DNA of 64,000 nucleotides from Candidatus Uhrbacteria bacterium (GTDB taxonomy: Bacteria; Patescibacteriota; Patescibacteriia; UBA9934; GWF2-40-263). The stretch lies in contig JACPHT010000007.1 of NCBI GenBank assembly GCA_016188475.1, positions 16,467 to 80,466 of the forward strand. The letters run 5' to 3'. Numbering within the stretch: position 1 is the stretch's first letter; each line of letters starts with the position of its first letter. The position numbers were made by a program, and so were the translations under genes. The notes below the pieces were generated by a model. It searched no databases, was not told the origin of the DNA, and saw only the letters and a list, made by a program, of their open reading frames with translations. This document shows, in pieces, positions 1 to 64,000 of this stretch.

Positions 1-416
1 GCGGAACCATCTTGCATATAAATACGCCGACATGTTTTTGGATAAACATACCAGGCTTCGCCGTGTTGTTGAACCTGAAGAAGAATCTGCCCTTTAAGTT
101 TTCCGGCAAGACTATTCGAATCACAGATTGAGGACGATTTTAGCATTTCAGAAGTCGAAGACACGGACGGAATTTTCGCAAGATCACTGTCTGAAATTCC
201 CAAACTAAATTCACGCATCATTGAATATGCTGTCTCGCCGTCTTTCATGTAATAACGTTTGTTGTCAGAGCGACGAACAAACCATGCTTCGCCGTGTTGT
301 TGAACCTGAAGAAGAATTGACCCTTGAAGTTTTTTTGCAAAAGAAGTGTCGTACGCTTTAACGGAAATTGGCGCGATACTCATTAACGCCAATAAAATAA
401 AAATATAATTTTTCAT
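1..416 (-). CDS. Secreted repeat protein whose C-terminus is cut by the window edge. A signal peptide (MKNYIFILLALMSIAPISVKA) is followed by two copies of a ~55-aa module (..G.ILLQVQQHGEAW(Y/F)V...RYYM.DG..).
   Basis: Manual reverse-complement translation. The ATG at 416-414 overlaps the recJ stop (ATGA at 413-416). The N-terminus is hydrophobic. There is an internal direct DNA repeat (about 40-100 vs 285-345). Confidence 0.5.
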   Translation of the reverse strand, partial: MKNYIFILLALMSIAPISVKAYDTSFAKKLQGSILLQVQQHGEAWFVRRSDNKRYYMKDGETAYSMMREFSLGISDSDLAKIPSVSSTSEMLKSSSICDSNSLAGKLKGQILLQVQQHGEAWYVYPKTCRRIYMQDGS

Positions 417-2152
417 AAAAAAATATCAATCACGTTTAATTGCAATTCACGATTTCCGTTCCACTCGTTAACTTTAACATGAAAGGCCAAATCTATCGAC
501 TGTCCAATAGAAAAATTTTGAGCGTGATCGCCAAAACCAAACGCGATAGCTGGCAAAATTCGTCCAAATGGAGATCGAACAGAAAATTTTAGATGTTTTC
601 CTTCATTTCCGACTGCTGAAAACGAAACGAGTGATAATTCTCGCGCGCAAAAAATAGGTTCTGGATTTCCTTGTCCAAAAGGCCGACATCGTTCAATAGA
701 ATCAAACAGCGACCAATCAATTTCCTCAAGCTTTAATTCTTTTTCAATATCAAGATGCGGAATTAGATCTTCTTGTTTTATTTTTTCTAACGCAAAAGTT
801 TGAAGCGAGTCTACAACTCGTTTAAGATTTTCTTCACCTCGAATTGAGAAACCGCAAGCTTGCGGATGACCTCCAAATTTTTCCAAATGCTCGGAAACAT
901 GTTGAAGCGCGGAAGTCACGTCAAAATTTCCGAATGTTCTCCCTGACCCGACATACAAATCATCTGACTTTCCAATCACATACACCGGACGCTTGTGTTC
1001 GTTCACAAGTTTCCCAGCAACAAGCCCGACAAGACCTGGTGACCAGGAATCAGAAACAGCAATCAAAAGATTTGTGAGAGGTTGAGTTGATAAAAACACT
1101 TTCGCTTCGTCAAACATTTGTGAAGATTGACGCTGACGTTCTTTGTTTGTTTCTTGCAGACGCATAGCAAATTCTGTTGCTTGTGTTTCATTTTCTGCTA
1201 ATAACAAATCCAAGGCCTCTGTTGCGTGATTGATTCGTCCTGCCGCGTTCAATCGAGGTCCAATTTGAAAACCGATCGAATTTGTATCAAGCGTTCCAAA
1301 TGTTCCGCCGGAAATATCAATTAGTTTTTTCAAACCGATTCGTTGTGTTTTATTCAAAACTATAAGTCCGTACATTTCCAGTAATCGATTTTCTCCTAAA
1401 AGCGGCATCACATCTGTCACAGTTGCGATAGCGACAAGATCAAGCAACCATCTTTCAAACCCTTCGGAAATTTTTGAGCCGCGTTTGCGCGCATCTTCAT
1501 ATAACGAACACGCAAGTTTGAACGCAACACCTGTTCCACACAAAAATTTGTTTGGATATGTTTCACTGTCAATATGCGGGTGAATAATTATTGTTTGATC
1601 GGGAATTTCTTCTGGAACAGAATGATGATCACAAATTATTGTTTCGATACCAAAAATTTTCGCGTGATCAATCGCTTGCTTGTTACTGATTCCACAATCA
1701 ACTGTGATGATAAGTTTTGTATTCTCGTGCGTGTTCAAATGCTCAACAGTTTCAACAGATAAACCATATCCTTCTCTTTCACGATGTGGAATATATGAAG
1801 TTACAAGTTTTTCATCAAAGGATAAAGCTCGACACAAATCGCGTAAACATATCAACAAAAGCGCGGTTCCACAAACACCATCAGCGTCATAATCGCCATG
1901 GATAGTTATTGTTTCCCCATGTTCAAACGCGTAAAAAATTCTTTGCACCGCTTCATTCATCTGACTAAACAAAGTTGGAGCGTGAATATCACGCGTCCAG
2001 TCAGGGCTTAAATATAAATCGATCTCTTCCTGTGTTCTCAAATTTCGATTCCACAACAATTGCAAAAGAACCGGATGAATTTCCGGGAATTGTTGCTTTA
2101 TTTCCTCACTTATAGAATCAACAACTTGCCAAATTGATTTCTTGTGATTCAC
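413..2152 (-). CDS. recJ: Single-stranded-DNA-specific exonuclease RecJ (DHH/DHHA1). It uses a GTG start.
   Basis: Motifs HGDYDADGVCGTALL, DCGISN, ICDHHSVP and GGHPQACG. Length is 579 aa. Confidence 0.85.
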   Translation of the reverse strand: MNHKKSIWQVVDSISEEIKQQFPEIHPVLLQLLWNRNLRTQEEIDLYLSPDWTRDIHAPTLFSQMNEAVQRIFYAFEHGETITIHGDYDADGVCGTALLLICLRDLCRALSFDEKLVTSYIPHREREGYGLSVETVEHLNTHENTKLIITVDCGISNKQAIDHAKIFGIETIICDHHSVPEEIPDQTIIIHPHIDSETYPNKFLCGTGVAFKLACSLYEDARKRGSKISEGFERWLLDLVAIATVTDVMPLLGENRLLEMYGLIVLNKTQRIGLKKLIDISGGTFGTLDTNSIGFQIGPRLNAAGRINHATEALDLLLAENETQATEFAMRLQETNKERQRQSSQMFDEAKVFLSTQPLTNLLIAVSDSWSPGLVGLVAGKLVNEHKRPVYVIGKSDDLYVGSGRTFGNFDVTSALQHVSEHLEKFGGHPQACGFSIRGEENLKRVVDSLQTFALEKIKQEDLIPHLDIEKELKLEEIDWSLFDSIERCRPFGQGNPEPIFCARELSLVSFSAVGNEGKHLKFSVRSPFGRILPAIAFGFGDHAQNFSIGQSIDLAFHVKVNEWNGNRELQLNVIDIFL

Positions 2153-2253
2153 AAACCAAGTCCAACTAAGATACTAAATAAAACCATTGAAAGAATCACG
2201 ATAATAATAACAATCGTCCAAAACACACGTAACTTTTTTTGTTGCATACTTTT

Positions 2254-4053
2254 CTATTCACGTTTTAACACTTTTAGATAAGCGTCAGTTGGAATGTTCA
2301 CTGTTCCTTTTCCAATTTCTGCCATTTTTGCTTTTCCCTTTTTTTGTTTTTCCAAAAGTTTTCGTTTGCGTGTAACATCACCTCCGTATAATTTTGCAGT
2401 AACATCTTTACTTATTGCGGATATTCGCTCTGACGCGACAATTTTTCCACCGATACTCGCTTGAAGTTTGATCACAAAATTTTCTCTTGGAATAGTGTCT
2501 TTCAAAACATTCAACACTCGTCGTCCTGTTCGTTGCGCTTCATTTCGATAAACAAGAATCGCGAACGCATCAACAGGTTCTTCGGCAACTAAAATATCCA
2601 TTCTCACGACATCCGCGTCTCGATATCCAATCAATTCGTAATTCATTGATCCGTAGCCAGCAGTCGCGCCTTTAAGTTTGTCATAAAAATCCACGATGAT
2701 CATTGAAAGCGGAATTTCGTAATGCAAAATCGCGCGCTCTCCAAGAAGATATTCCGTGTTTTTATAGACTCCGCGTCTCTCTTGCACAAGGTTCATTATT
2801 CCGCCGATATATTCTGATGGGCTGACAATGTCCATTTTCACCCACGGCTCCTCGATTTTTTCCACAAACGATTGGTCAGGAAGTTCCAATGGACTTTTGA
2901 TTGTTTTCGTTTCACTGTTTCGTAAAACAACTCGATAAGCAACTGACGGAACAGTTACGACTAATTCAAGACCGAATTCACGCTCCAAACGCTCTTTGAG
3001 AATTTCCAAATGCAACATTCCAAGAAGTCCAGCGCGAAATCCATATCCAAGCGCTGGTGAATGTTCGGATTCATAAACAAGTGAAGAGTCGTTCAATTTC
3101 AAACGTTCGATCGCTTCGCGCAAACGGTGAAAATCATCTCCTTCTTTTGGAAAAACTCCGGCATAAACCATTGGACGAACTTCTTTGTATCCTGCAAGTG
3201 CTGAAACGTTTGCGTTTCGATCAGTGATTGTGTCCCCGACTCGACAACTTCCAATTTCTTTCAATCCGCTTACCATATATCCAATTTGTCCGCATTCCAA
3301 AATTGGCGACGATTTCAAACCACCCGGTGTAACTGCCCCAACTTCTAAAACCTCGAAAGTTTTGTCAGTGGCAATCATTCGGACCAATGCGCCCTTTTTT
3401 ATTTCTCCGTCCATTACTCGAATGTATGCCATGACTCCACGATAGTCATCGTAAAAAGAATCAAAAATTAACGCGCGAGTTGGAGCGTCTTTTTTCCCAG
3501 ATGGCGGAGGAATTCGATTCACGATATCTTGCAACAACGATTCAACTCCCTGACCTGTTTTTCCGCTCACGCACAAAATTTCTTCTGGTTTGCATCCAAG
3601 AAGTTGCACAAGCTCTTCTTTTCTGCGATCAACATCAGCAGCTGGAAGATCAATTTTGTTAAGAACTGGAATTATCGTAAGTTCCTCTTCAAGCGCGAGA
3701 TATAAATTGCCGATTGTTTGAGCTTGAATGCCTTGTGTTGAGTCAACAAGAAGAACTGCGCCTTCAACAGCCGCAAGTGAACGAGAAACTTCGTAGTTGA
3801 AATCAACGTGGCCAGGAGTGTCTATAAGATTCAAAATGGTACCTTTCCATTGCATTCTTGCTGGCGCGAGTTTAATTGTGATTCCCTTTTCACGTTCAAG
3901 ATCCATGGAATCCAAAATCTGTTCTTTCATGTTTCGCTTATCAACTGTACCTGTAATTTCAAGCAACCGATCCGCAAGTGTGGATTTTCCATGATCAATG
4001 TGTGCAATAATGCAGAAGTTGCGAATGTTAGATTGATCGGACATAGAGTTCAT
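2254..4053 (-). CDS. lepA: Elongation factor 4 (LepA).
   Basis: N-terminal G-domain with IIAHIDHGKSTLADRLL and DTPGHVDF. The C-terminal region is LepA-specific. Length is 599 aa. Confidence 0.9.
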   Translation of the reverse strand: MNSMSDQSNIRNFCIIAHIDHGKSTLADRLLEITGTVDKRNMKEQILDSMDLEREKGITIKLAPARMQWKGTILNLIDTPGHVDFNYEVSRSLAAVEGAVLLVDSTQGIQAQTIGNLYLALEEELTIIPVLNKIDLPAADVDRRKEELVQLLGCKPEEILCVSGKTGQGVESLLQDIVNRIPPPSGKKDAPTRALIFDSFYDDYRGVMAYIRVMDGEIKKGALVRMIATDKTFEVLEVGAVTPGGLKSSPILECGQIGYMVSGLKEIGSCRVGDTITDRNANVSALAGYKEVRPMVYAGVFPKEGDDFHRLREAIERLKLNDSSLVYESEHSPALGYGFRAGLLGMLHLEILKERLEREFGLELVVTVPSVAYRVVLRNSETKTIKSPLELPDQSFVEKIEEPWVKMDIVSPSEYIGGIMNLVQERRGVYKNTEYLLGERAILHYEIPLSMIIVDFYDKLKGATAGYGSMNYELIGYRDADVVRMDILVAEEPVDAFAILVYRNEAQRTGRRVLNVLKDTIPRENFVIKLQASIGGKIVASERISAISKDVTAKLYGGDVTRKRKLLEKQKKGKAKMAEIGKGTVNIPTDAYLKVLKRE

Positions 4054-4242
4054 TCATATTTTCTTTCTTACACCATCTCAGCCATCGTTTGTTGCAGTAG
4101 AGACAGACGGGACTCCTTTTTCTTGGCCTTCATGCAGAACCAGCGGCAGAAAAAGTGTCCCGTAACTGTCTCTTGTGAACCTAAAGTAGTTAACTGATTT
4201 GCTTGAGGCTAAAGAGAAAGGTTTTTACAGATTTCTAAGTAT

Positions 4243-5610
4243 CTATATTTCGTACTTCTCTTGAAACTCTGGAATAACAACTTCGGTTTTCAATTCGTGG
4301 CGAAGATGTGTCGCAAATACTTCTTTTGCTTCCAAATCGCCATGCACAAGAAAAACCTTTTTTGGAATTTTACCATCTTCAGGATTCAACCATCGCGTGA
4401 GTTTGTTCATATCTCCATGAGCAGAAAAAGCTCCGATTGCTATTGTTCGAGCGTTTACTCTTACTTCTTCTCCAAAAATTATCACACGTTTCGCGCCTTC
4501 GTAAATTTTCCTTCCAATTGTTCCTTTGGCTTGAAAACCGATGATCAGAAGGGTTGTTTTTTGATCAGAAAGATACCGAATTAAGTGGTGCATAATCCGG
4601 CCGCCAGACATCATGCCAGAACCTGCGACAATAACTTTTGGCGCAGGTGTGTCATTGATTTTTTTTGATTCTTCAACCGTCAAAGTTTCGCGCAAATTTT
4701 TAAAACTGAAAAAATCTCGATCCGATTCCTTCAAAATCGATTCATCAAATTCCAAATACTCTTTGAAGTCGCGGTAAAGTTGCGTTGCGCGGATCGCCAT
4801 TGGACTGTCAAGGAAAATCGGACAATTCGTAACAAGATCGTGTTCGAGAATTTGATTGAGCGCGTATAAAAGTTCTTGAGTACGCTCAATCGAAAATGCT
4901 GGGATAAGAAGAACTGATCGATCTTTGAGCGTTTGTTCGATCGCGGCTTTCAACTTGGACTCACGTTCACTCACTGGTTCGTGAACTCGATGTCCGTAAG
5001 TTGATTCACAAATAACAACGTCAGCGTGTGAAATCGCTTCAGTGTCAGGCAAAATTGGAACATCATCATTTCCAATATCACCTGAAAAAACAACTCGCTT
5101 TCCTTCTGCTTCAACTGAAATGAACGCGGAACCGAGCACATGTCCAGCTTCGTGGAACATAATTGATATACCCGGTGCAATATCAAGTTGTTCGTGATAG
5201 TTAACGCCTTTAACTGAATCAAACGCATTTAACAAATCTTCCATTTCATACAAAATAGAACTTCCGCATTTTTCAGCTTCCTCCTTCATGATGTGATGCG
5301 CATCTTCAAGAACGAGTTTGCTCAAACCAATGCACGGATGAGTCATGTAAATAGGACCGTGAAATCCTGCTTTGAAAAGTTTTGGCAAACGACCAGTGTG
5401 ATCTGCGTGCGGATGTGTTACAAAAACCGCTTCAACTTGTTTTGCATCAAAACCAAATGGTTCGAAGTTTTTGCCGCCGCATAAATGTTCACCTTGGAAC
5501 ATTCCGCAATCAATTAAAAATTGATGCTCTTTTTTGTTTGAATCAAGAGTTCGCAATAAAAAACACGAACCTGTTACTTCACGGGCAGCTCCGTGGAACG
5601 ATAATTCCAT
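4243..5610 (-). CDS. Metallo-beta-lactamase / beta-CASP RNA-metabolising hydrolase (RNase J-like).
   Basis: HxHxDH motif (VTHPHADHTG) in an MBL fold, followed by a beta-CASP-like region. Length is 455 aa. Confidence 0.6.
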   Translation of the reverse strand: MELSFHGAAREVTGSCFLLRTLDSNKKEHQFLIDCGMFQGEHLCGGKNFEPFGFDAKQVEAVFVTHPHADHTGRLPKLFKAGFHGPIYMTHPCIGLSKLVLEDAHHIMKEEAEKCGSSILYEMEDLLNAFDSVKGVNYHEQLDIAPGISIMFHEAGHVLGSAFISVEAEGKRVVFSGDIGNDDVPILPDTEAISHADVVICESTYGHRVHEPVSERESKLKAAIEQTLKDRSVLLIPAFSIERTQELLYALNQILEHDLVTNCPIFLDSPMAIRATQLYRDFKEYLEFDESILKESDRDFFSFKNLRETLTVEESKKINDTPAPKVIVAGSGMMSGGRIMHHLIRYLSDQKTTLLIIGFQAKGTIGRKIYEGAKRVIIFGEEVRVNARTIAIGAFSAHGDMNKLTRWLNPEDGKIPKKVFLVHGDLEAKEVFATHLRHELKTEVVIPEFQEKYEI

Positions 5611-6017
5611 ATTGATAAAACTAAAATCGCGAGAATGATTGTTTGCGAACTAATACAAATCAAACACCAGGTTTTCAAAACAAAAAGCTCAATCCCTGTC
5701 AGATATAAACTGAACAACAGACCGCCAATGGAAGCTAAAAGAATAAATCTATCAATAGAGCGATCTGTTGGATTGCGAAGCGAAAGAAACCCTCCGATTG
5801 CAAGAAACAAATATCCGATCACACCAATAAGCGAAACTGGAATTCCAACAATTTGTGAATACGGACCTTTGTTAACGATGTCGCAATCAAACGTGCTGTT
5901 TATTGAACAAAATTTTCCTGACGCAAATCCTGCATTGTGAAAAAACGCGTAAAGAGAAATTGTCACGCCGATGAGCGACAAAATAATTATCATTTTCATT
6001 CTCGAAGTTTTTGACAT
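5574..6017 (-). CDS. VKOR-like (vitamin K epoxide reductase family) integral membrane protein.
   Basis: A four-TM protein with a loop Cys pair (CSINSTFDC) and a CxxC (CLIC) at the start of the last TM. It overlaps the upstream gene's 3' end, so the true start may be the downstream Met MKMIIIL. Confidence 0.55.
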   Translation of the reverse strand: MSKTSRMKMIIILSLIGVTISLYAFFHNAGFASGKFCSINSTFDCDIVNKGPYSQIVGIPVSLIGVIGYLFLAIGGFLSLRNPTDRSIDRFILLASIGGLLFSLYLTGIELFVLKTWCLICISSQTIILAILVLSIWNYRSTELPVK

Positions 6018-6118
6018 ATGACTCCGTGACTACATTGACTTCACGACTATTTTGACTAAATTGACCCTTGACTCCCTTTACTATATTGACTCCATCGACT
6101 CCATTGACTTTATTGACT

Positions 6119-6514
6119 TCATTGACTTGCCTTCTCCGGCAACTCACATTGACTTTTCTCTGCCAATTCGTCAAGCGATCTTTCGCCTGTTAGTCTGCTT
6201 CCGTCAGCAAATTCCCAAGTCGGATATCCCTCAATTCCAGCGTCTTTGCATTCTTGATTCATTGCTTTTGAACCAGGGAGAGAACATTCAATGTAACTGA
6301 CTTTACCAAACGCCCCTTCAAATAATTTTTTCTGATTCTGACAATGCGGACACCACCATGCGCCGTACATTTTCACATTTTGTTCTGTCAGACATTGTGC
6401 AAAAGAGTCGTATCTGGATGGTCCGGAGTTTTGTTTTATAACGACTACCATCAAAACAACTACAACGATCGCCGCGACGATATAAAGAATAGACGACGAA
6501 TTTAACTTTATCAT
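6119..6514 (-). CDS. Membrane-anchored thioredoxin-fold protein (CPHC active site), the likely redox partner of the adjacent VKOR.
   Basis: WWCPHCQ motif. The start is reassigned to MIKLNSS (the ATG whose reverse complement lies at 6514-6512). The longer ORF-track N-terminus (6515-6712) reads through a repeat region and overlaps dus. Confidence 0.55.
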   Translation of the reverse strand: MIKLNSSSILYIVAAIVVVVLMVVVIKQNSGPSRYDSFAQCLTEQNVKMYGAWWCPHCQNQKKLFEGAFGKVSYIECSLPGSKAMNQECKDAGIEGYPTWEFADGSRLTGERSLDELAEKSQCELPEKASQ

Positions 6515-6575
6515 ATTGCTAAGAGTATACCTTATCCTTGAACATTTGCCATTCTTCCTGTATCTTCCTTTCGTT

Positions 6576-7610
6576 ATGATATTAGACTGGAAAAAGTTGA
6601 AACGTCCGATTCTCGCACTTGCGCCAATGGCCGACATGACTGACTCGGCGTTTTGTCGTACTGTGATGGGAGTAACAGAGTCAAAAAAGTCAATAGAGTC
6701 AATGGAGATCACTGAGCCAGCTATATTGACTCATTTGACTCCTTTGACTCCAAGACTAATCGTCTTCCGCGAAATGGTTTCCTCGGAAGCCGTTGTTCGT
6801 GAAAACAAAAAAACGATCAACATGACAACAATCAATCCAGTTGAACGTCCGATTGTGCAACAACTATTTGGAAGTGATCCTGACGTGATGGCCGAAGCCG
6901 CGCGAAAAATTGAGGAAGAACATTATCCTGAAGGTTTTGACATCAACATGGGTTGTCCGGTTTATAAAATCGTCCACAACTTCAACGGAGCCGCTTTGAT
7001 GAACGAACCGGATCGCGCAACAGAGATTGTAAAAAAAATGAAAGCCGCGGTTTCAGTTCCTGTGTCGGTGAAAATCAGAACTGGCTGGTCAGATTCAAAA
7101 CAGTGTTTGGAGTTTGCTCGCGTGCTAGAAAATGCAGGAGCTGATATGATAACGGTTCATGGTCGTACAAAAATACAAGGATATTCTGGCAAATCAGATT
7201 GGGATCGAATTCGCGAAGTCAAACAGCGAGTTTCGATTCCGGTTTTGGCAAATGGAGATATCCACACAGCTGAATTGACTTTGAAGGCGCTTGAGCAAAC
7301 TGGTTGCGATGGAGTCTCAATTGCTCGTGGAGCGCTTGGCAATCCATGGATATTTCAGCAAATATCTGAAATGTTGGATGGAAAAACTTCGACTCCTGTT
7401 TCTTGGAATAAACGGGTCGAGGTGATGAAAACACACTTTGCTTTTCACATTGAACAATATGGCGAGCGAGGCGTTTCAACTTTTCGCAAACATGTAAGTT
7501 GGTATTTACGAGGAATTGCTGGAGCAAAAAAATATAAAGAAAAACTTCATATTGTAAAAACGGTTGAAGAAGTTAATTTTATTTTGGATGAGATGAAAGA
7601 TAAAATATGA
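6576..7610 (+). CDS. dus: tRNA-dihydrouridine synthase (Dus). It carries a ~24-aa low-complexity insertion encoded by a palindromic 9-bp repeat.
   Basis: LAPMADMTDSAF and HGRT... motifs in a TIM-barrel flavoenzyme pattern. The start is reassigned to the ATG at 6576 (MILDWKK). Confidence 0.8.
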   Translation: MILDWKKLKRPILALAPMADMTDSAFCRTVMGVTESKKSIESMEITEPAILTHLTPLTPRLIVFREMVSSEAVVRENKKTINMTTINPVERPIVQQLFGSDPDVMAEAARKIEEEHYPEGFDINMGCPVYKIVHNFNGAALMNEPDRATEIVKKMKAAVSVPVSVKIRTGWSDSKQCLEFARVLENAGADMITVHGRTKIQGYSGKSDWDRIREVKQRVSIPVLANGDIHTAELTLKALEQTGCDGVSIARGALGNPWIFQQISEMLDGKTSTPVSWNKRVEVMKTHFAFHIEQYGERGVSTFRKHVSWYLRGIAGAKKYKEKLHIVKTVEEVNFILDEMKDKI

Positions 7611-8476
7611 AAATTGGAATTTTAATTTTTTCAGATCCAGCGCTTGATAACTATACTGGGGTTGCTCGACTTGAAGAAACAGCACAAGTGTTAGGTCATG
7701 CAGTGTTTCGTCTCTACGAACCAAATTTTTCGCTTTGTGGAGACGAGCTTTTATACGATGGAAAACAAATGCCAGACGTTGACGTGATCATTTCACGTCC
7801 GAACTTCATCGAAGAACCAAGTTTGCATTTTTATGTTGTCAACACTTTGATTGAAAACGGATACAAGGTTTTGAATGGAAAACCATCATTTGCGATCGCG
7901 AAAAATAAAATCGAACAACTATGTGTGTTTCAAAAAAAAGGATTTCCTTATCCGAAAAGTTTCATAACAAAAAATCCTGAAAGCGCGCTTAAAGCCGCAA
8001 AACAAATTGGTTTTCCTGTTGTCATCAAAGTTGCGTTTGGAACAATTGGAAAAGGAGTTTTCTACGCGCCGAATCAGGAAACGTTTGGACCGATAGTTGA
8101 GTATCTAGCGATCCGAGATCGAAATCCAGTAATCGTACAAGAGTTTATTAAAGAGGCTGATCGAAAAGATTTACGTGTGTTTATTGTTGGAGAAAAAATT
8201 GTCGCGTCAATGGAAAGGTGCGCGCCAGAAGGAGACGTGCGTGCGAATACAAGTAATGGTGGAACAGGAACACCAGTGACACTAACGGATCAAGAACAAA
8301 AGTTGGCCATACAAGTTGCAACAGTGTTTGATTTGGATATTATCGGAATTGATCTTATTCGTTCAAATCGCGGACCGCTTGTTTTGGAAGTAAATTCAAA
8401 CCCCGGATTTAGCGAGCTTGAACGCGCGACTGGAATTGATGTTGCTAAAGCGATTATCGAATTTGCTGTGTCATAA
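7607..8476 (+). CDS. rimK: RimK-like ATP-grasp ligase (alpha-L-glutamate ligase family).
   Basis: ATP-grasp motifs (VVIKVAFGTIGKGV, DLRVFIVGEKIV, IGIDLIRSNRGPLVLEVNSNPGF). It overlaps the dus stop by 4 bp. Confidence 0.7.
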   Translation: MKIGILIFSDPALDNYTGVARLEETAQVLGHAVFRLYEPNFSLCGDELLYDGKQMPDVDVIISRPNFIEEPSLHFYVVNTLIENGYKVLNGKPSFAIAKNKIEQLCVFQKKGFPYPKSFITKNPESALKAAKQIGFPVVIKVAFGTIGKGVFYAPNQETFGPIVEYLAIRDRNPVIVQEFIKEADRKDLRVFIVGEKIVASMERCAPEGDVRANTSNGGTGTPVTLTDQEQKLAIQVATVFDLDIIGIDLIRSNRGPLVLEVNSNPGFSELERATGIDVAKAIIEFAVS

Positions 8477-8496
8477 TGGCTAATGGCTAATGGCCC

Positions 8497-8526
8497 AAAA
8501 ACAAAAAGCAGGCCAAGTTGGCCTGC
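8497..8526 (-). terminator. Rho-independent terminator (CAGGCCAA-CTT-GGCCTG followed by TTTTTGTTTTT on the minus strand).
   Basis: Read directly from the sequence. Confidence 0.6.
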
Positions 8527-8551
8527 ATATAGAACGTGACAAGAAGAGGGT

Positions 8552-8695
8552 CTAGCCATTCTTGCGTTTGGTTTTGATGTGCCCGCGGAACTCCTTCCGC
8601 GCAGACCGCCCCATTCCGTGCCTGGTCTTGGCGACATGGTGCATCATCCGATCCGGATTGTTGGTACGGTACTGGCACTGAACGCACTGCTTCAT
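8552..8695 (-). CDS. Candidate 47-aa basic Cys/His-rich small protein (MKQCVQCQYRTNNPDRMMHHVAKTRHGMGRSARKEFRGHIKTKRKNG).
   Basis: Not in the ORF track because it is under 60 aa. An AAGGAG site sits 6 nt upstream of the ATG, and a rho-independent terminator follows immediately downstream. The segment is locally GC-rich. Confidence 0.35.
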   Translation of the reverse strand: MKQCVQCQYRTNNPDRMMHHVAKTRHGMGRSARKEFRGHIKTKRKNG

Positions 8696-8814
8696 CTGTT
8701 GCTCCTTTGTAGAGAAGATTCATCTGCGCCTGTCGCAGATTAGCCTGAATAGGCTATCAGAATTTACATATTTTGTCAATAATGATAGATTTGGGTCGTA
8801 ATTTGAGACACTAT

Positions 8815-8888
8815 TCCGGGGTCGTCTAGCGGCAGGACATGTGCCTCTGGAGCACAGAACCGTGGTTCGAGTCCACGCCCCGGAACCA
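8815..8888 (+). tRNA. tRNA-Gln, anticodon CUG.
   Basis: Manual cloverleaf fold. The acceptor stem is UCCGGGG/CCCCGGA. The D-stem is GUCU/AGGAC-type. The anticodon stem is UGUGC/GCACA with loop CU-CUG-GA. The T-arm is CGUGG-UUCGAGU-CCACG. Discriminator is A and a CCA is encoded. Confidence 0.85.
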
Positions 8889-8923
8889 AAATATCCTGTT
8901 CACTAAGTGAACAGGATATTTTT
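8889..8923 (+). terminator. Hairpin terminator after the tRNA (AAATATCCTGTTCAC-TAA-GTGAACAGGATATTTTT).
   Basis: Perfect 15-bp stem followed by a T-run. Confidence 0.6.
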
Positions 8924-8931
8924 GATGAAAA

Positions 8932-8959
8932 CACTTAACTACCGATCGGGAGTTAAGTG
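8932..8959. repeat. Palindrome family copy 1 (CACTTAACTACCGATCGGGAGTTAAGTG).
   Basis: 28-bp dyad related to the copies at 9060-9093 and 33801-33834. Confidence 0.7.
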
Positions 8960-9059
8960 AAAATGAATAAATTAAAATCTGTTTCTCCACAATTGATATA
9001 TTGAGATAAATTATAGATAAAAACTTTAAATTATACTGTTAATTTGAAAATACACAGAA

Positions 9060-9093
9060 TCACACTTAACTACCGATCGGTAGTTAAGTGTGA
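9060..9093. repeat. Palindrome family copy 2 (TCACACTTAACTACCGATCGGTAGTTAAGTGTGA), a perfect 34-bp palindrome.
   Basis: Direct reading. It lies 80 bp past the dnaX stop. Confidence 0.75.
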
Positions 9094-9171
9094 TTAAAAA
9101 AACACCACCTTTCAGCGGCGGAATAATTTCAATTAAAAAAACAAACTTTTAATAATCGGGAATTCTTATTC

Positions 9172-10743
9172 TTACGTCATCACTGTTCCGCCGAATTCGC
9201 TCACGAGCTTTTGCAAATTTTCTTCGTTTTCATGTTTTTTTTGAATCGCTTTTACTTTAATACGACGACCAATCACTTTTTCCAAAACATCCTCAATCAC
9301 CTGACGGTTTTTATCTTTGTTAACTGTTTGAACATACAAATCGTACGCAAAACCAAGTTCGACGTGCTCGCCTGTTACTCCGCAAACTTCGCACGACTGC
9401 ATGAACAGTGGTAAGGACGCATTACACTCTTTGATCTGTTCAAAAACTTGCGGCCATTTTGCGCGAACTTCATCAAGAGAAATGACTGGGATCGTATCAA
9501 AAACTGTTTCGTTTTCCCCTTCGACAAGCTCAGGGAGTAATGAATTTTCTTGCTCACCAATCTCGGTCCTTTCAGACCTTTCGGTCCTTTCCGACCTTTC
9601 CGACCTTTCGGTCCTTTCCGACCTTTCAGACCTTTCTTCATAAACCGAACCAACCCCCTGCTCCTTAAAATCCACTTGTCCTCCTTTGTCCTCCTTTGTC
9701 TCCTTTTGTCCTCCATTGTCACATATCTCAACAATAGCGAGCTCGATCGGCAACTGCGGCAAATGTTCGGAACGAATTTTTGTTTTCGCTTCAAGCAAGG
9801 AGGTGAGGGCTTGACGCGTAAACGAAATATCAGACTCTGGCAAAGCTTTTGAAAGTTGATCAAACAAACGATCACGCAAATTCGCGATCACATCTTCAAC
9901 AAACATTTTCAAATCAACTCCTTGTTCAATAAATGTATTCAAGTCAGAAATACAGCTTCCTGTATTTTTTTTAAAAAGATGACTAACAAAAGTTTCAACC
10001 AAAACCGTTGTTGTGGCAGGAAGAACAAGCGAAGCAAGTTCAACAGTGATGTGGTTTTCACCCAAAGCCATGAGTTGGCCAAGCAAACTCTCGGCGTCTC
10101 GCGCACAACCTGTGCTATGTCGAACTACTTGCTCAAGAACCTCATCATCAATTTTCATTTCCTCTGATTTTACAATTTCTCGCAACCGTTTCATCATTTC
10201 TTCCTTTTTAATTTTTCTAAAATCAAATCTTTGACATCGACTCACGATTGTTTCCGGAACTTTGTGAATTTCAGTTGTTGCTAAAATAAAAAGCACATGC
10301 TCTGGCGGCTCTTCAAGTGTTTTCAAAAGCGCATTGAATGCCGAAGTTGAAAGCATGTGAACTTCATCAATAATAAAAACTTTCTTTTTGAGTTGATTTG
10401 GAGCAAAACGAACGCTTTTGATTATATTTTCTCGAACATTCTCTACGTCTGTATTAGACGCAGCATCAATTTCGTAGATATCAAGCGAAGAACCTGAAGT
10501 GACTTGTTCACATGCGGAACACGTGTTGCATGGTTCGTTGTGTTTTGGTTTTTCACAATTAATAAGCTTTGCCAAAAGTCGCGCAGTTGTTGTTTTTCCA
10601 ACTCCACGCGGACCAGTAAACAAATAAGCATGGGCGATGCGGCCCATTTCAAATTGGTTTTGAATAGTTGTTGATACATGCGGCTGACCAATTAAATCAG
10701 AAAACTTTTGTGGTCTGTACGCACGGTATAAGGCTAAGGACAT
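9172..10743 (-). CDS. dnaX: DNA polymerase III subunit gamma/tau. It carries an in-frame ERSERSERTERSERSERTERSERTE low-complexity linker.
   Basis: GPRGVGKTT Walker A motif, Zn-module cysteines, DEVHMLS, and a clamp-loader fold pattern. Length is 523 aa. Confidence 0.85.
   Translation of the reverse strand: MSLALYRAYRPQKFSDLIGQPHVSTTIQNQFEMGRIAHAYLFTGPRGVGKTTTARLLAKLINCEKPKHNEPCNTCSACEQVTSGSSLDIYEIDAASNTDVENVRENIIKSVRFAPNQLKKKVFIIDEVHMLSTSAFNALLKTLEEPPEHVLFILATTEIHKVPETIVSRCQRFDFRKIKKEEMMKRLREIVKSEEMKIDDEVLEQVVRHSTGCARDAESLLGQLMALGENHITVELASLVLPATTTVLVETFVSHLFKKNTGSCISDLNTFIEQGVDLKMFVEDVIANLRDRLFDQLSKALPESDISFTRQALTSLLEAKTKIRSEHLPQLPIELAIVEICDNGGQKETKEDKGGQVDFKEQGVGSVYEERSERSERTERSERSERTERSERTEIGEQENSLLPELVEGENETVFDTIPVISLDEVRAKWPQVFEQIKECNASLPLFMQSCEVCGVTGEHVELGFAYDLYVQTVNKDKNRQVIEDVLEKVIGRRIKVKAIQKKHENEENLQKLVSEFGGTVMT
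9565..9636. repeat. Eight tandem 9-bp units GGTCCTTTC/CGACCTTTC (the reverse complement of GAAAGGWCN) inside the dnaX CDS.
   Basis: Direct reading. The period is 9 bp, so the reading frame is preserved. Confidence 0.8.
9678..9720. repeat. About 4 tandem units of the 10-bp repeat GTCCTCCTTT inside the dnaX CDS.
   Basis: Direct reading. The same repeat is present at 47186-47229. Confidence 0.75.
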
Positions 10744-10761
10744 GTTGTTTGGTTCTTGGTT

Positions 10762-11376
10762 TTAAATAGTGCTACTTACCACACTTTCAACTGCCGCATA
10801 CGCAGAATCGCCTGATCTTGGTAACACAATTACAACTTCATCTCCTGGCATTGCTTTGAAATATGTGACGCTTGCGGTGATGACTTTATACACCCGATCG
10901 TCAGTCATCACAACATACTCTTGCGTTGATGAATCAAGCGCTAGTTTTCCAACAAGTCTCTGACGCTCAACAGGTCCTATTTGTTTATAAACGTGTGTTC
11001 CGTCTGGTTGGATTGTGAGCTTCAAAATGTCTCCCTCGACCAAACGAGATTTTGACGCATAGTTTTCAGGAACTTGATAACGCGCGCCATCAGCTCCAAC
11101 CATCATTTCTCCGTCAAACACTCCTTCAAGCACTCTGCTTCCTGTTTTTTGTTCAAGGTCTTGAGTTAAACCATTATTGTGGGTGACAAGGTCAACAAGC
11201 TGACGAGTCGCTCTGGACGAATCTCCTTGTTCAAGCAACTGAATAACATGCGTTATACTGTCACGCATTTTTTTTAACATTTGAACAGCAAGTTGATTTC
11301 GCGTATCAGCAAACTCCACGCGGTTCGCATGCGATTCAACGTCTGGTTCTGGTTCGAATGTTGGACTTGATGACAT
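10762..11376 (-). CDS. Hypothetical protein (204 aa).
   Basis: Intact ORF in an operon-like position upstream of dnaX. No motif was recognised. Confidence 0.45.
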   Translation of the reverse strand: MSSSPTFEPEPDVESHANRVEFADTRNQLAVQMLKKMRDSITHVIQLLEQGDSSRATRQLVDLVTHNNGLTQDLEQKTGSRVLEGVFDGEMMVGADGARYQVPENYASKSRLVEGDILKLTIQPDGTHVYKQIGPVERQRLVGKLALDSSTQEYVVMTDDRVYKVITASVTYFKAMPGDEVVIVLPRSGDSAYAAVESVVSSTI

Positions 11377-11449
11377 AATTATTGTCTTAGCTTATTTGCC
11401 CACTATAGCCTCTGGCGATGGTTGGTCGAAGACTGTAAGACGATTCGAA

Positions 11450-11490
11450 CAAAATTTTATCCTTCGACAGGCTCAGGAAATAAAATTGTG
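11450..11490. repeat. Hairpin element with a conserved TTCGACAGGCTCA loop (stem CAAAATTTTAT / ATAAAATTGTG).
   Basis: Member of the dispersed family described in the findings. Confidence 0.7.
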
Positions 11491-11493
11491 ACT

Positions 11494-14046
11494 TTATCTC
11501 TCTCCCATTGGCGGAGGTTGCGGCCCTCTTGATGAAACACCAAGCGCGGTTCGTTCAAGAATATCCGCCTCGACCAAACGGCGGTCGCGCCCGTATTTCA
11601 ACCGCGACAACTCTTTAATTCCTTCCGCAAGTTCGCGATCACCAAGCGGCGCTTGTTCGATTTTCATTGTGAATGGTTTGACTTGCGAGTTTCCAACAAT
11701 CATTCGCACATACCAAGTGAACTTATCAGAATTCATCAAATCGTATCCTGAAAAATCTGGTGTATAAATTTTCTCAAGAGTTTCAACGTCCTCTGGACCA
11801 ATACGCGCAACATAAGTTGTTCCGACGTTTCCCAAAACAGCATCTTTGATTTTTGTATCATTGTTTTTTACAAGCTGACCGATGTATTGATGCGCGATAA
11901 TTAAATTCAAACGATATTTGCGAGCCTCTGACAAAATAGTCGCGATCGAATCAGTGATAAAATTTTGAAACTCGTCAATATACAAGTAGAAATCGTGTCG
12001 TTGTTCTTCAGGGATATCCGCGCGTGTCAAAGCCGCCATCTGAAGTTTCGAAACAATAATCATTCCAAGCAGATCAGCATTAACGTCTCCAGTCTTCCCT
12101 TTTGATAGATTAACAAGCAGAATTTTTTTCTTGTCCATGATTTCGCGAAAATCAAAACTGGAGTGTGTTTGGCCGATTATATTTCGCATCATCTCGTTTT
12201 CAACAAAACGACCAACTTTTGAAATCAAATATCCAAGCATTTCAGATTTGTGAAAATCGCTTGTTTTTGCCATCTCATTTTCCCAAAACGAACGAACAAC
12301 AGGATCTTTCACTTTTGCGACCCAACGCTTTTGAAAAGCTTCATCCGAAAACATGCGTGGAATTTCAGCAATCGTGCCAGGCTGTTCAGGATCGGACATA
12401 AGCGTCAACATCACATTTCTCATGTTGTGCTCGAACATCGGGCCGATCATTTCAGGCGGAAAAAGTTTATAAAAAATCGAGATCATTTCTTGAACAGCAA
12501 AATCCTTAAGTGTTTCATCTTTGGCCTCGAGCATGTTAAGTCCCATCGGACGTTCCAAGTCTGACGGATTGAAATGCACAACATCGTCAACTCGCTCGCG
12601 CGGAATGTTTCCTAAAATCTGTTCGATGAGATCTCCGTGAGGGTCAACAACAGCAACCCCGTGTCCAGCTTTAATATCTTGGATTGCGTATTTTGCGATT
12701 GTTTGAGATTTTCCAGAACCAGATTTTCCAATTAAATACATGTGGCGAGTTCTGTCAGAATTTTTCATCCACACTGGAGTTTTGATTCCGCGATAAACGT
12801 TGTATCCCAGTTCAAAATCTCCATCTTGCGGACCACTTGGAACACCGGTTGGAACAGCGCCGCTTCTAGCCCCAAGCCATTTGATATTTGGAGTTTCGGT
12901 CCATGGCAAAGGCAAATGCCAAAGACTCGCCATTTCTTCAGCATTCAAAACCATTTTATTTTTTTCATCAATCGTTCGATAAATAAATTGTTGAATGAGC
13001 TTCTTTTTCGAACGCGGAACGGATTTCACAAACGAATTTCCATATTGATAAATGTTGAACTGTGAAAACGCGTTCAACATGTTTTGAAGAGTTGACTCAG
13101 CGGCAGATGCGGTCTGTGAAGAAACAACAATTCGAGCACAAACATTAAGTCCGGCTTTGCTTGCCTTTTCTTCAAGCCCTTTCACAACCTCTTCCTCTTG
13201 CGGAGACAAACGATATTCTCGTTCTTCTTTTTCTTTATTTTCACCTCCGCCTGTGAGTTGTTGGAATGTGCTTTTGTGTCCTTTCCTTTTTCCTTTAAGC
13301 GCGTCGCTCAAACTCATTCCTTGTTGCATTCGTGAAGCAATTTCAACTCCCCTCGCGCGCCAAGATTTATAAGCTGAACGAACAACAAATTGGAACGCCG
13401 TGCCATCCCCTTCTGGAACACTTGTAAGAACGTTTGTCAGAGAATTGAGAGGGTCTTTGTCGAGCTTTCGATATGTTTTAATAGGAAACGCGCTTTCTCG
13501 AGCAAGACGAAGATAACTTCCGACAATCACGCTTTGCGCTGAAAAAATGTTGTAGTCTTCAACTTCTTCCAAATATGCGTCAGGATACGCGGCGGAAATC
13601 TGCTGTTCAATATATGTTGCCATGTGTGTTGGAACAGTTACAAAAAATTGAATCAATTTATGTTCGACGACGATTTCAAAAGCAACTTCGTCTGATCGTC
13701 CAAAAAACCATTGCTTTAAGCCACGCTCTCCTTTCAAACCTCCGATCGCTGAAAAAACGGTCTCAGCCGCGGCGATCGCTTCCTGAACCTCCTCTTTTTG
13801 CGGACCGCGATTACTTTCTTCTTCTCGACGGAATTTTGGAAGAGTTACGAGTATTGTCCTGCTCTGAAATGTCGCGTGTTTTGCCGCGTTTGTTTTACGC
13901 AAAAACCATCGTAACAAAAAAAGAATACAAAAAAACAACACGAGAGAAATTGGAATCCAGATCAAATTCGAGTAAACAGAAAAATCAAACTCATTCGTTT
14001 GTATAAGTTGCGATTCCGGTTTTAAAAAAAATTGAAAAAATATCAC
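11494..14046 (-). CDS. VirD4/TraG-family type IV coupling-protein-like ATPase (FtsK/HerA superfamily) with an N-terminal TM anchor.
   Basis: Walker A YLIGKSGSGKS. VAVVDPHGDL resembles the T4CP (V/I)xDPKGE motif. Walker B is LYIDEFQNF. An N-terminal hydrophobic helix is present. Length is 850 aa. Confidence 0.6.
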   Translation of the reverse strand: MIFFQFFLKPESQLIQTNEFDFSVYSNLIWIPISLVLFFCILFLLRWFLRKTNAAKHATFQSRTILVTLPKFRREEESNRGPQKEEVQEAIAAAETVFSAIGGLKGERGLKQWFFGRSDEVAFEIVVEHKLIQFFVTVPTHMATYIEQQISAAYPDAYLEEVEDYNIFSAQSVIVGSYLRLARESAFPIKTYRKLDKDPLNSLTNVLTSVPEGDGTAFQFVVRSAYKSWRARGVEIASRMQQGMSLSDALKGKRKGHKSTFQQLTGGGENKEKEEREYRLSPQEEEVVKGLEEKASKAGLNVCARIVVSSQTASAAESTLQNMLNAFSQFNIYQYGNSFVKSVPRSKKKLIQQFIYRTIDEKNKMVLNAEEMASLWHLPLPWTETPNIKWLGARSGAVPTGVPSGPQDGDFELGYNVYRGIKTPVWMKNSDRTRHMYLIGKSGSGKSQTIAKYAIQDIKAGHGVAVVDPHGDLIEQILGNIPRERVDDVVHFNPSDLERPMGLNMLEAKDETLKDFAVQEMISIFYKLFPPEMIGPMFEHNMRNVMLTLMSDPEQPGTIAEIPRMFSDEAFQKRWVAKVKDPVVRSFWENEMAKTSDFHKSEMLGYLISKVGRFVENEMMRNIIGQTHSSFDFREIMDKKKILLVNLSKGKTGDVNADLLGMIIVSKLQMAALTRADIPEEQRHDFYLYIDEFQNFITDSIATILSEARKYRLNLIIAHQYIGQLVKNNDTKIKDAVLGNVGTTYVARIGPEDVETLEKIYTPDFSGYDLMNSDKFTWYVRMIVGNSQVKPFTMKIEQAPLGDRELAEGIKELSRLKYGRDRRLVEADILERTALGVSSRGPQPPPMGER

Positions 14047-14522
14047 AAACGCAAAATTTTATCTGTTTTTATTTTTGCTTCCTGTTCAAGGAAGAATCGA
14101 TTTACACCTGGAATTAGTTTGAGCCAACTACGAATGAGGAAAAAAATCTTTTTTGCGTTGATTTTTGTTTTGTGAATGATTTGCATGATCTTAGACAAAG
14201 TTTTTTCACCTTCTTCTTTGAATTTCTCTTGTTTATCTTTTGACATTGAAAGATAAATTTCAGTTAAATCTTCCTCTAGTATTGATTCGATTTTCTGCTC
14301 GATCGGATCGAGCGGTTTTTGAATTGCAGATGTGGTTTTTGATTGAGTCACTTTCACCTCTTGCATCTTGCTTATTGATTCTTCTTCATTTTTTTCTTGC
14401 GCTTCTCTTTCTCCTCGACCTTCTTGGCCCTCTTGGATTTCTAGAACATTTTCTCTCTTAACCAAAACTTTTTCCGGCTCTTCCGGAGTTTCTTTTGGCT
14501 TTAGTTCTGGAAAATCAACCAT
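14043..14522 (-). CDS. Hypothetical acidic, Glu/Lys-rich protein (159 aa). Its stop overlaps the start of the ATPase gene by 4 bp.
   Basis: Overlap suggests translational coupling. Composition is low-complexity. Confidence 0.4.
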   Translation of the reverse strand: MVDFPELKPKETPEEPEKVLVKRENVLEIQEGQEGRGEREAQEKNEEESISKMQEVKVTQSKTTSAIQKPLDPIEQKIESILEEDLTEIYLSMSKDKQEKFKEEGEKTLSKIMQIIHKTKINAKKIFFLIRSWLKLIPGVNRFFLEQEAKIKTDKILRL

Positions 14523-14660
14523 ATAGTTAAATACAGTCTACCACAACATAAGTCTTAAACAAAAAATCTCTCACATTATAAAAAGTTTTAGCGAGAGATC
14601 CTTCGGCTTCGTCCGGTCTTAGGGCCGGACTTCGCTCAGGATGACACAAAAAGAGTAATT

Positions 14661-17600
14661 TTAACTGCACCCACTCGTTGCGCCGCAGTTCAGACACTTA
14701 TAACACGCGGCGTTGCGGACCATGATTGAACCACAGGTGTCGCACGCTGGCGCGTCGGATTGGTTATCGAAAGTTTTTGTTGTGTCGAACAGCTTCGGCT
14801 GTTTTATTTCCTCCTCTTGCCTATTGCCTATTGCATCTTCTTCCTTTACTTCCTTTTCTTCAACTCCAACATTGATTCCAAGCGAGATTTGCGACTCTTG
14901 TGGGAGAAATTTGATCGCAAGCCAGCGGAAAATATAATCAGTAATAGATTTAGCAATTCGAATTTGCGGATTGTTTGTGTATCCAGACGGCTCAAAGCGC
15001 ATGTGCACAAACTTGTTCACCAAAACTTCAAGCGGAACTCCGTATTGCAAACCAATTGAAATCGCAGTTGCAAAACTATCCATAAGTCCACTTATGACCG
15101 AGCCTTCTTTTGACATTGTCATGAAAAGTTCTCCTGGCGAACCATCATCATACAATCCAACTGTGATATAACCCTCGTGACTTCCAACTTTAAACTTGTG
15201 CGTGATCGCGCGCCTTTCATCAGGCAAACGGCGACGACGCAATTTGTTGTCTGAACTAACAGTCACTGTTGGAACAGTCGTTTTTTCTTCTGGCATATTT
15301 TTGTCCTCCTCTTTCTCCACTCCATTCGCCGTCTGAAGCCGGCGACTACCTTCCTCTCCCTTATTCTGTTTCTTCGCATCGCTTTCTTTAGAAGTTGTAA
15401 GCGCTTGTTGACGTTTTGACCCGTCGCGATAAATCGCAATCGCTTTCAAACCAAGTTTCCAACCTGTTTCGTAAACCTCGATAATGTCTTCCGATGTCGC
15501 GTCGTGAGGCATATTCACTGTTTTTGAAATCGCTCCGGAAACAAACGGCTGAACAGCGGCCATCATTCGAACATGACCCATGTAATGAATTGTGCGAGTT
15601 CCGTTCGCGGCCTTAAAGGCACAGTCAAAAACCGGCAAATGTTCTTGTTTGAGGTGCGGAGCGTTTTCAATCGTGTCTGTTTTTTCAATATGCGCCAAAA
15701 TTTCTTCACGCTCTTTTTGCGAATATCCAAGCCTTGTCAAAGCTTCTGGAACTGTGTTGTTAACGATTTTCAACATTCCTCCGCCAACAAGCCATTTATA
15801 TTTCACGAGCGCAATATCCGGTTCAACTCCTGTTGTATCACAATCCATCAAAAATGAAATAGTACCTGTTGGCGCGATAACGCTGATCTGAGCGTTACGC
15901 AAACCGTGAAGACTTCCGTGTTCCACAACATTGTCCCAACTCATACGAGCTTCTGTAAGCAAATCAGCAGGAACTCCATTTGGATTGATTTCGTACGATG
16001 CGTCGCGATGCATTCTCATCACTTCCAAACACGGAGCTTCATTTTGTTTGTATCCTGCAAACGGCCCGATTTTTTCAGCGATCTTAGAGGACTGAAAATA
16101 GCAATGTCCGCTTTGAAGTGAAGTAATCGCGGCCGCAAAATTTCGTCCTTCGTCTGAATCATACGGAACTCCGCGACTCATTAAAAACGCGCCAAGATTC
16201 GCGTATCCGATTCCAAGCGGACGATAATCCAAACTGTTTTGTTCAATCGCCGGAGTTGGATAAACTGAATTTCCAATAATTATTTCCATCGCTGTCACAA
16301 CTATTTCGTTCGCTTTTTTGAAAGCATCAACATCAAACACCATCAAGCCGCCAACTTCCTTTCTAAACTTCATTATATTAAGCGACGCCAAATTGCACGC
16401 GCTGTCGTTTAGGAACATGTACTCTGAACAATTGTGGACGACGAGACCGTTGGCAACAAAATGATTCGTCCGTGGTTCTGTCAGATCGAAGACGTCTTCT
16501 GATCCAACAAAAGTGAGAGATTCAAATTTATCCGTCAACTCATCTTTATAGGTAGTAACGGTTTCGTTCATGAATGCAAGGTCGTTTGATTTGAAACTCC
16601 GATCCAAAAAACTAATTTCTTTTTCAAAAATCAATCGCGACGAACGACTCACGCGCAAAGAATGCATTTGTTGAACATGATATATTGCCCAGCCGCCTTT
16701 TCCATCTGGTAAACGAGATTGAAAAGATGTTCGACGATTTTCATAAATTTTCGCTTTAATCCCAAAGCCGAGCAAAAGAAGTTGAACTTGTCTCAAAAGT
16801 GTTAAGCTCACTGAATCAAGAGCGATATACTGTGATTTGTTTTCGTAATTTGCAACTGTCCCATCGGCTGTAAAAAGTCCACGGAGAATGGCGGCCTGTG
16901 AATTTTTTTCTAAACTAAAAACTTCGTCAGTGAATCTTTTTTCTTTTGACCCTTGATCTAATACAGCGTATTTTTTTAACGGTTCAAGTATACATCGGCT
17001 ACTTGTTCCAATTCGAACTCCAGTTTGAGTTGATACAACACTGCTCCATCTTGCGCCACGCCCATCTTCCGAAACGGATTGTTTGTAACCGTTCATCCTA
17101 AAATTAAACATCTCAAGCATGTCTGTTTCTTCTCTTCCACCAACAACCATTGCAAATTCTTGATGTGTTTTATAATTTGTTGAAAGACAACCGTCGCCAA
17201 TAGTAAGTCCAATCATTTCCGCAACAACTTCATCTTCACGCTTATTTCCAAAACCAGGCTGTTTCAATTCAAGAACATCACCAGGTTTTAATTCTTTTGC
17301 AAGCACGTCTCCGCGATTGCGTGTAAAAACTTTGTGATCTTCGGTTAGTCGAACCGAATACCCGCTTTTTGTTTGAAGTTCAAAAATCTTTTTGTGCCCT
17401 GTAGGAAAAATTTTATCAACTCGCGAAGACTGTCCGTCTGCCGCAATAATCTCAGCGGAACCTCCAACTAAATCACTTATTCGTTTATACCCTGATGTTG
17501 TTGAAACAAGCGTGTCACCTGTCACGCATGGATTTGACGCGTAAATTCGATCTGTGTTTTTGCATGTGTGCCATTTGTTGATTGTTGTGTCGTATTGAAT

Positions 17601-18962
17601 CCCTGGATCTCCACATTGCCAAGCGGCCTGCGCCATTTTATCCATTAGCTCTTTTGCTTTCCAAGTTTGAACTGGAGCGCCGGTCATAACAGCGTGCGTT
17701 GTCCAGTCTTCATCTTTTTCAACAGATTGCATAAACGCGTCTGTCACGCGCACAGAGTTGTTTGCGTTTTGAAAATAAACAGAAGAGTATGCTGATCCAT
17801 CCATTGAACCATCATAACCAGCGTCCATTAACACCCAAGCTTTTTTTTCTTCCTCAACTTTGCATTGAATAAAATCGTTGATGTCTGGATGATCAATATC
17901 CAAGATCACCATTTTTGCGGCGCGACGAGTTTTTCCACCGCTTTTGATCACACCCGCAAAAGCGTCAAGACCCTTCATAAAAGAAACCGGACCTGATGCT
18001 TTTCCATTGCTTCCGCCTAGAAATTCTTGTTTTGATCGTAATTTTGAAAGATTTGTTCCTGTTCCGGATCCGCCTTTGAAAAGCATTCCTTCTGTCACAC
18101 ACAAATTCAAAATAGAGCGCATGTCATCTTCAACTGAATTTATAAAACACGCGCTGCATTGTTGAGGTCGAGAAGTTCCAACATTAAACCAAACTGGCGA
18201 ATTAAACGCCGCCATTTGGTTTACCAAAATATAGTGAAGTTCATCCTCAAAAGCTTGAGCGTCTTCCTGAGTTGCGAAATATCCATCTTTGCGACCCCAA
18301 TTTGAAATTGTTTTTGCAACACGAGAAACAAGTTGCTTGACTGAATATTCTCTGTCATCTTTTCCAATTGTTCCGTAAAAATATTTTGATACAACAATGT
18401 TTGTCGCTGTTTGCGTCCAACTTTTTGGAACTTCTACTCCTTTTTGTTCAAAAACCACTTCGCCTTTTGTTCCACTGATAACCGCGTCGCGTGTTTCCCA
18501 TTCGATTTCATCAAATGGATGAACCTCTGGTTTTGTGAAACGACGCTCAACTGTTATTCCATGACCATAAACCTCGCCACGTTCGTCTGTTTGCACGACC
18601 GCTCTGTAATTTAGATATTTTTTCGCTACATGGATTAGGTTGTTATCGATTAGTGTCACGTTCACAACCTCGCGAACATCGGCAAATGATGGAACACTGT
18701 GCCCATTGAATCTGTGTGTCAGTCGCGTCACTACTTGGCCAGCGATTTTTTCAGCAAGCTTTCCGGATTTGATTCCTGACGCTTCAAGCGCTTGCTTGAT
18801 TGAATGCGCAAGTTTGTGCGGTTCAAACATTTGCTCTGAACCATCGCGTTTGTGAAGCGTTTTTACAGAAGTCATGAACTGCCAAACCGCTTCAGAAATA
18901 TTTTCCGTTCCAGTCGTTGTTTGATTAGTTTGTGAAACGATTTTGTCGGATTGTGACGGCAT
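14661..18962 (-). CDS. nrdJ: Class II (B12-dependent) ribonucleotide reductase NrdJ. It has an N-terminal ATP-cone, a C-terminal Zn-ribbon, and a 366-aa intein.
   Basis: ATP-cone region (VWQFMTSVKTLHKRDGSEQMFEPHKL). RNR core motifs (FNSPVWFNVG, CSACFI, GGSGTG). The intein is inserted in NPC|SEY. The C-terminal CDTCGS..CYKCLNCG is a Zn ribbon. Confidence 0.85.
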   Translation of the reverse strand: MPSQSDKIVSQTNQTTTGTENISEAVWQFMTSVKTLHKRDGSEQMFEPHKLAHSIKQALEASGIKSGKLAEKIAGQVVTRLTHRFNGHSVPSFADVREVVNVTLIDNNLIHVAKKYLNYRAVVQTDERGEVYGHGITVERRFTKPEVHPFDEIEWETRDAVISGTKGEVVFEQKGVEVPKSWTQTATNIVVSKYFYGTIGKDDREYSVKQLVSRVAKTISNWGRKDGYFATQEDAQAFEDELHYILVNQMAAFNSPVWFNVGTSRPQQCSACFINSVEDDMRSILNLCVTEGMLFKGGSGTGTNLSKLRSKQEFLGGSNGKASGPVSFMKGLDAFAGVIKSGGKTRRAAKMVILDIDHPDINDFIQCKVEEEKKAWVLMDAGYDGSMDGSAYSSVYFQNANNSVRVTDAFMQSVEKDEDWTTHAVMTGAPVQTWKAKELMDKMAQAAWQCGDPGIQYDTTINKWHTCKNTDRIYASNPCVTGDTLVSTTSGYKRISDLVGGSAEIIAADGQSSRVDKIFPTGHKKIFELQTKSGYSVRLTEDHKVFTRNRGDVLAKELKPGDVLELKQPGFGNKREDEVVAEMIGLTIGDGCLSTNYKTHQEFAMVVGGREETDMLEMFNFRMNGYKQSVSEDGRGARWSSVVSTQTGVRIGTSSRCILEPLKKYAVLDQGSKEKRFTDEVFSLEKNSQAAILRGLFTADGTVANYENKSQYIALDSVSLTLLRQVQLLLLGFGIKAKIYENRRTSFQSRLPDGKGGWAIYHVQQMHSLRVSRSSRLIFEKEISFLDRSFKSNDLAFMNETVTTYKDELTDKFESLTFVGSEDVFDLTEPRTNHFVANGLVVHNCSEYMFLNDSACNLASLNIMKFRKEVGGLMVFDVDAFKKANEIVVTAMEIIIGNSVYPTPAIEQNSLDYRPLGIGYANLGAFLMSRGVPYDSDEGRNFAAAITSLQSGHCYFQSSKIAEKIGPFAGYKQNEAPCLEVMRMHRDASYEINPNGVPADLLTEARMSWDNVVEHGSLHGLRNAQISVIAPTGTISFLMDCDTTGVEPDIALVKYKWLVGGGMLKIVNNTVPEALTRLGYSQKEREEILAHIEKTDTIENAPHLKQEHLPVFDCAFKAANGTRTIHYMGHVRMMAAVQPFVSGAISKTVNMPHDATSEDIIEVYETGWKLGLKAIAIYRDGSKRQQALTTSKESDAKKQNKGEEGSRRLQTANGVEKEEDKNMPEEKTTVPTVTVSSDNKLRRRRLPDERRAITHKFKVGSHEGYITVGLYDDGSPGELFMTMSKEGSVISGLMDSFATAISIGLQYGVPLEVLVNKFVHMRFEPSGYTNNPQIRIAKSITDYIFRWLAIKFLPQESQISLGINVGVEEKEVKEEDAIGNRQEEEIKQPKLFDTTKTFDNQSDAPACDTCGSIMVRNAACYKCLNCGATSGCS
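16431..17528 (-). mobile_element. Intein (aa 479-844 of NrdJ) carrying a LAGLIDADG homing-endonuclease domain.
   Basis: Begins CVTGDTLV and ends VVHN, followed by Cys+1. Two LAGLIDADG-like blocks are present (MIGLTIGDGCL and ILRGLFTADGTV). The insertion is in the conserved NPC-SEY active-site loop. Confidence 0.8.
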
Positions 18963-19172
18963 AGGTAGAGAAGAAAGTTAGGAAGAAGTGAAAAGCAAGT
19001 GAAAAAGTGATTGAGTGATGGAGTGATAAATGCAGTCAAAAAACAATCCCAACTGGGATCATTCTATTTCTCCTGGGAGGTTCACACAATATCTTGTGGT
19101 ACAACTATATTTTATACCCCAACATATTGTGCGTCAAAGTTCCACTTATCCACAGCAAAACTCTTAAAACGT

Positions 19173-19266
19173 GTCATTGCGAGGAGGCCACTAGGCCGAC
19201 GAAGCAATCTCTGTATTTTCTCTAAAATTGCAGATTGCTTCGCTCACTACTGTCGCTCGCAATGAC
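19173..19266. repeat. Nested-stem element, copy 1 (GTCATTGCGAG..CGAAGCAATCTCT..GATTGCTTCG..CTCGCAATGAC).
   Basis: Related to the copies at 46041-46116 and 59963-60046. Confidence 0.75.
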
Positions 19267-19273
19267 GAATTTT

Positions 19274-19852
19274 TCAAAACCCCATCGTTAAGTTAATCTT
19301 TGGCGCTAATTCCACTTTTTTCTCAAAATTTACAGGAATTGCTCGTCGACCGTGCAAACGATCTTCATACGCAAGCGCTTTATACTTAAGCCCGTATTCG
19401 TAAACCGCTTTTGTGACTTTTACGTCTTGCAAACAATAATCCTTAATTTTCTGAATCTCCCCTTGCTTCCACCATTCAACCGCCTGAAGACCATGACCCG
19501 ATTTGCGCACACCAACTGTCGCGGCCGCAACATCATCAAGTTTTAGTCGAAATCCAAGAACATTGTGAATTTCCTCAAGAATATCAAGACTTGAAAAAGT
19601 AAGAAAATCTCCGCTGTAATAATTATTCATGACTGGATAATCAAAACTTTTTGTGTTGTATCCGATAATTCTGTCAGCCTGTTCCAATTGTTTCCAAAGC
19701 ATAGGTAGTTCTGGTTCTTCAAACGCTTCGTACGTGTCGGTTTCATAAAAATAACAACCAATAACACTGATGAGCAGTTTGTCATGGTTATATCCGCCAA
19801 CATCTTCAAATGTGTTTTGTGTTTCAATATCGAGAACGATTTCTTTGGACAT
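19274..19852 (-). CDS. DEDD-family 3'-5' exonuclease domain protein (DnaQ/RNase D-like).
   Basis: Exo I LDIETQN, Exo II YNTKSFDYPVM and Exo III YCLQDVKVT motifs. Length is 192 aa. Confidence 0.6.
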   Translation of the reverse strand: MSKEIVLDIETQNTFEDVGGYNHDKLLISVIGCYFYETDTYEAFEEPELPMLWKQLEQADRIIGYNTKSFDYPVMNNYYSGDFLTFSSLDILEEIHNVLGFRLKLDDVAAATVGVRKSGHGLQAVEWWKQGEIQKIKDYCLQDVKVTKAVYEYGLKYKALAYEDRLHGRRAIPVNFEKKVELAPKINLTMGF

Positions 19853-19854
19853 AA

Positions 19855-19916
19855 AAGAAAGGTCTGAAAGGTCGGAGAGGACAGAAAGGTCTGAAAGGAG
19901 GGAAAGGTCTGAAAAG
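19855..19916. repeat. Seven tandem 9-bp units AAAGGTCTG in an intergenic spacer.
   Basis: Same family as the dnaX-internal repeat. Confidence 0.75.
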
Positions 19917-19919
19917 TAA

Positions 19920-21338
19920 TTAGGATTCGAGTTTTGAAGAAGAGGCGGCGGCGGTTACAGATTCTGAATACGACGGAAACGCATGGATCATGCTAGCAAG
20001 TTTATCAATGGTTGTGTTTAAATAAATTGCCAAAGCAATTTCGTGAACAATTTCCCCTGCGCGTTCACCGATTATATGCCCACCAAAAATTTTTCGCGTT
20101 TTAGGATGAGCAATTATTTTTATAAGGCCTTCAGAACCGTATTCTGTCGCAGTTCGTCCAAGCGCGGAAAACGGATAACGACCAACCAAAACTTTTCCAA
20201 ACGCATCTTTTGCTTCTTTTTGTGTCATGCCGACCGAGGCAACTTCAGTTGATAAAAACGTTACTCGAGGCACAACGCGTTCGTCAATTTTCATTCGCGA
20301 CGCGCGTTTCTTTTTCGCCAAAAGCGCGGCATTGTGTCCGGCAATATATCCTTCATGATGTGATGTATGAGTAAATTGCATTCCGCCACACACATCGCCT
20401 GCGGCGAAAATATACGGAACTGAAGTTCGTTGTTCATTTGTCGTTATAATGGTTCCACGAGTTCCAAGCCGCATATCTAGCTTTTCCAAACCAAGATCAG
20501 AAGTATTCGCTCGATTTCCTGCCGCTAAAACAACTTGCTCGACAGCGTGCATTGTTTTGTTACCTGAAACGTCAACATGAACTCCGTAAACGCCCCCTCC
20601 TCCGTTTATAACCTCAACCACATTCGCGTTTGTTATTACTTCGACTCCAAGCGATTCAAGCGCTTTACGAGCCAATCCGGCAATTTCAGCATCTTCCCGA
20701 TGTAAAACCTGCGGCGCGCTTTGAATCAAAACAACGCGAGTTCCAAATGATGAGAAAAAAGTTGCTAGTTCACATCCAACCGGACCTCCGCCGATAATTC
20801 CAAGTGACTTTGGCTGACGTTTAAGACTAAGCGCGTCTTTCCAAATTAAATACTTCAATGTTTCTATTCCAGAAATTGAAGGCACAAACTCAACTGAACC
20901 AGTTGCGATCACGAACGTTTTACCGATTAGATTTTCTCCTTTAACTTCGATCGTGTGCTCGTCAAGAAATCTTGCTTTCCCGATTTTTACGGAAATACCG
21001 AGTGAACGAAATATCTTTTCATATCTAGCTCCAAAAGTTCCTCCTCCAGTTATAGACTTAACAACATTCTCACGATATTTCATTACCAAATCGTAATTGT
21101 AAGAAACCGAACCGACACTCACGCCATATTCTCTCGCGCGATTTGCCAAACGATAAACAGACGCGGTTTTGAGAAGCGCCTTCGACGGGACACAAGCATA
21201 ATTTGGACAATCTCCTCCAAGTCTGTCGTTTTCAATAACACAAACACTTGCCCCAACTTTACGCGCGGCTTCAGCTGCTGAAAAGCCAGCGGATCCTGAA
21301 CCGATCACTATTACATCGTACGTTGGTGTTTTGGGCAT
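19920..21338 (-). CDS. Class I pyridine nucleotide-disulfide oxidoreductase (dihydrolipoyl dehydrogenase / MerA-like).
   Basis: FAD motif VIVIGSGSAG. Redox-active GGDCPNYACVPSK. C-terminal dimerisation HAFPSYSE. The start is reassigned to MPKTPTYD (ATG reverse complement at 21338). Confidence 0.75.
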   Translation of the reverse strand: MPKTPTYDVIVIGSGSAGFSAAEAARKVGASVCVIENDRLGGDCPNYACVPSKALLKTASVYRLANRAREYGVSVGSVSYNYDLVMKYRENVVKSITGGGTFGARYEKIFRSLGISVKIGKARFLDEHTIEVKGENLIGKTFVIATGSVEFVPSISGIETLKYLIWKDALSLKRQPKSLGIIGGGPVGCELATFFSSFGTRVVLIQSAPQVLHREDAEIAGLARKALESLGVEVITNANVVEVINGGGGVYGVHVDVSGNKTMHAVEQVVLAAGNRANTSDLGLEKLDMRLGTRGTIITTNEQRTSVPYIFAAGDVCGGMQFTHTSHHEGYIAGHNAALLAKKKRASRMKIDERVVPRVTFLSTEVASVGMTQKEAKDAFGKVLVGRYPFSALGRTATEYGSEGLIKIIAHPKTRKIFGGHIIGERAGEIVHEIALAIYLNTTIDKLASMIHAFPSYSESVTAAASSSKLES

Positions 21339-21353
21339 AGGATCAAAAAAGAT

Positions 21354-21430
21354 AGCAGGTGGTAGGTAGTAAGTAGTAAGTATATTCATAAGAAAAAACG
21401 AATATACCTAATACCTGCTACTTACTACCC
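21354..21430. repeat. Imperfect ~28-bp inverted repeat built from GTAGTA/GTAAGTAG words.
   Basis: Direct reading. The sequence is related to the inverted repeat at 30438-30526. Confidence 0.55.
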
Positions 21431-22419
21431 AATACTTCTTCTGCAACATTCCACAACCGATCGTCGCCATTTTGTTTCAACAAATACCACCATTCAGCTC
21501 CCCACAAATATACTTCTGACAATTTTGCTGATTCGACAAATTCCAAATTATTTCTGAACATATCCTCGTCAAAAGCGTTGTACCATTGTGAAAGTGATCG
21601 AGATTTAATCGGTTCTGGAAACCAGGGTTCAGCTTGAAGTTCAGTCACAATCACTCTGTTAACAAATCTTTGAGCCAACTGAGCGCGAATATAATAATAC
21701 TCCGGTGTGAGCGGATACATAAAATATCCAAACAGATTATTCCATGTTAATCGATACATTGAAATTCCCAAAATGTCTGCGGCTCGTCCTTCGTTTTCCC
21801 AAGACGCAAGTTCCCCGCTGACTGTTATTTGAATTGGCCGAGTAGGGTCAAGCGATCGAACAAGATCAACTCTTTCTTGAAATTGCGGAAGTGTGATTTG
21901 AGAACATTGCCCAAACGGAAAAAACGGTTCATTTTCAACTTGCCAGCGTTCAATAGCTGAAGAATCAATATACCGATTTACAACTGCTTCAATCATCTTA
22001 AGCGCAAGCGATTGTTGTTTATCCTTATCAAACGTCTCTGCCCAATCTGGAATATAACATTCTGGCCAGCGAGGAACTTTTGTACCAACCACAAGCGTTA
22101 ATTTTACGTTATGATCTTCTGAATACGAAATAAGACTGTCTAATTCTTCCCAATCAAATTGATTCTGTGCTTTTTCAATCTCTGACCAATAAACAGGCAA
22201 GCGAACAACTCGAACGCCCAACTCTTCAATTAAAGCGCCGTATGTTTCTTGCACATCCAAGCCAAGCTGTTTTGTGTATACTGATGAAAATGTAATGCCA
22301 AAACGCGTAGGAGTCCGATCCAACTTAGTTTTGAGCTTTTGATTCATCAAAAAAAATAAAGAAAGACCTCCGACAAGAAGAATGAACAAAATTAAAATAA
22401 TTGAGAAACGGGCGCGCAT
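21418..22419 (-). CDS. Membrane-anchored TIM-barrel glycoside hydrolase (GH5-like, ENEP catalytic motif).
   Basis: N-terminal TM. The VENEPFFP motif is typical of clan GH-A. Length is 333 aa. Confidence 0.45.
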   Translation of the reverse strand: MRARFSIILILFILLVGGLSLFFLMNQKLKTKLDRTPTRFGITFSSVYTKQLGLDVQETYGALIEELGVRVVRLPVYWSEIEKAQNQFDWEELDSLISYSEDHNVKLTLVVGTKVPRWPECYIPDWAETFDKDKQQSLALKMIEAVVNRYIDSSAIERWQVENEPFFPFGQCSQITLPQFQERVDLVRSLDPTRPIQITVSGELASWENEGRAADILGISMYRLTWNNLFGYFMYPLTPEYYYIRAQLAQRFVNRVIVTELQAEPWFPEPIKSRSLSQWYNAFDEDMFRNNLEFVESAKLSEVYLWGAEWWYLLKQNGDDRLWNVAEEVLGSK

Positions 22420-22438
22420 TGGTTTTGGGTTTTAGGTT

Positions 22439-24022
22439 TTATGAAATTTCCTCTCGCTTTTCACGTAAAAATGCCAACCAACTTTCAATCAGATCAATCG
22501 TTGCCTTAAACGGCGCTTCAATAATAAAATCAAAAAAGAAAAGAAAGATATTCACACGCGGCGCTCGCATTGCGATCCAACGTCCAACTCGAACGATTGG
22601 CAAAAACAACATATCGCCAATGATTCCAAAAAATCCTCCTGAACTTTCAACAACAAGATATTCATTGCGTGTATTGCGAATACGAAGTCCAAAATACGCA
22701 ACCAATGACAAGAAAAACAAGAAAAAAAGGATTGATAAACCGTTAAAGCCGAAAGTTCGCAATCCCCATGCAATAAGCGTAACTACGCCAATGAAAACCA
22801 GAAGATAAACAAAATGGAAAATGGCCCAAAGCGCGCCACCTCCCCACGCTCGTTTTCGTAGCACGAAAGTCGTATCTTCTCCAAGCTCCAAAAACGCATG
22901 GGTTTCTTCAAGAATTTTCGCATTATTTTTCTTTTTTGGAATTCGAACTGACAGCCCGACGAAGGCGAGCAACAATGGCGGAAATAAGATGTTAACCGCT
23001 AATGGCAAATAATCTGTTGTATGCAAAACAAAAAGCTCGTAAGGATATTCAACGAGTATTGCAAGAATTGATTTGGTAAGAAGAAGGAAAAAAGCGGCTC
23101 GAATAACAGTGCGGGAAAGCCGCGCACGAAAAGCGCTGTATCGCTCTTTAACCGCTGAAGAGATGGCTGAATCAATCGTGCTCACGTCTTGATCTGCGAC
23201 TGCATCAGAAAAAGCTTGAGCATTATCTTTTGCAATATCTCCAATCAAATGAAAAACAATGGAATGACGACGCACAAACCTATAAACAACATCGGCTGAT
23301 TTTTGATGAATCTGCTCTTCAATAGAAGCGATAACTTTTTTCAAATTCGAAGCGATTTCTTGAACAACAGGATCGCTTGATTGCGCCGTACGCCAAGCTG
23401 GATAGTATAACGTTAAAATTCGATATCGAAGCGTCGCGCGATTCGATTTCAAAACACTTCTGTGAACAGCAACGTACAACTGTAAATCGCGATCTTTTTC
23501 TTCAACCGCATTTGTTTCCCATTGAACACGTGCTTTAAGAGCTTGATACGCGTAACTCGCGAGCGACTCATCAACACATGGCGGTGCGACAATATATTCA
23601 ATTTCTGTTGAAAGAACGTCCAAGAGCCACTGATAACGAAATTGACCTTCACGCGTTTCTTCCTCAAGCGTTCCAAACATTTTTTTGTATTTTTCGAGAA
23701 CATTCGCGACCTCAATGATTTTTACACTTGGAACTCTTTTATTTGGAAGATATTTTGCCCAAACAAGTTCTTTCAAGAGGTGAGAAGAAAGCTTTTGTGA
23801 GTCAGTTTCACCAAGACGCCGTTTCAAAACTCGTCGAATTGCATTTCGTCGAAGAAGATGTTCTTCGTCATATTCAAGAGTATTGCGAACTGTTTCGTAC
23901 GCAGAAGCGGCAACCGAAACTGTTTCAGAGACTTTAATGACATCTTCAACGCGCGGTTCTTCTTGCGCCTCCAGATTCATTTGAAGAATTGTCGTAACAA
24001 GATGTTGTAGAGATTTGTCCAT
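22439..24022 (-). CDS. Hypothetical protein with a soluble N-terminal domain and a polytopic C-terminal membrane domain (527 aa).
   Basis: Hydrophobicity pattern only. Confidence 0.4.
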   Translation of the reverse strand: MDKSLQHLVTTILQMNLEAQEEPRVEDVIKVSETVSVAASAYETVRNTLEYDEEHLLRRNAIRRVLKRRLGETDSQKLSSHLLKELVWAKYLPNKRVPSVKIIEVANVLEKYKKMFGTLEEETREGQFRYQWLLDVLSTEIEYIVAPPCVDESLASYAYQALKARVQWETNAVEEKDRDLQLYVAVHRSVLKSNRATLRYRILTLYYPAWRTAQSSDPVVQEIASNLKKVIASIEEQIHQKSADVVYRFVRRHSIVFHLIGDIAKDNAQAFSDAVADQDVSTIDSAISSAVKERYSAFRARLSRTVIRAAFFLLLTKSILAILVEYPYELFVLHTTDYLPLAVNILFPPLLLAFVGLSVRIPKKKNNAKILEETHAFLELGEDTTFVLRKRAWGGGALWAIFHFVYLLVFIGVVTLIAWGLRTFGFNGLSILFFLFFLSLVAYFGLRIRNTRNEYLVVESSGGFFGIIGDMLFLPIVRVGRWIAMRAPRVNIFLFFFDFIIEAPFKATIDLIESWLAFLREKREEIS

Positions 24023-24024
24023 AT

Positions 24025-25350
24025 TTACACAATAAGAGGTAACGGATGTAATTCACTCTTTCGTCCTAAAACAATATCCTCAATTCTATACGTTCCGTGT
24101 GTTGGAGCTTCAATATACCCGTTCCACGCCATTCTTGCCACACCACCAGAAGAAATCCAATCAAATAGCCACTCGTCAGCATATTTTGGATCATTTTGCG
24201 CAACACCACCTCCAACATAATCGAGCCAAACTCGATTAAATTCTTCCTGCGATCCAATCGGCGGAGCCATAATTATTGCAATGCCAAGACCACAATAAAA
24301 AGACAGCTCACTTGGTTTTGTCCAAAGAATGTCAGTCGTTTTTAATAATTCTGTGAAACCTAAAAAGTAAGCGGATCGCGATTCAAACTCCGGAACATTT
24401 ACCCAAGTTCCAAGCGACTTTTTAAGTCCAGCTTCAGAAACAGCTTGGCGATAAAAACGCGCCGCATCTTTTCTAACTCCAGCAACAAGATTAAGCCTGA
24501 TTTTTTGTTGGGCAATTTTTGTTCTAAGACTCTTTAAAATTTGAACACCAAGTTGTCGCTGTGCTCCTGCTCCACCAACACTGTAAGTTAGCGTGAGCGG
24601 ATGCTGTTGTTCTTTTGTGCAATGTATTGTCTCAAGCTCCGCTTTTATCGATCTTGTGTAACGTTCTCTAAAAATTCCTTGAGGATCAAGGTTTAAAATC
24701 CTTGATCTTATTTGTTCTTTGAGCGCAACAGCCTTAGGACCACCGATCAATTCTTTTGGAAGCGGGAAACCCGTTAAAAAAATGTTTTCCTCTTTCACAC
24801 CATATAGTTTCAGACGTTCGACAACGCGACCATTGCTTGCAAAATACTTTATTCGACTGCGTTGTGGATCAAGCGGAGCCCATGTTCTTGAAATATCAGC
24901 GTCAGTTGTCACACACCAGATATCCCCTGGATAGTCATAATAATCAGCCGCAAAAGCCGGTATAAAAAAAGTCGTTATAAGAGGTTTTGGATTTTTTGAA
25001 AGTTCCTCAATCAAATGTTTGCCAAGACCATTTCGAATAGAAGTATAAATTTGTTTAAGTTGAAGATTCGGTTTTGAAAGATCGCGACGCGGATAAAATC
25101 TCGGAATTTCCTGCCATTTGTCAAGCGCTTCAAACAAAAAATTTCCAACAACAGGTATTGGTTTCATCCGTGAGATCGTTTCATAAAGCTTGCGACTTTT
25201 AATCCACAATTTTCTGTCATTATTGGGAATACCTTTGTAATCATTGGCAGAAATAACTTCACCGTTTGAGAGATCGGTAAGCGCATAAGCCGCACGCGAA
25301 TGTCCGTACCCCATATTCACGTCAACAATCCACGCAGAATTGTTAGACAT
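24025..25350 (-). CDS. Hypothetical protein, possibly a GT-B fold glycosyltransferase (MurG/MGDG-synthase-like).
   Basis: An N-terminal VNMGYGHSRAA resembles the GGTGGH loop. The C-terminal region is consistent with a GT-B C-domain. The call is tentative. Confidence 0.35.
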   Translation of the reverse strand: MSNNSAWIVDVNMGYGHSRAAYALTDLSNGEVISANDYKGIPNNDRKLWIKSRKLYETISRMKPIPVVGNFLFEALDKWQEIPRFYPRRDLSKPNLQLKQIYTSIRNGLGKHLIEELSKNPKPLITTFFIPAFAADYYDYPGDIWCVTTDADISRTWAPLDPQRSRIKYFASNGRVVERLKLYGVKEENIFLTGFPLPKELIGGPKAVALKEQIRSRILNLDPQGIFRERYTRSIKAELETIHCTKEQQHPLTLTYSVGGAGAQRQLGVQILKSLRTKIAQQKIRLNLVAGVRKDAARFYRQAVSEAGLKKSLGTWVNVPEFESRSAYFLGFTELLKTTDILWTKPSELSFYCGLGIAIIMAPPIGSQEEFNRVWLDYVGGGVAQNDPKYADEWLFDWISSGGVARMAWNGYIEAPTHGTYRIEDIVLGRKSELHPLPLIV

Positions 25351-25353
25351 ATC

Positions 25354-26064
25354 TTAAAAAAATGATCTTTCTTCAGATTTAGAAATTATCTCAAACGCTT
25401 CATCGGCCGTGTCAACGATAGAAAATAACTTAAGATCTTTTGCGGCAATTGTTTTATGTTTGTTGAGAAGAGTTTTCTCCATCCATTTTACAAGTTCTTC
25501 CCAGTATTCTTTTCCAACACATACAACAGGCGTTGTCTGCATTTTACCAGTTTGAATGAGTGTGATGATTTCAAAAAATTCATCGAGTGTCCCGTATCCG
25601 CCTGGAAAAAATACATAGGCTTGCGCTGATGCCGCCAAAATCACTCGACGAATGAAAAAATAATGAAATCCGCGACCGCGAGTGAGATACGCATTTGCGC
25701 GCTGTTCATTGGGCAACTGAATGTTGAGCCCAAGAGACGTTCCGCCGGCATTGTAAGCGCCTTTATTCCCTGCTTCCATAATTCCAGGCCCACCTCCAGT
25801 TATTACGGTGAACCCATATTTCGCTAGCAAGCGCCCAAGTTTTTCAGCTTCTTTATACCATTGGTCTCCTTGTTTGGAACGCGCTGATCCAAAGAAAGTA
25901 ACCTCGCGCGAAGATTCGGATAGAAATTGAAATCCCTCAACAAACTCTGCCATGATTCGAAATATGCGCCAAGTGATTTCATTCATTCGAGTTGGAGCTT
26001 TAACATGCTCTTTCTCGTCTGGAGCAAGCGGTAAACGGCAAAAATTGTTTGGTTGGTTGTCCAT
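25354..26064 (-). CDS. LOG family protein (cytokinin riboside 5'-monophosphate phosphoribohydrolase-like).
   Basis: GGGPGIMEA and PGGYGTLDE motifs. The start is reassigned to MDNQPNN at 26064. The longer ORF-track start is judged less likely. Confidence 0.75.
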   Translation of the reverse strand: MDNQPNNFCRLPLAPDEKEHVKAPTRMNEITWRIFRIMAEFVEGFQFLSESSREVTFFGSARSKQGDQWYKEAEKLGRLLAKYGFTVITGGGPGIMEAGNKGAYNAGGTSLGLNIQLPNEQRANAYLTRGRGFHYFFIRRVILAASAQAYVFFPGGYGTLDEFFEIITLIQTGKMQTTPVVCVGKEYWEELVKWMEKTLLNKHKTIAAKDLKLFSIVDTADEAFEIISKSEERSFF

Positions 26065-26330
26065 AAATATAGAGGTTGAAAGTAGGAAGTTAGAGGTTGG
26101 AGGTATTTTAACACAAACTATAATTCCGAGCGAAAATACTGCGGTAGTGCAGTAGTGAGATCGGTAGTGGAGCAACAGAATTTCGGCATCTAACGAGTTC
26201 CTGCTTCCCAACTGCTTTCCACTTGACTGTTTTACGGCTTCAGGTAAACTATCACCATAAATTTACGCGAACCACGACTAAAGCCGTGGACTATCAAAAC
26301 CGAACACCCAAAACCTAAAACCTTCCACAT

Positions 26331-26576
26331 ATGTCCAAGTCCTGTCTTATCACTGGCAAAAAAACCACAGTTGGGATGCATGTTTCGCACTCGAAACGAA
26401 GAGTGAAGCGCAAACTGTTTGCTAATTTGCAAACACGCAGACTACTGAATCCTGCAACTGGACGAATGGTAATGGTCACAATTTCAAACCGCGGTCTTCG
26501 CACACTTAAAAAGTGGGATCGCGAAGGAAAAAAATACGATCTCGTTGCTTTGAAAAAAGCAGAACATGTAGCATAA
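26331..26576 (+). CDS. rpmB: 50S ribosomal protein L28.
   Basis: An 81-aa protein beginning MSKSCLITGKKTTVGMHVSHS..RK..NLQ, which matches the bL28 N-terminal pattern. Confidence 0.85.
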   Translation: MSKSCLITGKKTTVGMHVSHSKRRVKRKLFANLQTRRLLNPATGRMVMVTISNRGLRTLKKWDREGKKYDLVALKKAEHVA

Positions 26577-26602
26577 ATAAAACCGGTTATCCCTTGATCG
26601 AA

Positions 26603-26645
26603 GGCAAAATTATAGCCTTCGACAGGCTCAGGCGATAATTTTGCC
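26603..26645. repeat. Hairpin element with a conserved TTCGACAGGCTCA loop (stem GGCAAAATTAT / ATAATTTTGCC, a perfect 11 bp).
   Basis: Direct reading. Confidence 0.75.
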
Positions 26646-26698
26646 GAAGTCGAATGGTATAACCGTTTTTTTGATTAAACGAAAAAGCAACTCAGTGT

Positions 26699-27820
26699 TC
26701 AGGATGGCAGTATTATTTCGATTTTTAAAATCAGATCTCTCAAACCTGTACCTTTTTTAGCTGAAATACAAATGGCCTTTCGATCACCCAAACGACTAAT
26801 GATGTCATTTTTCGTTGAAGAAGAGACCAAGTCAGTTTTATTGAGCACTAAAATTCGTGGTTTTTGATCCACTTCAAGTCGTTTCAAAATATCATCAACA
26901 CATCCAAGTTGTTGAAAAAAATGTTTATCGCTCGCGTCAGCGATATGCAAAAGCAAATCAGCGTCAACTGCTTCAGAAAGTGTTGAAGCAAAAGCGCTTA
27001 AAAGTTCTGGCGGAAGTTGTTTTATAAAACCGATCGTGTCAGAAACAAGCGCTACTTCTGCTTGTTTTGGTAAAAAAAGTTGACCGACACGTGTGTCAAG
27101 TGTTGCAAAAAGTTCATTGGCCGCGTATTCACGCCTACCAGTGAGAGCATTCAAGAGCGTTGTTTTTCCAGCATTTGTATATCCGACAATAGCGACTGTT
27201 TTAAGATTATTTCGTTTCCGTGACGCTCTCTGTAAATCACGACCTTTTTGATATGTTTCTAACTTATCTTTGATGCGACGTTCTTTTTCTTTCAAGTGTC
27301 TCTTCATGCGCTCAATGTTTGTTTCTCCAATTCCAATAGTTCCGATTCCTCCAGCTTGTCGTGATAACTCCATTCCCATTCCAAAAATCCGCGGACCCAT
27401 GTGACGAATGCTCGCGAGTTCGATTTCCAAACGCGCTTCTGTTGTTTTCGCATGTTTGGCAAAAATTTTCAAAATCAAATCGATTCGATCCCAAACTTGA
27501 ATTTTGTATTTTCGTAATTGTTCTGAAAGTTCAAAAGTTTGACGTGGTTTAAGTTGCGCGTTGATAATCAAAAATGATGCTCCAAGTTTTTTCCCTTCTT
27601 CACCGAGCTCAAGCACTTTTCCGATTCCAATATATGTTTTTGGATGCGGCGCAAATCGTTTCTGCCATTTTTTAACAATCACAATTCCCCCGTACGTATG
27701 TACAAGCTCTTCAAGTTCTTCCATCCGATCCATAGCATGCTCTCCAAGCATTTTCGGATGAATGAGATCAATTAGAATCGCTTTTTGTTGAGACACATTA
27801 ACTAAGCCGTGTTGTACCAT
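26699..27820 (-). CDS. hflX: GTPase HflX.
   Basis: HflX N-domain (PHPKTYIGIGK). G1 is GYTNAGKTTL, and G3/G4 motifs are present. Length is 373 aa. Confidence 0.85.
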   Translation of the reverse strand: MVQHGLVNVSQQKAILIDLIHPKMLGEHAMDRMEELEELVHTYGGIVIVKKWQKRFAPHPKTYIGIGKVLELGEEGKKLGASFLIINAQLKPRQTFELSEQLRKYKIQVWDRIDLILKIFAKHAKTTEARLEIELASIRHMGPRIFGMGMELSRQAGGIGTIGIGETNIERMKRHLKEKERRIKDKLETYQKGRDLQRASRKRNNLKTVAIVGYTNAGKTTLLNALTGRREYAANELFATLDTRVGQLFLPKQAEVALVSDTIGFIKQLPPELLSAFASTLSEAVDADLLLHIADASDKHFFQQLGCVDDILKRLEVDQKPRILVLNKTDLVSSSTKNDIISRLGDRKAICISAKKGTGLRDLILKIEIILPS

Positions 27821-27901
27821 GTCTCCTGGTCATCGGACTGTCGCCGCTGTTCCCTACGACATGTTAAAACCCGGCCCAATCAGAATCATTTCAATCATAC
27901 C

Positions 27902-27943
27902 AAAAACCGCCCCTTCGACTAGTTCAGGGCGGTTTGGTTTTTC
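27902..27943 (-). terminator. Rho-independent terminator of hup (CCGCCC...GGGCGG followed by TTTTTGG on the minus strand).
   Basis: Direct reading. Confidence 0.6.
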
Positions 27944-27950
27944 AAAAAAT

Positions 27951-28232
27951 TTATAGCACTGCGTCTTTTGCTTGCTTTGCAACACGGAATTTCACTACCG
28001 TCTTTGCTGGGATCGAAATGCTTGCACCTGTCATTGGGTTTCGACCTGTGCGAGCGGCTCGCTGTTTCTTAACGAGCTTTCCAAGTCCTGGGAGGTTGAA
28101 TTCCCCGCTTGATTTGACCTCTTTATAGGCCATTTCAACGAACTTATCCCATGCATCGGAAGCCTCTTTTTTGGAAGCTCCCATCATCTCGGCCAATGAA
28201 TTAACAAATTGGCTCTTGGTCATTTTTGCCAT
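27951..28232 (-). CDS. hup: DNA-binding protein HU.
   Basis: A 93-aa protein with the beta-arm RTGRNPMTGASISIPAKTVVKF, which matches the HU/IHF signature. Confidence 0.85.
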   Translation of the reverse strand: MAKMTKSQFVNSLAEMMGASKKEASDAWDKFVEMAYKEVKSSGEFNLPGLGKLVKKQRAARTGRNPMTGASISIPAKTVVKFRVAKQAKDAVL

Positions 28233-28310
28233 AAGTGTAAAAAACTTAAGTTTTACTAGAGCATTTTAACAGGGATAGATAAAAAAGGCAAGGGAATCAA
28301 AGAAAAAACG

Positions 28311-28691
28311 TCAATCTTTATGCACAGAGAACCATTCGCCTGCTTTTTGTATGTCATCCTTGATAATCTTTGCCATCTCTTCTTCTCCTGGAAATGGCAC
28401 TAAATCCCTTATTTTATTGCACAAAACAACGTTCAGATGTTTCCCGATAAGGTCCACATCTTTCTGATCAAGCAGATGAACCTCTATCTTTAGACGATAT
28501 CCGGTCCGTCCGTCATTTATGCAGATTAGCGATGGATAGAGTATTCCTTCAAGTTCAGTATTCCCAACATAAACCCCAAGAGCAGGGATCACCGCACCTT
28601 GTTCCACAGCTAAATTAGCTGTTGGACAGCCCAAACGTGTGGCCATTCCCTCCCCTTTTTCTACACGTCCGCAAAAACACAATTCACGCAT
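28311..28691 (-). CDS. Riboflavin kinase domain protein.
   Basis: GRV.KGEG..LGCPTANL flavokinase motif. Length is 126 aa. Confidence 0.6.
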   Translation of the reverse strand: MRELCFCGRVEKGEGMATRLGCPTANLAVEQGAVIPALGVYVGNTELEGILYPSLICINDGRTGYRLKIEVHLLDQKDVDLIGKHLNVVLCNKIRDLVPFPGEEEMAKIIKDDIQKAGEWFSVHKD

Positions 28692-28736
28692 ACTAATTTA
28701 ATCTATAATCACAAACAAACTTTGGCAAGTCTAATT

Positions 28737-29285
28737 TCATTTTGAAAAATTTTCCTTTATAAAACTCAACGCGCGTTTGAGAATAGGAATCATGTCAATA
28801 TAACTCGATTGTTTCATAACTGAATTGATTGGTACCCACTTTGCGTCAAGCGCGTGTTCTTTAGGATCAGGATGCAAATTCGCATTGCCTGGTGTTTCGA
28901 AAAGAAAAAAGTGAATATCCTTGTGAATCAACTTTCCTTTTTTGCTGAATTGATCGCGAAACCAAATATCAATCTGTCCAAGCTCCTCAAGCAATCGAAT
29001 TTGTTCAAGCCCAAGTTCTTCAAGTGTCTCGCGCGCCGCGGCTTCTTCAAGTTCTTCACCGTTTTCAACATGTCCTTTTGGAAATGTCCATTTGCCGTAC
29101 GAGTCTTTCATCATCGCAATCAAAAGTCGATTTTTTGAACGTTTCAAAACAATTCCACCTGCTGATTCTTCTTGTTCAACTGGTTCACGGCGTTTTATTT
29201 TCTGTTTTTTGTTCAACATATGAACCAAAGATAACCTTAATCGCCACATCAAGTTGTGGATCAATCCCTTGTTTGAATTCATCAA
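28737..29285 (-). CDS. NUDIX hydrolase.
   Basis: Nudix box GHVENGEELEEAAARETLEELG. The true start may be the internal MLNKKQK because the long form overlaps ctpA. Confidence 0.7.
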   Translation of the reverse strand: MMNSNKGLIHNLMWRLRLSLVHMLNKKQKIKRREPVEQEESAGGIVLKRSKNRLLIAMMKDSYGKWTFPKGHVENGEELEEAAARETLEELGLEQIRLLEELGQIDIWFRDQFSKKGKLIHKDIHFFLFETPGNANLHPDPKEHALDAKWVPINSVMKQSSYIDMIPILKRALSFIKENFSK

Positions 29286-30432
29286 GTGTGAAAGGAATTA
29301 CGATATCCGGAGTGATTCCTGTTTCGTGAATCGTGCGACCTTTTGGAGTATACCAAGTTGCTGTTGTAACTTTTACAGCCGACCCGTCGCTTAATTCGCG
29401 GTAATCTTGCACAGAACCTTTGCCAAAAGTTTGAGTACCGACAAGTTTAGCGAGTCCATAATCTTGCAGAGCACCAGAAACAATTTCAGAAGCAGACGCG
29501 CTACCTCCGTTCACCAAAACAACTGTTGGAACATCGGCGAGACGGGCCGCGCTCATACCTTTGAATGTTTGCGCATTCTCTTGCGATTTTTCAATCACGA
29601 CAGGTTGATAACCAACCCAAGCTGAAGCAATATCAATTGCTGATGTAAGAAGTCCGCCGGGATTGCTTCGTAAATCAAGAATTATTCCGCGAACGTTTTT
29701 TGTGAGTGTTTCCTGAATCGCATCCAAAAATAATTCTGAAGTGTCGTCGTTGAACGTTGAAATTGAAATTCGCATGATGTTATTTTCATCAATTTTCCAT
29801 TTTACAGAATCAATAACAATTTTTTCTCGAGTGATCGTAATTTCTGTAAGAGAATTCAAACCATTTCTACTAATAGACATTTTAACTTGTGTCCCGGCGT
29901 CACCTCGGATTTTTGAAACAGCTTCGTCAACACTCATGCCAAGTGTTTCAACTCCATCAATCATCACAATCCAATCACCTGGCTGAAGACCAGCACGAGC
30001 TGCTGGAGCATCATCAATCGGAGCGACAATAACTAATTTTTCATCTCGAATTCCGATTTCTGCGCCGATTCCACTGAAAGATCCATTCAAACTTGAAATA
30101 AATTCCTCTGCGTCTTTTGGATCAAAATAAACAGAATAAGGATCACCGAGTCCTTCAAGAATTCCCTTCAAAGCGCCGTAATATAAATCCTCATCAGAAA
30201 CTGGCTGTTTGTAATAAGAAGTTTTCGCAAAATTCCAAACATCCCAAAATTGCTTAAAATCAAGTTTGCTTTCATCTGCTGTCTGACCATTGGATTCAGT
30301 AACCAAATTTTTTGTTGAACGTGCGCCTCCGACAAAATATCCAATCACAAATGAAAACACTATGATAAGCGAGCTAAAAAGAAAAAGCACTGTGTGCGGA
30401 ATGTTCTTTTTTGGAAAAAAAATTGAAGGCAT
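29185..30432 (-). CDS. ctpA: Carboxy-terminal processing peptidase (S41 family) with a PDZ domain.
   Basis: PDZ motif (GLQPGDWIVMIDG). S41 catalytic region (ILDLRSNPGG, TFGKGSVQ). The start is reassigned to MPSIFFP at 30432. The longer ORF-track N-terminus is the translation of an inverted repeat. Confidence 0.75.
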   Translation of the reverse strand: MPSIFFPKKNIPHTVLFLFSSLIIVFSFVIGYFVGGARSTKNLVTESNGQTADESKLDFKQFWDVWNFAKTSYYKQPVSDEDLYYGALKGILEGLGDPYSVYFDPKDAEEFISSLNGSFSGIGAEIGIRDEKLVIVAPIDDAPAARAGLQPGDWIVMIDGVETLGMSVDEAVSKIRGDAGTQVKMSISRNGLNSLTEITITREKIVIDSVKWKIDENNIMRISISTFNDDTSELFLDAIQETLTKNVRGIILDLRSNPGGLLTSAIDIASAWVGYQPVVIEKSQENAQTFKGMSAARLADVPTVVLVNGGSASASEIVSGALQDYGLAKLVGTQTFGKGSVQDYRELSDGSAVKVTTATWYTPKGRTIHETGITPDIVIPFTLDEFKQGIDPQLDVAIKVIFGSYVEQKTENKTP

Positions 30433-30437
30433 GATAG

Positions 30438-30526
30438 AAAGTAGTATAGTAGAAAAGTAGTAAAGTAGCAAAGGGATTGTTATTCCTCTGCTATTTTGCT
30501 ACTCTGCTACTATTTAACTATGCCTA
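30438..30526. repeat. ~34-bp imperfect inverted repeat of AGTAG/GTAGCA words, filling the divergent ctpA/PEGA intergenic region.
   Basis: Direct reading. Confidence 0.55.
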
Positions 30527-31713
30527 AATTCTGGCGACCGTTGTTATTCTTCATATTTGTCGCCGCGTTTTTAATAAGCGCGCCGATTGTTGTTTTGTAT
30601 ACTGCTGGTTATCGCTATCAATTTGGAGCAAACAAAATTGTTCAAACTGGAATTTTGAATGTGGCGTCTTTTCCAAAGGGCGCTTCAATTTTTATTGATA
30701 ACAAAAAACAAAAAGAAAATACTCCTGCTGTAATTGACGACGTTATGCCAGGAAAGCACATAGTTCGAGTGCAAAAAGACGGTTATACTTCCTGGCAAAA
30801 AACACTCGAAATCAACAGCAAACAAACCACATTTGCAGATGATATTATTTTATTCCTTGAGCAAGCTCCTGAATCAACAACTATCGCGCTTACAACAGAA
30901 CCGGTTATTAACAAATCAACAAAACAATGGATATATATAACAGATGATGGTTCTTGGATTGAGGTTCTAATGAAAGAAAATTTTGACACACTACCAAAAT
31001 CACTTTTGCGTTTACCAAAACAAAAGTTACAAACATATTCTGTTAAATGGACTGACACAAACGAAATTTTGTTCATCGAAGCAACCGGAACAAAACAAGC
31101 AAAAACACTTCTCAACGTTAAAACAGATGAACAAAAACCATTTGATGAAAAACTTTCGGCGTTATCAATTAAAAATTTATCTGATCGAAGTGTTCTTTCT
31201 ATAAAAGACGAAAACAATGTTGCAAAAATTATCGCTTATCTACCTCTTGGCTCATATATTTTTGACAATTCTCCAAATCCATATTTTTTACTGAGTGACA
31301 CTTCACACAACAGACTTATTATTATTGATCCAACACAAACACAGGAAACTATACTTTTAAACGTTTCTGCAAATCAATGGAATTGGTCAAAAACCGGAGG
31401 CGCACTTCTGTTTAGTGACGGGTTTGATGTTGCAGTGTATTCACCTACCTCGCACAGACAAGAAACGTTAACGCGAGTAAGTGAACCAATAACTGGACTT
31501 AAATGGTATGAAAAAGGTTCGGTTGCAATTTTTGCTTCAAAAGAAGGAATAGAGGCGATTGAACTTGATCAAAGATCACAAAGAAATAAGACGACTCTTG
31601 TGGAAGAACCTCTTGTAAATCAATTTTGGTTTGAAAATGATGGTGAATGGATTGTGTGGACGATTGAGAAGGATTCTGGAGTTGAAGTGGTGAGAAAAAG
31701 ATTGCAAAAGTAA
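30520..31713 (+). CDS. Membrane-anchored PEGA-domain protein.
   Basis: N-terminal TM. PEGA-like block ASIFIDNKKQKENTPAVIDDVMPGKHIVRVQKDGYTSW. The start is reassigned to MPKFW at 30520. Confidence 0.5.
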   Translation: MPKFWRPLLFFIFVAAFLISAPIVVLYTAGYRYQFGANKIVQTGILNVASFPKGASIFIDNKKQKENTPAVIDDVMPGKHIVRVQKDGYTSWQKTLEINSKQTTFADDIILFLEQAPESTTIALTTEPVINKSTKQWIYITDDGSWIEVLMKENFDTLPKSLLRLPKQKLQTYSVKWTDTNEILFIEATGTKQAKTLLNVKTDEQKPFDEKLSALSIKNLSDRSVLSIKDENNVAKIIAYLPLGSYIFDNSPNPYFLLSDTSHNRLIIIDPTQTQETILLNVSANQWNWSKTGGALLFSDGFDVAVYSPTSHRQETLTRVSEPITGLKWYEKGSVAIFASKEGIEAIELDQRSQRNKTTLVEEPLVNQFWFENDGEWIVWTIEKDSGVEVVRKRLQK

Positions 31714-31720
31714 ACAAAAA

Positions 31721-31811
31721 GAGCGGTCGTACAATGTCTCCGGGCCAACGCCGTGCCTGCCTTTGGCAGGGACTCTTCGCCGCTGTCCCCTACGTCATGG
31801 TACAACCGCTC
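31721..31811. repeat. GC-rich inverted-repeat element. Arms are GAGCGGTCGTACAATG / CATGGTACAACCGCTC. The core is ATGTCTCCGGGCCAACG..GACTCTTCGCCGCTGTCCCCTACGTCATGG with a 20-nt hairpin insertion.
   Basis: Member of the family described in the findings. Confidence 0.7.
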
Positions 31812-31865
31812 ATTTATTATCTCTCAACTTCCTATTTGGTGGAAAGGGATGGAGGACGATATTCA

Positions 31866-32948
31866 CTACAATTCCACAAAACTATTGTCGCCAACAATCA
31901 ATCTGTGTCCGCTTTTTGGATGAGTGCGTGTGTAATCAACGAGTGTCGCGTTGAGTCCGATCAAACTGTTTACAATTCTGCGCGTTGTATCAATCGTCGC
32001 GCCATCAAAAATTATCGAATGCTCAACTTCTGTTTGATTAATTTTTACATTGTTGCCAATCGATGTATACGGCCCGATATACGAAGAAGTAATCTCACAA
32101 TTTTCTCCAATCACAACTGGCCCACGGATCAGCACATCTGCATTGATGCGTGTGTTTTTCCCAATACTTACCATTCCTTGAATTTGCACGCTCTCTGACA
32201 ATTCACACTCACAACAAAAATGCTCGCGTGGAAGATCATCCATGATAAGTGCATTGCCTTCAATCAAAGCGTCAGGCGTTCCGGTATCTTTCCACCAACC
32301 AGTAATTTCCTCATGTCCTGTTTTTCCATTTCTAATATACCAAGTAATGATGTCAGTGATTTCATACTCACCACGCGCAGATGGCTCGATCGTTTTAAAA
32401 GCTTCAAAAAAATTCTCATCAAATAAATAAATTCCAGTCACTGCAAATGGCGACGGTGGATTTTTTGGTTTTTCAATTGTTCTGACCAGCTGCCCTTCAG
32501 CACCAAATTCCGGAACGCCAAATCTCTGCGGATCTTTAACGCGCGAAAGCGCGATCATGCAATTGAGTTCTTCATTTTGAAATCGCTCGACAAATTTTTT
32601 TATACTTCCAAGAATAATATTATCGCCAAGAAAAAATAAAAAACGCTCGCCGCGAAGATATTCTTCAGCGTTTGCGACAACGTGCGCGAGACCTTTTGCG
32701 CCACCACGCTGTTCAACATATTTGATATGCGCTCCGTATTTTGAACCATCTCCAAGTGTATCAGCCATGAGCTGAACCTCACCTGGATTTACGTTGATAA
32801 TAATATCAGTGATTCCAGCGTCGATGATTTTTTTGATTGGATACAAAAGCATTGGTTGATTCGCAAGTGGAATCAAGTGTTTGTTACGCGTCCAAGTAAT
32901 TGGGCGCAAACGTGTGGAATGGCCACCGGCCGCGATCAGGGCTTTCAT
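31866..32948 (-). CDS. Sugar-1-phosphate nucleotidylyltransferase, long form (RmlA-like N-domain plus a C-terminal left-handed beta-helix).
   Basis: AAGGHSTRLRPIT motif. The C-terminal region has hexapeptide repeats. Length is 360 aa. Confidence 0.75.
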   Translation of the reverse strand: MKALIAAGGHSTRLRPITWTRNKHLIPLANQPMLLYPIKKIIDAGITDIIINVNPGEVQLMADTLGDGSKYGAHIKYVEQRGGAKGLAHVVANAEEYLRGERFLFFLGDNIILGSIKKFVERFQNEELNCMIALSRVKDPQRFGVPEFGAEGQLVRTIEKPKNPPSPFAVTGIYLFDENFFEAFKTIEPSARGEYEITDIITWYIRNGKTGHEEITGWWKDTGTPDALIEGNALIMDDLPREHFCCECELSESVQIQGMVSIGKNTRINADVLIRGPVVIGENCEITSSYIGPYTSIGNNVKINQTEVEHSIIFDGATIDTTRRIVNSLIGLNATLVDYTRTHPKSGHRLIVGDNSFVEL

Positions 32949-33065
32949 AGTGTAGAAGCTGAAGATGTTGGAGATAATAAGTTAACAGGAAACTTGCCGA
33001 TTGACAAATACATCAAAGTCACCCAATATACGCTTGCCTTGATGGCTGAAAAGAAAGGTGGACTC

Positions 33066-33635
33066 ATGAAATTCGTTTCACTTAGAGACACTGCTCAAGC
33101 AATTGGTTCGGACACATATATTCTACTAGAGACTGAGGAAGTCGCCCAAGGTAAAATCGCGGCTGGCAAGGCTCACGAACTATGGGTCTTCGATCAAATA
33201 GCAGGTGTAATCAGGAGGGGGGATAACAAGTTTCACGCTTGTGGCGTCGTTCCTCACCCTGGCGGATGGTACGTGGCGGCGGTCATCGAGGAACCAAGTG
33301 TTGTACAGCCAGAATATGGGCCGCGCATTGTTGGACAGGTGATTGTAGATGTGAATCAACACGGTTTCGTCCGTTCGCGAATCGCGAAAGGATTGAACGG
33401 AGAAATACTTGAGTTGAGGCCAAGCTCGATTTCCAAAGGCGAGCTCGAATCCTCTGGACGCAAGCCTGACGCTGTGTACGAGGCAAACCCACAGCGCATC
33501 AAAGGAACGATCGCTGTGTTCAGAAACGATGTCGATTTTCCTGATGAGGAAGGCGTGACTCCTTCTGAATTCGTCTCTCGCTCGACCGATGCTCGTTCTA
33601 TCACTGCCATTGCCAAGCTCGGTCTTCTCTCGTAG
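33066..33635 (+). CDS. Hypothetical protein (190 aa) in a locally GC-rich segment.
   Basis: An AAGGTGG site sits 5 nt upstream of the ATG at 33066, and a hairpin plus T-run terminator lies at 33645-33682. The longer ORF-track start (32856) overlaps the rmlA-like gene. Antisense ORFs here look compositionally unprotein-like. Confidence 0.35.
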   Translation: MKFVSLRDTAQAIGSDTYILLETEEVAQGKIAAGKAHELWVFDQIAGVIRRGDNKFHACGVVPHPGGWYVAAVIEEPSVVQPEYGPRIVGQVIVDVNQHGFVRSRIAKGLNGEILELRPSSISKGELESSGRKPDAVYEANPQRIKGTIAVFRNDVDFPDEEGVTPSEFVSRSTDARSITAIAKLGLLS

Positions 33636-33644
33636 CTCATTCTG

Positions 33645-33682
33645 AACCCAACTCGCTGAACCCAACTCGGGTTCTTTTTTGT
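33645..33682 (+). terminator. Rho-independent terminator (AACCCAACTCGGGTT followed by CTTTTTTG).
   Basis: Direct reading. Confidence 0.55.
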
Positions 33683-33800
33683 TAAATATTTACTCGCAAA
33701 ATTATCTGTGACTATGATTTGCATACAAAATATAAGTGACTATTTGAGAAGAATACTTGGAAATGACTGTTCGAAAATAACAGTTTAATGATTTTTGCAA

Positions 33801-33834
33801 TCACACTTAACTCCCGATCGGGAGTTAAGTGTGA
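33801..33834. repeat. Palindrome family copy 3 (TCACACTTAACTCCCGATCGGGAGTTAAGTGTGA), flanked by T-runs on both strands.
   Basis: Perfect 34-bp palindrome with the same arms as 9060-9093. Confidence 0.75.
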
Positions 33835-33952
33835 TAATATTTTTTGAAAACTAGGGAAATGTTCTATATCTTTCTGTTGACATCTTTTCGCGGGTGTGAA
33901 AAAATGTCAACAAGTCAACAGACGATAAATTAAAAATTTCAAAATAAATCTT

Positions 33953-34468
33953 ATGCCTAAAATTTTTCAACAAAAAGCAATACTGCAATTATTAAAATCT
34001 ATAGAAAACGAATTACTAATCCTACCCACACCAACACAGATCTATTTTGGTCCGCGCACAGAAATCGGACAAGTACGAAAAACTGAGCGAGAACAATCTC
34101 GTCTCCGTAGAGAACGATATCAACAAATACAATATCTAAAAAGAAAAAAATGGGTCAGCACGAAACAAACTGAAAAAGGATTGTTTATAAAGTTAAGCGA
34201 CCTTGGAAAAAATGAACTGATCGCCAGGTCAGCACAATCAAAGCCTAAGCTATCTGGTAATAATGTATGCCTTCTTATTTTCGATTTTCCAGAATCTGCA
34301 CGCAGAGGCCGCGATGCATTTCGTTATTTCATAAAATCACTCGGATTCAAACAAGTCCAAATGAGTGTTTGGGAATCAGATCGAAATTGTATGGAGGATG
34401 TCAAACGATTCATCAAAGACACAAAAATCTCCAAATGGGTAAAATTGTATATTGCAAACGAAAAATAA
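33953..34468 (+). CDS. Hypothetical regulator-like protein. It has an N-terminal winged-helix-like region and a C-terminal segment resembling the PaaX_C / Cas2-like fold.
   Basis: The C-terminal LLIFDFPESARRGRDAFRYFIKSLGFKQVQMSVW resembles the Cas2/PaaX-C pattern. The call is tentative. Confidence 0.3.
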   Translation: MPKIFQQKAILQLLKSIENELLILPTPTQIYFGPRTEIGQVRKTEREQSRLRRERYQQIQYLKRKKWVSTKQTEKGLFIKLSDLGKNELIARSAQSKPKLSGNNVCLLIFDFPESARRGRDAFRYFIKSLGFKQVQMSVWESDRNCMEDVKRFIKDTKISKWVKLYIANEK

Positions 34469-34582
34469 TTGGGCTTTGGTGTTAGTGAAAAATTTGTAAA
34501 ACAATTTGTTGACAAAAGTTCACCCCTGTGAAAAGTTGTCAACAAAAAATCGCACCGAGTTGGTGCGAGAGTACTACTCAGA

Positions 34583-35368
34583 CTAGATTAGCATGCTACT
34601 GACAGAGCGCATGTGTCCGTTTAGAAAACCGGATTGGCGAAGTGTGCGCCAAATATAGATGTTGATCCATGCAAAGTTCTCCGGTTGACCAGTTAGCTGT
34701 ATTTCTGCTTCAACATCTTCGATAGAAAGAACATTGACAATTACGTACTTGTTAGCCTTTTCGAAAAATCGCCCTCCATCCTCAACAGCAGACTCCCATA
34801 CCGCGAAATTAACCCATGTCGGTTTCTTCGATTCAGTTGCGATGCTCGCAAACGGAACCTGTTTGTACGATTTGCCGTTTGGATCAAGCTCGCCATTCAA
34901 GGCCTTGATATGATTCTCAAGATTGCCTTTTGAGAATTGAATCGGTGGACCCACAAGAACGCGAGTATTGACCAAGTCGGAACGGATTCCTATATTTCCG
35001 GGTTCTGGAAACAGACGCACGAGCAACTTGTCAGGATCTATGCGCGATCCAAATCGCCTGATGAGCCCAACATACCCGCTCGGCTGAACTATCATTGGCT
35101 GGCTCCATCCGCTGACTTCGCGCCCACCAGATTGTTTGATCTGAAACCCTTCGACACTGAAGTATTGGCCGTCAGGTCTTGCGATTTTGATATAGTCAGT
35201 AACCCAAGTTGGAGCAAGAGATGAGAGCGGAGTTCTCTCAACCTCCATTGCAAGAGCTGAAGCGCGATCGGTTGCCCATGCGACAAACTCGTCTGATCTT
35301 TCAAATACTTTTGTGGACACGTTAACTTCCTTATCCTGCCGCCAATTGGCAGACGACGATCCTATCAA
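34583..35368 (-). CDS. Hypothetical protein (261 aa) embedded in the dTDP-sugar cluster.
   Basis: Sits in the position where RmlC would be expected, but no cupin/RmlC motifs are present. Confidence 0.35.
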   Translation of the reverse strand: MIGSSSANWRQDKEVNVSTKVFERSDEFVAWATDRASALAMEVERTPLSSLAPTWVTDYIKIARPDGQYFSVEGFQIKQSGGREVSGWSQPMIVQPSGYVGLIRRFGSRIDPDKLLVRLFPEPGNIGIRSDLVNTRVLVGPPIQFSKGNLENHIKALNGELDPNGKSYKQVPFASIATESKKPTWVNFAVWESAVEDGGRFFEKANKYVIVNVLSIEDVEAEIQLTGQPENFAWINIYIWRTLRQSGFLNGHMRSVSSMLI

Positions 35369-35383
35369 AAAGAAAAACGGGTG

Positions 35384-36229
35384 TCAACCCCGTTTCTTTG
35401 CCTGCGCGTATTTTTGAATTGTGTCTCGCAGTGCCTCTTTTACTGGCCGTATTGTGATTCCGAATTGCGCGAGTTGTGTGTTTGATAAAAAGTTGTTTGA
35501 ACGTCCTTTTTTTGCAAGGCCTTGAGCAACAAGATCGTCGTTTGAAATCCATTCGCACGAATGATTTGGATCTACCAACTCCTTGTATAATCCAAGCAGT
35601 TCGCGATGCTTCATTGTTCCAGGATTTGAAACATGAAAAATTCCTGTTGCTTTTTTTTCCAAAAGTTGATGAAACACATCAATCATGTCATCAACGATTG
35701 TTACTGAATTTTCAACATCAATTATTTTTGAATAGCTTGCAAGCTTGTCAATCAAATTACTTTCTGATGGTTTCCAATCGATCGGCATTCGAATACGTGC
35801 GATACCGACATTTGGCAAAGTAGTCAAAACTAAGTCAGCCGCCCATTTGGCTCGCGAATAAACTGGACGAGGGTTTCCAAAATCTTCCTCGCGCCAAGCT
35901 TTGTCTTCGTGTGGAGAATCTCCATAAAAAATACAACCTGAACCCATGTGTAACAAATACACACCAACTTCTTGGCAGGCTTGGGCAAGCAAAATCGGCA
36001 TGAGTGTATTTCCCTGAATCGTTTCAAGTTGGTGATCTTCACACCAATCAACATTTGGTTTCCCTTTGATGCCGGCTGCATTCAAAACAACATCTGGTTG
36101 AAATTTCCGAATTTCATCAAGCGCGTCGTGTTTGCTTACAACGTGAACATTGGACACTGTTGCTTCGTCTTTCCAAACATCTTTACAGCGATTGCCAAGA
36201 TACCCGTTTCCAAAGATTAGAATTTTCAT
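35384..36229 (-). CDS. dTDP-4-dehydrorhamnose reductase-like (RmlD family) NAD(P)-dependent sugar reductase.
   Basis: Glycine-rich N-terminus IFGNGYLG and a YxxxK motif (YSRAK). Size is about 280 aa, and it lies adjacent to rmlB. Confidence 0.65.
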   Translation of the reverse strand: MKILIFGNGYLGNRCKDVWKDEATVSNVHVVSKHDALDEIRKFQPDVVLNAAGIKGKPNVDWCEDHQLETIQGNTLMPILLAQACQEVGVYLLHMGSGCIFYGDSPHEDKAWREEDFGNPRPVYSRAKWAADLVLTTLPNVGIARIRMPIDWKPSESNLIDKLASYSKIIDVENSVTIVDDMIDVFHQLLEKKATGIFHVSNPGTMKHRELLGLYKELVDPNHSCEWISNDDLVAQGLAKKGRSNNFLSNTQLAQFGITIRPVKEALRDTIQKYAQAKKRG

Positions 36230-36231
36230 AA

Positions 36232-37236
36232 TTAACGTTTTATATATTGCTTCTCATAATAATTAGCGTACTCACCTGAGCGACACCGGTTCACCCAAGA
36301 TTGGTTTGTTTTATACCATTCAACTGTTTTTGCCAAGCCGTCGTCGAATGATGTTTGAGGCTCCCAACCAAGTTCCATTCGCAACTTTTGTGAATTAAGC
36401 GCGTAACGACGATCATGGCCAACACGATCTTTCACATATTCGATGTGCGAATCATCACATCCAGTCATTTCAAGCAACTTTCGCGTCACATCCAAATTTG
36501 GCACACGATGTCCTGTTCCGATGTTATACGCCTCTCCAACATTTCCTTTTTGAGAAATTAAATCGATCGCGCGACAATGATCTTCTGTAAAAATCCATTC
36601 ACGAATTTGCATCCCGTCTCCATATACTGGAACTTTTTTTCGATCCATTAAATTACATGTGAACAATGGAATTAACTTTTCTGGAAATTGAAATGGGCCA
36701 TAGAAGTTCACCGAATGCGTCATAATTACTGGAACACCAAACGTCACATGATACGAGTGACACAGATGATCTCCAGCGGCTTTGGATGCTGAATAAGGAC
36801 TTCGCGGTTCAAACTGACTTTTTTCGTCCGACTCCCCTTCCATAACAGCGCCATAAACTTCATCTGTTGAAATTTGAATAATGCGTGGAACTTTGTATTT
36901 TTTTACAGCTTCAAGAAGCGTGTACACACCATAAATGTTTGTATCAATAAATGCTCGAGGTTCCATGATAGAACGATCAACATGAGTTTCAGCCGCGTAG
37001 TTTATGATTAGATCAATTCCTTTTGACACAACATCATCAACTGATTTTTCATCAGCAATATTTCCTTTTATAAATCTATAGCGAGGATCGTTTTGTATAT
37101 CTGAGAGATTTTCCAAATTTCCGGCGTAAGTCAAAAAATCAAAATTTATGACTTCAACATCATTATAATTTTTGAGTAGATAGTGAATCATGTTTGAGCC
37201 CATGAATCCGGCTCCGCCTGTAACAAGAATTTTCAT
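36232..37236 (-). CDS. rfbB: dTDP-glucose 4,6-dehydratase.
   Basis: GGAGFMGSN motif, the THVDRS region, and YSASKAAGD (YxxxK). Length is 334 aa. Confidence 0.85.
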   Translation of the reverse strand: MKILVTGGAGFMGSNMIHYLLKNYNDVEVINFDFLTYAGNLENLSDIQNDPRYRFIKGNIADEKSVDDVVSKGIDLIINYAAETHVDRSIMEPRAFIDTNIYGVYTLLEAVKKYKVPRIIQISTDEVYGAVMEGESDEKSQFEPRSPYSASKAAGDHLCHSYHVTFGVPVIMTHSVNFYGPFQFPEKLIPLFTCNLMDRKKVPVYGDGMQIREWIFTEDHCRAIDLISQKGNVGEAYNIGTGHRVPNLDVTRKLLEMTGCDDSHIEYVKDRVGHDRRYALNSQKLRMELGWEPQTSFDDGLAKTVEWYKTNQSWVNRCRSGEYANYYEKQYIKR

Positions 37237-37637
37237 ATCATCTCTTTGATCTTTTGGGCTGTTAGCGAGAGTTCATCTGACGATGGATTAAGTTGCGTCC
37301 ACCCCACATGACCGTCTCCAAACTTTCTTGGAATGATGTGAACGTGGGTATGAAAAATAGTTTGACCGGATGCTTCGCCTATGTTCGCAGTGATTGTACA
37401 TCCATCAGATTCTGTTGCGCGAACAATTACTGGCGCGAGTTTTTGAACAACATCCAACAAATGATGAACGACGTCCTTGGAACTTTCTAAAATGTTTGGT
37501 GATTCTTCTTTTGGAACAACAAGTGTGTGGCCAGGATTTACAGGATTTATGTCAAGAAACGCAATCGCGCGATCATCCTCGTAAATGATGTAAGCTGGAA
37601 TTTCACGGGAAATTATTTTTGAGAAGATTGAGGGCAT
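37233..37637 (-). CDS. HIT-family (histidine triad) protein.
   Basis: HTHVHIIPR histidine triad. Length is 134 aa. Confidence 0.8.
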   Translation of the reverse strand: MPSIFSKIISREIPAYIIYEDDRAIAFLDINPVNPGHTLVVPKEESPNILESSKDVVHHLLDVVQKLAPVIVRATESDGCTITANIGEASGQTIFHTHVHIIPRKFGDGHVGWTQLNPSSDELSLTAQKIKEMI

Positions 37638-37972
37638 ACTAGGCGTAAAAATAATAACGGAGTAAAAAATGCAATGATAACAACCAAAAACCGAAACATC
37701 CCAAACCCTTCACCGAAAATCCACACTAACACAGATAATAAAATTCCCATAACTAAAGCAATAATCATCTCAAACCAAGGACGTTCGGTGTATTCTTTTA
37801 CCATAATTGCCCACCAAATTCCAAATGCAATCGCTGAAAGCAAAAAAATGTGGACGGAGAACACTCGCGCAACAAAACCCGGTTTCAAAATATCAAGAAT
37901 CCAAAACACAACGTAAGAAATAAGACTCACATAGAAACCAGTGTGTGAAATTGTTGATTGAAAATTAGACAT
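37613..37972 (-). CDS. Small integral membrane protein (119 aa, about 4 TM).
   Basis: Hydrophobicity only. Confidence 0.35.
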   Translation of the reverse strand: MSNFQSTISHTGFYVSLISYVVFWILDILKPGFVARVFSVHIFLLSAIAFGIWWAIMVKEYTERPWFEMIIALVMGILLSVLVWIFGEGFGMFRFLVVIIAFFTPLLFLRLVCPQSSQK

Positions 37973-37975
37973 AAA

Positions 37976-39379
37976 TTATTTCCGCCACTTCATATTTATA
38001 TTCTTCACTATAACTTTTCCGCCGAGTGTTTCAATGAGTGGGGTTGAGAACGTAAACTTCCAACTATCTTTTTCTAAAATTATTGGTTCGGAATCAAATT
38101 CAAATGTTTGCACATACCACTCTCCTTCTTTGCGCGGAGAAACATACGTCGTTAAAATATATTCTATACTCGAATTCTCGATGTCAGTATATGGACGAAT
38201 CGCCGCTGGGTCAGGAGAAAAATATTGCGAAGTTGAAAACGCAATTGGAGTGTCAACAAAAACTTCAATATCGCCTTTTGGAATTTCAACTATTTTTAAT
38301 CCTGGGTCAGCCTGAAAAGTAAACATCTCATATGGTTGTGAAATTGATGAAATTTTACCGTTTATTTTCACATCTTGAACTCCTTCTGCATGACGAGTTT
38401 GTATTTGAAGTCGTTGCGACGCAGTCCAAAAACTTATTGTTTTGGTTGTTTCACGGTAACCAATTTCATCTCCAATGTAAACCATGTTTAGAAATACAAG
38501 TTTGTTTTGCATCGTGTTAATTTTTCTGAAAAAGATGTCCCGCGAAGCGTTCAAAACTATTTTATACACTCCTTCAGGAAGTCCTGGCACAGATAAAACG
38601 AGTTTTCTTATTGAAGAAGGAACTGCATCGCGTTTTAGATCTCCATCATCTTCAGCGCGCGCGTTCGCGACAGGTTTACCATTTTCATTAAATACAATAG
38701 CGACAACCGGATCAGAACCCTCGTCTCGATTCATATCCATATACTCAAATTCAAATGAGAGAGTTTCGTTTTTGATATATGTTTTCGCCTCATGTCCGCC
38801 ACGCAAGCTCACTGAAATTGTTTGAAGTAACGAAGATGGTTTGTAATCTGGCAAACGAAGCGATACCGGGTAGTCAGCTTTATAAACAGCAACGCTTTCT
38901 CGTCTTGGCGGGTTCAAAAGAAAATCATCAATCGAATCGTAGCTTGATTTTTTTTGCAATAGTGTCAACCCATTTTGAGTAATTTTTTTCCACGATAAAT
39001 TATCTATCAAAAGATTTTGAAGTGGACGCAGATCGTATCCTTCCGGATTCGTGCGAACACGTCCGCCAAATTCCACGATCGGAACAGTTTCATTTTGAAA
39101 CCAAATCTCAAAAGATAATTTTGAAAATGCTCGATGTGGGTGAAGAAAAAAGAAAACAGGATCAGAAATTATTGCTTGCGACCATTCATTGTTTTTTTTG
39201 ATCGGTTTGTCAACGCGATCAGAAGGAGCAAGCGCATCGATATATGCAGACGCGTCTTGCACAGAATGTTTAATCTCAAATTCACCGCTTGGAACAAAAT
39301 ATTGTTGGCTTAGATAAAAAAGTATGCCAAGTGGAATTAAAATTAAAATTAATTGTATCAATCGTAAAAAAAATTTCAT
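37976..39379 (-). CDS. Hypothetical secreted or membrane-anchored protein (467 aa).
   Basis: N-terminal hydrophobic helix. No motif was recognised. Confidence 0.4.
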   Translation of the reverse strand: MKFFLRLIQLILILIPLGILFYLSQQYFVPSGEFEIKHSVQDASAYIDALAPSDRVDKPIKKNNEWSQAIISDPVFFFLHPHRAFSKLSFEIWFQNETVPIVEFGGRVRTNPEGYDLRPLQNLLIDNLSWKKITQNGLTLLQKKSSYDSIDDFLLNPPRRESVAVYKADYPVSLRLPDYKPSSLLQTISVSLRGGHEAKTYIKNETLSFEFEYMDMNRDEGSDPVVAIVFNENGKPVANARAEDDGDLKRDAVPSSIRKLVLSVPGLPEGVYKIVLNASRDIFFRKINTMQNKLVFLNMVYIGDEIGYRETTKTISFWTASQRLQIQTRHAEGVQDVKINGKISSISQPYEMFTFQADPGLKIVEIPKGDIEVFVDTPIAFSTSQYFSPDPAAIRPYTDIENSSIEYILTTYVSPRKEGEWYVQTFEFDSEPIILEKDSWKFTFSTPLIETLGGKVIVKNINMKWRK

Positions 39380-41028
39380 GGAAAAATGTAATAAAGAGAC
39401 TCTTCGCTGAATGTTTTGATATGCTTGATCTGTAAACCTAGTCCCTTGAGTTTAGATTGGTTTAGATAGTCAAGGTCGCCTTGTGGAAAAGTAATTCCGA
39501 AGTAGTAAAGAGACGTTTTTTCAGCAATTTTTGGCATCAAAGAATATGTTGCTTCTGATCTAAGCGGATAACGAACATGTCGGTCTGGGAAAAAAAGTTT
39601 GTCGCCTCGATCAACAATAATTACAGAATCAGGTTGTGTCAGAGCAAGCACTTCTTTTTTCGTTTGACGAGATTCTCGTAAAATGTCCGCAACTCGAGTA
39701 AGTGCATCTTGCCCTTCAAAAAAAACAATTCTTACGTTAAGTCCAACAATAAAAACAATGATCGAAACCAAAAATAAATTTCGCGCTAATTTTGTTCGTC
39801 CTTTTGATGATGTCCAAACTATCGCTTCGCTAATAAATGGAATTGAAAGAACGAAAATCGGCAACCAATATCTAACGTAAGAATTCGCAATTGTAATTTG
39901 TGTCGTGTCTGGATTGTCAAACAGGACCCAGCTTCCGTACCAAATTCCGAGCCAAATTGAAATGATCAAAAATAAAATGACATAAAATTTCTGACGAACG
40001 AATGCGATCATGATTCCAATAAGCGCTAAAACAGAAAGCCACCAAAATAGAATCATGCCATAGTCTGAAACGTTTTGAATAACTGATCGCATGGAAACTC
40101 CGAAAGGAAATAAAAACGACGGACTCTGCGCGATTTGTTCTTGCGCGATCAATCCATTTGATAAAACAGGAACGGTATAACCTGTTATGAATGGATTTCC
40201 GTATGTTGCAAAATTGAAATAAAAAAATGGAAAGAGACCGATCACAACACCGATGAATAATAGAAAAATTTCTTTCGAACCATTTTTTTTAATATGAAAC
40301 AGTCCTAACAGCGCAATGACAATTGCAACCCAATAAACTTCTGATGCGCGAACAAAAAGTGAAAATCCGATCAAAATACCTGAAGCAAAAATATCAATTG
40401 TTTTTTGAAAAAAACGCAAGCGTCCAAGACGATTCTCACAACGTTTCAAATGTTTATAAATAGGTCGACAATAAAAAAAGTAAGCGGACAATATCAATAA
40501 ACATACAAATAAAACATTGTGCATCAGGCCTCGAGCACTGTAATACCAAACCGCTGGATGAGTCAAAAAAATCAATGCGCTAATATCCGAAACTTTCTGT
40601 GAAAAAAAAACTGAAAAAATGCGACGAATCGCAAGCGCAGAAAAAATTGCGATCAAAGGCGTTAATAACAATAAAATCCAATCGCCAAAAATAAAACTCA
40701 TGGCTCCGTACAACATTGGCAGTCCGAGAAAACTCCCCGGCATTAGAATCCCATTTCTTACAACCATGCTTCGTGGATGAAGCGCATCAAAAAAATCTCC
40801 GCTTAACGCATCTTTGACAAAAAACGTTCCTGTTTGTGAAAAATTACGGGAAAAAAAAGCGTTTGTTGTCTCGTCAGGCGAAACAAAAACATCCCCTGCC
40901 CCAGCGCTTGAAACGACGACTGTTCCAATTAAAAAAATAAGCGCAACTACAGAAAATAAAACCCAAAAAAAACGAGGTGTCTTATAGTCCATATGTAAAC
41001 AAACTGATAACCGCAAAAACGATAGCAA
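39376..41028 (-). CDS. GT-C family polytopic membrane glycosyltransferase (ArnT/PMT_2-like).
   Basis: 550 aa with at least 10 predicted TM helices. Lies in the glycosylation gene neighbourhood. Confidence 0.45.
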   Translation of the reverse strand: MLSFLRLSVCLHMDYKTPRFFWVLFSVVALIFLIGTVVVSSAGAGDVFVSPDETTNAFFSRNFSQTGTFFVKDALSGDFFDALHPRSMVVRNGILMPGSFLGLPMLYGAMSFIFGDWILLLLTPLIAIFSALAIRRIFSVFFSQKVSDISALIFLTHPAVWYYSARGLMHNVLFVCLLILSAYFFYCRPIYKHLKRCENRLGRLRFFQKTIDIFASGILIGFSLFVRASEVYWVAIVIALLGLFHIKKNGSKEIFLLFIGVVIGLFPFFYFNFATYGNPFITGYTVPVLSNGLIAQEQIAQSPSFLFPFGVSMRSVIQNVSDYGMILFWWLSVLALIGIMIAFVRQKFYVILFLIISIWLGIWYGSWVLFDNPDTTQITIANSYVRYWLPIFVLSIPFISEAIVWTSSKGRTKLARNLFLVSIIVFIVGLNVRIVFFEGQDALTRVADILRESRQTKKEVLALTQPDSVIIVDRGDKLFFPDRHVRYPLRSEATYSLMPKIAEKTSLYYFGITFPQGDLDYLNQSKLKGLGLQIKHIKTFSEESLYYIFP

Positions 41029-41560
41029 GCGATAAAGTTCCGATAGAAACAGGAATAAATAAATCGTACCCTGCCCAAATTGCTATAAGTAAAAATACAA
41101 CTCCGACAACCTGTAAAAACATTTTTGTTTTTCCAAAAATATTCGCGCTCGTTATTTTTCCATTAAGTTTCCGAAAATAACCGCCGACAATAATCAGTAA
41201 TTCCAAAAAAATGATTATAAGACCGAAAACAAGATTAACGTGTTTTACAACAACTAAAAGCACAACTGATGAGATCAAAATTTTGTCAGCTAATGGATCG
41301 TAAAAAGTTCCCCATTCTGTAATTTGTTTTCGAATACGAGCAAGCGACCCATCCAAAGCATCAGTTAAAGCGACTATAAGAAAAAATGGAACTCCAACAT
41401 CATAATTTTCAATTGCTAAAAAATACAAAACAAATGGAATGCAAAAAAATCTTAAAAGAGTCACCATGTTTGGAGTGATAAATCGTGGGACAAGTGGTAC
41501 AATTGTATAGCGCATGAGATAGTCATGCGGAAACATCTTTGCAGGGTCTCGCTGATTCAT
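40982..41560 (-). CDS. CDP-alcohol phosphatidyltransferase (PgsA-like).
   Basis: DALDGSLARIRKQITEWGTFYDPLADK, which matches D-G-x2-A-R-x8-G-x3-D-x3-D. The start is probably an internal Met because the long form abuts the divergent gene start. Confidence 0.7.
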   Translation of the reverse strand: MNQRDPAKMFPHDYLMRYTIVPLVPRFITPNMVTLLRFFCIPFVLYFLAIENYDVGVPFFLIVALTDALDGSLARIRKQITEWGTFYDPLADKILISSVVLLVVVKHVNLVFGLIIIFLELLIIVGGYFRKLNGKITSANIFGKTKMFLQVVGVVFLLIAIWAGYDLFIPVSIGTLSLAIVFAVISLFTYGL

Positions 41561-43684
41561 ATGAAAATCCTTTTTAACTCTACCATCTTTTCACTGCTAT
41601 TTCTAGCTGTATTTTTACTTAACATATTTATTTTACAATCTTCTTCAATCGGAATGATTCTTCTTGTTATTTATTTATCTGTTTATGGATGGAATACTGG
41701 AGGAATTATAGCTCGCCAAGAAACCGGACCAGCACGATGGTGGATAGGTTGTTTAACATTGTTATCGTGCATTTCTTTAATCTTGACGATCGCGTATTAT
41801 ATTGCGTTTATTCCAAAAGAACTCGTGATTATTATTATTTTGCTCACACCTCCGTTTGTAGATATTTTAAATAAACGAATTGAAGGACCGTCTATATTTG
41901 AAAAATTTCACGATGTCTGGAAAGAACACTCTCACCATATTGGTCGCGGCGTTTTAATTTCAATCTCAATAATTTTATTACTCGGTGTTTTGTTTATTAA
42001 CAAGCTCATAAATTCACCGATCACTGATGCGGTTCGTTCCCCTTGGGATCGCGTTGACCCAAGTGAGATTGTTATAATGGGAATGATTTTAATTTTACTA
42101 TTTGGACTTCTTGCTCGCGGGCGCGAACGAATACTATCACTTATTGCAACATCTTTTGTTTTGTTTCTTTTCGTATCGCTTGTCTTGTTTACTTTTCCAA
42201 TCGGATATGGTTTTGACTCATTTATTCATCAGGCAACTGAACGATATTTAGCGGAATTTGGAACAATCACTCCAAAACCTTTTTATTACATCGGGCAATA
42301 CGCTCTGACGCTTTTTTTTCATCATGGTTTTCAGTTGCCAGTCTCGCTCGTTGATTCATATCTTGTTCCGATTTTGACAGCGGTTCTTGTTCCGAGTGCT
42401 TGGTACACAGCCGCAGTTCACATCACAGGAAAAAAACGTCTGGCAATGTTGACTCTCACTGGTTTATTTTTGATTCCGCTAAGTTCTTTCATTGTGACAA
42501 CTCCGCAAGCGCTCGCAAACCTTTGGACGCTTATGCTTGTTTTGGCTTCAGCGCCTTATGTTTTTTCGGCTGAACGTCCAAGATTATTTTTCTTCGGAAT
42601 TATTGCTCTTGCAACGCTTGCAATTCATCCAGTCGCCGGTCTTCCAGCAATGCTTTATTTTGCACTTCTTTCCACTGATCCTGAACGGGCGCCAGTTAAA
42701 TGGCAAAAATTTTCAAAATTTGTTTTCGGATCGATTGTGACAATCGCAAGTGTGATTTTGCCAATATCGTTTCTCATCAACGCATGGATAAGCAAACAAC
42801 AATTAACAATCAAATGGAGCGCGTTAAATCCAATTCATATTTTGAGCGGATTTAACTTTTCATTATTTTTCGAAAATAAATTTTCTCCGTTTTTGGATTT
42901 TGTTTATCTTTATGGAAGAAACGCATTTTTTATTTTACTGTTTGTTTCTTTCTGCGCTTGGATGATGTATAGAAAAGAAATCCCAAAACGAACTCGCGCA
43001 ATTTTATGGATGATTGTCGCTTTGACTATAAATTATCTAATCATGAAAACAGCGATTGATTTTACATTCCTAATCAACTACGAACGCCTTAACTACGCGC
43101 AACGGCTCGTTCCTTTGATAGGTTTTTTCATTATCCCGTTTTTTATTCTTGGTCTTGGACATTTTCTTCTTAATCTGCAAAACCGTCCTTTATCGCTCAA
43201 TGTATCAACAATTGTTTTATTATGCGCATTTGCTTTGAGCGCATTTTATATGACATACCCGCGCCATGACGCGTACGAAACGAATAGGGGCTTCAACGTA
43301 AGCGCAGATGATCAAGCGGCCGTTCGATTAGTAGAAGACTGGGCTGAAAGTAAGCCATACATTTCTCTTGCCAATCAATCAGTTTCAGCTGCCGCAATTG
43401 AACAAATCGGTTTCAGATATTATGGTTCGCTATTTTTCTATCCCATTCCAACAGGAGAACCTCTATACCAATTTTTTCTGAAAATGAACGACGCTCCAAC
43501 TCGTGAAACTGCGCAAGAGGCTCTTAATTTGGTTCCAATGCACGGCGACATTTACACAATTTTTTATATTGTGAATTCCTATTGGTGGGACTCGCAAAGA
43601 ATTATCGAAACAGCTAAAACAACGGCTGACGACTGGCGAGCAATCAACAACGGTGCGGTGTATGTCTTTAAGTATGAATTTTAA
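41561..43684 (+). CDS. Large polytopic integral membrane protein (hypothetical, possibly GT-C-like).
   Basis: About 700 aa with many TM helices. The start is reassigned to MKILFN at 41561. Confidence 0.4.
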   Translation: MKILFNSTIFSLLFLAVFLLNIFILQSSSIGMILLVIYLSVYGWNTGGIIARQETGPARWWIGCLTLLSCISLILTIAYYIAFIPKELVIIIILLTPPFVDILNKRIEGPSIFEKFHDVWKEHSHHIGRGVLISISIILLLGVLFINKLINSPITDAVRSPWDRVDPSEIVIMGMILILLFGLLARGRERILSLIATSFVLFLFVSLVLFTFPIGYGFDSFIHQATERYLAEFGTITPKPFYYIGQYALTLFFHHGFQLPVSLVDSYLVPILTAVLVPSAWYTAAVHITGKKRLAMLTLTGLFLIPLSSFIVTTPQALANLWTLMLVLASAPYVFSAERPRLFFFGIIALATLAIHPVAGLPAMLYFALLSTDPERAPVKWQKFSKFVFGSIVTIASVILPISFLINAWISKQQLTIKWSALNPIHILSGFNFSLFFENKFSPFLDFVYLYGRNAFFILLFVSFCAWMMYRKEIPKRTRAILWMIVALTINYLIMKTAIDFTFLINYERLNYAQRLVPLIGFFIIPFFILGLGHFLLNLQNRPLSLNVSTIVLLCAFALSAFYMTYPRHDAYETNRGFNVSADDQAAVRLVEDWAESKPYISLANQSVSAAAIEQIGFRYYGSLFFYPIPTGEPLYQFFLKMNDAPTRETAQEALNLVPMHGDIYTIFYIVNSYWWDSQRIIETAKTTADDWRAINNGAVYVFKYEF

Positions 43685-44879
43685 TTGCTATTCTCTCCAA
43701 CTCATCAACGTATTTTTTCAGTGAAAAGCGCTCTGCGCTTTTTTGAATTTCTTTTGTTTTATTCCAAAAAAAATCCCGCTGTTTTTCAAACTTTTTAAAA
43801 GCGTCGGTAAGTGAATCAACACTCCCGGGTTCTACCAGCAAAGCGTTTTCTCCGTCTATAACCAACTCTGGAATCCCGCCAATTTTCGACGCGATGACAG
43901 CTGTTCCAACTTGAAAACTTTCGTAAATAACAGTTGGAGAATTTTCATAACACAACGACGGCAAAACAACACAATCACAATTTCTCATTAATTTTCTGAT
44001 GTGTTCCAATGATATAAATCCGTGGAAAAGAATCCTCGAATCAAGATTAGCTTTTTTCACAACACCTTGAACAGACGCCCCATCTCCAGCAATGTGAAGT
44101 TCAAATGGAAACGAAAGATTGTTTACGGCTTCGAGTAAAACTTTTATTCCTTTATGATCTTCTATCTGACCGACAAACAAAAATTTTATTGGACCATTTG
44201 GCGAAACTGTTTCGCGTTCTTCACGACTAACGTATTTCGGGGTCGGATTTGGAATCACTCGAATTTCTGAATTTGAAAAAAAATTCCGCGCCTTATAAAA
44301 CTCTGCAAGAAAATTCGACGGCGATATCACAACATCTGGCGAACCAATCGCGTGCTTTGTCGCTTTCTCATACAATCGACGGACAAAACCAACTTGTTCT
44401 TTATTGTCTTTATGATCACAAATTAAAATTCCACTTGGAATTGATAATTGAACATCGTGAATTGTGTGAATGTGATGTATCCCCATTTTTTGAACTTGCA
44501 AAGAAGCGCTCATTCCTAAACCTTTTAAGTTGTGCGTAAAAACGACATCGGGTTCTTCTTCTTTGAGCACTCGCTTCAATACAGACTTTGGAAACGGTCC
44601 AAATAAATCTATTACATGCCAAATTAAACGCAAAAAAAATGGAAACTTAGACGCGCTAAAAAGATGATATAAATTCAGTGGAAAAAATCTGTAAACTCGT
44701 TCCACATAATGTTCTGTAACTTTAGGAAACAAACTTTTTATTCCACCAAATGGCATTGTAGTAATTATAAAAACATCATGTCCACGCGAAAAAAATTCAT
44801 CAGCGACTCGTTGAGCAACAAGTTCGGCTCCGCCTCGTTCTGACGGTGGATATAAATTTGAGATTATTCCAATTTTCAT
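43668..44879 (-). CDS. Glycosyltransferase family 4 (GT-B).
   Basis: E(N)SPTVIYESFQVGTAVIASKIGGIPE, the GT4 C-terminal signature. Confidence 0.75.
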   Translation of the reverse strand: MKIGIISNLYPPSERGGAELVAQRVADEFFSRGHDVFIITTMPFGGIKSLFPKVTEHYVERVYRFFPLNLYHLFSASKFPFFLRLIWHVIDLFGPFPKSVLKRVLKEEEPDVVFTHNLKGLGMSASLQVQKMGIHHIHTIHDVQLSIPSGILICDHKDNKEQVGFVRRLYEKATKHAIGSPDVVISPSNFLAEFYKARNFFSNSEIRVIPNPTPKYVSREERETVSPNGPIKFLFVGQIEDHKGIKVLLEAVNNLSFPFELHIAGDGASVQGVVKKANLDSRILFHGFISLEHIRKLMRNCDCVVLPSLCYENSPTVIYESFQVGTAVIASKIGGIPELVIDGENALLVEPGSVDSLTDAFKKFEKQRDFFWNKTKEIQKSAERFSLKKYVDELERIAIKIHT

Positions 44880-46045
44880 ATATATTCTCGCGTGCTCTTC
44901 TGTTCTAAAACAGATCTGTACGTTTTCTCAAGATTTGATATAGCGGGCTCCCAATCAAAATTAGATTCAGCATTCAATCTTGCGGCTTGGCCAAAACGTT
45001 TTCTTACTTCTGGTTGAGAGAGAAACAACGTTATCGCATTTGCAAGTTCCGTTATATCTTCAGGAGGAACAAGAAGACCTGTGCTTCCGTCCAAAACAAC
45101 AGTGCGAACTCCGGGCAGGTTTGACGCGATGGTTGGAATTCCACTTGCGGCCGCTTCAAGCGCTACAAGACCAAATGCTTCAGCACGTTTCAGAGACGGA
45201 AAAACATGAAAATCCGATAACTGATAGATAAATGGAATATCACGCTCAGCAACATTCCCAAGAAAATGAACCCTGCCATTCAAAATCGATTTTCTAACAA
45301 CTGTTTCAAAACTTGACCGTAAATTTCCATCCCCAACAATAAGCATTTCCCAAGGTTGAGGAGTGATAAGTTTAAGCGCTTCAAGAAGAATAGGGGCACC
45401 CTTAAAATAATGCGCGCTGTCAAGACCTCCAACAAATAATATAACAGGAACATCTGTTCGAATATCCAACCGCCGTTTAAAAAATTCCGCATTGCCTGGT
45501 CGGAATCTGTGAAGATCAATTCCGAAAGGATGTATTTCAACTCGATCCATTGCGCCTTGAATTTCGGAAATAGCTGATCCATTAATATAATCCTTACTGC
45601 TTGCCAGTATCCGATCAGTACGATTCACAAGCCAAGGCAATAAAATTCTTTTATGAGCGTTAAACAAAGTGCCCCGAACACCGTTTCCTGTTGCGTCCAT
45701 GTGATAAGTCATGACAAGCCCTTGATTTGGAGAAATTGCTTTTCGAACTATTGTCGGCTCTGCACCTCCAAAAAAAGGATAATGCAAATGAACCAAATCA
45801 AAGCCTGACAAACGTCGAAAAAGCGATGGCATTACACCGGCATTTCCGATATGCACTATACTTGGAACACGATGCACATAATCTGGATCGTCAACTTCAA
45901 CATGACCTTTTGTTGTAAACACATGAACGTCATACCCGCGCTCTCGCAATCGTTCTGTGTATTCAAAAGCAACATTTCCCATTCCTCCGCGATATGGAGG
46001 ATAGGTGCAAACGACTTGTGCAATTTTTGGTTTTATTTCGGTCAT
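44876..46045 (-). CDS. Glycosyltransferase family 4 (GT-B).
   Basis: YPPYRGGMG N-terminus and EAFGLVALEAAASGIPTIAS motif. The start is reassigned to MTEIKPK at 46045. The ORF-track N-terminal extension translates a repeat element. Confidence 0.75.
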   Translation of the reverse strand: MTEIKPKIAQVVCTYPPYRGGMGNVAFEYTERLRERGYDVHVFTTKGHVEVDDPDYVHRVPSIVHIGNAGVMPSLFRRLSGFDLVHLHYPFFGGAEPTIVRKAISPNQGLVMTYHMDATGNGVRGTLFNAHKRILLPWLVNRTDRILASSKDYINGSAISEIQGAMDRVEIHPFGIDLHRFRPGNAEFFKRRLDIRTDVPVILFVGGLDSAHYFKGAPILLEALKLITPQPWEMLIVGDGNLRSSFETVVRKSILNGRVHFLGNVAERDIPFIYQLSDFHVFPSLKRAEAFGLVALEAAASGIPTIASNLPGVRTVVLDGSTGLLVPPEDITELANAITLFLSQPEVRKRFGQAARLNAESNFDWEPAISNLEKTYRSVLEQKSTREYI

Positions 46046-46116
46046 TGCGAGAAGGCCATAGGCAGACGAAGCAATCTCTAGGATTGCTTCGGTCGCTACC
46101 GTTCCCTCGCAATGAC
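46041..46116. repeat. Nested-stem element, copy 2. Its 5' arm contains the ATG of the downstream GT4 gene.
   Basis: GTCATTGCGAG..CGAAGCAATCTCT..GATTGCTTCG..CTCGCAATGAC. Confidence 0.75.
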
Positions 46117-46124
46117 AAAAATCT

Positions 46125-47180
46125 CTAATAAACGAAATATCTAAGTATCTTCCACACAAAACACAATATAGGATTTCCAATCAATGTGACAATAGGATTG
46201 TTTGTTTCCTGATGTATTATTTTACAAGTGAATAATCGGACTATTTCTGCATCGCTAACTTTCCGAATCGAACGTGACTCGCGACGTTTTCGCAAAACGT
46301 ATGTCCATGATTTAGGACTCAACAAACTTGCATACACATAAATCTTTTGTTTAATCCAACCTCCTTTAATTGCAAACAAAAGAAGAGGGATTTCCATTAT
46401 TACCATGAACGGTAAAAGAATCAATAGTGTTGACCAATTCAGATGTGAAAAATGGACAAGCCAACGATTTCGTTCCATCCAAAAAAATTTCTGTATTGAT
46501 CGTTTGAATTCGTAATCATGAAATGAGCGAGATCGTAAAGATAAAACATTTTTATATCCAGCAAGACGAATTCTCCAACCAAGTTCTAAATCCTCGTGAT
46601 ACAAAAACAAAAACGGATCAAGAACACCAATTTTTTTTAGAACTTCAGCTCGATACAATACTGCCGCGCCACTTGCATACGCAATTTCTTCCCCATCACT
46701 CCGACACTCCGTTACTTCATCACTTTTCTCTCCATTATCCCTCACAAATCCGAATCCCAAAAAATGAACCATACCTCCTGTTGAATTAACAATGGCCGGA
46801 TGTTTCCAAAGCAACATGAGCGATTGCACTGATCCTATTTTTGAATCCGACTCTGCCAATGTTACAGCCTCTTTGATCGCGTCGGGATGCAATTTCAAAT
46901 CATTGTTGTGTAAAAAAACATAATCAGCGCCGTGGAGCAAAGCATGATTGATGCCTATATTATTACCTTCTGCAAACCCTAAATTTTTTCCATTTGGAAA
47001 AAACGTGATGTCACTTACGTTTAGCAGATATTCCTGACTGCCATCTGTTGATGCATTGTCAACAAAAATAAATTCCAAACTTTCACGAGGATAATTAAGC
47101 GCGCGTAGTGCGTTTAACACTTCGTCCAAATATCGTTTCCCGTTGTAAGAAAGATAAACAATCGCGACTTTTGGCATCAT
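46125..47180 (-). CDS. Glycosyltransferase family 2.
   Basis: AIVYLSYNG...FVDNASTDGS, a DXD-type GT-A N-domain. Length is 351 aa. Confidence 0.75.
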   Translation of the reverse strand: MMPKVAIVYLSYNGKRYLDEVLNALRALNYPRESLEFIFVDNASTDGSQEYLLNVSDITFFPNGKNLGFAEGNNIGINHALLHGADYVFLHNNDLKLHPDAIKEAVTLAESDSKIGSVQSLMLLWKHPAIVNSTGGMVHFLGFGFVRDNGEKSDEVTECRSDGEEIAYASGAAVLYRAEVLKKIGVLDPFLFLYHEDLELGWRIRLAGYKNVLSLRSRSFHDYEFKRSIQKFFWMERNRWLVHFSHLNWSTLLILLPFMVIMEIPLLLFAIKGGWIKQKIYVYASLLSPKSWTYVLRKRRESRSIRKVSDAEIVRLFTCKIIHQETNNPIVTLIGNPILCFVWKILRYFVY

Positions 47181-47539
47181 AAATTGTCCTCCTTTGTCCT
47201 CATTTGTCCTCCTTTGTCTTCTTCTTCCACTGCCAACTTTCTCACCAGCTTCGTTATCTCACGCTCAACATCTTCAATTTTTCCAAAAAGCCGAAATATC
47301 AAATAGAATAAAGCGATGAGCGAAATATAAATTACAAAATCCGCGCCGCGTCCTACTCCGACAAGTTTCGCAATAACATCAGTTGTTTGAGGTGATATCG
47401 CAACACCACCAACCACAATCCAAAATACAATCCAAAAAATAAGCCACGCGATCGAAAGTGCTCCTTGTCGAAACTGACGAAGCGTCCGCGAGATCGCGAA
47501 CAAAGCAAATAGAAGAATGAAGATTTGGATGAGGGACAT
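47177..47539 (-). CDS. DUF2304-like small membrane protein. Its C-terminal tail (EEEDKGGQ..) is encoded by the 10-bp repeat.
   Basis: Two TM helices. The context after a GT2 gene is typical for this family. Confidence 0.5.
   Translation of the reverse strand: MSLIQIFILLFALFAISRTLRQFRQGALSIAWLIFWIVFWIVVGGVAISPQTTDVIAKLVGVGRGADFVIYISLIALFYLIFRLFGKIEDVEREITKLVRKLAVEEEDKGGQMRTKEDNL
47186..47229. repeat. About 4 units of the 10-bp repeat GTCCTCCTTT. Same repeat as in dnaX.
   Basis: Direct reading. Confidence 0.75.
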
Positions 47540-47542
47540 AGG

Positions 47543-47577
47543 GAAAAATCTGAAAGGACCGAAAGGTCGGAAATGTC
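47543..47577. repeat. About 4 units of the 9-bp repeat GAAAGGWCN.
   Basis: Direct reading. Intergenic. Confidence 0.7.
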
Positions 47578-47588
47578 AAAAAAAACAA

Positions 47589-48254
47589 TTACTGTCGGAT
47601 GCGGCGCAAGACTAGTTTAACCAACGTTTTCAAACCAACTGTAAAACTTTGCCCTTTTGAAAGCGAGTAATCAGTGTAGATTGCCTTAATCGGAACTTCT
47701 GCCAAAGTGAGTTTACGACGTCTTGCTTCAGCAATCAATTCAGATGAAACTTCCATGCGATTTGTCTGAATTTCAATCTGTCGTATAGCGTACGCTGTGA
47801 ACGCACGAAAACCGGATTGACTGTCTGTTACCAGTGCTCCAAATAAAAAAAACGTAACAATGTTTCCAAGCACGTTTGCCGCTTGACGATACCACGGCAT
47901 ATCTGTGCGTTTGAGCATTCGCGAGCCGATAACAACGTCCGCTCCTTTTTCAATCGCTTGAATGAACAATGGAATTTCTGATGGATCATGCTGACCGTCA
48001 GCGTCAAGAGTGACAACAATATCTGCTCCAAGTCGTTTTGCCATTTCAAAACCAGTTCCGATTGAAGCGCCAAGTCCGCGATTGATCACATGGCTTACAA
48101 CTATCGCGTTGTGTGCTCGTGCGATTTCCGCAGTTCTGTCACTTGATCCGTCATCTACAACAATAATTTGATCAACAAATGGCCGAGTGTTCGTAAGAAC
48201 CTCGGCAATAGTTTTTTCTTCGTTGAAAGCTGGAATGATGGCGATTGTTCTCAT
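47589..48254 (-). CDS. Glycosyltransferase family 2 (dolichol-phosphate mannosyltransferase-like).
   Basis: IIPAFNEEKTI...VVDDGSSDRT...LDADGQHDP. Confidence 0.75.
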   Translation of the reverse strand: MRTIAIIPAFNEEKTIAEVLTNTRPFVDQIIVVDDGSSDRTAEIARAHNAIVVSHVINRGLGASIGTGFEMAKRLGADIVVTLDADGQHDPSEIPLFIQAIEKGADVVIGSRMLKRTDMPWYRQAANVLGNIVTFFLFGALVTDSQSGFRAFTAYAIRQIEIQTNRMEVSSELIAEARRRKLTLAEVPIKAIYTDYSLSKGQSFTVGLKTLVKLVLRRIRQ

Positions 48255-48308
48255 AGCTGTTAGCTTTTAGGCCAATCGGATTTTCATCCTAATGGTCGGT
48301 ATCTATAA

Positions 48309-48384
48309 GGGAGTGGCTTGCGCCATGTTGTAGGGAACAGCGGCGACAGTCCGCTGGCCCGGAGACATGGTGCAAGTCACTCCC
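48309..48384. repeat. GC-rich inverted-repeat element in reverse orientation. Arms are GGGAGTGGCTTGCGCCATG / CATGGTGCAAGTCACTCCC.
   Basis: The core is GGAACAGCGGCGACAGTCCG, the reverse complement of the family core. Confidence 0.7.
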
Positions 48385-49400
48385 TACAAACTACTCAACA
48401 GTATCTTATTTGCCTTCATATACTCAATCGTTCGCGCGAGTCCATCCTCAAGGCGAACCAACGGAAACCACCCTAACTCTTTTGCGCGATCAATTCTAGG
48501 CAAAGAAAGTTCGGAAAGAAACACAAAACTTTCTCCTTCGGTTATTGTTGAAGTTGAATTTGTCATTTCAATAATCTTTTGCGCGACTTCCAACATTGAA
48601 TTATCAACGTCGCTTCCGATATTTGTCGGACCCGGATCTTGCGACGCGTCCATCAACCTAAACAAACAATCAACAACATCTGAAACATAAACAAGCGATG
48701 TTCGAAATTCTTTTCCTCCAAATAGAATAACTTCTTTCCCATCAAGCGCGTTCAAAATAAAATCTGGAATAAGGTGGCCGTCAAATAGTGGCATGCGAGG
48801 ACCATAAGTTCTGAAGATTCTCGCAATTCGAATGTCGATTCCGTGAACCTGACGATAAGTTTCAAACATTGTTTCAGAAAAACGCTTGCCCTCATCGTAA
48901 CACGCTCGAGGGGAAAGATGATTTACGATTCCGGTTTCTTCTTCACTTACACGCGGCTTCCCTTCTTTTCTTTCTCCATACACAACCGAACTTGATGCGA
49001 GTAAAATTTTCGCGCGATACTTTTTTGCAAGCTCAAGCGCATGATAAGTTCCGATAGAGCTTGAAAGAAGTGTTTGAATTTTATATTGATCAAATTGTTT
49101 GATTGATGTCGGACATGCCAAATGATAAATTTCTTGAATTCCCTGAAACGGCAACTTAAATGCCGCTAGCTCTGGAAATGATTCGAGATCAAACGGCTGG
49201 TTCACATCAAGTTTAATAAAACGAAAATTCGAATTTTGAAGAAGCAGATCGATATTCTTCGGATTGCTTGTTGCAAAATTGTCAACACAAATAACCCGAT
49301 GTCCGTCTTTGACCAATTGCTCGCAAAGAAAAGAACCAATAAAACCGGCTCCGCCTGTTATAAGAATGTTTTTATTAGAGAAAGAAGTTTGTACTGGCAT
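48384..49400 (-). CDS. NAD-dependent epimerase/dehydratase, UDP-glucuronate decarboxylase (UXS)-like.
   Basis: ITGGAGFIGS motif and YDEGKR (the YxxxK of UXS-type enzymes). Length is 338 aa. Confidence 0.75.
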   Translation of the reverse strand: MPVQTSFSNKNILITGGAGFIGSFLCEQLVKDGHRVICVDNFATSNPKNIDLLLQNSNFRFIKLDVNQPFDLESFPELAAFKLPFQGIQEIYHLACPTSIKQFDQYKIQTLLSSSIGTYHALELAKKYRAKILLASSSVVYGERKEGKPRVSEEETGIVNHLSPRACYDEGKRFSETMFETYRQVHGIDIRIARIFRTYGPRMPLFDGHLIPDFILNALDGKEVILFGGKEFRTSLVYVSDVVDCLFRLMDASQDPGPTNIGSDVDNSMLEVAQKIIEMTNSTSTITEGESFVFLSELSLPRIDRAKELGWFPLVRLEDGLARTIEYMKANKILLSSL

Positions 49401-49444
49401 ACATCGATATTATAATTGAATCCTTTGTTCTTATCCACTCTAAA

Positions 49445-49574
49445 CCATTGTTTGTTGTAGTAGAGACAGACGGGCCGACTTTTTCTTGGCCTTGTACTAA
49501 TATTGAGCAGTTGCACCATGTCTCCGTGCCAACGGACTCTTCGCCGTTGTTCACTCCGACATGGCGCAACCGCT
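49445..49574. repeat. Composite element made of a GTAGAGACAGACGGG..CTTTTTCTTGGCCTT module (also at 4083-4173) joined head-to-head to a GC-rich inverted-repeat element (arms GAGCAGTTGCACCATG / CATGGCGCAACCGCTC).
   Basis: Direct reading. Confidence 0.65.
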
Positions 49575-49651
49575 CATTTCAATCTTTTTTTTAGGCGCTA
49601 TGCAAGCGGGGTCAAGAGATCCAGCCCATGTCTTTTGTTAACCTAAAATTG

Positions 49652-51235
49652 TTAAAAATTCGCATCAAGTCCAGCCACTGACTTTTTCTCTGTTGCGACG
49701 TCGTAATCCGAAGTCGAATTGATCTTCAAACCAAACGTGTAATTTCCAACAAATGCGTCGGAAATATCATCGATCTGTTTGTTCCATGTTGAGCCATACA
49801 GTTCTGTTGCTATTTGTTCGGACGCTATCGCTCGCAGTTCTCCTTTTTTTGACACTGTATAAACAGTTGGCACTGTTTGAAACTTCACCATTTTTGTTCC
49901 AGGATGATATGTCACATTTTTCCCAAGTTGGAGTGAGGACATGAATGAAGAAGAAACTTCTTTCACGTTGTTGAAATTATCAAACCAAGTGAAAAAAACT
50001 TTATCGTTTGGAAATGAGTGACGCTTTCCGTCTGACGCATAAAAATAAACAGCTCGACATGGATCGTCCGCTTTTGTTTCTCCAACGCACGAGAGTTTTA
50101 TTAGAGAATTTTGTTCAACAGAAACAGCCGCGTTGCTTATATCTATTTTCGCAAACGATGGTGCCATAACGAACGCTTGCGCAATATTTAATCGCCCTGT
50201 TCCAACTTTTCCTTTTGCATCACCAGTTGAAATAACAGGACTCGCGGATAAACGTAAAATCGTTTCGATATCGCTCGGACCAAGAATCGGATAAGATGAT
50301 TTCAAAAGCGCGGCCGCTCCCGCAACCATTGGCACCGCCATTGAAGTTCCGGCCCAACCATTTGCATAATATGCAGACGAAAAATCTCTTTGATTGTCAT
50401 CTTGAAATGTTGTGCTAAAAATGTTTTCACCGGGCGCTGAAATGTCAGTGCATGTGGAACCGTAATTGGAAAAATCGGATTTCGTGTCGTTTTCGTCACT
50501 TGACGCAACTCCGATTACCCAGTCAGCGTTTCCTCCGTCACCATGACATGCTGGATAAATAGGTTTGTCATCAACGTTTATTCCACCACCCTTGGTGTTG
50601 CCGACCGCCGCGACAATTACAACTCCAGCTTCATACGCTTCTTTAATCGCATCCTTAAAAGATGGGTCAACTTCAAAACCAGTAAAACTCAAGTTGATTA
50701 CATTAGCTCCGTTTGCAACCGCATACTGAATTGCTTCTTTCGCTACAACAGATCCACCGATTCCGTTGTTGTCTAAAATTCTCAAATTCATCATCCTCAC
50801 ATGCCAGTTTATTCCTGCGATTCCATTTGCATTATTTCCAACAGCGCCAATTATTCCTGCTATAACAGTCCCGTGAGGAATGGCTGAATCGTCGTATGGT
50901 AAATTGAACGATGGAATTGGACTTGCGTCATCATCAACGAAATCATATCCGTTTACATCATCAATGTAACCATTTTTGTCATTATCAATTCCGTCACCAG
51001 CAGTTTCATCACCGTTTACCCAAACATTACCAACAAGATCGGGATGATCCATGTCAAAACCTGTATCAAGAATCGCGACAACAACATCTGTTGAACCAAT
51101 GTTGGAATCCCAAGCTTGTTCTAATTCCATTTTTTTCAAATACCATTGTTGTGAAAAATAAAAATCATTAGGTGTTAGTGCGAACGCTGGAAATGCAAAT
51201 GTTGCGCAAAAAAAGATCACGAAAAAATATCGCAT
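49652..51235 (-). CDS. Secreted subtilisin-like serine peptidase (S8) with a C-terminal ~140-aa conserved surface domain.
   Basis: Asp (VAILDTGFD), His (HGTVIAGI) and Ser (GTSMAVPMVAG) catalytic motifs. Signal peptide present. Confidence 0.85.
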   Translation of the reverse strand: MRYFFVIFFCATFAFPAFALTPNDFYFSQQWYLKKMELEQAWDSNIGSTDVVVAILDTGFDMDHPDLVGNVWVNGDETAGDGIDNDKNGYIDDVNGYDFVDDDASPIPSFNLPYDDSAIPHGTVIAGIIGAVGNNANGIAGINWHVRMMNLRILDNNGIGGSVVAKEAIQYAVANGANVINLSFTGFEVDPSFKDAIKEAYEAGVVIVAAVGNTKGGGINVDDKPIYPACHGDGGNADWVIGVASSDENDTKSDFSNYGSTCTDISAPGENIFSTTFQDDNQRDFSSAYYANGWAGTSMAVPMVAGAAALLKSSYPILGPSDIETILRLSASPVISTGDAKGKVGTGRLNIAQAFVMAPSFAKIDISNAAVSVEQNSLIKLSCVGETKADDPCRAVYFYASDGKRHSFPNDKVFFTWFDNFNNVKEVSSSFMSSLQLGKNVTYHPGTKMVKFQTVPTVYTVSKKGELRAIASEQIATELYGSTWNKQIDDISDAFVGNYTFGLKINSTSDYDVATEKKSVAGLDANF

Positions 51236-51258
51236 AAAACTTCAAGCCAAATTTTATT

Positions 51259-51492
51259 CCTTGAGCTTGTCGAAGAGACAAAATTTGGTTAAATCATCTA
51301 CAGCCTTCGACAGGCTCAGGCAATAACTATTCATAACGCATTACCACCTTCGACAGGCTCAGGCAATAACTATTCATAACGCATTACCACCTTCGACAGG
51401 CTCAGGCAATAACTATTCATAACGCATTACCACCTTCGACAGGCTCAGGCAATAACTATTCATAACGCATTACGGCTCAGGCAATAATTTGC
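51259..51492. repeat. Tandem array of about 4.5 units of a 43-bp repeat CCTTCGACAGGCTCAGGCAATAACTATTCATAACGCATTACCA. A degenerate reverse-orientation copy precedes it.
   Basis: Direct reading. Units begin at 51304, 51347, 51390 and 51433. Confidence 0.85.
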
Positions 51493-51513
51493 AACATGCA
51501 AATTGTTTCTATT

Positions 51514-53553
51514 CTACCAGATCGCACAGGTTGCACCGAATCTGTTTGACAATGTAAATGGAAAAAATCCACCAAGAACAACGCCGTTATTTTCAAAAAT
51601 TCTCAAATGAGGACCGGCTTTTAACAAAGGCATTGTGTAAATTTCAGCGCGACCGTTTTGATCAATATCTCCTGAACACACTTTTGCTCCGACACTCGTT
51701 TTTTGTTGATAAGGCATGAAAAATGTCTCGCGTGTTCCTGTTGGTGAATATGTCTCGATAAACGAAACTTTTTTGATGAGCGAGCTAACTACGATTTCAT
51801 TTTGCCCATCGCCATCAATGTCGCTGGCTGAAATGGTTTGTCCTTTTGAATCTTTTGAGAGACTAAACTCTCGAACATAACGACCGTCGCCATCTGTAAT
51901 TCGAATCAAGGATTCATTTTTTTGTTGAAGCAAAAATATAAGTTCATTTGACGCGTCTTCATCCATATTCGCAATCGCAAGTTGAAGAACTGAATCAACA
52001 CGCCCAAATGGACGCAACATACCCTGAAGCTGTCCATAACGATTAAACATTCGCACATCTCCAATGCCTCCAGACTCTGAAACAACAAAAATTTCTGCGA
52101 TTCCATCCGCGTTCACATCACCTGAAAACACCAAAATTCCACCGCGATCCGATGGATCATAAGCAAAAAACTGCGAAAGCAATTTTCCATCTAAATCAAA
52201 AACTCGAACTTGTGGACCGCCGCCTTTCCTCGCGCCAGTAATAATTTCTTCTTTTCCATCGCCATTAACATCAGCCATTGCGAGCGAAACACCACCGCGA
52301 AAATTCTTGTTATAAGCCAAAAACGACCCTTGTTTTTCTCCGTGAGCGTTAACGCGGATGACGCGAGGTTCAGTTCCAGGACCTTCTGCCACAACAAGAG
52401 AACGAGAATGGTCTGTGTTTGTTTTGACAGGTGCGATTCCTTGACCTGTTGCAAAAACTTTCGCGGCTTGAAGCGCGTTCGCAATGTTCAATCTTCCGGA
52501 GCCAAGACGTTTGCGAGCTTCAACTGAAGTTTCCTTCACTGGATCAACAGAAAGTTTGAGAGACAAACGGATCTGTTCCGGAGTTAGCGATGGAAACGCG
52601 GATTTCAAAAGAGCAGCCGCGGCGCTGACCATTGGCGCGGCGATTGATGTTCCTTCCCATGGCGAACCATACGAAGTCGAGGTCAAAAGATTTGACGCGT
52701 CATTGTACACGCTCGAAAAAATGTTTGTGCCAGGAGCGCTTAAGTCAGTACATCTTTCTCCAAAATTAGAGAACGTCGCTTTTTGGTCATTTTTATCTGT
52801 TGCCGCAACACCGATTACAATTTCTTTGTTCAAAAGTGAATCGTAACACGCTGGATAACTTGGTTTTAGATTCACATCGCGATCGCCATTTCCTACTGCG
52901 GAAACCACCACAACACCTTGATCAACCGCCCACGCAATCGTCTTTGCAAAATTCATGTCAGATTGATCAGACGTAAAACTCAAATTGATAACTTGCGCGC
53001 CGTTTTTTACAGCGTATTCAATTGCTTGTCGCACATCATAAGTTGATCCAGCGCCTTTTTCGTTTAAGATTCGAAGTGGCATGATTGAAATTTTTTGATT
53101 AATACCAGCGATTCCGATTCCATTTTTTGTTTCAGCTCCGATAATTCCAGCGATCGCTGTTCCATGCGAAATGATTGTGTCATTGAACTCCTTGCTTATC
53201 ACAGGAGACGGGTCAGGATCACTGTCAACAAAATCCCATCCGATCGTGTCGTCTTCATATCCATTTCCGTCATCGTCTTTATGATTGTTCGGGATTTCCA
53301 ATTTATTGCGCCAATACTGATTTTCAAGGTCTTCATGATCAAGATCAAATCCGGCATCAAGAATCGCGACAATAACATCAGTAGAGCCAATGGTTTCCTG
53401 CCAAGCAAGCGAAACACCAATTTTATTCAAATACCATTGTTCATTGTAAAACGGATCGTTTTGAGATTTGGCAGATAAATGAAAAAAAGGCGTAAAAATC
53501 ACGCTAATTAGAATTAAAAAATAAAAACTGAATGCAAAAACAGACGCTTTCAT
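51514..53553 (-). CDS. Subtilisin-like S8 peptidase fused to C-terminal FG-GAP/VCBS repeats.
   Basis: S8 D/H/S motifs (AILDAGFD, HGTAIAGI, GTSIAAPMVS). FG-GAP-type repeats (DVNGDGKEEI, DVNADGIAEI). The start is reassigned to MKASVFAF at 53553. Confidence 0.8.
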   Translation of the reverse strand: MKASVFAFSFYFLILISVIFTPFFHLSAKSQNDPFYNEQWYLNKIGVSLAWQETIGSTDVIVAILDAGFDLDHEDLENQYWRNKLEIPNNHKDDDGNGYEDDTIGWDFVDSDPDPSPVISKEFNDTIISHGTAIAGIIGAETKNGIGIAGINQKISIMPLRILNEKGAGSTYDVRQAIEYAVKNGAQVINLSFTSDQSDMNFAKTIAWAVDQGVVVVSAVGNGDRDVNLKPSYPACYDSLLNKEIVIGVAATDKNDQKATFSNFGERCTDLSAPGTNIFSSVYNDASNLLTSTSYGSPWEGTSIAAPMVSAAAALLKSAFPSLTPEQIRLSLKLSVDPVKETSVEARKRLGSGRLNIANALQAAKVFATGQGIAPVKTNTDHSRSLVVAEGPGTEPRVIRVNAHGEKQGSFLAYNKNFRGGVSLAMADVNGDGKEEIITGARKGGGPQVRVFDLDGKLLSQFFAYDPSDRGGILVFSGDVNADGIAEIFVVSESGGIGDVRMFNRYGQLQGMLRPFGRVDSVLQLAIANMDEDASNELIFLLQQKNESLIRITDGDGRYVREFSLSKDSKGQTISASDIDGDGQNEIVVSSLIKKVSFIETYSPTGTRETFFMPYQQKTSVGAKVCSGDIDQNGRAEIYTMPLLKAGPHLRIFENNGVVLGGFFPFTLSNRFGATCAIW

Positions 53554-53613
53554 ATAGCGTCTGCATTGTAACATTGGTATCTTGTTTTCTCCAGATTCTG
53601 TATGGCGGTAGTT

Positions 53614-53688
53614 AAAGAGCGGTAGCACTATGTCTCCAGGCCATCGGACTGTCGCCGCTGTTCCTTTCGACATAGTGCTACCGCTCTT
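53614..53688. repeat. GC-rich inverted-repeat element. It has perfect 19-bp arms AAAGAGCGGTAGCACTATG / CATAGTGCTACCGCTCTTT, and the core is TCTCCAGGCCATCGGACTGTCGCCGCTGTTCCTTTCGA.
   Basis: Direct reading. Confidence 0.8.
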
Positions 53689-53750
53689 TGCTGTTATTTC
53701 GGTTTACCGGCAACCAATGTTAGTCCCCTTTGGAATTGGTACGACACTTG

Positions 53751-55214
53751 TTAAAAATTCGCATCAAGTCCAGCCACTGATGTTTTCTCTGTTGCGACGT
53801 CGTAATCTGAAGTCGAATTGATCTTCAAACCAAACGTATAATTTCCAACAAACGCGTCGGAAATATCATCGATCTGTTTGTTCCATGTTGAGCCATACAG
53901 TTCTGTTGCTATTTGTTCGGACGCGATTGCGCGTAATTCACCCTTCTTTGATACTGTATAAACAGTTGGCACTGTTTGAAACTTCACCATTTTTGTTCCA
54001 GGATGATATGTCACATTTTTCCCAAGTTGGAGTGAGGACATGAATGAAGAAGAAACTTCTTTCACACTGTCAAAGTTATCAAACCATGTAAAAAAAACTT
54101 TGTCGTTTGGAAACGCATGACGCTTCCCGTCTGACGCATAAAAATAAACTGCTTTACATGGATCATTTATTTGAGCGTTTACTTGACAGGCGAGTTTGAT
54201 GAGATTCCCAGCCACAGCTTCAGCCGTACCCCCTTCGACTGGCTCAGGGGATATTACTGTATCTACTGGCGTTTCCGTAACCGCTTCCCATTTCAATATC
54301 ACTGACTGATAATCATCTTTTGTGCCAGCAATCCAAAGTTCGTTCGTTGATGGATAATAAACATCACGGAGTGTGAAATTTTGCGGTGTATAATCTGTTG
54401 CTGTCCAAGTTTTTCCTCCATCTTGCGATCGAACAATAATTTTGTCGCCGACAATCACAATATCATCGCCAACTGCTTCAATGTCATAAAGCGTTTGTGT
54501 TGAAAGTCCGCTTACTGAAATCGTTGACCACGAATATCCGCTATCTGTTGTTTTTCGAATCGTTCCATTTTTTCCAACAACATATCCAGACGAAGAACTT
54601 GTAAACCAAACAGCAAGCAAATCTGTGTCAGTCGCCTTTCCTTTATTTGTCCACGTAATTCCAGAATCTGTTGTTTTTAACAATATCCCTTCTGAACCGA
54701 CAACCCACGCTGTTCCGTCACCACGATCTTGCACACCGAACAACGCAAGTGTCGTATTCGAAGTTGTTGTGTTCCATGTATCTGTATTTGAACCGTAATA
54801 TAAAATCCTGCCGTTTGTTCCAACAATGTACCCATGTTCAGAAGAAGCATCAATATCATAAAAAGTATCAGTGATTTCAAGTTTCCTTTGACTCCACGTC
54901 AAACCATTATTTGTTGATTCACGCAAGGTTCCACCTTCTCCAACCGCTCGGACTGTTGTTCCTGTTGTTTCAATATCTTGCCAATAAACATTTCCGCTTT
55001 GATCATACACAGTCCAAGTGTTTCCATTGTCAGTTGAACGAATGATGTTGCTTCCGTTTCCAACAGCAAAATAATTATCACCGGCTTTTGTAATACCTTG
55101 CAGACCTTGAATTGTTCCTTTTTCTTTTTCAATCCAACCTGAAGCGTGAGTCGGAAGAGAGATAAAAAACAATAAGACAAAAATCATTGATCTAATAAAA
55201 AAACGGTTCTTCAT
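53751..55214 (-). CDS. Secreted BNR/Asp-box repeat beta-propeller protein. It carries the same C-terminal ~140-aa domain as the S8 peptidase at 49652-51235.
   Basis: Multiple S/T-x-D-x-G-x-T-W boxes (STDNGNTW, STNNGLTW, TTDSGITW, TTDSGYSW, SQDGGKTW). Signal peptide present. Confidence 0.65.
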   Translation of the reverse strand: MKNRFFIRSMIFVLLFFISLPTHASGWIEKEKGTIQGLQGITKAGDNYFAVGNGSNIIRSTDNGNTWTVYDQSGNVYWQDIETTGTTVRAVGEGGTLRESTNNGLTWSQRKLEITDTFYDIDASSEHGYIVGTNGRILYYGSNTDTWNTTTSNTTLALFGVQDRGDGTAWVVGSEGILLKTTDSGITWTNKGKATDTDLLAVWFTSSSSGYVVGKNGTIRKTTDSGYSWSTISVSGLSTQTLYDIEAVGDDIVIVGDKIIVRSQDGGKTWTATDYTPQNFTLRDVYYPSTNELWIAGTKDDYQSVILKWEAVTETPVDTVISPEPVEGGTAEAVAGNLIKLACQVNAQINDPCKAVYFYASDGKRHAFPNDKVFFTWFDNFDSVKEVSSSFMSSLQLGKNVTYHPGTKMVKFQTVPTVYTVSKKGELRAIASEQIATELYGSTWNKQIDDISDAFVGNYTFGLKINSTSDYDVATEKTSVAGLDANF

Positions 55215-55591
55215 ATATCTAATTTATTTTCGATAACTTCAAGCCGATCTTCGTGTCGAAGATACTGGCTTCTTTGCATTAAAAGTTCCTGTTCAAATGT
55301 TATGTGCCGAATAGCGATCGCGTCAATTGCTGTAAGGATCTCATCCTTAAATCCAATCATCTCATCTTTTGTAACAAAATTTCGCATTTCGTATCGAAGA
55401 TTAAATTCCAAGTCCTTAAGATCATCTTTCGTTGCAAAACGTTCGAATTCTTTTTTGAGTTCGTCCTTTGTAGCGAAAGACTTAAGTTCGATCCTTATTT
55501 CATTAATGTCGCCCTTGATTTCATCAACGTCGCCTTTGATTTCATCAATGGACTTTTGAAGTTTATTTATCTTTGTTTCTTGTATTGACAT
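55211..55591 (-). CDS. Hypothetical coiled-coil protein.
   Basis: Heptad-like EIKGDVDEIKGDINEIRIELK. The start is reassigned to MSIQETK at 55591. The ORF-track N-terminus translates repeat elements. Confidence 0.4.
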   Translation of the reverse strand: MSIQETKINKLQKSIDEIKGDVDEIKGDINEIRIELKSFATKDELKKEFERFATKDDLKDLEFNLRYEMRNFVTKDEMIGFKDEILTAIDAIAIRHITFEQELLMQRSQYLRHEDRLEVIENKLDI

Positions 55592-55660
55592 ATCTTGTTT
55601 TGATTGTAACAAATTATTTTGATTAAAAAAATCCCCCCAACGCACATTGGGAGGATAAAG

Positions 55661-55740
55661 CATTATTGCCTGAGCAAAGTCGAAGGCTGTAGATGATTTA
55701 TTCAAATTTCATCCCTTCGACAGGCTCAGGGAATAAAATT
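55661..55740. repeat. Inverted pair of TTCGACAGGCTCA-type motifs (CCTGAGCAAAGTCGAAGG ... CCCTTCGACAGGCTCAGGG).
   Basis: Direct reading. Confidence 0.7.
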
Positions 55741-55827
55741 TGACTATCTTACGAGAATTTTCTTGTTTGTCAATCAGAGGATGTTGATAACATTAAGAGA
55801 TCCTTCGCGGAGTTTACCCTGAACGAA

Positions 55828-55869
55828 GGTAAAGTTATGCCTTCGACAGGCTCAGGTAATAACTTTACC
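55828..55869. repeat. Hairpin element with a conserved TTCGACAGGCTCA loop (stem GGTAAAGTTAT / ATAACTTTACC, a perfect 11 bp).
   Basis: Direct reading. Confidence 0.75.
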
Positions 55870-55899
55870 TAGGTCAAAGGGCTCAGAATAACAAACGAT

Positions 55900-55931
55900 A
55901 TAAAACCAAAACCCCCGCGAAAAGCGGGGGT
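55900..55931 (-). terminator. Rho-independent terminator after the large surface-protein gene (CCCCCGCTTTTCGCGGGGG followed by TTTTGGTTTT on the minus strand).
   Basis: Direct reading. Confidence 0.6.
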
Positions 55932-55954
55932 TGTTTGGTTCTTAATTCTCGCAT

Positions 55955-55994
55955 CCTTCGACTCCGGCAAATTATTGCCTGAGCCTGTCGAAGG
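55955..55994. repeat. Partial inverted pair of the same motif (CCTTCGACTCCGG ... CCTGAGCCTGTCGAAGG).
   Basis: Direct reading. Confidence 0.6.
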
Positions 55995-56036
55995 CCGTAA
56001 CTGCCTCCGCTCAGGGTATATGAGAGTCAAGTTAGA

Positions 56037-59000
56037 TTACTTGGACCATGTCTCGCCTGCGAGATCAAGGTTCTTAACCAAGAATCCATTGTGCCAGTCG
56101 CCTGTTGAACTTGCGTTCGCGGCAGACGCGTGGCTTGCGGCGCTAATATCAGACCAGATGAGCTCTGCGGCAGTTCCGTCAGATGTATTGGCGGCTGCGC
56201 TTGTAAAGAGCTCCATGATTTCTGACTGACCAGCACCCTGATCTGTTTCGTCGTTGATATAGACGCTTGTGCCATTTGTAGCCGCATCTTGAGCCAAGTA
56301 GAAGCTCACTGAATCGCCAACAGTGTCAGCACCTACTGTGCGGAATCCTGTTGGAGTTCCACGAACAGTGTAGGTAACTGTTTCACCTTGAGAGATTGTG
56401 TCTTCTGTTGTCCAAGTTACGATTACTCTCGTGCTTGGTGTGGCATCAACGATACCTGTTGTGTCGGAAACAACGTTTCCAAGTTCATCAACGATTGTTG
56501 TCGAAGACGTGATGTCAGAACCGTTCTTGTAAATCTTGAGCGATTCGACTTCGAGTGTGTCACCTGTTCCACCGTCAGACCATGCTGTTGTGAGCTTGAA
56601 TTGCTTCAATGCAACAGATCCGCCAGAGGCAGTCAAAGTGAACTTATACATATCTTGTGCCTGTCCGTTCACAAGTGTGCTGTTTGTAAGATCAACAGCG
56701 CTAAGTGTTGGGATTGAAGCAAAGACGTATTGTGAGTTTCCGTTAACACTGGAGAATTCTGATCCAGATGTTTCGGTTGTTTCAACTCCGTTGCTGTCAG
56801 CAAACTTCACAGAGTAGAGAGTGTTTGCAACATCGGTTTGTGATGTGCCCGCTCCGACTCCGACACTGTTTAGAAGATACTTGACAGTCAAAATCTTTGT
56901 CGCGTTAGCGGCAACCGGAATGCTAAGACCTGTCCATGTTGCTCGCGTGAGCGAGCTTTCGTCGTACACAGTTGAAGCCTTGAGTGTGCTTCCGTCATAC
57001 AAACGAACTTCACCAACGAGCCCAGAAGCTGTTGCGCTTGCAACGCTTGTGGTCATTTCCTCGATAGTATAGCTCTCGTTTGACGCGCTGAAGCGATACT
57101 TGGCGGCTGTAACTTCCTGGTTTCCATAAACAATCGCGGCAACTGGGTGATCGTCATTGAACTCGGTAAATGTACCGGCTGTGATGGTCACTGTTTGACC
57201 TGCCTGTTTTGATGTTGATGGAGACGTGCCTGACTTCACTGATGTTCCGTTTGCATCAAAGGCTGTCTGAATGACTTCACCTGTTGAGATAGCTGAATCA
57301 ATATCAGCATATGCTTCAACATAGATAGTCTCACCGGCTTTCAACTCGTAGTTGATAGACCATGTGTTTGACGTTTCAGAGATCGAGCCCTTTATGCTGG
57401 TCATTACCATGTTTGAGGCAGGACCATATTTGAGATAGAGGTTATACATGTCTCCAGCGGCTGGCTCTGAAGTATCAGATGTCGCTGTATCTGTCTGGTC
57501 AAAGTCGATGTTGAAATCTGTCAAGTTGATACCTTCTGAAGTACCTGCTGTAACTGTGTAAGAACCAATCTTATAAGCAGTCTTTGGATCAATTGTTGTC
57601 TGGTTCGCGTATGAACCATTCTTGGCAACGGTCAATGCCGCGGCCGCAACTGTCAACGTGTTTGCGATAACAGCGGCGCCATCTGGTGCATCAATGTAGC
57701 TACCAGATGTCATTCGCTGAACGTTGAGAACGTTGTTCATGTCAGATATTTCAGCACGGATCGTGTCAGCATCTTCGATGTTGTCTGTTCCATCTGAATC
57801 GAATATGTCTGAACGGATTTCAAGTGATGCTGGAACCCCAGGACTGACAATAAACGATGAGCCGAACGAGTACGATGTGTAATCAGTTCCTGCTCCTGCG
57901 TTTGCCTCAAGTCCTGTTGTGCTTCCAATCTGCACACCGTTTAAGTATACAGCACCATTTCGCAATGTAACGTCATTGCCATCGCTCTCTGTGAAAGCAA
58001 AGCGTAGGTTTTCAACTTTCATCTTTTCTCCGAACGCTTTAATTGTCCACTTTCCAAGAGTAACGCCAGAAGACGTCTCTACGATATTCCCTGTTGGGGA
58101 ATCCGTGGTCTTGGTAAATGTAAGAGAACCACTTGCCATTGTCTGTAAACCAGCATCCATGGCTGAGAATGTGCTTGAACCAACAGTTGAAAGAACTGGC
58201 TGTCCGTAGTCAGAATCAACTGCTACGAAGTCAGCGCTGTTTCGAAGACCAACTTGGACTGTGCGACCAGATCCGCCGATAACGTCGGCCATGACTTTAA
58301 CCTGATGGTTACCGGTCTTGAGCTCGATTGGAGCGGCTGAAAGATCAAATGTCACATAACCAAGAGAATCTTCTGAAGCAACTGAACTTCCTCGCTTGAC
58401 ACCACCGACATAGAGTTGCCAGTTATTGACATCTACTGCGTCAATGGAACCAATGTTGCGAACGCGAACTGCTTTGAGCGAGAGTTCATTTGTTCCAACT
58501 GAAAGTGTGCGCTCAAATAGTTTAATTCCTTCTGCTGGATCAACACTTGTATTTGCGGTTGGAGTTGTGCTTCCTGAGAAATCAGCTGTACCAAATGTGC
58601 TTGGCTGAGAAGCGATTGTGTGAGTTGCTCCAACAAGTGGGAAGGAACCGGAAGCTGCACCACCGTTTGAGAATGTCAAATCTGAAGCAGAAGCGAGCTT
58701 AAGACCAACGGTTTGGCCGTTTGTGCTTGCGGCAATGTCAGAACGCACGACAACTTCCTTTGAAGCGCCAGGAGCGATTGCAAAAAGACCTGATGCATCA
58801 TTGAAAGTAACTTTTCCATCAGAGATTGTTGCGACGTCCGTCAAACGAACGAAGCCATCAAAGAGGTAAAGGTTAGACAATGTTGTGTCTGAAGAAACTC
58901 CAAGGCGAGCAAGAGTCACTTTGTTAAGTTTAACTTCAGAAGCTGAATTGTTGGTAAGTTTCAAGTGTGCTAGATCGGCAATACCTTGTCCAGCAATCAG

Positions 59001-59771
59001 TGTTGAAGCTGAAGGCGATCCGGCAAAACTGACGGAAACATCCTTTGAGCTGACAACCTCACTTGTCGTAACTTTTTGTGCCGCGTCTGTGAGGTAAGCA
59101 AGTTTCGCTGTCACTTCGTCGCCGGCTGAAAGGCCAGAGAGTGTTGCGCCAGATCCGTCAAGCACAAAGCCTGACTTAAAGTTGTTGGCTGTAAAGCCAG
59201 CGCTTGAAACTTTTAATTTCTTACCACCCCAAACGAGGTAGTTGTCTGAACCGATCTTTACAAGTGCCCCTTCATAAGCTGAAGCTGCGCTTGTTAGAGA
59301 ATCGCCGACTGTGTAATCAACGAAGAAAACGTCTGGAACATCATCGATGTTTTGGTTCCAGTCGCTACCTGCGAGACCTTTGGCCACCTCTTCTGATTCA
59401 ATCCATCGGACTGAACCGTTTTTGGCAACCGCGTATGTCTTATTATCACTGGTAATTTTGATCCATCGTGAACCTGGGCGGTAAACAATGTTTCCACCGA
59501 GTGGAATTGCGGCAAGTTCAGAATCAGACAATGTTACAAGACCGCTGAAATCAACGTACCAAGTATTAAATGTCTTTAAGTTTGGGAACGAATAGCGTTG
59601 ACCGTCTGAACCGTAGTAATAAACGGTTGAGAGCGTCGAGCCCTTGATCAGGTCGCCGTAAGCTGCGGCTGAAGCCTGTTGTGGGACGAGCGCGGCAAAA
59701 CCGACAGACCATAGAATGGTCGCGGCAACTACCGCAACGGTAAGCGCTCGTTGTGCAATAGAATTGGTCAT
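56037..59771 (-). CDS. Very large (1244 aa) secreted cell-surface protein. It has Thr/Ser/Gly-rich Ig-like beta-sandwich repeats, and its N-terminal region is distantly related to the shared S8/BNR C-terminal domain.
   Basis: Signal peptide (MTNSIAQRALTVAVVAATILWSVGFAALVPQQASA). Repetitive composition. The gene is GC-richer than its surroundings. Confidence 0.55.
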   Translation of the reverse strand: MTNSIAQRALTVAVVAATILWSVGFAALVPQQASAAAYGDLIKGSTLSTVYYYGSDGQRYSFPNLKTFNTWYVDFSGLVTLSDSELAAIPLGGNIVYRPGSRWIKITSDNKTYAVAKNGSVRWIESEEVAKGLAGSDWNQNIDDVPDVFFVDYTVGDSLTSAASAYEGALVKIGSDNYLVWGGKKLKVSSAGFTANNFKSGFVLDGSGATLSGLSAGDEVTAKLAYLTDAAQKVTTSEVVSSKDVSVSFAGSPSASTLIAGQGIADLAHLKLTNNSASEVKLNKVTLARLGVSSDTTLSNLYLFDGFVRLTDVATISDGKVTFNDASGLFAIAPGASKEVVVRSDIAASTNGQTVGLKLASASDLTFSNGGAASGSFPLVGATHTIASQPSTFGTADFSGSTTPTANTSVDPAEGIKLFERTLSVGTNELSLKAVRVRNIGSIDAVDVNNWQLYVGGVKRGSSVASEDSLGYVTFDLSAAPIELKTGNHQVKVMADVIGGSGRTVQVGLRNSADFVAVDSDYGQPVLSTVGSSTFSAMDAGLQTMASGSLTFTKTTDSPTGNIVETSSGVTLGKWTIKAFGEKMKVENLRFAFTESDGNDVTLRNGAVYLNGVQIGSTTGLEANAGAGTDYTSYSFGSSFIVSPGVPASLEIRSDIFDSDGTDNIEDADTIRAEISDMNNVLNVQRMTSGSYIDAPDGAAVIANTLTVAAAALTVAKNGSYANQTTIDPKTAYKIGSYTVTAGTSEGINLTDFNIDFDQTDTATSDTSEPAAGDMYNLYLKYGPASNMVMTSIKGSISETSNTWSINYELKAGETIYVEAYADIDSAISTGEVIQTAFDANGTSVKSGTSPSTSKQAGQTVTITAGTFTEFNDDHPVAAIVYGNQEVTAAKYRFSASNESYTIEEMTTSVASATASGLVGEVRLYDGSTLKASTVYDESSLTRATWTGLSIPVAANATKILTVKYLLNSVGVGAGTSQTDVANTLYSVKFADSNGVETTETSGSEFSSVNGNSQYVFASIPTLSAVDLTNSTLVNGQAQDMYKFTLTASGGSVALKQFKLTTAWSDGGTGDTLEVESLKIYKNGSDITSSTTIVDELGNVVSDTTGIVDATPSTRVIVTWTTEDTISQGETVTYTVRGTPTGFRTVGADTVGDSVSFYLAQDAATNGTSVYINDETDQGAGQSEIMELFTSAAANTSDGTAAELIWSDISAASHASAANASSTGDWHNGFLVKNLDLAGETWSK

Positions 59772-59962
59772 AATAAATTGAACTGTTTCTCAGATTTGGG
59801 CTCTGAGGGGCCGTTAGGATTTAATTACGCAACGTAGCCTCTCGGCTTCGACCTTTCAACGCGCGCGAATTAATAAGATTACGCTATTCGAACGAGCTTT
59901 TACGCGCGTTCAAACAGTGAGCCAGGGTTCTTTCGCTGTGGAAAGAAACCCGACTCAAGTGT

Positions 59963-60046
59963 GTCATTGCGAGACGATCGAATGATCGTCGAAGCAATCT
60001 CTGTACTTGGATTGCTTCGTCGGCCGTACAGCCTCCTCGCAATGAC
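59963..60046. repeat. Nested-stem element, copy 3.
   Basis: GTCATTGCGAG-ACGATCGAATGATCGT-CGAAGCAATCTCT..GATTGCTTCG..CCTCGCAATGAC. Confidence 0.75.
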
Positions 60047-60061
60047 ACGATAGTCTATTGC

Positions 60062-60946
60062 TCACTCCACTACTACCTCCTTCAACAACTGAAACGCTCG
60101 ACGATACGCGCCTTCTTTCTTCAATAAAATTGCTGTTTCAATTTTCTGTTTTTGTTCAAGCGTCAAATCTTTTGCTTCCAACGTCGCGACTTCTTGTTCA
60201 AATGTTTTTTCAAGTTCGCGCGCGACTGCTTCGTCTTCAGTTGCTTCATGAGCTGTGATAATCACTTCAACAGCTTCGTCTTGTGTGTCTTTTAGAATTT
60301 GTTGAACAACATCTGTTTCCTGTTTAACATCATCCGGTAAATTTACGCTCGAGTCCGCAACTGTTTCTTGATACGCTTTTGTTTTTCGTCCAACTTCTTT
60401 TGCAAGTTCTGTTTGTGATGAAGTCGCGTTTTCTTGTTTCAAATCTGACTGAATGTTTTCCACTTCTTTCTTAAACTGTTGCATTGCAAGTCGAACCGCT
60501 GAAGCATTGTCTTTATATTCTGTTGCTGTAAGAGCCACCATTTCTTCCAAACGTCTTGATGTGAATTCGACTTGCAATTTTGCTTTTTGCGAAGGACTAA
60601 ACGCTGTTGCTAATTGGATTTTTTCAAGAGAAAGTTTCACGTTGTACATTTTTTCGCCAGGAAGCGCGTTAAACGAAGAGCTGTTCGCGCTTGCAAATCC
60701 GCCAAGCAACAGCAAAAACACAGCCATGCTAATTGCAAGCGGTTTTACAATTGTGCGGCTGAACTGAAACACATAAAATTCAAGATAATCACGGAAGCCG
60801 TAATCAACTTTTTCATTTTCGTTGCTTTTTGGAAAATCATTTTCTTCAGCAAAACGATTCCACAATTTCTGTGTATCAAATCCTGCTCCCATTTCTGGTG
60901 CATCTTTTATTGACTCGAGTAATTTTTCAAAATCCCGCTCGTTCAT
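60062..60946 (-). CDS. Putative membrane-anchored anti-sigma factor (DUF5667-like).
   Basis: Immediately downstream of an ECF sigma gene and overlapping it. Single TM followed by a coiled extracytoplasmic region. Confidence 0.45.
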   Translation of the reverse strand: MNERDFEKLLESIKDAPEMGAGFDTQKLWNRFAEENDFPKSNENEKVDYGFRDYLEFYVFQFSRTIVKPLAISMAVFLLLLGGFASANSSSFNALPGEKMYNVKLSLEKIQLATAFSPSQKAKLQVEFTSRRLEEMVALTATEYKDNASAVRLAMQQFKKEVENIQSDLKQENATSSQTELAKEVGRKTKAYQETVADSSVNLPDDVKQETDVVQQILKDTQDEAVEVIITAHEATEDEAVARELEKTFEQEVATLEAKDLTLEQKQKIETAILLKKEGAYRRAFQLLKEVVVE

Positions 60947-61484
60947 ATAGATCTTTGAGTTTTTTGATCGCTCGATGAAGCATTACTGATGTTGCGTTTT
61001 CAGTTTTTCCAAAATATTTCGCGATGTGCTTTACAGAGTATCCTTCCAAATACCGCAGAATTATTATCTCTTGATCGTCTTCATCAAGTTCTTTCATTTT
61101 TTCTCTAACAAATGCCGCGTCCACTTTATCCATTATCTTTTGCGGCGAAAGAACAGATGGGATTTGCTTTTCAGTCCCATCTTCATTTTCAATCGGAACA
61201 ATCTTTACTCTCCCACTTTTTTCATAGTGACTTGCTATAACGTTTCGCGCGACAGTGAAAAGCAGTCCGTTAAAGTGTTTCACCTCTGTTCTTATAATAT
61301 AGTCCCAAACCTGCAGTAATACAGTTGAATACGCATCTTCTGCGTCTTCTTTTGTCGGAAGTCTGAAATGCAGAAATCTCAGAACTCCAGAACCATACAT
61401 TTTGACCAATTTTTCAAAAGCAGCCTTGTCCTGAAAGCCGCGAATCCTTAGTAAAAGAAATTGTTCTAATTTGTCTGGCGACAC
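60927..61484 (-). CDS. RNA polymerase sigma-70 factor, ECF subfamily.
   Basis: Region 2 (AEDAYSTVLLQVW) and region 4 HTH (LEGYSVKHIAKYFGKTENATSVMLHRAIKKL). Length is 185 aa. Confidence 0.8.
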   Translation of the reverse strand: MSPDKLEQFLLLRIRGFQDKAAFEKLVKMYGSGVLRFLHFRLPTKEDAEDAYSTVLLQVWDYIIRTEVKHFNGLLFTVARNVIASHYEKSGRVKIVPIENEDGTEKQIPSVLSPQKIMDKVDAAFVREKMKELDEDDQEIIILRYLEGYSVKHIAKYFGKTENATSVMLHRAIKKLKDLYERAGF

Positions 61485-61639
61485 AGAGGTATATATAAGT
61501 AGTGGTTCTTACACAATGGCTGGATTCTAGCTTATATTTGCCAAAATTACAAGAGTTTTACTCATTTACTTGACTTTTTCTTGAATTTTGCATACACTGG
61601 TGTAAACAAAAAGAGTTGTGCACAGCATGTAATGAATCT

Positions 61640-61675
61640 TCATACTGCCTTCGACAGGCTCAGGCAATAAACGTA
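61640..61675. repeat. TTCGACAGGCTCA motif copy (GCCTTCGACAGGCTCAGGC) in the divergent promoter region.
   Basis: Direct reading. Confidence 0.65.
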
Positions 61676-61701
61676 TTTAGTAATTCAAAGACTTACTTAA
61701 T

Positions 61702-61995
61702 ATGACAAAAGACGCAATTAGACTATCGGTTTCTGAAGCCGCGCGAATGTTCGGGGTTAGTCCGATCACAATTCGAAGGGCAATCAAGGATCAAGAGATC
61801 ACTTATGTCGTTGTTCAGGGACGCTATAAGATAAATTTCGAGTCTCTTCTTCGTTGGTCACAGCGAACAACAACAGTCCGAAACAAACGCGACGAAAGCG
61901 GTATCGGACAGTTTGTTGAGCAATGGAAAATCCGAAACAAACTCTTTTCCCCTAATCCACGCGGCGTAAAGGAGGAAGACGAAAAATCTTCCTAA
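61702..61995 (+). CDS. Helix-turn-helix DNA-binding protein (excisionase/MerR-like HTH_17 type).
   Basis: LSVSEAARMFGVSPITIRRAIKDQEI. Length is 97 aa. Confidence 0.5.
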   Translation: MTKDAIRLSVSEAARMFGVSPITIRRAIKDQEITYVVVQGRYKINFESLLRWSQRTTTVRNKRDESGIGQFVEQWKIRNKLFSPNPRGVKEEDEKSS

Positions 61996-61996
61996 T

Positions 61997-64000
61997 ATGT
62001 TTCGTTCACTCACTTCGGCCGTTCTGATTATTGTAATGATGTTCTCGTTTTTTCCTGGCCGAGTTTTTGCAAAAACAAATACGAACAATTTTGTACGCTC
62101 CGCAATTGTATTTTTGTGGGGCGGTTCTTTGCTTGATAATAATATCGAACGGCTCGCGAAATTTGATTTACTTGTTCTTGGTTCTGAAGCTCAAGTTTAC
62201 AATAGTTCATTCTTTTCAAACATACGAAAACTAAATCCTGACATTATAATACTAGCTTATGTTCCGACTGTAAGTTGGAATGACGCGTATTGGACTGATC
62301 CGCTTCACAAAGCAATGTATCCAAACATTAAATCGGATTGGTGGTTGAAAGACGTGCAAGGAAATCAAAAATCAGTCTGGCCGAATACTCGTGCGCTGAA
62401 TTTGAATTCTGGATGGATTGACTATCTATCAAGCCACGTCAAAAACGATCTGCTCTCAACCGGTAATTGGGATGGAATTTTTTATGATGAAGTTCAAGAT
62501 TCGATAAGTTGGGTTGGAGCGACTGACGTTAATAATGACGGACAAACCGATTCTGTAAGCGAAGCTGACGCGCTTTGGGCTGAAAATTACAAAAAACTTT
62601 TTGAAAACACGCGCGCAAAAGTTGGAAACGACACAATCATAATCACAAACGGAAGTTCAAATCCATTGTTTGCCCCGTATATCAACGGAAGAATGTTTGA
62701 GACTTTCCCTTCATCTCACAACACACTTGCCGAATGGAAAAACATGACAAATCAATATTTCAATTTGGAAAAAATCGTTGGATACGATCCTGATATTTTT
62801 TTCATTAACTCAAACACAGATAACACTGGTGGAGTTGGAACCCAACAAGATTATCAAGCTGTCAGGTTTGGTTTGACAACAACACTTCTAGGAGACGGTT
62901 ATTTTGGATATGACGCTGGTTCAACAAACCATGCTGTTATTTGGGAATATGACGAATACGATGTTGCTTTGGGAGACCCAAAAGAGACGATTAAAAATGT
63001 TGACATTGGCGTTTGGCAAAGAGATTACACGCAAGGAAAAGTCATTGTTAACGCAACAGAAAAAGAATCAACAATCAATTTGGGCGGAGACTTTGAAAAA
63101 TTGCACGGCACACAAGATCCGAAAACAAACGATGGTTCGATTATTTCAAATATCACGATCAAAAGTAAGGACGGAATTATTTTGCTTCGCCCGATTGAAG
63201 AATTGCTAAATACAACATTTTTGAATGGCGCGTTCGCGCGTGTTTTTTCCGCAAATGGAAAACAAAAACGAACCGGATTTTTTGCGTATAACAGTTTGTT
63301 TCGTGGCGGAACACAAGTTGTAACTTATGATCTTGATAACGACGGTAAGCGCGAAACTGTTGTCGCTGATGAAACTTATGTTTCAATTTATCGAGAGGAT
63401 GAAACTTTGCAAGTTAAATTCGCTCCATATACAGAGACATTCAAAAAAGGAATAAACATCGCGGTTGGCGATATTGAGAATGATGGATCAGTCGAGATTG
63501 TAACAGGAACTGAAAACGGCGGCGGACCACATGTGCGAGTTTTCAATAAAGATGGGGTGCTGATCAATCCTGGTTTTTTCGCGTATGCCAAAAATTTCCG
63601 TGGCGGAGTGAACGTGGCGATTGGAGATTTGAATGGCGATGGAATAAAGGAGATCGTAACTGGCGCTGGATATAAAGGCGGGCCCCATGTTCGCGTGTAT
63701 AACAAAGACGGAAAACTCATCAATCCTGGATTTTTCGCATACAATCCATCTTTCCGAGGTGGTGTGAATGTTTCAGTTGCTGATGTTGATGGTGACAAAA
63801 TTGATGACATTATAACTGGCCCAGGAATTGGCGGCGAACCGCTCGCGCGCGTGTTTAACAAAGATGGAAAGTTAAAAAATGAGTTTTATGTGTTTGATAA
63901 AAAAGAACGAAACGGCCTTAAAGTTGTTGCAAACGATGTTGATGGTGATGGACGAGCTGAGGTTTTAGGACTCACAACAAATGTGTTTACGTTGAGTGGG
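61997..64000 (+). CDS. Secreted protein with an N-terminal putative TIM-barrel glycoside-hydrolase-like domain and C-terminal FG-GAP repeats. The C-terminus is cut by the window edge.
   Basis: Open frame from the ATG at 61997 to the window end, missing from the ORF track because no stop lies in the window. Signal peptide present. FG-GAP repeats (DLDNDGKRE, DIENDGSVEI, DLNGDGIKEI, DVDGDKIDDI, DVDGDGRAEV). Confidence 0.6.
   Translation, partial: MFRSLTSAVLIIVMMFSFFPGRVFAKTNTNNFVRSAIVFLWGGSLLDNNIERLAKFDLLVLGSEAQVYNSSFFSNIRKLNPDIIILAYVPTVSWNDAYWTDPLHKAMYPNIKSDWWLKDVQGNQKSVWPNTRALNLNSGWIDYLSSHVKNDLLSTGNWDGIFYDEVQDSISWVGATDVNNDGQTDSVSEADALWAENYKKLFENTRAKVGNDTIIITNGSSNPLFAPYINGRMFETFPSSHNTLAEWKNMTNQYFNLEKIVGYDPDIFFINSNTDNTGGVGTQQDYQAVRFGLTTTLLGDGYFGYDAGSTNHAVIWEYDEYDVALGDPKETIKNVDIGVWQRDYTQGKVIVNATEKESTINLGGDFEKLHGTQDPKTNDGSIISNITIKSKDGIILLRPIEELLNTTFLNGAFARVFSANGKQKRTGFFAYNSLFRGGTQVVTYDLDNDGKRETVVADETYVSIYREDETLQVKFAPYTETFKKGINIAVGDIENDGSVEIVTGTENGGGPHVRVFNKDGVLINPGFFAYAKNFRGGVNVAIGDLNGDGIKEIVTGAGYKGGPHVRVYNKDGKLINPGFFAYNPSFRGGVNVSVADVDGDKIDDIITGPGIGGEPLARVFNKDGKLKNEFYVFDKKERNGLKVVANDVDGDGRAEVLGLTTNVFTLSG

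Follow-up and report, generated by a model that had tools for sequence, protein, structure and literature searches.

Inverted dimers of a probable CGTC-tagged REP-type repeat in three intergenic spacers of a Candidatus Uhrbacteria bacterium

Three nested-stem elements between minus-strand genes

The window, a 64-kb stretch of DNA from a Candidatus Uhrbacteria bacterium of the Patescibacteria, contains three copies of a nested-stem element (Table 1). Copy 1 (94 nt) lies between an RNase H-like gene and nrdJ, copy 2 (76 nt) between a GT2 and a GT4 gene, and copy 3 (84 nt) between a DUF5667 gene and a gene encoding 1244 aa, whose start (59771) is 191 nt downstream of the element. As the initial annotation had described, all three occupy spacers between co-directional genes on the minus strand and share an outer and an inner inverted repeat, both of which are perfect at all three sites. 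The 11-nt outer sequence GTCATTGCGAG has exactly six exact matches in the window that form three inverted pairs (19173/19256, 46041/46106, and 59963/60036). When up to one mismatch was allowed there were seven matches against 1.49 expected, and seven were reached in none of 100 shuffles. The 10-nt inner sequence CGAAGCAATC and its complement match exactly at 19200/19233, 46067/46082, and 59990/60010. The three elements were predicted to fold with energies of -37.7 to -42.6 kcal/mol (z = -6.0 to -7.6), and the two strands were equal in this respect.

A covariance-model search of the kind proposed in the initial annotation was run on the window with filters off, using a model of the repeat unit trained solely on copies from other organisms. 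It found six units that make up three dimers (E = 4e-9 to 3e-6) and nothing else, the next match having an E value of 0.93. Thus, there are exactly three copies in the 64 kb.

Table 1. Positions of the three elements, their constituent units, and adjoining features in the 64-kb window
Feature	Position	Strand	Description	Evidence
RNase H-like gene	19274-19852	-	stop at 19274; copy 1 lies 8 nt past its stop	
Copy 1	19173..19266	.	HH dimer (tags outside), 23-nt spacer	inverted repeats, fold, covariance model
Copy 1, unit A	19171..19211	+	tag TGTC, P1 ATTGC/GCAAT, GA/GAA loop, hairpin GA-GGCC-ACTA-GGCC-GA, tail CTC	covariance model, 46.4 bits, E = 4e-9
Copy 1, unit B	19231..19268	-	tag CGTC, module CGACAGTAGTGAG (poorly paired), tail CTG	covariance model, 34.3 bits, E = 3e-6
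GT2 gene	46125-47180	-	stop at 46125; copy 2 lies 9 nt past its stop	
Copy 2	46041..46116	.	HH dimer, 5-nt spacer	inverted repeats, fold, covariance model
Copy 2, unit A	46039..46078	+	tag GGTC, module AAGGCCATAGGCAGA	covariance model, 35.8 bits
Copy 2, unit B	46080..46118	-	tag TGTC, module GGAACGGTAGCGAC	covariance model, 36.8 bits
ATG in copy 2 arm	46043..46045	-	likely GT4 start (MTEIKPKIAQVVCTYPPYRGG...)	first in-frame ATG
DUF5667 gene	60062-60946	-	stop at 60062; copy 3 lies 15 nt past its stop	
Copy 3	59963..60046	.	HH dimer, 10-nt spacer	inverted repeats, fold, covariance model
Copy 3, unit A	59961..60001	+	tag TGTC, fully paired module ACGATC-GAAT-GATCGT	covariance model, 42.0 bits; DNA fold -9.9 kcal/mol
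Copy 3, unit B	60008..60048	-	tag TGTC, module GA-GGCT-GTAC-GGCC-GA (subtype as copy 1, unit A), tail CCA	covariance model, 44.9 bits; inverted repeat I10

The window elements are probably co-transcribed with the genes upstream of them. Copy 1 is located upstream of a DnaA box of nrdJ (19146-19154), which is conserved, and of a promoter-like site (19137..19109). Because these nrdJ sites come after the element, we assign copy 1 to the transcript of the upstream gene, at its 3' end. There is a short U run 3' of copy 1 on the minus strand. A scan with a terminator consensus called no terminator at any of the three copies.

The GT4 gene has its first in-frame ATG in the distal arm of copy 2, which reads CTCGCAATGAC on the minus strand. 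This ATG is the only canonical in-frame start near the conserved GT4 N-terminus (MTEIKPKIAQVV...). In the orthologue from GCA_016208545.1 the same ATG is in frame and is where the gene caller starts the protein. These observations make it plausible that the element supplies the GT4 start codon, as the initial annotation had suggested, and GT4 translation likely starts at this position. The predicted fold of copy 2 would bury the codon. The open reading frame at 44876..46180 runs through copy 2, and we agree with the earlier suggestion that its portion beyond the ATG at 46045-46043 is probably a false N-terminal extension. The same probably applies to the 427-aa calls in Logan assemblies.

The repeat unit and its hairpin module

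Every element consists of two copies, in inverted orientation, of a single directional unit, GTCATTGCGAG-(module)-CGAAGCAATC. The unit begins with an unpaired Y-GTC tag that is followed by a 5-bp stem (ATTGC/GCAAT), an asymmetric purine loop (GA/GAA), a closing G-C pair, and a hypervariable module, and it ends with a C-C/T-A tail. Written from 5' to 3', this is Y-GTC, then ATTGC-GA-G(variable hairpin)C-GAA-GCAAT, then C-C/T-A. The tag is TGTC in four of the six window units, CGTC in one, and GGTC in one. The module usually forms a hairpin of its own, and with one module for each inverted unit there are two in every element.

Across the family, modules range from 5 to 45 nt. The commonest in 121 complete elements collected outside the window were CGAAG, CGCAG, CGTAG, and CGGAG. 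The minimal module, CGNAG, together with the closing pair gives GCGNAGC, an extra-stable DNA mini-hairpin (PMC13037366). The commonest form of the unit has nine stem positions on each side, of which seven are Watson-Crick (5 + 2) and two are G.A, with a bulged A and a 3-nt GNA loop, and many copies have an 11-45-nt module. Longer modules are built as GA-stem-loop-stem-GA or as stem-loop-stem, and the window copies are of these kinds. We analyzed 159 distinct modules of at least 9 nt and found two or more nested Watson-Crick pairs in 53 of the 68 with the GA..GA form, where 4.9 were expected by shuffling, and in 47 of the other 91, where 6.9 were expected.

Alignment of 89 distinct units showed that the helix of the module covaries, with 106 double-sided cells compared to 44 in shuffles and none of 500 shuffles reaching 106. 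Slid controls for this helix gave far lower values. The ATTGC and GCAAT boxes were paired in 98% of the cells of the alignment, with A-T at the first and second stem positions. Since the loci had been collected with this part of the pattern, the pairing is independent for the window copies only, and conservation of the boxes is uninformative because every locus was collected by them. Evaluated with nearest-neighbor DNA parameters, single units showed no gain in stability over shuffles (z = +0.3 to -2.8), and the case for a unit fold therefore rests on covariation. Standard DNA parameters do not capture GNA mini-hairpins (PMC13037366). Comparison of G.T with A.C mismatches in module stems, as a test for the folding strand, gave 2 versus 1, which is too few mismatches.

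The modules GGCC-ACTA-GGCC of copy 1 and ACGATC-GAAT-GATCGT of copy 3 had been taken as compensatory change in one internal hairpin, pointing to selection on structure. Both paired sequences are present, but they are better described as hypervariable, exchangeable modules than as point substitutions at homologous positions. The GGCC-type module is in the left arm of copies 1 and 2 and in the right arm of copy 3. The relative orientation of copy 3 is ambiguous, with the arms indicating an inversion and the loop indicating the same orientation. This disagreement between arms and loop suggests that modules have been exchanged between arms. Selection on structure is upheld insofar as pairing covaries throughout the family, but REP-type repeats typically show such covariation, and it would be expected of RNA and of single-stranded DNA alike.

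Information in the flanks of the collected loci was confined to position -1 on the 5' side (C or T) and positions +1 and +2 on the 3' side (C and A; 0.96 and 0.54 bits). Because the flanks are uninformative beyond this one 5' base and these two 3' bases, the unit has sharp boundaries. This rules out that the elements are fragments of a longer mobile element, a concern raised when they were first described.

We also compared the unit with known RNA motifs. Its GA-G...C-GAA portion resembles, when read by eye, the stem-II side of the hammerhead ribozyme core, but the CUGANGA box is absent (AUUGCGA in its place). The sizes of the loops misfit both the K-turn and the sarcin-ricin motif. Scans against Rfam at gathering and at permissive thresholds returned only chance miRNA-like hairpin matches and no family.

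Distribution and turnover of the elements

The pattern was found in at least 120 phage-like contigs from IMG/VR and, across many phyla, in at least 120 contigs of genomes. The listed genome contigs include many from Bradyrhizobium and Sphingomonadales (Sphingomonas among them), and others from Pedobacter, Sphingobacterium, Bacteroidales, Chloroflexota, Patescibacteria, Ignavibacteriota, Zixibacteria, Planctomycetales, Spirochaetaceae, Coxiellaceae, Solimonas, Candidatus Tisiphia, Binatia, and Syntrophomonadaceae. The pattern also occurs at 40 or more places on a megaplasmid of Novosphingobium resinovorum, on plasmids of Methylobacterium, Methylosinus, Legionella, and cyanobacteria, and in prophages of Helicobacter canis. 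Nearly all of these occurrences on plasmids and prophages are unannotated. Literature searches with the DNA boxes and the translated peptides as strings returned only primers or nothing. The loci that we fetched contain 511 units arranged as 165 inverted pairs and 181 singles, in addition to a few tandem arrays. Related families that share the core were also seen, namely CCTGAG...CGAAGG in this window and GTCATCCTGAGG...CGAAGGATG in Alphaproteobacteria.

Based on crude longest-ORF gene calls, elements were in 134 co-directional, 39 convergent, and 20 divergent spacers, and 52 of the 134 co-directional cases were no more than 20 nt from the upstream stop. Units and dimers avoid divergent spacers, where promoters lie. 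Single units between co-directional genes, mostly from phage-like contigs and scored with the same gene calls, were in the sense orientation in 29 cases and antisense in 30. There was no recurrent neighboring gene. The 142 ORFs that flank elements in the genome loci matched 145 Pfam families, each at most twice and with no transposase among them, and all-against-all clustering of 2732 ORFs near elements recovered only syntenic phage structural genes. Neighbors on phage contigs include capsid, portal, terminase, and GTA genes. In approximately 2 Mb of loci, and among the tested ORFs of the window, copies had no Y1/HUH gene beside them, and these window ORFs included no transposase.

The initial annotation had proposed a comparison of the positions of the elements in related genomes. 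The junction between the RNase H-like gene and nrdJ is syntenic in four relatives (loci L249-L252). Copy 1 is present in GCA_016208545.1 (L250; 92% protein identity), with substitutions mainly in the spacer and in one module. It is absent from a closer relative in sample 3300038439 (L249; 97%) and from the more distant L251 and L252. Likewise, at the GT2/GT4 junction copy 2 is present in GCA_016208545.1 (L255; 81%) and absent from sample 3300038439 (L253; 89%) and from L254. The two loci of GCA_016208545.1 together contain 11 units, including elements in spacers that are empty in the window; besides the counterparts of copies 1 and 2, there are four further elements comprising three dimers and one single unit. 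The other five loci (L249 and L251-L254, 75 kb) contain none. The positions of the elements are not conserved among relatives. Filled and empty sites also occur among related phage-like contigs. Such gain and loss could also come from recombination or deletion of palindromes.

Comparison of filled with empty sites for copies 1 and 2 revealed no clear target-site duplication. At copy 1 there is a weak similarity between the flanks (GTTTTGA/GTTTTAA), with nothing comparable at copy 2, and for these reasons we do not accept it as a duplication.

A probable CGTC-tagged REP-type repeat and alternative explanations

The CGTC-tagged REPs were defined by Di Nocera, De Gregorio and Rocco (2013, BMC Genomics 14:522; PMC3733652) as units with an unpaired CGTC tag (variants TGTC and CCTC), a perfect stem of 8-9 bp starting with AT, a loop of 4-5 nt, and a three-base tail close to CCA. 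According to the same study, these units mostly form HH dimers, with TT dimers rare and HT dimers negligible, and they occupy spacers that separate unidirectional or convergent ORFs, no farther than about 20 bp from the ORF upstream, with some being intragenic. They flank no RAYT or IS200 gene, and the mobilizing enzyme was left open for all CGTC REPs. Some of the families show aberrant loops. CGTC-1 includes dRS3 of Neisseria and RPE-6 of Rickettsia, and CGTC-4 includes RPE-4 (PMC3733652).

The units described here have much in common with these repeats. Among 493 units in the fetched loci, the tags were CGTC (297), TGTC (169), GGTC (13), and AGTC (8), the tails were mainly CCA (252), CTC (112), and CCC (52), and the dimers were 156 HH, 4 TT, and 11 HT. 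All three window copies are HH. Both groups form dimers with the tags outside, lie near the 3' end of the upstream ORF, occasionally overlap an ORF, have no associated transposase, and are patchy among strains. REPs resembling CGTC-1 and CGTC-3, whose sequences we obtained by back-translating peptides in the supplement of PMC3733652, occur in the same loci and share the frame YGTC-AT...AT-CCA. CGTC-1 can be written as YGTC ATTCCCGC GAAG GCGGGAAT CCA and the window family as YGTC ATTGCGAG CGAAG CGAAGCAAT CCA. The two are alike in their tag and tail, in starting with ATT and ending with AAT, and in having a G-N-A loop at the center.

There are also differences. The stem of the window family is imperfect, with five Watson-Crick pairs followed by G.A/A.G and a bulged A, and its center is a hypervariable module of 5-45 nt with its own hairpin compared to the published loop of 4-5 nt. 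The window family spans a dozen phylum-level groups, with Patescibacteria and many phage-like or GTA contigs among them, whereas CGTC REPs were published from five phyla. None of the peptides listed for CGTC-1 to CGTC-4 (VIPAKAGI, SFPRKRES, VIPGLDPGI, VIPWLDHGI, RHSELVSGS, and others) equals the unit translations VIASEAKQS and RHCERSEAI, and searches for these two in the supplements of PMC3733652 found nothing. Because the stem differs and no listed peptide matches, the window unit appears to represent an additional family within the CGTC-tagged REP superfamily, set apart from CGTC-1 to CGTC-4 by peptide lists and not by consensus sequences.

We therefore consider it probable that the elements are inverted HH dimers of a unit of the CGTC-tagged REP superfamily and, being such dimers, a non-autonomous, dispersed, and evolutionarily mobile DNA repeat. 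The gain and loss among relatives, the 29:30 orientation of single units, and the lack of a recurrent neighbor all point to a dispersed DNA repeat and against a conserved, strand-specific regulatory RNA. A regulatory RNA dedicated to the three flanking gene junctions is not supported as the primary nature of the elements. Of the two natures offered in the initial annotation, a small mobile structured repeat is the one that fits the occurrence in many phyla and phages, the presence or absence at orthologous spacers, the sharp boundaries, and the CGTC REP format.

With regard to mechanism, the purine-rich strand is the one that would fold as single-stranded DNA. On this strand the mismatches are of the G.A type and the smallest loop is GNA, whereas mismatches on the complementary strand would be between pyrimidines. 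This fold may then be copied or inserted by a trans-acting enzyme that is not encoded beside the unit, and the instability of palindromes may contribute to loss of elements. Once resident in an operon, a dimer would give the transcript of the upstream cistron a 3'-terminal stem-loop of about -40 kcal/mol, which could block 3' exonucleases and attenuate read-through. Copy 2 could in addition sequester the GT4 start. In our best reading, such consequences for mRNA ends and for the GT4 start codon are by-products of a resident repeat, which selection may tolerate or occasionally exploit.

A more far-reaching possibility, which we consider rather unlikely, is that the units represent a cosmopolitan, unclassified CGTC-type REP family that spreads with no encoded or linked transposase. 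Its unit would fold strand-specifically as single-stranded DNA, with a foot of 5 bp followed by tandem G.A pairs and then either a GNA mini-hairpin or a free hairpin module. Spread could in that case use, for example, an enzyme carried by phages or some conserved function in replication, priming, or repair, and the CCTGAG...CGAAGG and GTCATCCTGAGG...CGAAGGATG families might take the same route. How CGTC-type REPs multiply without a dedicated transposase is a question that has stood since 2013. The recent gain and loss in closely related Candidatus Uhrbacteria, which have small genomes, is useful here in that a comparison of genomes with and without the repeats could identify the enzyme; were this cosmopolitan family real, tiny genomes that differ in their repeats would give a short list of candidate mobilizing genes. 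The frequency of the pattern in phage-like contigs suggests a vehicle for spread between phyla. The interest of the elements lies in this breadth of distribution and in the mobilization of CGTC-type REPs and not in a new regulatory principle.

It is unlikely that the elements are REPINs in the strict sense, that is, REP doublets mobilized by a RAYT or another Y1 enzyme of the IS200/IS605 type that recognizes a folded single strand. REPINs (Bertels and Rainey 2011) are likewise non-autonomous, consist of two inverted REP units and a short spacer that together form one hairpin, and are accompanied by singlets, and this architecture, as outlined in PMC3116915 and PMC3337134, is that of our dimers. 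A strand-specific, purine-rich fold and gain and loss with no evident target duplication would also fit. However, the tag is CGTC or TGTC and not GTAG, no RAYT is among the neighbors tested in the 64-kb window and in loci of 8-20 kb, and no Y1/HUH gene lies beside any copy in the roughly 2 Mb of loci or in the window, in agreement with the lack of RAYT and IS200 genes beside published CGTC units (PMC3733652). The boxes of the window family, moreover, are conserved across phyla. RAYT-REP pairs, by comparison, are lineage-specific.

We also regard it as improbable that the elements are dedicated cis-acting RNA structures, regulatory or processing, that were selected in polycistronic mRNAs at these three junctions, which develops the first of the readings offered at the outset. 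Consistent with this reading, all three elements fold strongly, the module pairs despite differences in sequence, each copy is on the transcribed side 8-15 nt past a stop, and copy 2 overlaps the GT4 ATG in a frame that is kept in the orthologue. Against it, no Rfam family was matched, both strands fold equally well, single units have no orientation preference, closer relatives lack the element at the same junctions, and the same sequence stands beside unrelated genes in many phyla and phages. Furthermore, a conserved DnaA box and a promoter-like site that belong to nrdJ itself lie downstream of copy 1.

An origin in place, as host-evolved terminators or mRNA-stabilizing hairpins, is very unlikely. 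The position directly past stop codons, the very stable stems, and the U run after copy 1 on the minus strand are all features that such hairpins would have, but the consensus scan called no terminator at any copy, the same spacers are empty in close relatives, and identical sequences of at least 26 nt in unrelated phyla cannot arise in place. The REP/BIME sequences of E. coli are similarly located past stop codons in operons, although as a sequence family they are unrelated to the window elements. Their transcripts can stabilize upstream mRNA or attenuate transcription, according to work cited in PMC3733652.

Least likely of all are classical MITEs, with terminal inverted repeats mobilized by the DDE transposase of a parent IS; the elements are small and intergenic with perfect 11-nt terminal inverted repeats, but 181 of 511 units are single and directional with no inverted partner, so that inverted termini exist in dimers only, and there is no clear target-site duplication between filled and empty sites, no longer element sharing the ends, and no neighboring transposase. 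The same distinction applies to the Correia elements of Neisseria and to ERIC, which are also small intergenic repeats that are co-transcribed and form RNA hairpins that alter mRNA fate. Those repeats have terminal inverted repeats, target-site duplications, and known or inferred DDE transposases, whereas here we have a single directional unit and no duplication.

The attC sites of integrons offer another comparison. They too fold as single strands with conserved foot boxes, an unpaired bubble, and a variable terminal structure, and they occur right after ORFs. However, there are no promoterless cassette arrays and no integrase near elements of the window family. The attC boxes RYYYAAC/GTTRRRY are not matched either, as GTCATTGC...GCAATC has no GTT/AAC core.

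Repeats of this kind matter for annotation. Because the hairpin modules covary, the repeats can be mistaken for conserved regulatory RNAs, and, as is probably the case at copy 2, they create false extensions of ORFs and can donate start codons.

Candidate signals upstream of nrdJ, and the nrdJ intein

A DnaA box matching the consensus perfectly lies upstream of nrdJ, the gene for a class II ribonucleotide reductase, and is unchanged across five Uhrbacteria relatives. Because this invariant box and then a promoter-like site precede nrdJ, the sequence suggests that ribonucleotide reductase is under DnaA control. Among the orthologues from relatives, the LAGLIDADG intein is present at L250 (GCA_016208545.1) and L252 and absent from the 1053-aa protein at L249.

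Features in the window and their positions
Feature	Position	Strand	Location
DnaA box TTATCCACA	19146-19154	+	upstream of nrdJ
Promoter-like TTGACG-17-TAAAAT	19137..19109	-	after the DnaA box on the minus strand, upstream of nrdJ
Class II ribonucleotide reductase gene with LAGLIDADG intein	14661-18962	-	
Second repeat family, single copies	9518, 11461, 26616, 27912, 51260, 54232, 55714, 55840, 55978, 61648		
Second repeat family, tandem array (4 x 43-nt)	51299-51470		
Third-repeat hairpins	27811-27879, 31726-31815, 48320-48375, 49510-49579, 53622-53690		
Tandem arrays, 9-nt GAAAGGTCN units	19857-19914, 47543-47591, 9563-9636		upstream of minus-strand gene starts
Tandem arrays, 10-nt units, minus-strand reading AGGAGGACAA	9666-9723, 47174-47231		upstream of minus-strand gene starts
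Palindrome ACACTTAACT.CCGATCGG.AGTTAAGTG, three copies	8931-8971, 9062-9102, 33803-33843		

Relatives of the CGTC-type repeat

A further family, YGTCATCC-TGAG-G(hairpin)CT-CGAA-GGATGA, was observed in the Alphaproteobacteria loci L113, L161, L188 and L238. It has the same tag and the same GAG...CGAA core as the CGTC-type REP unit, which suggests, from sequence likeness, that the CGTC superfamily is broader than the four published CGTC families.

Some phage-like contigs carry the REP unit in composite-repeat or array form. In the IMG/VR contig L120 (2323-10270) it lies inside a composite tandem repeat of ~75 nt in a single orientation throughout, and L104 (36-640) contains arrays of REP units that carry a 38-nt inserted module and are separated by short unique spacers. 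In another phage-like contig, L003, comparison with L036, L110, L083 and L001 showed a conserved gene whose ATG is split from its Shine-Dalgarno sequence by the insertion of a single REP unit (4355-4388). The two are ~50 nt apart through the REP unit and could be brought back together solely by its hairpin.

Other repeats in the window

A second intergenic repeat family has the core CCTGAGCCTGTCGAAGG, observed 14 times in the window versus 0.09 expected, mostly inside an AT-rich stem that differs from copy to copy. It shares with the CGTC-type family a common core, GAG-N5-CGAAG between complementary flanks. The copies at 11461 and 26616 occupy two spacers that in the relative GCA_016208545.1 hold a CGTC-type dimer.

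The third repeat consists of ~70-nt hairpins, located in spacers or at gene starts, that keep the core GTAGGGAACAGCGGCGACAGTCCG.TGGCC.GGAGAC within long outer stems. These stems vary in sequence among copies with complementarity kept (between -49 and -56 kcal/mol, at z values near -9), and the hairpins had no match to any Rfam family.

The short tandem arrays lie immediately 5' of the gene starts, and their 10-nt units are repeated Shine-Dalgarno-like motifs. Two of the three palindrome copies are found shortly downstream of a tRNA (8815-8885).

Follow-up and report, generated by a model that had tools for sequence, protein, structure and literature searches.

Gene content of the locus

The window, i.e. 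the whole 64,000-nt stretch of DNA that was analysed, comes from an uncultured member of the Uhrbacteria (Patescibacteria) and contains three neighbouring genes for signal-peptide proteins that share one extracellular module. The following features were assigned; domain HMM refers to the profile of the module.

43668..49400, minus strand: glycan-synthesis cluster (NAD epimerase/dehydratase, GT2, DUF2304, GT2, two GT4; assigned with Pfam)
49652..51235, minus strand: S8 (subtilase) peptidase gene, 527 aa; signal peptide (MRYFFVIFFCATFAFPAFA), catalytic domain, then C-terminal module
49655..50110, minus strand: C-terminal module of the S8 peptidase, 152 aa (domain HMM E 6.6e-80)
51514..53553, minus strand: second S8 peptidase, with FG-GAP repeats (Pfam Peptidase_S8 E 8e-50, FG-GAP E 1e-14)
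53751..55214, minus strand: BNR/Ycf48-like beta-propeller gene, 487 aa; signal peptide (…SLPTHASG), propeller, Pro/Glu/Val linker, C-terminal module
53754..54209, minus strand: C-terminal module of the BNR protein, 152 aa (domain HMM E 5e-80)
59256..59642, minus strand: diverged N-terminal copy of the module in a 1244-aa surface protein (gene 56037-59771; domain HMM E 3.6e-55)

An earlier interpretation made without database searches (the sequence-only reading) had described the first two module-bearing proteins as otherwise unrelated, and the domain assignments agree. The 527-aa protein matched Peptidase_S8 (Pfam E 3.2e-45, residues 49-332), and the propeller of the 487-aa protein matched PSII_BNR (Pfam E 2.1e-21). 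The diverged copy that had been proposed for the N-terminus of the 1244-aa protein was also recovered with the domain HMM, at residues ~44-172. It follows the signal peptide directly, is devoid of the Cys loop described below, and shares 41-42% aa identity with both C-terminal copies. The 1244-aa protein gave no Pfam, NCBIfam or PDB sequence match. At a guess, based on its size, the signal peptide and the lack of matches, it might be an S-layer protein.

The S8-FG-GAP gene is placed between the genes of the two C-terminal copies and is syntenic in all related loci; the domain HMM gave no match to its product. Its start is likely the Met of MKASVFAF… at 53553 rather than the ATG at 53673.

Related loci were labelled L001-L009, L039 and L040 and compared with the window. 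The order sigma factor, DUF5667 protein, large surface protein, BNR, S8-FG-GAP, S8, epimerase, glycosyltransferases was kept in L001, L002, L003, L004, L005, L007, L008, L039 and L040. The order within the glycan-synthesis cluster, which adjoins the module locus, was kept in L001, L002, L003, L005 and L008, and in L004 and L007 as far as the contig reaches. Full-length BNR orthologues were found in L001-L007 (43-88% identity), and orthologues of the S8 peptidase in L001, L008, L039 and L040 (75-86% aa identity).

Near-identical tract in the S8 and BNR genes

A repeat search of the window yielded a direct repeat with 95% identity between 49649-49948 and 53748-54047. Pairwise alignment extended the repeat to the following segments:

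49649..50054, minus strand: putative gene-conversion tract, S8 copy; 406 nt, 93.3% identical to 53748-54153
53748..54153, minus strand: putative gene-conversion tract, BNR copy; from the DPC codons to 3 nt past the stop codon

The two segments are separated by an offset of 4099 nt. As a control, 2000 random offsets were aligned, resulting in a mean identity of 26% and a maximum of 35.5%. The duplication announced in the sequence-only reading is therefore real, as is the shared C-terminal peptide quoted there. The range given for ~93% identity (49645-50085 and 53745-54185) was too wide; identity over that range is 90.0%, and 93.3% applies to 49649-50054 only. The offset implied there (4100) misses the register by one base, and identity falls to 29%. 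Identity past the stop codons had been put at ~20 bp and amounts to 3 nt (TAA plus CAA); identity is 50% over the 12 nt beyond and 26% over a further 19 nt.

The tract encodes the last ~133 aa of both proteins. The last 132 codons of the two copies differ at 26 nt, corresponding to 18 synonymous and 4 replacement codons. Diverged patches are interspersed with long blocks free of differences (113 and 71 nt). With 27 differences over 402 nt, the larger block (49854-49966 in the S8 copy) is the longest identical run (P = 0.003, permutation), and a 28-nt patch at 49826-49853 of the same copy contains nine differences, all of them synonymous. Upstream of the tract, weaker homology (54% nt identity over 50055-50110) continues through a Cys loop (NSLIKLSCVGETKADDPC vs GNLIKLACQVNAQINDPC), so that the domain extends beyond the near-identical tract. 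Over the whole 152-aa modules, the S8 and BNR copies are 90% identical at the aa level and 88% at the nt level.

The module as a protein family

The segment is a discrete extracellular module of ~150 aa that is undescribed and very widespread. This bears out the proposal that one module is common to two unrelated secreted proteins, with a diverged version in a large surface protein. Sequence searches with the module against Pfam, NCBIfam and PDB gave no match (Pfam and NCBIfam even at E <= 10), and none of 72 family members had a Pfam family covering it. At E <= 1e-3 the family comprised 4,699 representative clusters (50% identity), of which 2,351 passed E <= 1e-30 and give a lower bound for its spread.

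For the family survey, 148 sequences were retrieved from the 150 best matches listed. Among these, the module was C-terminal in 128 and N-terminal in six, and nine sequences had two copies. A hydrophobic N-terminal stretch was present in 131 of the 140 members starting with Met, and a D-x-N-F/L end was conserved in most members. All retrieved loci belonged to Patescibacteria (candidate phyla radiation) or to unclassified MAGs. Partner domains in the 72 members were Big_13, PSII_BNR, Big_7, PKD, S8, GH10, GH6, GH5 and DUF3048. Thus, co-occurrence with other domains, for which the sequence-only reading had advised a check, extends to many catalytic and structural partners, including S8 and GH5/6/10.

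Predicted structure

In the S8 module, one beta strand and a Cys-x9-Cys loop are combined with two tandem beta/alpha repeats of ~52 aa each and a tail ending in DANF. The conserved Cys-Cys loop is also carried by the other C-terminal versions of the module. The AF2 model of the S8 module had a pLDDT of 92.3 and a pTM of 0.80, and the two halves were found to be homologous by hhalign (E 5.9e-5 over 50 columns). Analysis of the models with DSSP assigned four strands to each unit; in the single-repeat model the fourth spans just two residues. Repeat 1 has two helices, and repeat 2 has three helical segments, all of them short. For the model of a single repeat (pLDDT 87.5), the best Foldseek matches were repeats of EccB1 and EccB3, at query-normalised TM scores of 0.62-0.68 and rmsd values of 2.1-3.5 Å, with weak E values (0.08-6). 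EccB was also among the top nine matches of the whole-domain structure search. The module is predicted from these models to be composed of two tandem ~52-aa units with an EccB-repeat-like fold.

Like the repeats of EccB, a core component of type VII secretion (PDB 3x3n, 4kk7, 5cyu, 6sgy), the modelled units of the module have ~50-55 aa, a four-stranded sheet and two helices, and they occur as tandem copies in extracytoplasmic proteins (repeat description in PMC4769845). The module differs from EccB in the absence of sequence similarity and of a Pfam T7SS_ESX1_EccB match. It is also free-standing and terminal on secreted proteins, whereas EccB is part of a membrane-anchored secretion component. 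EccB repeats have been likened to the wall-binding PlyCB, and peptidoglycan binding has not been demonstrated for EccB (PMC4769845). PlyCB (streptococcal phage C1) was absent from the structure-search matches and is linked to the module only via EccB. Weak matches in a BFVD search included phage lysins.

Age of the fusions and evidence for gene conversion

L001, L003, L004, L007, L039 and L040 all contain orthologues of both fusions, BNR plus module and S8 plus module, with unchanged gene order. In L003, L004 and L007, identity between the BNR and S8 domains amounts to just ~60%, and the domains cluster by gene. Both fusions and their gene order are, as this comparison indicates, old and have been kept in about ten independent Uhrbacteria assemblies.

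Neighbour-joining analysis was performed with the last 133 codons of the module. The S8 and BNR copies of the window formed a pair, the S8 domains of L001, L039 and L040 grouped together, and all eight domains of the four-genome clade excluded the S8 orthologue of L008, each with 100% bootstrap support. Informative sites were counted for four taxa, the two copies of the window and the two of L001. Upstream of the DPC motif, 59 sites supported orthology and four within-genome grouping; inside the tract, 19 supported within-genome grouping and five orthology. The Cys loops also track orthology, with CVGET..DDPCR in the S8 proteins of the window, L001 and L008, and CQ.NAQ.NDPCK in the BNR proteins of the window and L001. 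Orthologous domains of the window and L001 have 82-85% nt identity, versus 93% between the window copies. The dS value was 0.32 for the window copies, 0.72-1.28 for the window-L001 orthologues and 1.05 for the L001 paralogues. Of 26 within-locus domain pairs, 23 had 36-64% aa identity; outside this range were the BNR/S8 pair of the window and the pairs of L001 and L009, which are intermediate (78% and 73%).

The window copies pair with each other while the sequence upstream tracks orthology, which argues for gene conversion. Three of its marks were found: paralogues more alike than orthologues, synonymous sites included; incongruence across the breakpoint; and a mosaic of differences. The near-identity bears the signature of a recent gene conversion that homogenised two old paralogous segments in the lineage of the window only. 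Homologous recombination between the directly repeated coding segments, 4.1 kb apart, probably copied sequence from one to the other. The conversion appears to have proceeded in several patches within the tract, whose ends are the DPC motif and the third nt after the stop codon, and an earlier homogenisation appears to have taken place in the ancestor of the four-genome clade.

Concerted evolution by intragenomic gene conversion is known in bacteria from tuf gene pairs, rRNA operons, and the repeat or anchor regions of surface protein families. The present case resembles these in that segments within the genome are closer than orthologues, the tract is discrete and mosaic, and the incongruence sets in at its boundary. 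It differs in that the affected part is a single domain, shared by genes that are unrelated otherwise. The remainder of the S8 and BNR genes is non-homologous, and the tract is therefore bounded by the limits of the domain.

Dispersed repeat and alternative explanations

One copy of a dispersed-repeat core is located in the BNR gene:

54232..54248, minus strand: in-frame core encoding PEPVEG (gene sense CCTGAGCCAGTCGAAGG), in the linker between propeller and module

The consensus of the core is CCTGAGCC(T/A)GTCGAAGG, of which 12 copies were found in 64 kb versus 0 expected. The copy in the linker has palindromic CCCC…GGGG flanks. It lies 22 nt 5' of the first domain codon (54209) and ~78 nt 5' (gene sense) of the tract start at 54153, not at the boundary of the duplication, where the sequence-only reading had placed it. 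The same in-frame copy (SPEPVEG) is present in the BNR linkers of L001 and L040 and is degenerate in L039. More distant BNR orthologues have PPVTEG or unrelated linkers of equal length. In L001 a second copy directly follows the BNR stop codon, so that direct copies lie at both ends of the segment encoding the module. No core was detected in or after the S8 gene of the window at up to two mismatches, and it was absent from the S8 junction and from the region after the S8 stop codon in every genome compared.

Two other explanations of the near-identity were weighed. In the first, which had been proposed in the sequence-only reading, recombination at the CCTGAGCC(T/A)GTCGAAGG repeat recently put a ready-made C-terminal module on the second gene. 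The abundance of the repeat, the flanked in-frame core just 5' of the BNR module and the bracketed segment of L001 are in its favour. It is nevertheless very unlikely. Both fusions are old; they occur in L003, L004 and L007, whose domains are far more diverged and whose BNR linkers are devoid of the core. The S8 gene offers no core copy at its junction or after its stop codon in any genome compared, and the tract begins downstream of the linker core, inside the domain at the DPC motif, where the homology between the paralogues turns high. The core shared by the linkers of the window, L001 and L040 must therefore predate the window-specific homogenisation. Judged by this distribution, it is an inherited, translated bystander and appears not to have mediated the homogenisation. 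REP/MITE-like shuffling of this kind would call for repeat copies at the junctions of both genes and for a fusion missing from relatives without the repeat; instead, the core was found in the BNR linker only, and relatives without it have both fusions.

The second explanation is an assembly artefact, in which a metagenome assembler collapsed or cross-threaded paralogues of ~84% identity, the level of the sister genomes, or one of the genes is chimeric. The window evidently stems from a metagenome-assembled genome, because its closest relatives are all MAGs, and identical blocks of 113 and 71 nt between diverged patches could be produced by a graph assembler. Against this, the genes flanking both copies have the order and orientation seen in at least eight independent assemblies; with conserved flanks to the left and right of each copy, a misjoin at either junction is excluded. 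The 27 remaining differing sites include isolated single ones in the most similar 3' half, and a collapse that merged the ~18 differences expected in the 113-nt block should not leave isolated differences. Moreover, intermediate homogenisation was observed in independent assemblies (78% in L001 and 73% in L009, versus ~60% elsewhere). The conserved flanks in particular make an artefact unlikely, and its probability was put very low. Gene conversion in the window lineage was retained as the most likely explanation.

Possible function of the module

The surface-targeting or anchoring role suggested in the sequence-only reading was kept as the most plausible function. By analogy, the module would most likely be a non-covalent retention domain by which these proteins are held at the envelope. 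It would act in the manner of SLH and CWB2 domains in Firmicutes, with peptidoglycan, a secondary wall glycopolymer or the surface layer as its ligand. In Firmicutes it is usual for the S-layer protein to have its anchor domain in common with numerous other surface proteins (bioRxiv 10.1101/2025.04.02.646754).

Known examples are Sap/EA1 and BSL proteins of Bacillus anthracis (SLH) and SlpA and the Cwp family, including the protease Cwp84, of Clostridioides difficile (CWB2). As in these systems, the module is terminal, repeat-built and non-catalytic, and it is found on the main surface protein as well as on several secreted enzymes of the same genome, a distribution expected of an anchor system. 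Further likenesses are the frequent clustering of the genes beside those for wall-glycan synthesis and the free exchange of the module among catalytic partners. The module differs in its predicted fold and in the absence of Pfam SLH, CWB2, SH3 or LysM matches; membership in the described anchor families (SLH, CWB2, SH3b, LysM, choline-binding) was not indicated by any Pfam or NCBIfam match on the domain.

Alternatively, the module could be a carbohydrate-binding or adhesion module for a substrate or, in a presumed epibiont, a host surface, or it could be a C-terminal sorting or secretion signal; this was considered rather improbable. Members of the family include GH10, GH6 and GH5 enzymes and a CBM96-bearing protein, and the conserved residues Y25, W45, Y71, Y87, W112, D117, D118, D121 and Y127 are of the kind typically found in sugar-binding sites. 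Such a site would be expected of a wall-polymer anchor just as much, and these residues therefore do not discriminate. Most partners are Ig-like arrays, propellers and proteases, not glycosidases, and the sharing between the main surface protein and neighbouring enzymes fits the SLH/CWB2 pattern. The extreme C-terminal position in 128 of the 148 best-match members and the recurring ends DNF, DNL, DSL and DIL would suit a sorting signal. The N-terminal module of large surface proteins, placed after the signal peptide, and the double copies in some proteins argue against it, and the C-terminal domains of the S8 and BNR proteins matched neither the T9SS sorting domain (TIGR04183) nor other NCBIfam sorting models.

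Taken as a whole, an EccB-like envelope-retention module, old fusions, gene conversion in the window lineage and a bystander repeat form the best explanation, which is probable, with some reserve. A wider proposal is put forward tentatively, as possible rather than probable: an envelope anchoring system throughout the Patescibacteria, in which the EccB-like module would tether an S-layer-like protein and changing exoenzymes to a wall glycopolymer that is specific to the lineage and produced by the neighbouring glycosyltransferase cluster. If true, this would be a previously undescribed anchoring system, and gene conversion would keep the anchors matched to their ligand as the ligand evolves. 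The glycosyltransferase cluster next to the module locus is circumstantial evidence for envelope anchoring.

Organization of the locus

The S8 peptidase and the BNR propeller protein compared here are encoded in the following gene cluster.

Genes of the locus (coordinates in the window, strand, product)
49652-51235, (-), S8 peptidase, 527 aa
51514-53673, (-), S8 peptidase with FG-GAP repeats (S8-FG-GAP), 719-aa ORF as listed
53751-55214, (-), BNR/Ycf48-like propeller protein, 487 aa
55211-55705, (-), coiled-coil ORF, 164 aa
56037-59771, (-), 1244-aa protein

The gene order sigma factor, DUF5667, large surface protein, BNR-domain protein, S8-FG-GAP, S8, epimerase, GT2, DUF2304, GT2, GT4, GT4 was kept in the related loci L001, L002, L003, L004, L005, L007 and L008. 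When 49.3-60.2 kb were scanned for promoters and terminators, neither was enriched compared to shuffled sequences. The coiled-coil ORF, which contains repeats of FATKDELKKEFERFATKDDLKDLEF and is flanked by three copies of a dispersed-repeat core, lies in a block between the 1244-aa and BNR genes (55211-56036). This block looks like an insertion, as L001 has just about 260 nt at this position. Since the TTG start of the 164-aa ORF overlaps an inverted core copy, its real start is probably located further downstream.

Duplicated segment and assembly integrity

A repeat search revealed a single long direct repeat in the 16 kb examined (49649-49948 and 53748-54047, 95% identity). By pairwise alignment, 49649-50054 (S8 copy) and 53748-54153 (BNR copy), together referred to as the tract, were 93.3% identical over 406 nt at an offset of 4099 nt; random offsets reached 35.5% at most. 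The near-identical duplication noticed in the sequence-only reading was thereby confirmed, with the correction that identity reaches just 3 nt beyond the stop codon (TAACAA) and not about 20 bp. Within the last 132 codons, the copies showed 26 nt differences, corresponding to 18 synonymous and 4 replacement codons. Weaker homology (NSLIKLSC…DPC versus GNLIKLAC…DPC) continued upstream of the tract through a Cys loop, which ends in the Asp-Pro-Cys (DPC) motif at the 5' start of the tract; the domain is therefore longer than its near-identical part.

The flanks on both sides of both copies matched independent assemblies, and a misjoin at either copy was excluded. Homogenisation of the two copies by the assembler is unlikely; 27 differences, isolated ones included, were kept between them.

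Origin of the near-identity

In L003, L004 and L007, the BNR and S8 domains of the same genome were just 59-61% identical, and the domains grouped by gene (BNR-BNR 74-83%, S8-S8 68-76%). The full-length modules of the window were 90% identical at the amino acid and 88% at the nucleotide level. Domain pairs within other loci reached 78% in L001 and 73% in L009, and the other 23 of 26 pairs (window pair excluded) 36-64% amino acid identity. In a four-sequence alignment of the window and L001, informative sites favoured orthology by 59:4 in the part upstream of the DPC motif, and grouping within genomes by 19:5 inside the tract. Synonymous divergence (dS) was 0.32 between the window copies, 0.72-1.28 between window and L001 orthologues, and 1.05 between the L001 paralogues. 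Strong purifying selection alone was rejected as the cause of the identity because synonymous sites were homogenised as well. The differences within the tract were clustered, leaving an identical block of 113 nt (permutation P=0.003), and a 28-nt patch contained nine differences, all of them synonymous, with each copy resembling its own orthologue.

A neighbour-joining tree of the last 133 codons, including the sister genomes L001, L039 and L040, paired the S8 and BNR domains of the window and united the S8 domains of L001, L039 and L040 (100% bootstrap each). All eight domains of this four-genome clade excluded the S8 orthologue of L008, again at 100% bootstrap, which points to older homogenisation too. 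Judged from these comparisons, the near-identity is due to gene conversion, in patches, between two coding segments that are direct repeats of each other and ancient paralogues. The conversion is limited on the 5' side where paralogue similarity becomes high and on the 3' side by the gene end. Such conversion is ordinary biology; the result corrects the domain-shuffling reading and shows that domain copies of such high identity can be genuine in metagenome-assembled genomes.

In L039 (2178-3650) and L040 (2227-3699), the BNR protein has an S8-type Cys loop (CVG.T…DPCR); the loop reads CQ.NAQ.NDPCK in the window and L001. The S8-type loops suggest separate conversion events in the L039 and L040 lineages, with a boundary located more upstream.

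Age of the fusions and role of the repeat core

Scanning GTDB species genomes for the BNR protein yielded 38 loci, all from Patescibacteria and mostly from Candidatus Uhrbacteria; a metagenome scan added the two sister genomes L039 and L040. An exact-sequence look-up of the BNR protein matched no record. Several TPA MAG records (L005, L007, L012, L015, L017 and others) are titled 'uncultured Gammaproteobacteria bacterium', yet carry the Uhrbacteria-type locus and gene order; these titles look like mislabels. The S8 orthologue carried the module in L001, L003, L004, L007, L008, L009, L039 and L040, which together with the conserved gene order indicates that both fusions are old. In the Uhrbacteria genomes L002 and L005 its C-terminal region was different, so at least one exchange of this region took place among these relatives. 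The module-less orthologues (L002 13391-15475, L005 13500-15572) are about 690 aa long and align over the catalytic part of about 360 aa only.

The repeat core CCTGAGCC(T)GTCGAAGG (CCTGAGCCTGTCGAAGG) occurred in 12 copies in the window versus 0 expected, at sites across 9518-61664 (e.g. 11461, 26616, 55714, 55840, 55978 and 61648). It was usually intergenic, occurred in both orientations and normally formed part of a longer A/T-rich palindrome, for example GGCAAAATTAT…ATAATTTTGCC. At up to 2 mismatches, about 2 copies per 10 kb were counted in the window and L001, and about 1 or fewer in L002 and L007. The family looks REP/MITE-like; a literature search for the core sequence retrieved no paper. 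Four copies are located within a 43-bp tandem array (51299-51513), which consists of four to five units, each with CCTGAGCCTGTCGAAGG, between the S8-FG-GAP stop and the S8 start codon. As the two ORFs abut in L001, the array was inserted in the lineage of the window alone.

One core copy (54232-54248) lies in frame in the BNR linker and encodes PEPVEG. Its CCCC…GGGG flanks mark it as a genuine family member; L001 matched core and palindromic flanks at 21/21 positions, too well for a chance product of a Pro/Val/Glu linker. L001 and L040 have the copy in frame as SPEPVEG, and in L039 it is degenerate. More distant BNR orthologues carry PPVTEG at this site, or an unrelated linker of equal length; compared with the PPVTEG orthologues, the core took the place of linker sequence with linker length unchanged. 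The sequence-only reading had proposed repeat-mediated domain shuffling at this junction. Since the core is located about 78 nt outside the tract, has no counterpart in the S8 gene, and the fusion is present in genomes without the repeat, the core is a passenger, translated within a linker that tolerates it, and not the agent of the duplication. Its distance from the conversion boundary and the missing S8 partner copy also led to its rejection as that boundary. In L001, a second core copy follows directly after the BNR stop codon, so that the module is bracketed there; this is regarded as coincidental.

Module family and partner domains

The module segment (about 150 aa) was unmatched in Pfam even at E<=10, and a NCBIfam scan gave no match to it. 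No family covering the module was found when the isolated domain, all locus proteins and 72 family members were scanned against Pfam and NCBIfam, and searches of PDB sequences with the domain profile or with the 1244-aa protein as query found nothing. The 16 relatives retrieved by a word-indexed search came from Patescibacteria or were unnamed metagenome proteins, and each had the annotation hypothetical. Run against 1.84 billion cluster representatives, a profile of these matched 2,351 proteins at E<=1e-30 and 4,699 at the looser threshold of E<=1e-3; the former number is the safer lower bound, since the profile took in about 60 flanking positions.

Among 148 sequences retrieved out of the best 150 matches listed, the module was at the extreme C-terminus in 128, at the N-terminus in 6, and present in two copies in 9. 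Of these sequences, 140 start with Met, and 131 of the 140 have a hydrophobic N-terminal stretch. Pfam partners in the 72 members were Big_13 (29) and PSII_BNR (27), besides Big_7, Sortilin, PKD, Peptidase_S8, GH10, GH6, GH5, DUF3048 and CBM96. Catalytic domains (S8, GH10, GH6, GH5) were among these partners. The HMM search of the window detected three copies, two of them C-terminal, and the diverged copy noticed earlier in the 1244-aa protein was recovered directly after the signal peptide (residues about 44-172, 41-42% identity). These results support the interpretation of the segment as a discrete module.

Predicted structure

AlphaFold2 modelling with a 19-sequence alignment gave a confident model (pLDDT 92.3, pTM 0.80) with a leading strand, a Cys-x9-Cys loop, and two similar strand-and-helix units of four strands each. 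Aligning the two half-profiles with hhalign showed the halves to be homologous (E 5.9e-5, 50 columns). In a Foldseek search of the whole domain against the PDB, EccB1 and EccB5 were the top nine matches, all weak (E 0.08-1.3, query-normalised TM 0.29-0.30); a single repeat was therefore modelled (pLDDT 87.5). Its best PDB matches were EccB1 and EccB3 (query-normalised TM 0.62-0.68, rmsd 2.1-3.5 A over the whole repeat), with E-values of 0.6-6, the level expected for 59 residues. BFVD returned uncharacterised actinophage proteins (E 4e-4) and, as weak hits after these, lysins of the CHAP, lysozyme and amidase types. From these models, an EccB-repeat-like fold appears reasonable; transfer of function from it would be weak. 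A large Patescibacteria surface module with such a predicted fold, without a Pfam or NCBIfam model, is the more interesting by-product of the analysis.

Putative function of the module

Patescibacteria are a very large, almost wholly uncultured group of ultra-small bacteria, many of them epibionts. Little has been described of how their envelope is built and decorated. The module-bearing proteins are secreted, carry the module at a terminus and combine it with many different partners; it is common to the large surface protein and neighbouring enzymes. C-terminal versions have a conserved Cys pair of extracellular type, and aromatic and acidic residues are conserved in the module. A syntenic glycan-synthesis cluster adjoins the locus. 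In SLH/CWB2 systems, the S-layer protein has its anchor in common with a dozen further surface proteins (bioRxiv 10.1101/2025.04.02.646754). The likeness is that one module is present on the main surface protein and on other secreted proteins. By this analogy, and from the EccB/PlyCB-like fold of the model, we infer that the module may keep the proteins that carry it at the cell envelope. A tenable rival reading is a carbohydrate module that binds a substrate or the host. A sorting signal is disfavoured, as N-terminal and double copies speak against it. Literature searches for a described Patescibacteria anchor domain yielded just the general remark that the phylum has S-layer proteins.

The module provides a concrete binding hypothesis and a candidate display or anchor tag. 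Being present in thousands of secreted proteins of Patescibacteria, the module is a practical handle that flags their surface proteome. Its EccB-repeat-like fold may also help to identify the binding partner of EccB repeats in type VII secretion systems.

Hairpin element

A second dispersed element, a very stable hairpin of about 74 nt (dG -41 to -55 kcal/mol), was found in three copies sharing an identical 20-nt core, GGAACAGCGGCGACAGTCCG.

Copies of the hairpin element (coordinates in the window, strand)
27834-27853, (-)
48310-48383, (+)
53615-53690, (-)

The element was absent from all 38 GTDB loci (L001-L038), L001 included. A gathering-threshold Rfam scan of the window detected one tRNA only, and neither the repeat core nor the hairpin belongs to an RNA family already described. 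The sequence of the outer stems varies from copy to copy with complementarity retained, and the copies at 48310-48383 and 53615-53690 are located just 3' of genes. The listed ATG of the S8-FG-GAP ORF (53673) falls within the element; the Met of MKASVFAFSF… at 53553, where a typical signal peptide begins, is the more likely start.

What the first reader, a model, noticed from the sequence alone, without database searches (positions are those of the whole stretch)
51259..51492. 43-bp tandem array (about 4.5 identical units) of the UUCGACAGGCUCA motif between two S8 peptidase genes
The unit CCTTCGACAGGCTCAGGCAATAACTATTCATAACGCATTACCA is repeated head-to-tail with essentially no divergence. A degenerate reverse-orientation copy (CTTGAGCTTGTCGAAG) precedes the array at 51259-51277. 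The array fills the spacer immediately upstream of the S8 peptidase start at 51235 and downstream of the S8/FG-GAP gene stop at 51514. Identical units imply recent expansion or contraction, so this is a likely site of length polymorphism or phase-variable expression of a secreted protease. It is not CRISPR-like because there are no unique spacers.
Basis: seen in the sequence. Interest (0 to 1): 0.6.

Follow-up and report, generated by a model that had tools for sequence, protein, structure and literature searches.

The report
Tandem copies of a widespread hairpin repeat
The 43-base array is real, but it is a local pile-up of a small selfish-looking hairpin repeat that litters this Candidatus Uhrbacteria genome and many other bacteria, and nothing shows that it is a switch controlling the neighbouring protease gene.

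Summary
There are four exact 43-bp units at 51304-51473, then a 14-nt partial unit, and an inverted degenerate copy at 51254-51276. Together they fill most of the 278-nt spacer between two same-strand S8 peptidase genes.

The interpretation mostly does not hold. The core CCTTCGACAGGCTCAGG(N)AATAA is a dispersed repeat: 13-14 copies in this 64-kb window against 0 expected, and 12 of 14 lie in the 10% that is non-coding. The proximal array unit is one arm of an 82-nt inverted doublet that recurs at 55663-55742. The array duplicates that arm plus 20 nt of local flank.

Five related Uhrbacteria loci have no motif in this spacer. Their two genes overlap or sit 8-155 nt apart, so the array is a lineage-specific insertion into an old operon junction.

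The 13-nt loop TTCGACARGCTCA, closed by covarying base pairs, also occurs in Chloroflexota, Actinomycetota, Cyanobacteria, Proteobacteria, Bacteroidota, phage contigs and plasmids. It appears there as singles, inverted doublets and short tandem arrays (12 other loci). No Rfam family reaches threshold, and no paper in the searched library prints the sequence.

Best reading: a REP/REPIN-like palindromic repeat amplified locally by slippage. Length polymorphism is plausible but could not be tested. I found no evidence for phase variation.

The parts
51304..51473 (+). Four exact head-to-tail 43-bp units (CCTTCGACAGGCTCAGGCAATAACTATTCATAACGCATTACCA). Each unit is a 23-nt family motif plus 20 nt of sequence found nowhere else in the window.
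   Evidence: TRF gives period 43, 4.0 copies, 100% identity. The flank CTATTCATAACGCATTAC occurs only in the array.
51474..51487 (+). Partial unit holding only the 3' half of the motif (GGCTCAGGCAATAA). It lacks the 11 nt CACCTTCGACA.
   Evidence: Similar 3'-half duplicates beginning at GGCTCAGG sit next to full copies in other phyla.
51486..51504 (.). AT-rich palindrome AATTTGCA-aca-TGCAAATT just downstream of the S8/FG-GAP stop codon. It is not followed by a T run.
   Evidence: Sequence. It appears as a hairpin in the fold. No terminator was called.
51254..51276 (-). Degenerate inverted copy of the motif (TCTTCGACAAGCTCAAGGAATAA), 18 nt upstream of the S8 start codon.
   Evidence: nhmmer E=0.0013.
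51248..51326 (-). REPIN-like inverted doublet: reverse-complement motif, a 30-nt spacer containing CTGTAGATGATTTA, then the motif. Its distal arm is the first unit of the array.
   Evidence: It aligns with 55663-55742 (the repeat part about 87% identical by my count). It folds as a long hairpin with z = -5.2. It gives sub-threshold hits to hairpin models and to RF02901.
49652..51235 (-). Downstream gene: S8 serine peptidase, 527 aa, with a hydrophobic, signal-peptide-like N-terminus (read by eye, not predicted).
   Evidence: Pfam PF00082 E=3e-45. It is 100% identical to an NCBI 'S8 family serine peptidase [Candidatus Uhrbacteria bacterium]'. N-terminus shown.
51514..53673 (-). Upstream gene: S8 peptidase with FG-GAP repeats, 719 aa.
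   Evidence: Pfam PF00082, PF01839 and PF13517. The same gene pair is syntenic in L121, L122, L123, L277 and L278.
55663..55742 (+). Second copy of the 82-nt inverted doublet.
   Evidence: Fold z = -5.1.
55812..55895 (+). Mosaic family member: a full motif in the loop of a covarying AT-rich stem, flanked by collapsed reverse-complement motif pieces (CCCTGAnCGAAGG / CCnnAGTCGAAGG).
55940..56022 (-). Mosaic family member of the same three-part type, in opposite orientation. The family motif inside it (55972-55994) lies 43 nt downstream of the stop of the 1244-aa gene.
26588..26668 (+). Mosaic family member between the convergent genes rpmB (+) and hflX (-).
11461..11483 (+). Single family copy 11 nt downstream of the stop of the T4SS-coupling-protein-like gene.
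61648..61670 (+). Single family copy in the divergent spacer between an ECF-type sigma factor gene (-) and an HTH_17 gene (+).
   Evidence: The orthologous spacer in L278 has no copy.
9518..9540 (+). Family copy inside the variable linker of DnaX. It is read on the - strand as ..LLPELVEGE.. (aa 402-409).
   Evidence: E=3e-6.
54232..54254 (+). Family copy inside a variable linker of the BNR/YCF48-like protein. It is read on the - strand as ..SPEPVEGG...

Best explanation
The array is a recent local tandem amplification of one arm of a small palindromic dispersed repeat. The repeat resembles REP/BIME/REPIN elements and is defined by the 13-nt sequence TTCGACARGCTCA held between covarying closing base pairs. 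It has proliferated in the non-coding DNA of this Candidatus Uhrbacteria lineage.

Shown: the motif is dispersed and almost entirely intergenic. An 82-nt inverted doublet of it occurs twice. The array repeats the distal arm of one doublet together with 20 nt of unique local flank, so it grew by duplicating resident DNA and not by repeated insertion. The whole block is missing from the orthologous junction in relatives, where the two S8 genes are overlapping or closely spaced. Related elements in many phyla form the same singles, inverted pairs and short tandem arrays.

Inferred: amplification came from slipped-strand mispairing or unequal recombination between directly repeated copies, so unit number may drift. 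The family spreads with a factor supplied in trans that recognises the single-stranded loop, and I did not identify that factor. On the polycistronic mRNA the insert separates two formerly coupled cistrons and adds hairpins in the 3' UTR of the upstream gene. As with REP elements, that could change relative expression as a side effect and not as a designed switch.
For: The array is exact. The motif occurs 14 times against 1.56 expected. The 23-mer family has 13 copies against 0 in 20 shuffles. A profile search gives 12 hits with E<0.01 in the window, but only two hits (both coding) in 68 kb of other Uhrbacteria loci. 12 of 14 copies lie in the 10% of the window that is non-coding. Most sit just after stop codons or between convergent genes. 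The doublet is duplicated and folds with z about -5. The array flank is unique to the array. Orthologous spacers are a 4-nt overlap, then 8, 62, 117 and 155 nt, with no motif. Across 240 loci from other bacteria and phage contigs, the closing pairs are 97/96/82% Watson-Crick against 81/67/39% in shuffles, with CG/GC/TA covariation. Stems are more stable than arm-swapped controls (-7.5 vs -5.0 kcal/mol). There are 63 inverted neighbour pairs and 12 other tandem arrays with periods of 21-70 bp. Three mosaic copies in the window carry compensatory arm changes. Plasmid copies in Sphingobium, Moraxella and Comamonas always lie outside annotated genes.
Against: No mobilising enzyme was found. None of the window ORFs I scanned is a transposase, HUH or RT gene (ORFs between about 31.9 and 43.7 kb were not scanned). 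No recurrent gene lies between inverted motif pairs in 240 loci. The defining REP tags GTAG/CGTC are absent. Here the loop is conserved and the stem varies, the reverse of classic REPs. The 3' flank (GGRYGARCGG) is more conserved than its 5' complement, and only about a quarter of copies have strong extended stems. The hairpin is therefore not the whole story. The 11-nt gap in the terminal partial unit has no microhomology and simple slippage does not explain it. Copy number in a short-read assembly of 172 bp of perfect repeat may be inaccurate. No expression data exist.
Confidence: 0.7

Rival explanations
1. Contingency locus. Gain or loss of 43-bp units by slippage changes promoter geometry or 5'-UTR length and switches the downstream secreted S8 peptidase on or off.
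For: Four perfect direct repeats are a good slippage substrate. The array lies directly upstream of a gene for a probably secreted protease with a signal-peptide-like N-terminus. The spacer length at this junction varies between lineages from -4 to 278 nt.
Against: No sigma-70-like promoter is found on the gene strand in the spacer. The only match is on the opposite strand and is at chance level. The genes were ancestrally overlapping or adjacent, which implies co-transcription from upstream. The repeat is absent from five orthologous spacers. The same motif sits next to rpmB/hflX, a sigma factor gene, a T4SS-like gene, and inside the dnaX and BNR genes. It is therefore not specific to this gene. 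Units of 43 bp are far longer than typical phase-variation tracts (own knowledge).
Confidence: 0.08
2. Functional structured RNA. The motif hairpins are RNA modules (stability or termination elements, or binding sites for a conserved RNA-binding factor), and the array is a multivalent version acting on the S8 operon transcript or as a sponge.
For: The closing pairs and arms covary. The copies lie in 3' UTRs. The 13-nt loop is the same in very distant phyla. The Rfam family RF02901, an RNA-seq-detected Aggregatibacter sRNA, contains a doublet of the same family in its consensus: TGAGCTTGCCGAA ... TTCGGCAAGCTCA. At least one copy is therefore transcribed somewhere.
Against: Orientation relative to transcription is inconsistent in the window. 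The copies at 26616 and 61648 are sense to + strand genes, while most others are antisense to - strand genes. The same protein linker carries the motif in both orientations in different lineages. Copies are present or absent between close relatives. G:T and A:C mismatch counts show no clear strand preference. The array units themselves fold poorly: the whole spacer gives z = -2.6 with a diffuse ensemble. No Rfam family reaches threshold.
Confidence: 0.12
3. Assembly artefact in unit number. The locus truly holds the repeat, but the count of four was fixed by a short-read assembler and does not reflect the real population.
For: 172 bp of perfect 43-bp repeat is at the limit of what short reads resolve. 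The organism is a metagenome-assembled genome. In Logan assemblies of the same organism the RecJ contig is only 3.9 kb, and neither S8 gene was recovered intact. That fits with contigs breaking near repeats.
Against: Tandem arrays of the same family occur in many independent assemblies. The array has a distinctive out-of-register terminal unit, which a collapsed or expanded repeat would not create. This rival affects only the number of units, not what the element is.
Confidence: 0.1

Closest known systems
REP / BIME elements of enterobacteria and pseudomonads
   Same: They are short imperfect palindromes, high in copy number and almost exclusively extragenic, often just after stop codons or between convergent genes. 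They occur as singles, inverted pairs and clusters. Reported effects are on mRNA stability, termination and supercoiling, not on dedicated regulation (abstract of PMC3733652; own knowledge for BIME-2 clusters).
   Different: In REPs the stem sequence is conserved, one end carries a GTAG or CGTC tag, and families are lineage-specific. Here the 13-nt loop is the conserved part, the stems change with genome composition (CCGTTCGC.. in GC-rich genomes, TTATNCC.. here), no tag is present, and the same loop occurs across phyla. BIME clusters alternate orientation, whereas this array is purely direct.
REPINs mobilised by RAYT transposases
   Same: A REPIN is two inverted repeat copies separated by a short spacer that form one long hairpin and are replicated as a unit. 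The 82-nt doublets at 51248-51326 and 55663-55742 fit that form. Across the family, 63 inverted pairs lie within 120 bp (definition from PMC3337134 abstract).
   Different: No RAYT gene was seen in the window or next to motif pairs in 240 loci. REPIN-RAYT systems are described as vertically inherited and lineage-specific, unlike this cross-phylum motif.
Rickettsia palindromic elements (RPE) and cyanobacterial small dispersed repeats (SDR)
   Same: These are very small palindromic repeats with no coding capacity. They can sit in frame inside protein-coding genes and inside one another (own knowledge: Ogata et al. 2000; Elhai et al. 2008). Here copies lie in the DnaX and BNR protein linkers, and five of the six reading frames of the core are open.
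   Different: RPE are 100-150 bp and restricted to Rickettsia. SDRs are restricted to some cyanobacteria. I made no sequence comparison with either.
Rfam RF02901 AaHKsRNA41 (Aggregatibacter sRNA 41)
   Same: Positions 7-96 of its consensus are an inverted doublet with loops TGAGCTTGCCGAA / TTCGGCAAGCTCA. The second loop matches this motif's loop at 12 of 13 positions, and both have GC closing pairs. It is the only Rfam model that repeatedly picks up these doublets.
   Different: Scores are 20-34 bits against a gathering score of 97. The remainder of the 187-nt model does not match. The source paper does not discuss this RNA or any repeat nature.
Phase-variable tandem repeats (contingency loci)
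   Same: Both are perfect direct repeats next to a gene for a secreted or surface protein.
   Different: The unit is 43 bp rather than 1-10 bp (own knowledge). It lies in no promoter spacer or reading frame, it is not conserved at the locus, and it belongs to a genome-wide repeat family.

Membership tests
REP / BIME | Short imperfect palindrome able to form a hairpin | tested here: met
   Closing pairs are 97/96/82% Watson-Crick with covariation. Stems are more stable than swapped controls. Window copies have complementary AT-rich arms. Single copies at 11461 and 61648 fold weakly.
REP / BIME | High copy number, confined to extragenic DNA | tested here: met
   There are 13-14 copies in 64 kb against 0-1.6 expected. 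12 of 14 lie in the 10% that is non-coding. Plasmid copies all lie outside annotated genes.
REP / BIME | GTAG or CGTC tetranucleotide tag at one end of the palindrome | tested here: not met
   Window copies are flanked by TTATNCC / GGNAATAA. GTAG occurs only inside the spacer of the two doublets. The tag definition comes from the PMC3733652 abstract.
REP / BIME | Conserved stem sequence specific to a lineage | tested here: not met
   The loop is invariant, while the stems differ between copies and between phyla.
REPIN-RAYT | Two inverted copies plus a spacer forming one long hairpin, present in more than one near-identical copy | tested here: met
   The doublets at 51248-51326 and 55663-55742 align, with the repeat part about 87% identical by my count. 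Both fold with z about -5.
REPIN-RAYT | Single-copy RAYT (TnpA-REP, Y1 HUH) gene flanked by the repeats | tested here: inconclusive
   None was found among the window ORFs scanned with Pfam. None was found between inverted motif pairs in 240 loci. The rest of the 168-kb contig and of the genome was not available.
MITE | Terminal inverted repeats, flanking target-site duplication, and a related autonomous IS | tested here: not met
   Inverted termini are present. No direct duplication flanks either doublet (sequences). No transposase with these ends was seen.
Phase-variable (contingency) repeat tract | The tract lies in a promoter spacer or reading frame, so that unit number sets expression | tested here: not met
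   No promoter-like site is found on the gene strand. The unit is non-coding and is not a multiple of three. The genes are ancestrally overlapping or adjacent.
Phase-variable (contingency) repeat tract | Unit number varies between cells or strains | not testable with these tools
   No second assembly of the locus exists. Reads of SRR12113419 cannot be accessed here.
CRISPR array | Repeats separated by unique spacers, usually with cas genes nearby | tested here: not met
   All inter-motif segments are identical. No cas family appeared in the Pfam scans of neighbouring genes.
Rfam RF02901 AaHKsRNA41 | Covariance-model score at or above the gathering score of 97 bits | tested here: not met
   The score is 22.7 bits in the window and 33-34 bits at best elsewhere.

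The most novel reading that the evidence does not exclude
The TTCGACARGCTCA-loop hairpin may be an undescribed pan-bacterial class of very small mobile DNA. It is found in at least ten phyla, in phage contigs, in plasmids, and here in a burst within a small-genome CPR bacterium. The conserved single-stranded loop would be the recognition or cleavage site of a widely transferred or universal enzyme. The recurrent tandem arrays, half-motif duplicates starting at GGCTCAGG, loop flips and in-frame insertions into protein linkers would then be footprints of its copying mechanism. On this reading the 43-bp array is a fresh product of that mechanism.
Probability: 0.2. Interest if true: 0.75.

Novelty: new variant of a known kind. 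Interest (0 to 1): 0.42.

Why it matters
The locus itself is of little consequence. It is repeat DNA that has pushed apart two protease genes, and there is no sign of regulation. What deserves a specialist's attention is the repeat family. One 13-nt loop, held between covarying closing pairs, appears in genomes from Patescibacteria to Actinomycetota, Chloroflexota, Cyanobacteria and Proteobacteria, and in phage contigs and plasmids. No Rfam family covers it, and no paper in the searched library prints the sequence. It generates many of the short spurious peptides (..PFDRLR.., ..PEPVEG.., ..LSLSKG.., ..LRQAQG..) seen in automatic annotation, and it can become part of real protein linkers. Finding what recognises the loop would explain a very common piece of bacterial intergenic DNA. 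A recent burst in a roughly 1-Mb CPR genome would be a clean place to study it.

Tried and rejected
1. Rfam: nothing at gathering scores in the window or in 18 motif loci from other phyla. In E-value mode there were only long-hairpin miRNA models and sub-threshold RF02901.
2. Literature: searches for the DNA or RNA motif and for its peptide translations found nothing relevant. The REP survey PMC3733652 does not contain the motif.
3. Copy number across strains: exact-protein look-ups failed for both S8 genes. The homologue search found only this one 100% sequence. The metagenome scan found only relatives at 86% identity or less.
4. Associated enzyme: clustering of 2,671 ORFs near motifs gave only syntenic phage genes. 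Genes between inverted pairs 0.45-2.6 kb apart were ordinary, such as glyS, a sigma factor and phage capsid genes. An IS5-like fragment in L072 next to a tRNA-like 3' end was a one-off.
5. Promoter reading: TCGACA resembles a -35 box, but no consistent -10 box follows and the scan found nothing on the gene strand.
6. CsrA-type GGA loop: GGA is not conserved in the window variant, so I rejected this by inspection.
7. Mimicry of universal RNAs: GGCTCAGGAYGAAYG matches the 16S 5' end (seen in L154), but only in GC-rich stem variants and not in this genome. The matches to the tmRNA 5' end (UUCGACAGG) and the tRNA T-loop are 8-9 nt, within chance by my arithmetic. I treat all three as coincidence.
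8. Pfam on translated arrays: no family.
9. The AT-rich 23-mer variant is absent from viral contigs, so no phage source for the burst was found.
10. 5'-truncation (retroelement-like) idea: isolated 3' halves are not clearly above chance, and most lie next to full copies.

Full report
THE OBSERVATION. The array is exactly as described. Tandem Repeats Finder reports 51304-51473 with period 43, 4.0 copies, 100% matches and no indels (sequence). After the fourth unit comes GGCTCAGGCAATAA (51474-51487). This is the 3' half of the motif joined directly to ...CATTAC, without the 11 nt CACCTTCGACA. It is followed by an AT-rich palindrome (51486-51504) and by the stop codon of the upstream gene at 51514. 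On the other side, a degenerate inverted copy lies at 51254-51276, 18 nt from the ATG at 51235. Both flanking ORFs are on the - strand and are S8 peptidases, the upstream one with FG-GAP repeats. The start-codon context and the stop position are conserved in orthologues. The spacer is therefore 278 nt, of which about 240 nt is repeat-derived.

THE MOTIF IS A DISPERSED REPEAT. TTCGACAGGCTCA occurs 14 times in the window at <=2 mismatches, against 1.56 expected. The longer consensus CCTTCGACAGGCTCAGG-N-AATAA has 13 copies at <=5 mismatches, against none in 20 shuffles. A profile built from 358 family members finds 12 hits with E<0.01. About 90% of the window is coding, yet 12 of 14 copies are intergenic.

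The intergenic copies lie:
- 11 nt after the stop of a T4SS-coupling-like gene (11461);
- between convergent rpmB and hflX (26616);
- in the spacer after the 1244-aa gene (four copies, 55663-55994);
- between divergent sigma-factor and HTH_17 genes (61648);
- in the S8-S8 spacer.

Two further copies lie inside variable linkers of real proteins. In DnaX the motif reads LLPELVEGE, next to an (ERS)n tract. In a BNR/YCF48-like protein it reads SPEPVEGG.

ANATOMY AT THE LOCUS. Read on the - strand, the first array unit, a 30-nt spacer (CTGTAGATGATTTA...) and the inverted copy at 51254-51276 form an 82-nt inverted doublet (51248-51326). This doublet recurs at 55663-55742; by my count the repeat part of the alignment is about 87% identical. 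Both copies fold into long hairpins with z about -5. The array repeats the distal arm of this doublet together with 20 nt (CTATTCATAACGCATTAC...) that exist nowhere else in the window. The array therefore grew by tandem duplication of resident DNA, not by repeated arrival of an element. Three other copies (26588-26668, 55812-55895, 55940-56022) share a 65-nt mosaic. In these, the full motif sits in the loop of an AT-rich stem whose two arms differ between copies in a compensatory way (GGCAAAATTAT/ATAATTTTGCC against GGTAAAGTTAT/ATAACTTTACC). Collapsed reverse-complement motif pieces flank that stem.

ORGANISM AND COMPARISON WITH RELATIVES. The 527-aa peptidase is 100% identical to an NCBI protein of a Candidatus Uhrbacteria bacterium (Patescibacteria) on a 168-kb contig. 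The next best hits are 86% and 75% identical. The gene order (1250-aa protein, BNR, S8/FG-GAP, S8, epimerase, glycosyltransferases) is conserved in other Uhrbacteria. At the S8/FG-GAP to S8 junction:
- the genes overlap by 4 nt in L278;
- they are 8 nt apart in L123;
- 62 nt apart in L122;
- 117 nt apart in L277;
- 155 nt apart in L121.

None of these spacers contains the motif, either at two mismatches or with the profile. In 68 kb of such loci (the Uhrbacteria relatives plus L279, a short contig of this same organism) the only hits are the copies inside the BNR linker. The orthologous sigma/HTH_17 and 1250-aa/BNR spacers of L278 are also empty. The array and doublet are therefore a lineage-specific insertion into what was a tightly coupled operon junction. 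The whole family has recently expanded in this lineage.

THE FAMILY BEYOND THIS GENOME. The hosts include Chloroflexota, Actinomycetota, Cyanobacteria, Alpha-, Beta-, Gamma- and Deltaproteobacteria, Bacteroidota, Ignavibacteria, Vulcanimicrobiota, Acidobacteriota and others. It was again found in at least 120 viral contigs. It occurs in plasmids and chromids of Sphingobium (up to 15 places per record), Moraxella osloensis, Comamonas and Polaromonas, always outside annotated genes. By my arithmetic a 17-mer is expected about 70 times by chance in 596 Gb, so single hits prove little. The contexts, however, are clearly homologous:
- The consensus is RYCC-TTCGACARGCTCA-GGRYGARCGG.
- The closing pairs are 97/96/82% Watson-Crick, against 81/67/39% after shuffling. 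CG, GC and TA types covary, giving the CC..GG, GG..CC and GC..GC variants.
- Stems are more stable than arm-swapped controls.
- 63 inverted neighbour pairs lie within 120 bp.
- 12 other loci carry 2-4 tandem copies with periods of 21-70 bp, some exact and some already diverged.
- Small duplications of either half of the motif next to a full copy are frequent.

The stem sequence follows genome composition (CCGTTCGC... in GC-rich genomes, TTATNCC... here), while the loop stays the same.

WHAT IT IS NOT. No Rfam family reaches its gathering score in the window or at the motif in 18 other loci. The only recurrent sub-threshold hit is RF02901, an RNA-seq-defined Aggregatibacter sRNA. Positions 7-96 of its consensus are a doublet of the same family, with the motif-strand loop TTCGGCAAGCTCA matching at 12 of 13 positions. 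The source paper says nothing about it. Full-text searches for the motif and for its translations found nothing relevant. Pfam has no family for the translated arrays. The element lacks the GTAG/CGTC tag of classic REPs. It shows no target-site duplication. No transposase gene turned up in the window ORFs I scanned or next to motif pairs elsewhere. It has no unique spacers and no cas genes nearby.

MECHANISM. I commit to the following at about 0.7 confidence. The array is a by-product of a REP/REPIN-like palindromic repeat. Two directly repeated copies, or a copy and a half copy, provided the substrate. Slipped-strand mispairing or unequal recombination then amplified a 43-bp segment to four copies, very recently, since there are no substitutions in 172 bp. 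How the family spreads is unknown. The conserved single-stranded loop with interchangeable stems points to recognition of an extruded hairpin, as ssDNA or RNA, by a factor supplied in trans. This is an inference, and I found no candidate.

Effects on the S8 genes are also inferred. The insert uncouples two cistrons and adds hairpins after the upstream stop codon. By analogy with REP elements this may alter relative mRNA stability or read-through. The orientation of copies relative to transcription is inconsistent in the window. The same BNR linker carries the motif in opposite orientations in different lineages and a diverged variant in a third. The G:T against A:C mismatch counts show no strand preference. 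These points favour a DNA-level, largely selfish element over a dedicated RNA regulator.

Recent expansion is right, and length polymorphism is plausible, but I could not test it. No other assembly of the strain holds the locus. The same organism is present in three public runs whose reads would settle the question. Phase-variable control of the protease is unsupported. There is no promoter on the gene strand. The repeat is not conserved at the locus. The same repeat sits beside unrelated genes.

CAVEATS. The unit number comes from a metagenome assembly and may be wrong. From memory I believe the peptide strings that this repeat produces are familiar to annotators, so the family may have been noticed informally. 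I could only show that it is absent from Rfam at threshold and from the text of the searchable literature.

VERDICT. The feature is real and its local biology is ordinary. It belongs to a widespread hairpin-repeat family that, as far as I could find, has not been described.

Noticed in passing
window 54232-54254; L122 1204-1224; L278 7395-7409; L121 about 1150-1180: A variable linker (about aa 315-335) of the conserved BNR/YCF48-like protein carries the repeat motif in frame. The window and L122 read PEPVEG, with the motif antisense to the gene. L278 reads PSTGSG, with the same cccc...gggg-flanked 13-mer in the opposite orientation at the same site. L121 has a diverged variant (gtcatccTGAGCGAGCCGGAgg) plus extra hairpins. 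The linker looks like a hot spot where the element is inserted, flipped and absorbed into coding sequence.
   Followed up: partly
window 9518-9540 and 9568-9720: The DnaX (tau/gamma) linker contains a motif copy read as LLPELVEGE. It lies next to a 9-bp tandem tract encoding (ERS/ERT)n and a 10-bp tract (TTGTCCTCCT x4.5). Much of the linker appears to be built from short repeats.
   Followed up: partly
window 26588-26668, 55812-55895, 55940-56022: These are three-part mosaic versions of the repeat. A full motif is flanked by arms that covary between copies, and outside those arms lie collapsed reverse-complement motif pieces that can pair with the two ends of the central motif. Two alternative folds are therefore possible.
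   Followed up: partly
Rfam RF02901 against window 51191-51332, L096 2782-2863, L007 3203-3257: The Rfam family AaHKsRNA41 (Aggregatibacter sRNA 41) contains an inverted doublet of this repeat family in its consensus. It may therefore be a transcribed repeat copy and not a dedicated sRNA gene.
   Followed up: partly
window 19856-19914, 47552-47577, 47184-47218: Short tandem repeats lie immediately upstream of - strand start codons. GAAAGGTCN is repeated x6 and x3; on the gene strand this gives CCTTTC-rich 5' leaders. TTGTCCTCCT is repeated x3.5; on the gene strand this is AAGGAGGACAA, giving several tandem Shine-Dalgarno-like sequences before the ATG at 47180.
   Followed up: no
window 6014-6127, 6677-6707, 6726-6751: About a dozen copies of (T)TGACT at roughly 9-bp spacing lie in the gap between ORFs 5574..6017 and 6119..6712. 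Reverse-orientation copies lie near 6677-6751. They could be iteron-like or transcription-factor-array-like. Their meaning is unknown.
   Followed up: no
window 14661-18962: The class II (B12-dependent) ribonucleotide reductase gene is interrupted by an intein with a LAGLIDADG homing endonuclease domain.
   Followed up: no
L004 91-160, L043 about 4400-4620, L113 248-400, L240 about 10500-10600, L272 4642-4700 and 7867-7900, L238 5400-5700: Other phyla and phage contigs carry tandem arrays of the same motif with unit lengths of 21-70 bp. These include a four-unit, 50-bp array in a Bacteroidales MAG whose units have begun to diverge, and a BIME-like array of alternating orientation in a viral contig.
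   Followed up: partly
L154 3620-3665 (a 16S rRNA 5' end) compared with GC-rich family members such as L023, L027, L050: The 3' half of the motif plus the common GC-rich stem (GGCTCAGGAYGAACG) is almost identical to the 5' end of 16S rRNA just after the 27F primer site; L154 itself reads GGCTCAGGATGAATG. The match is lost in the AT-rich variant of this window and does not follow phylum-specific 16S differences, so it is probably coincidence. I did not explain it.
   Followed up: partly
L277 2200-2318 and L121 3850-4000: The same S8-S8 junction in other Uhrbacteria is filled with different small palindromes and short repeats that are unrelated to this motif. The junction seems to be a general sink for insertions.
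   Followed up: no
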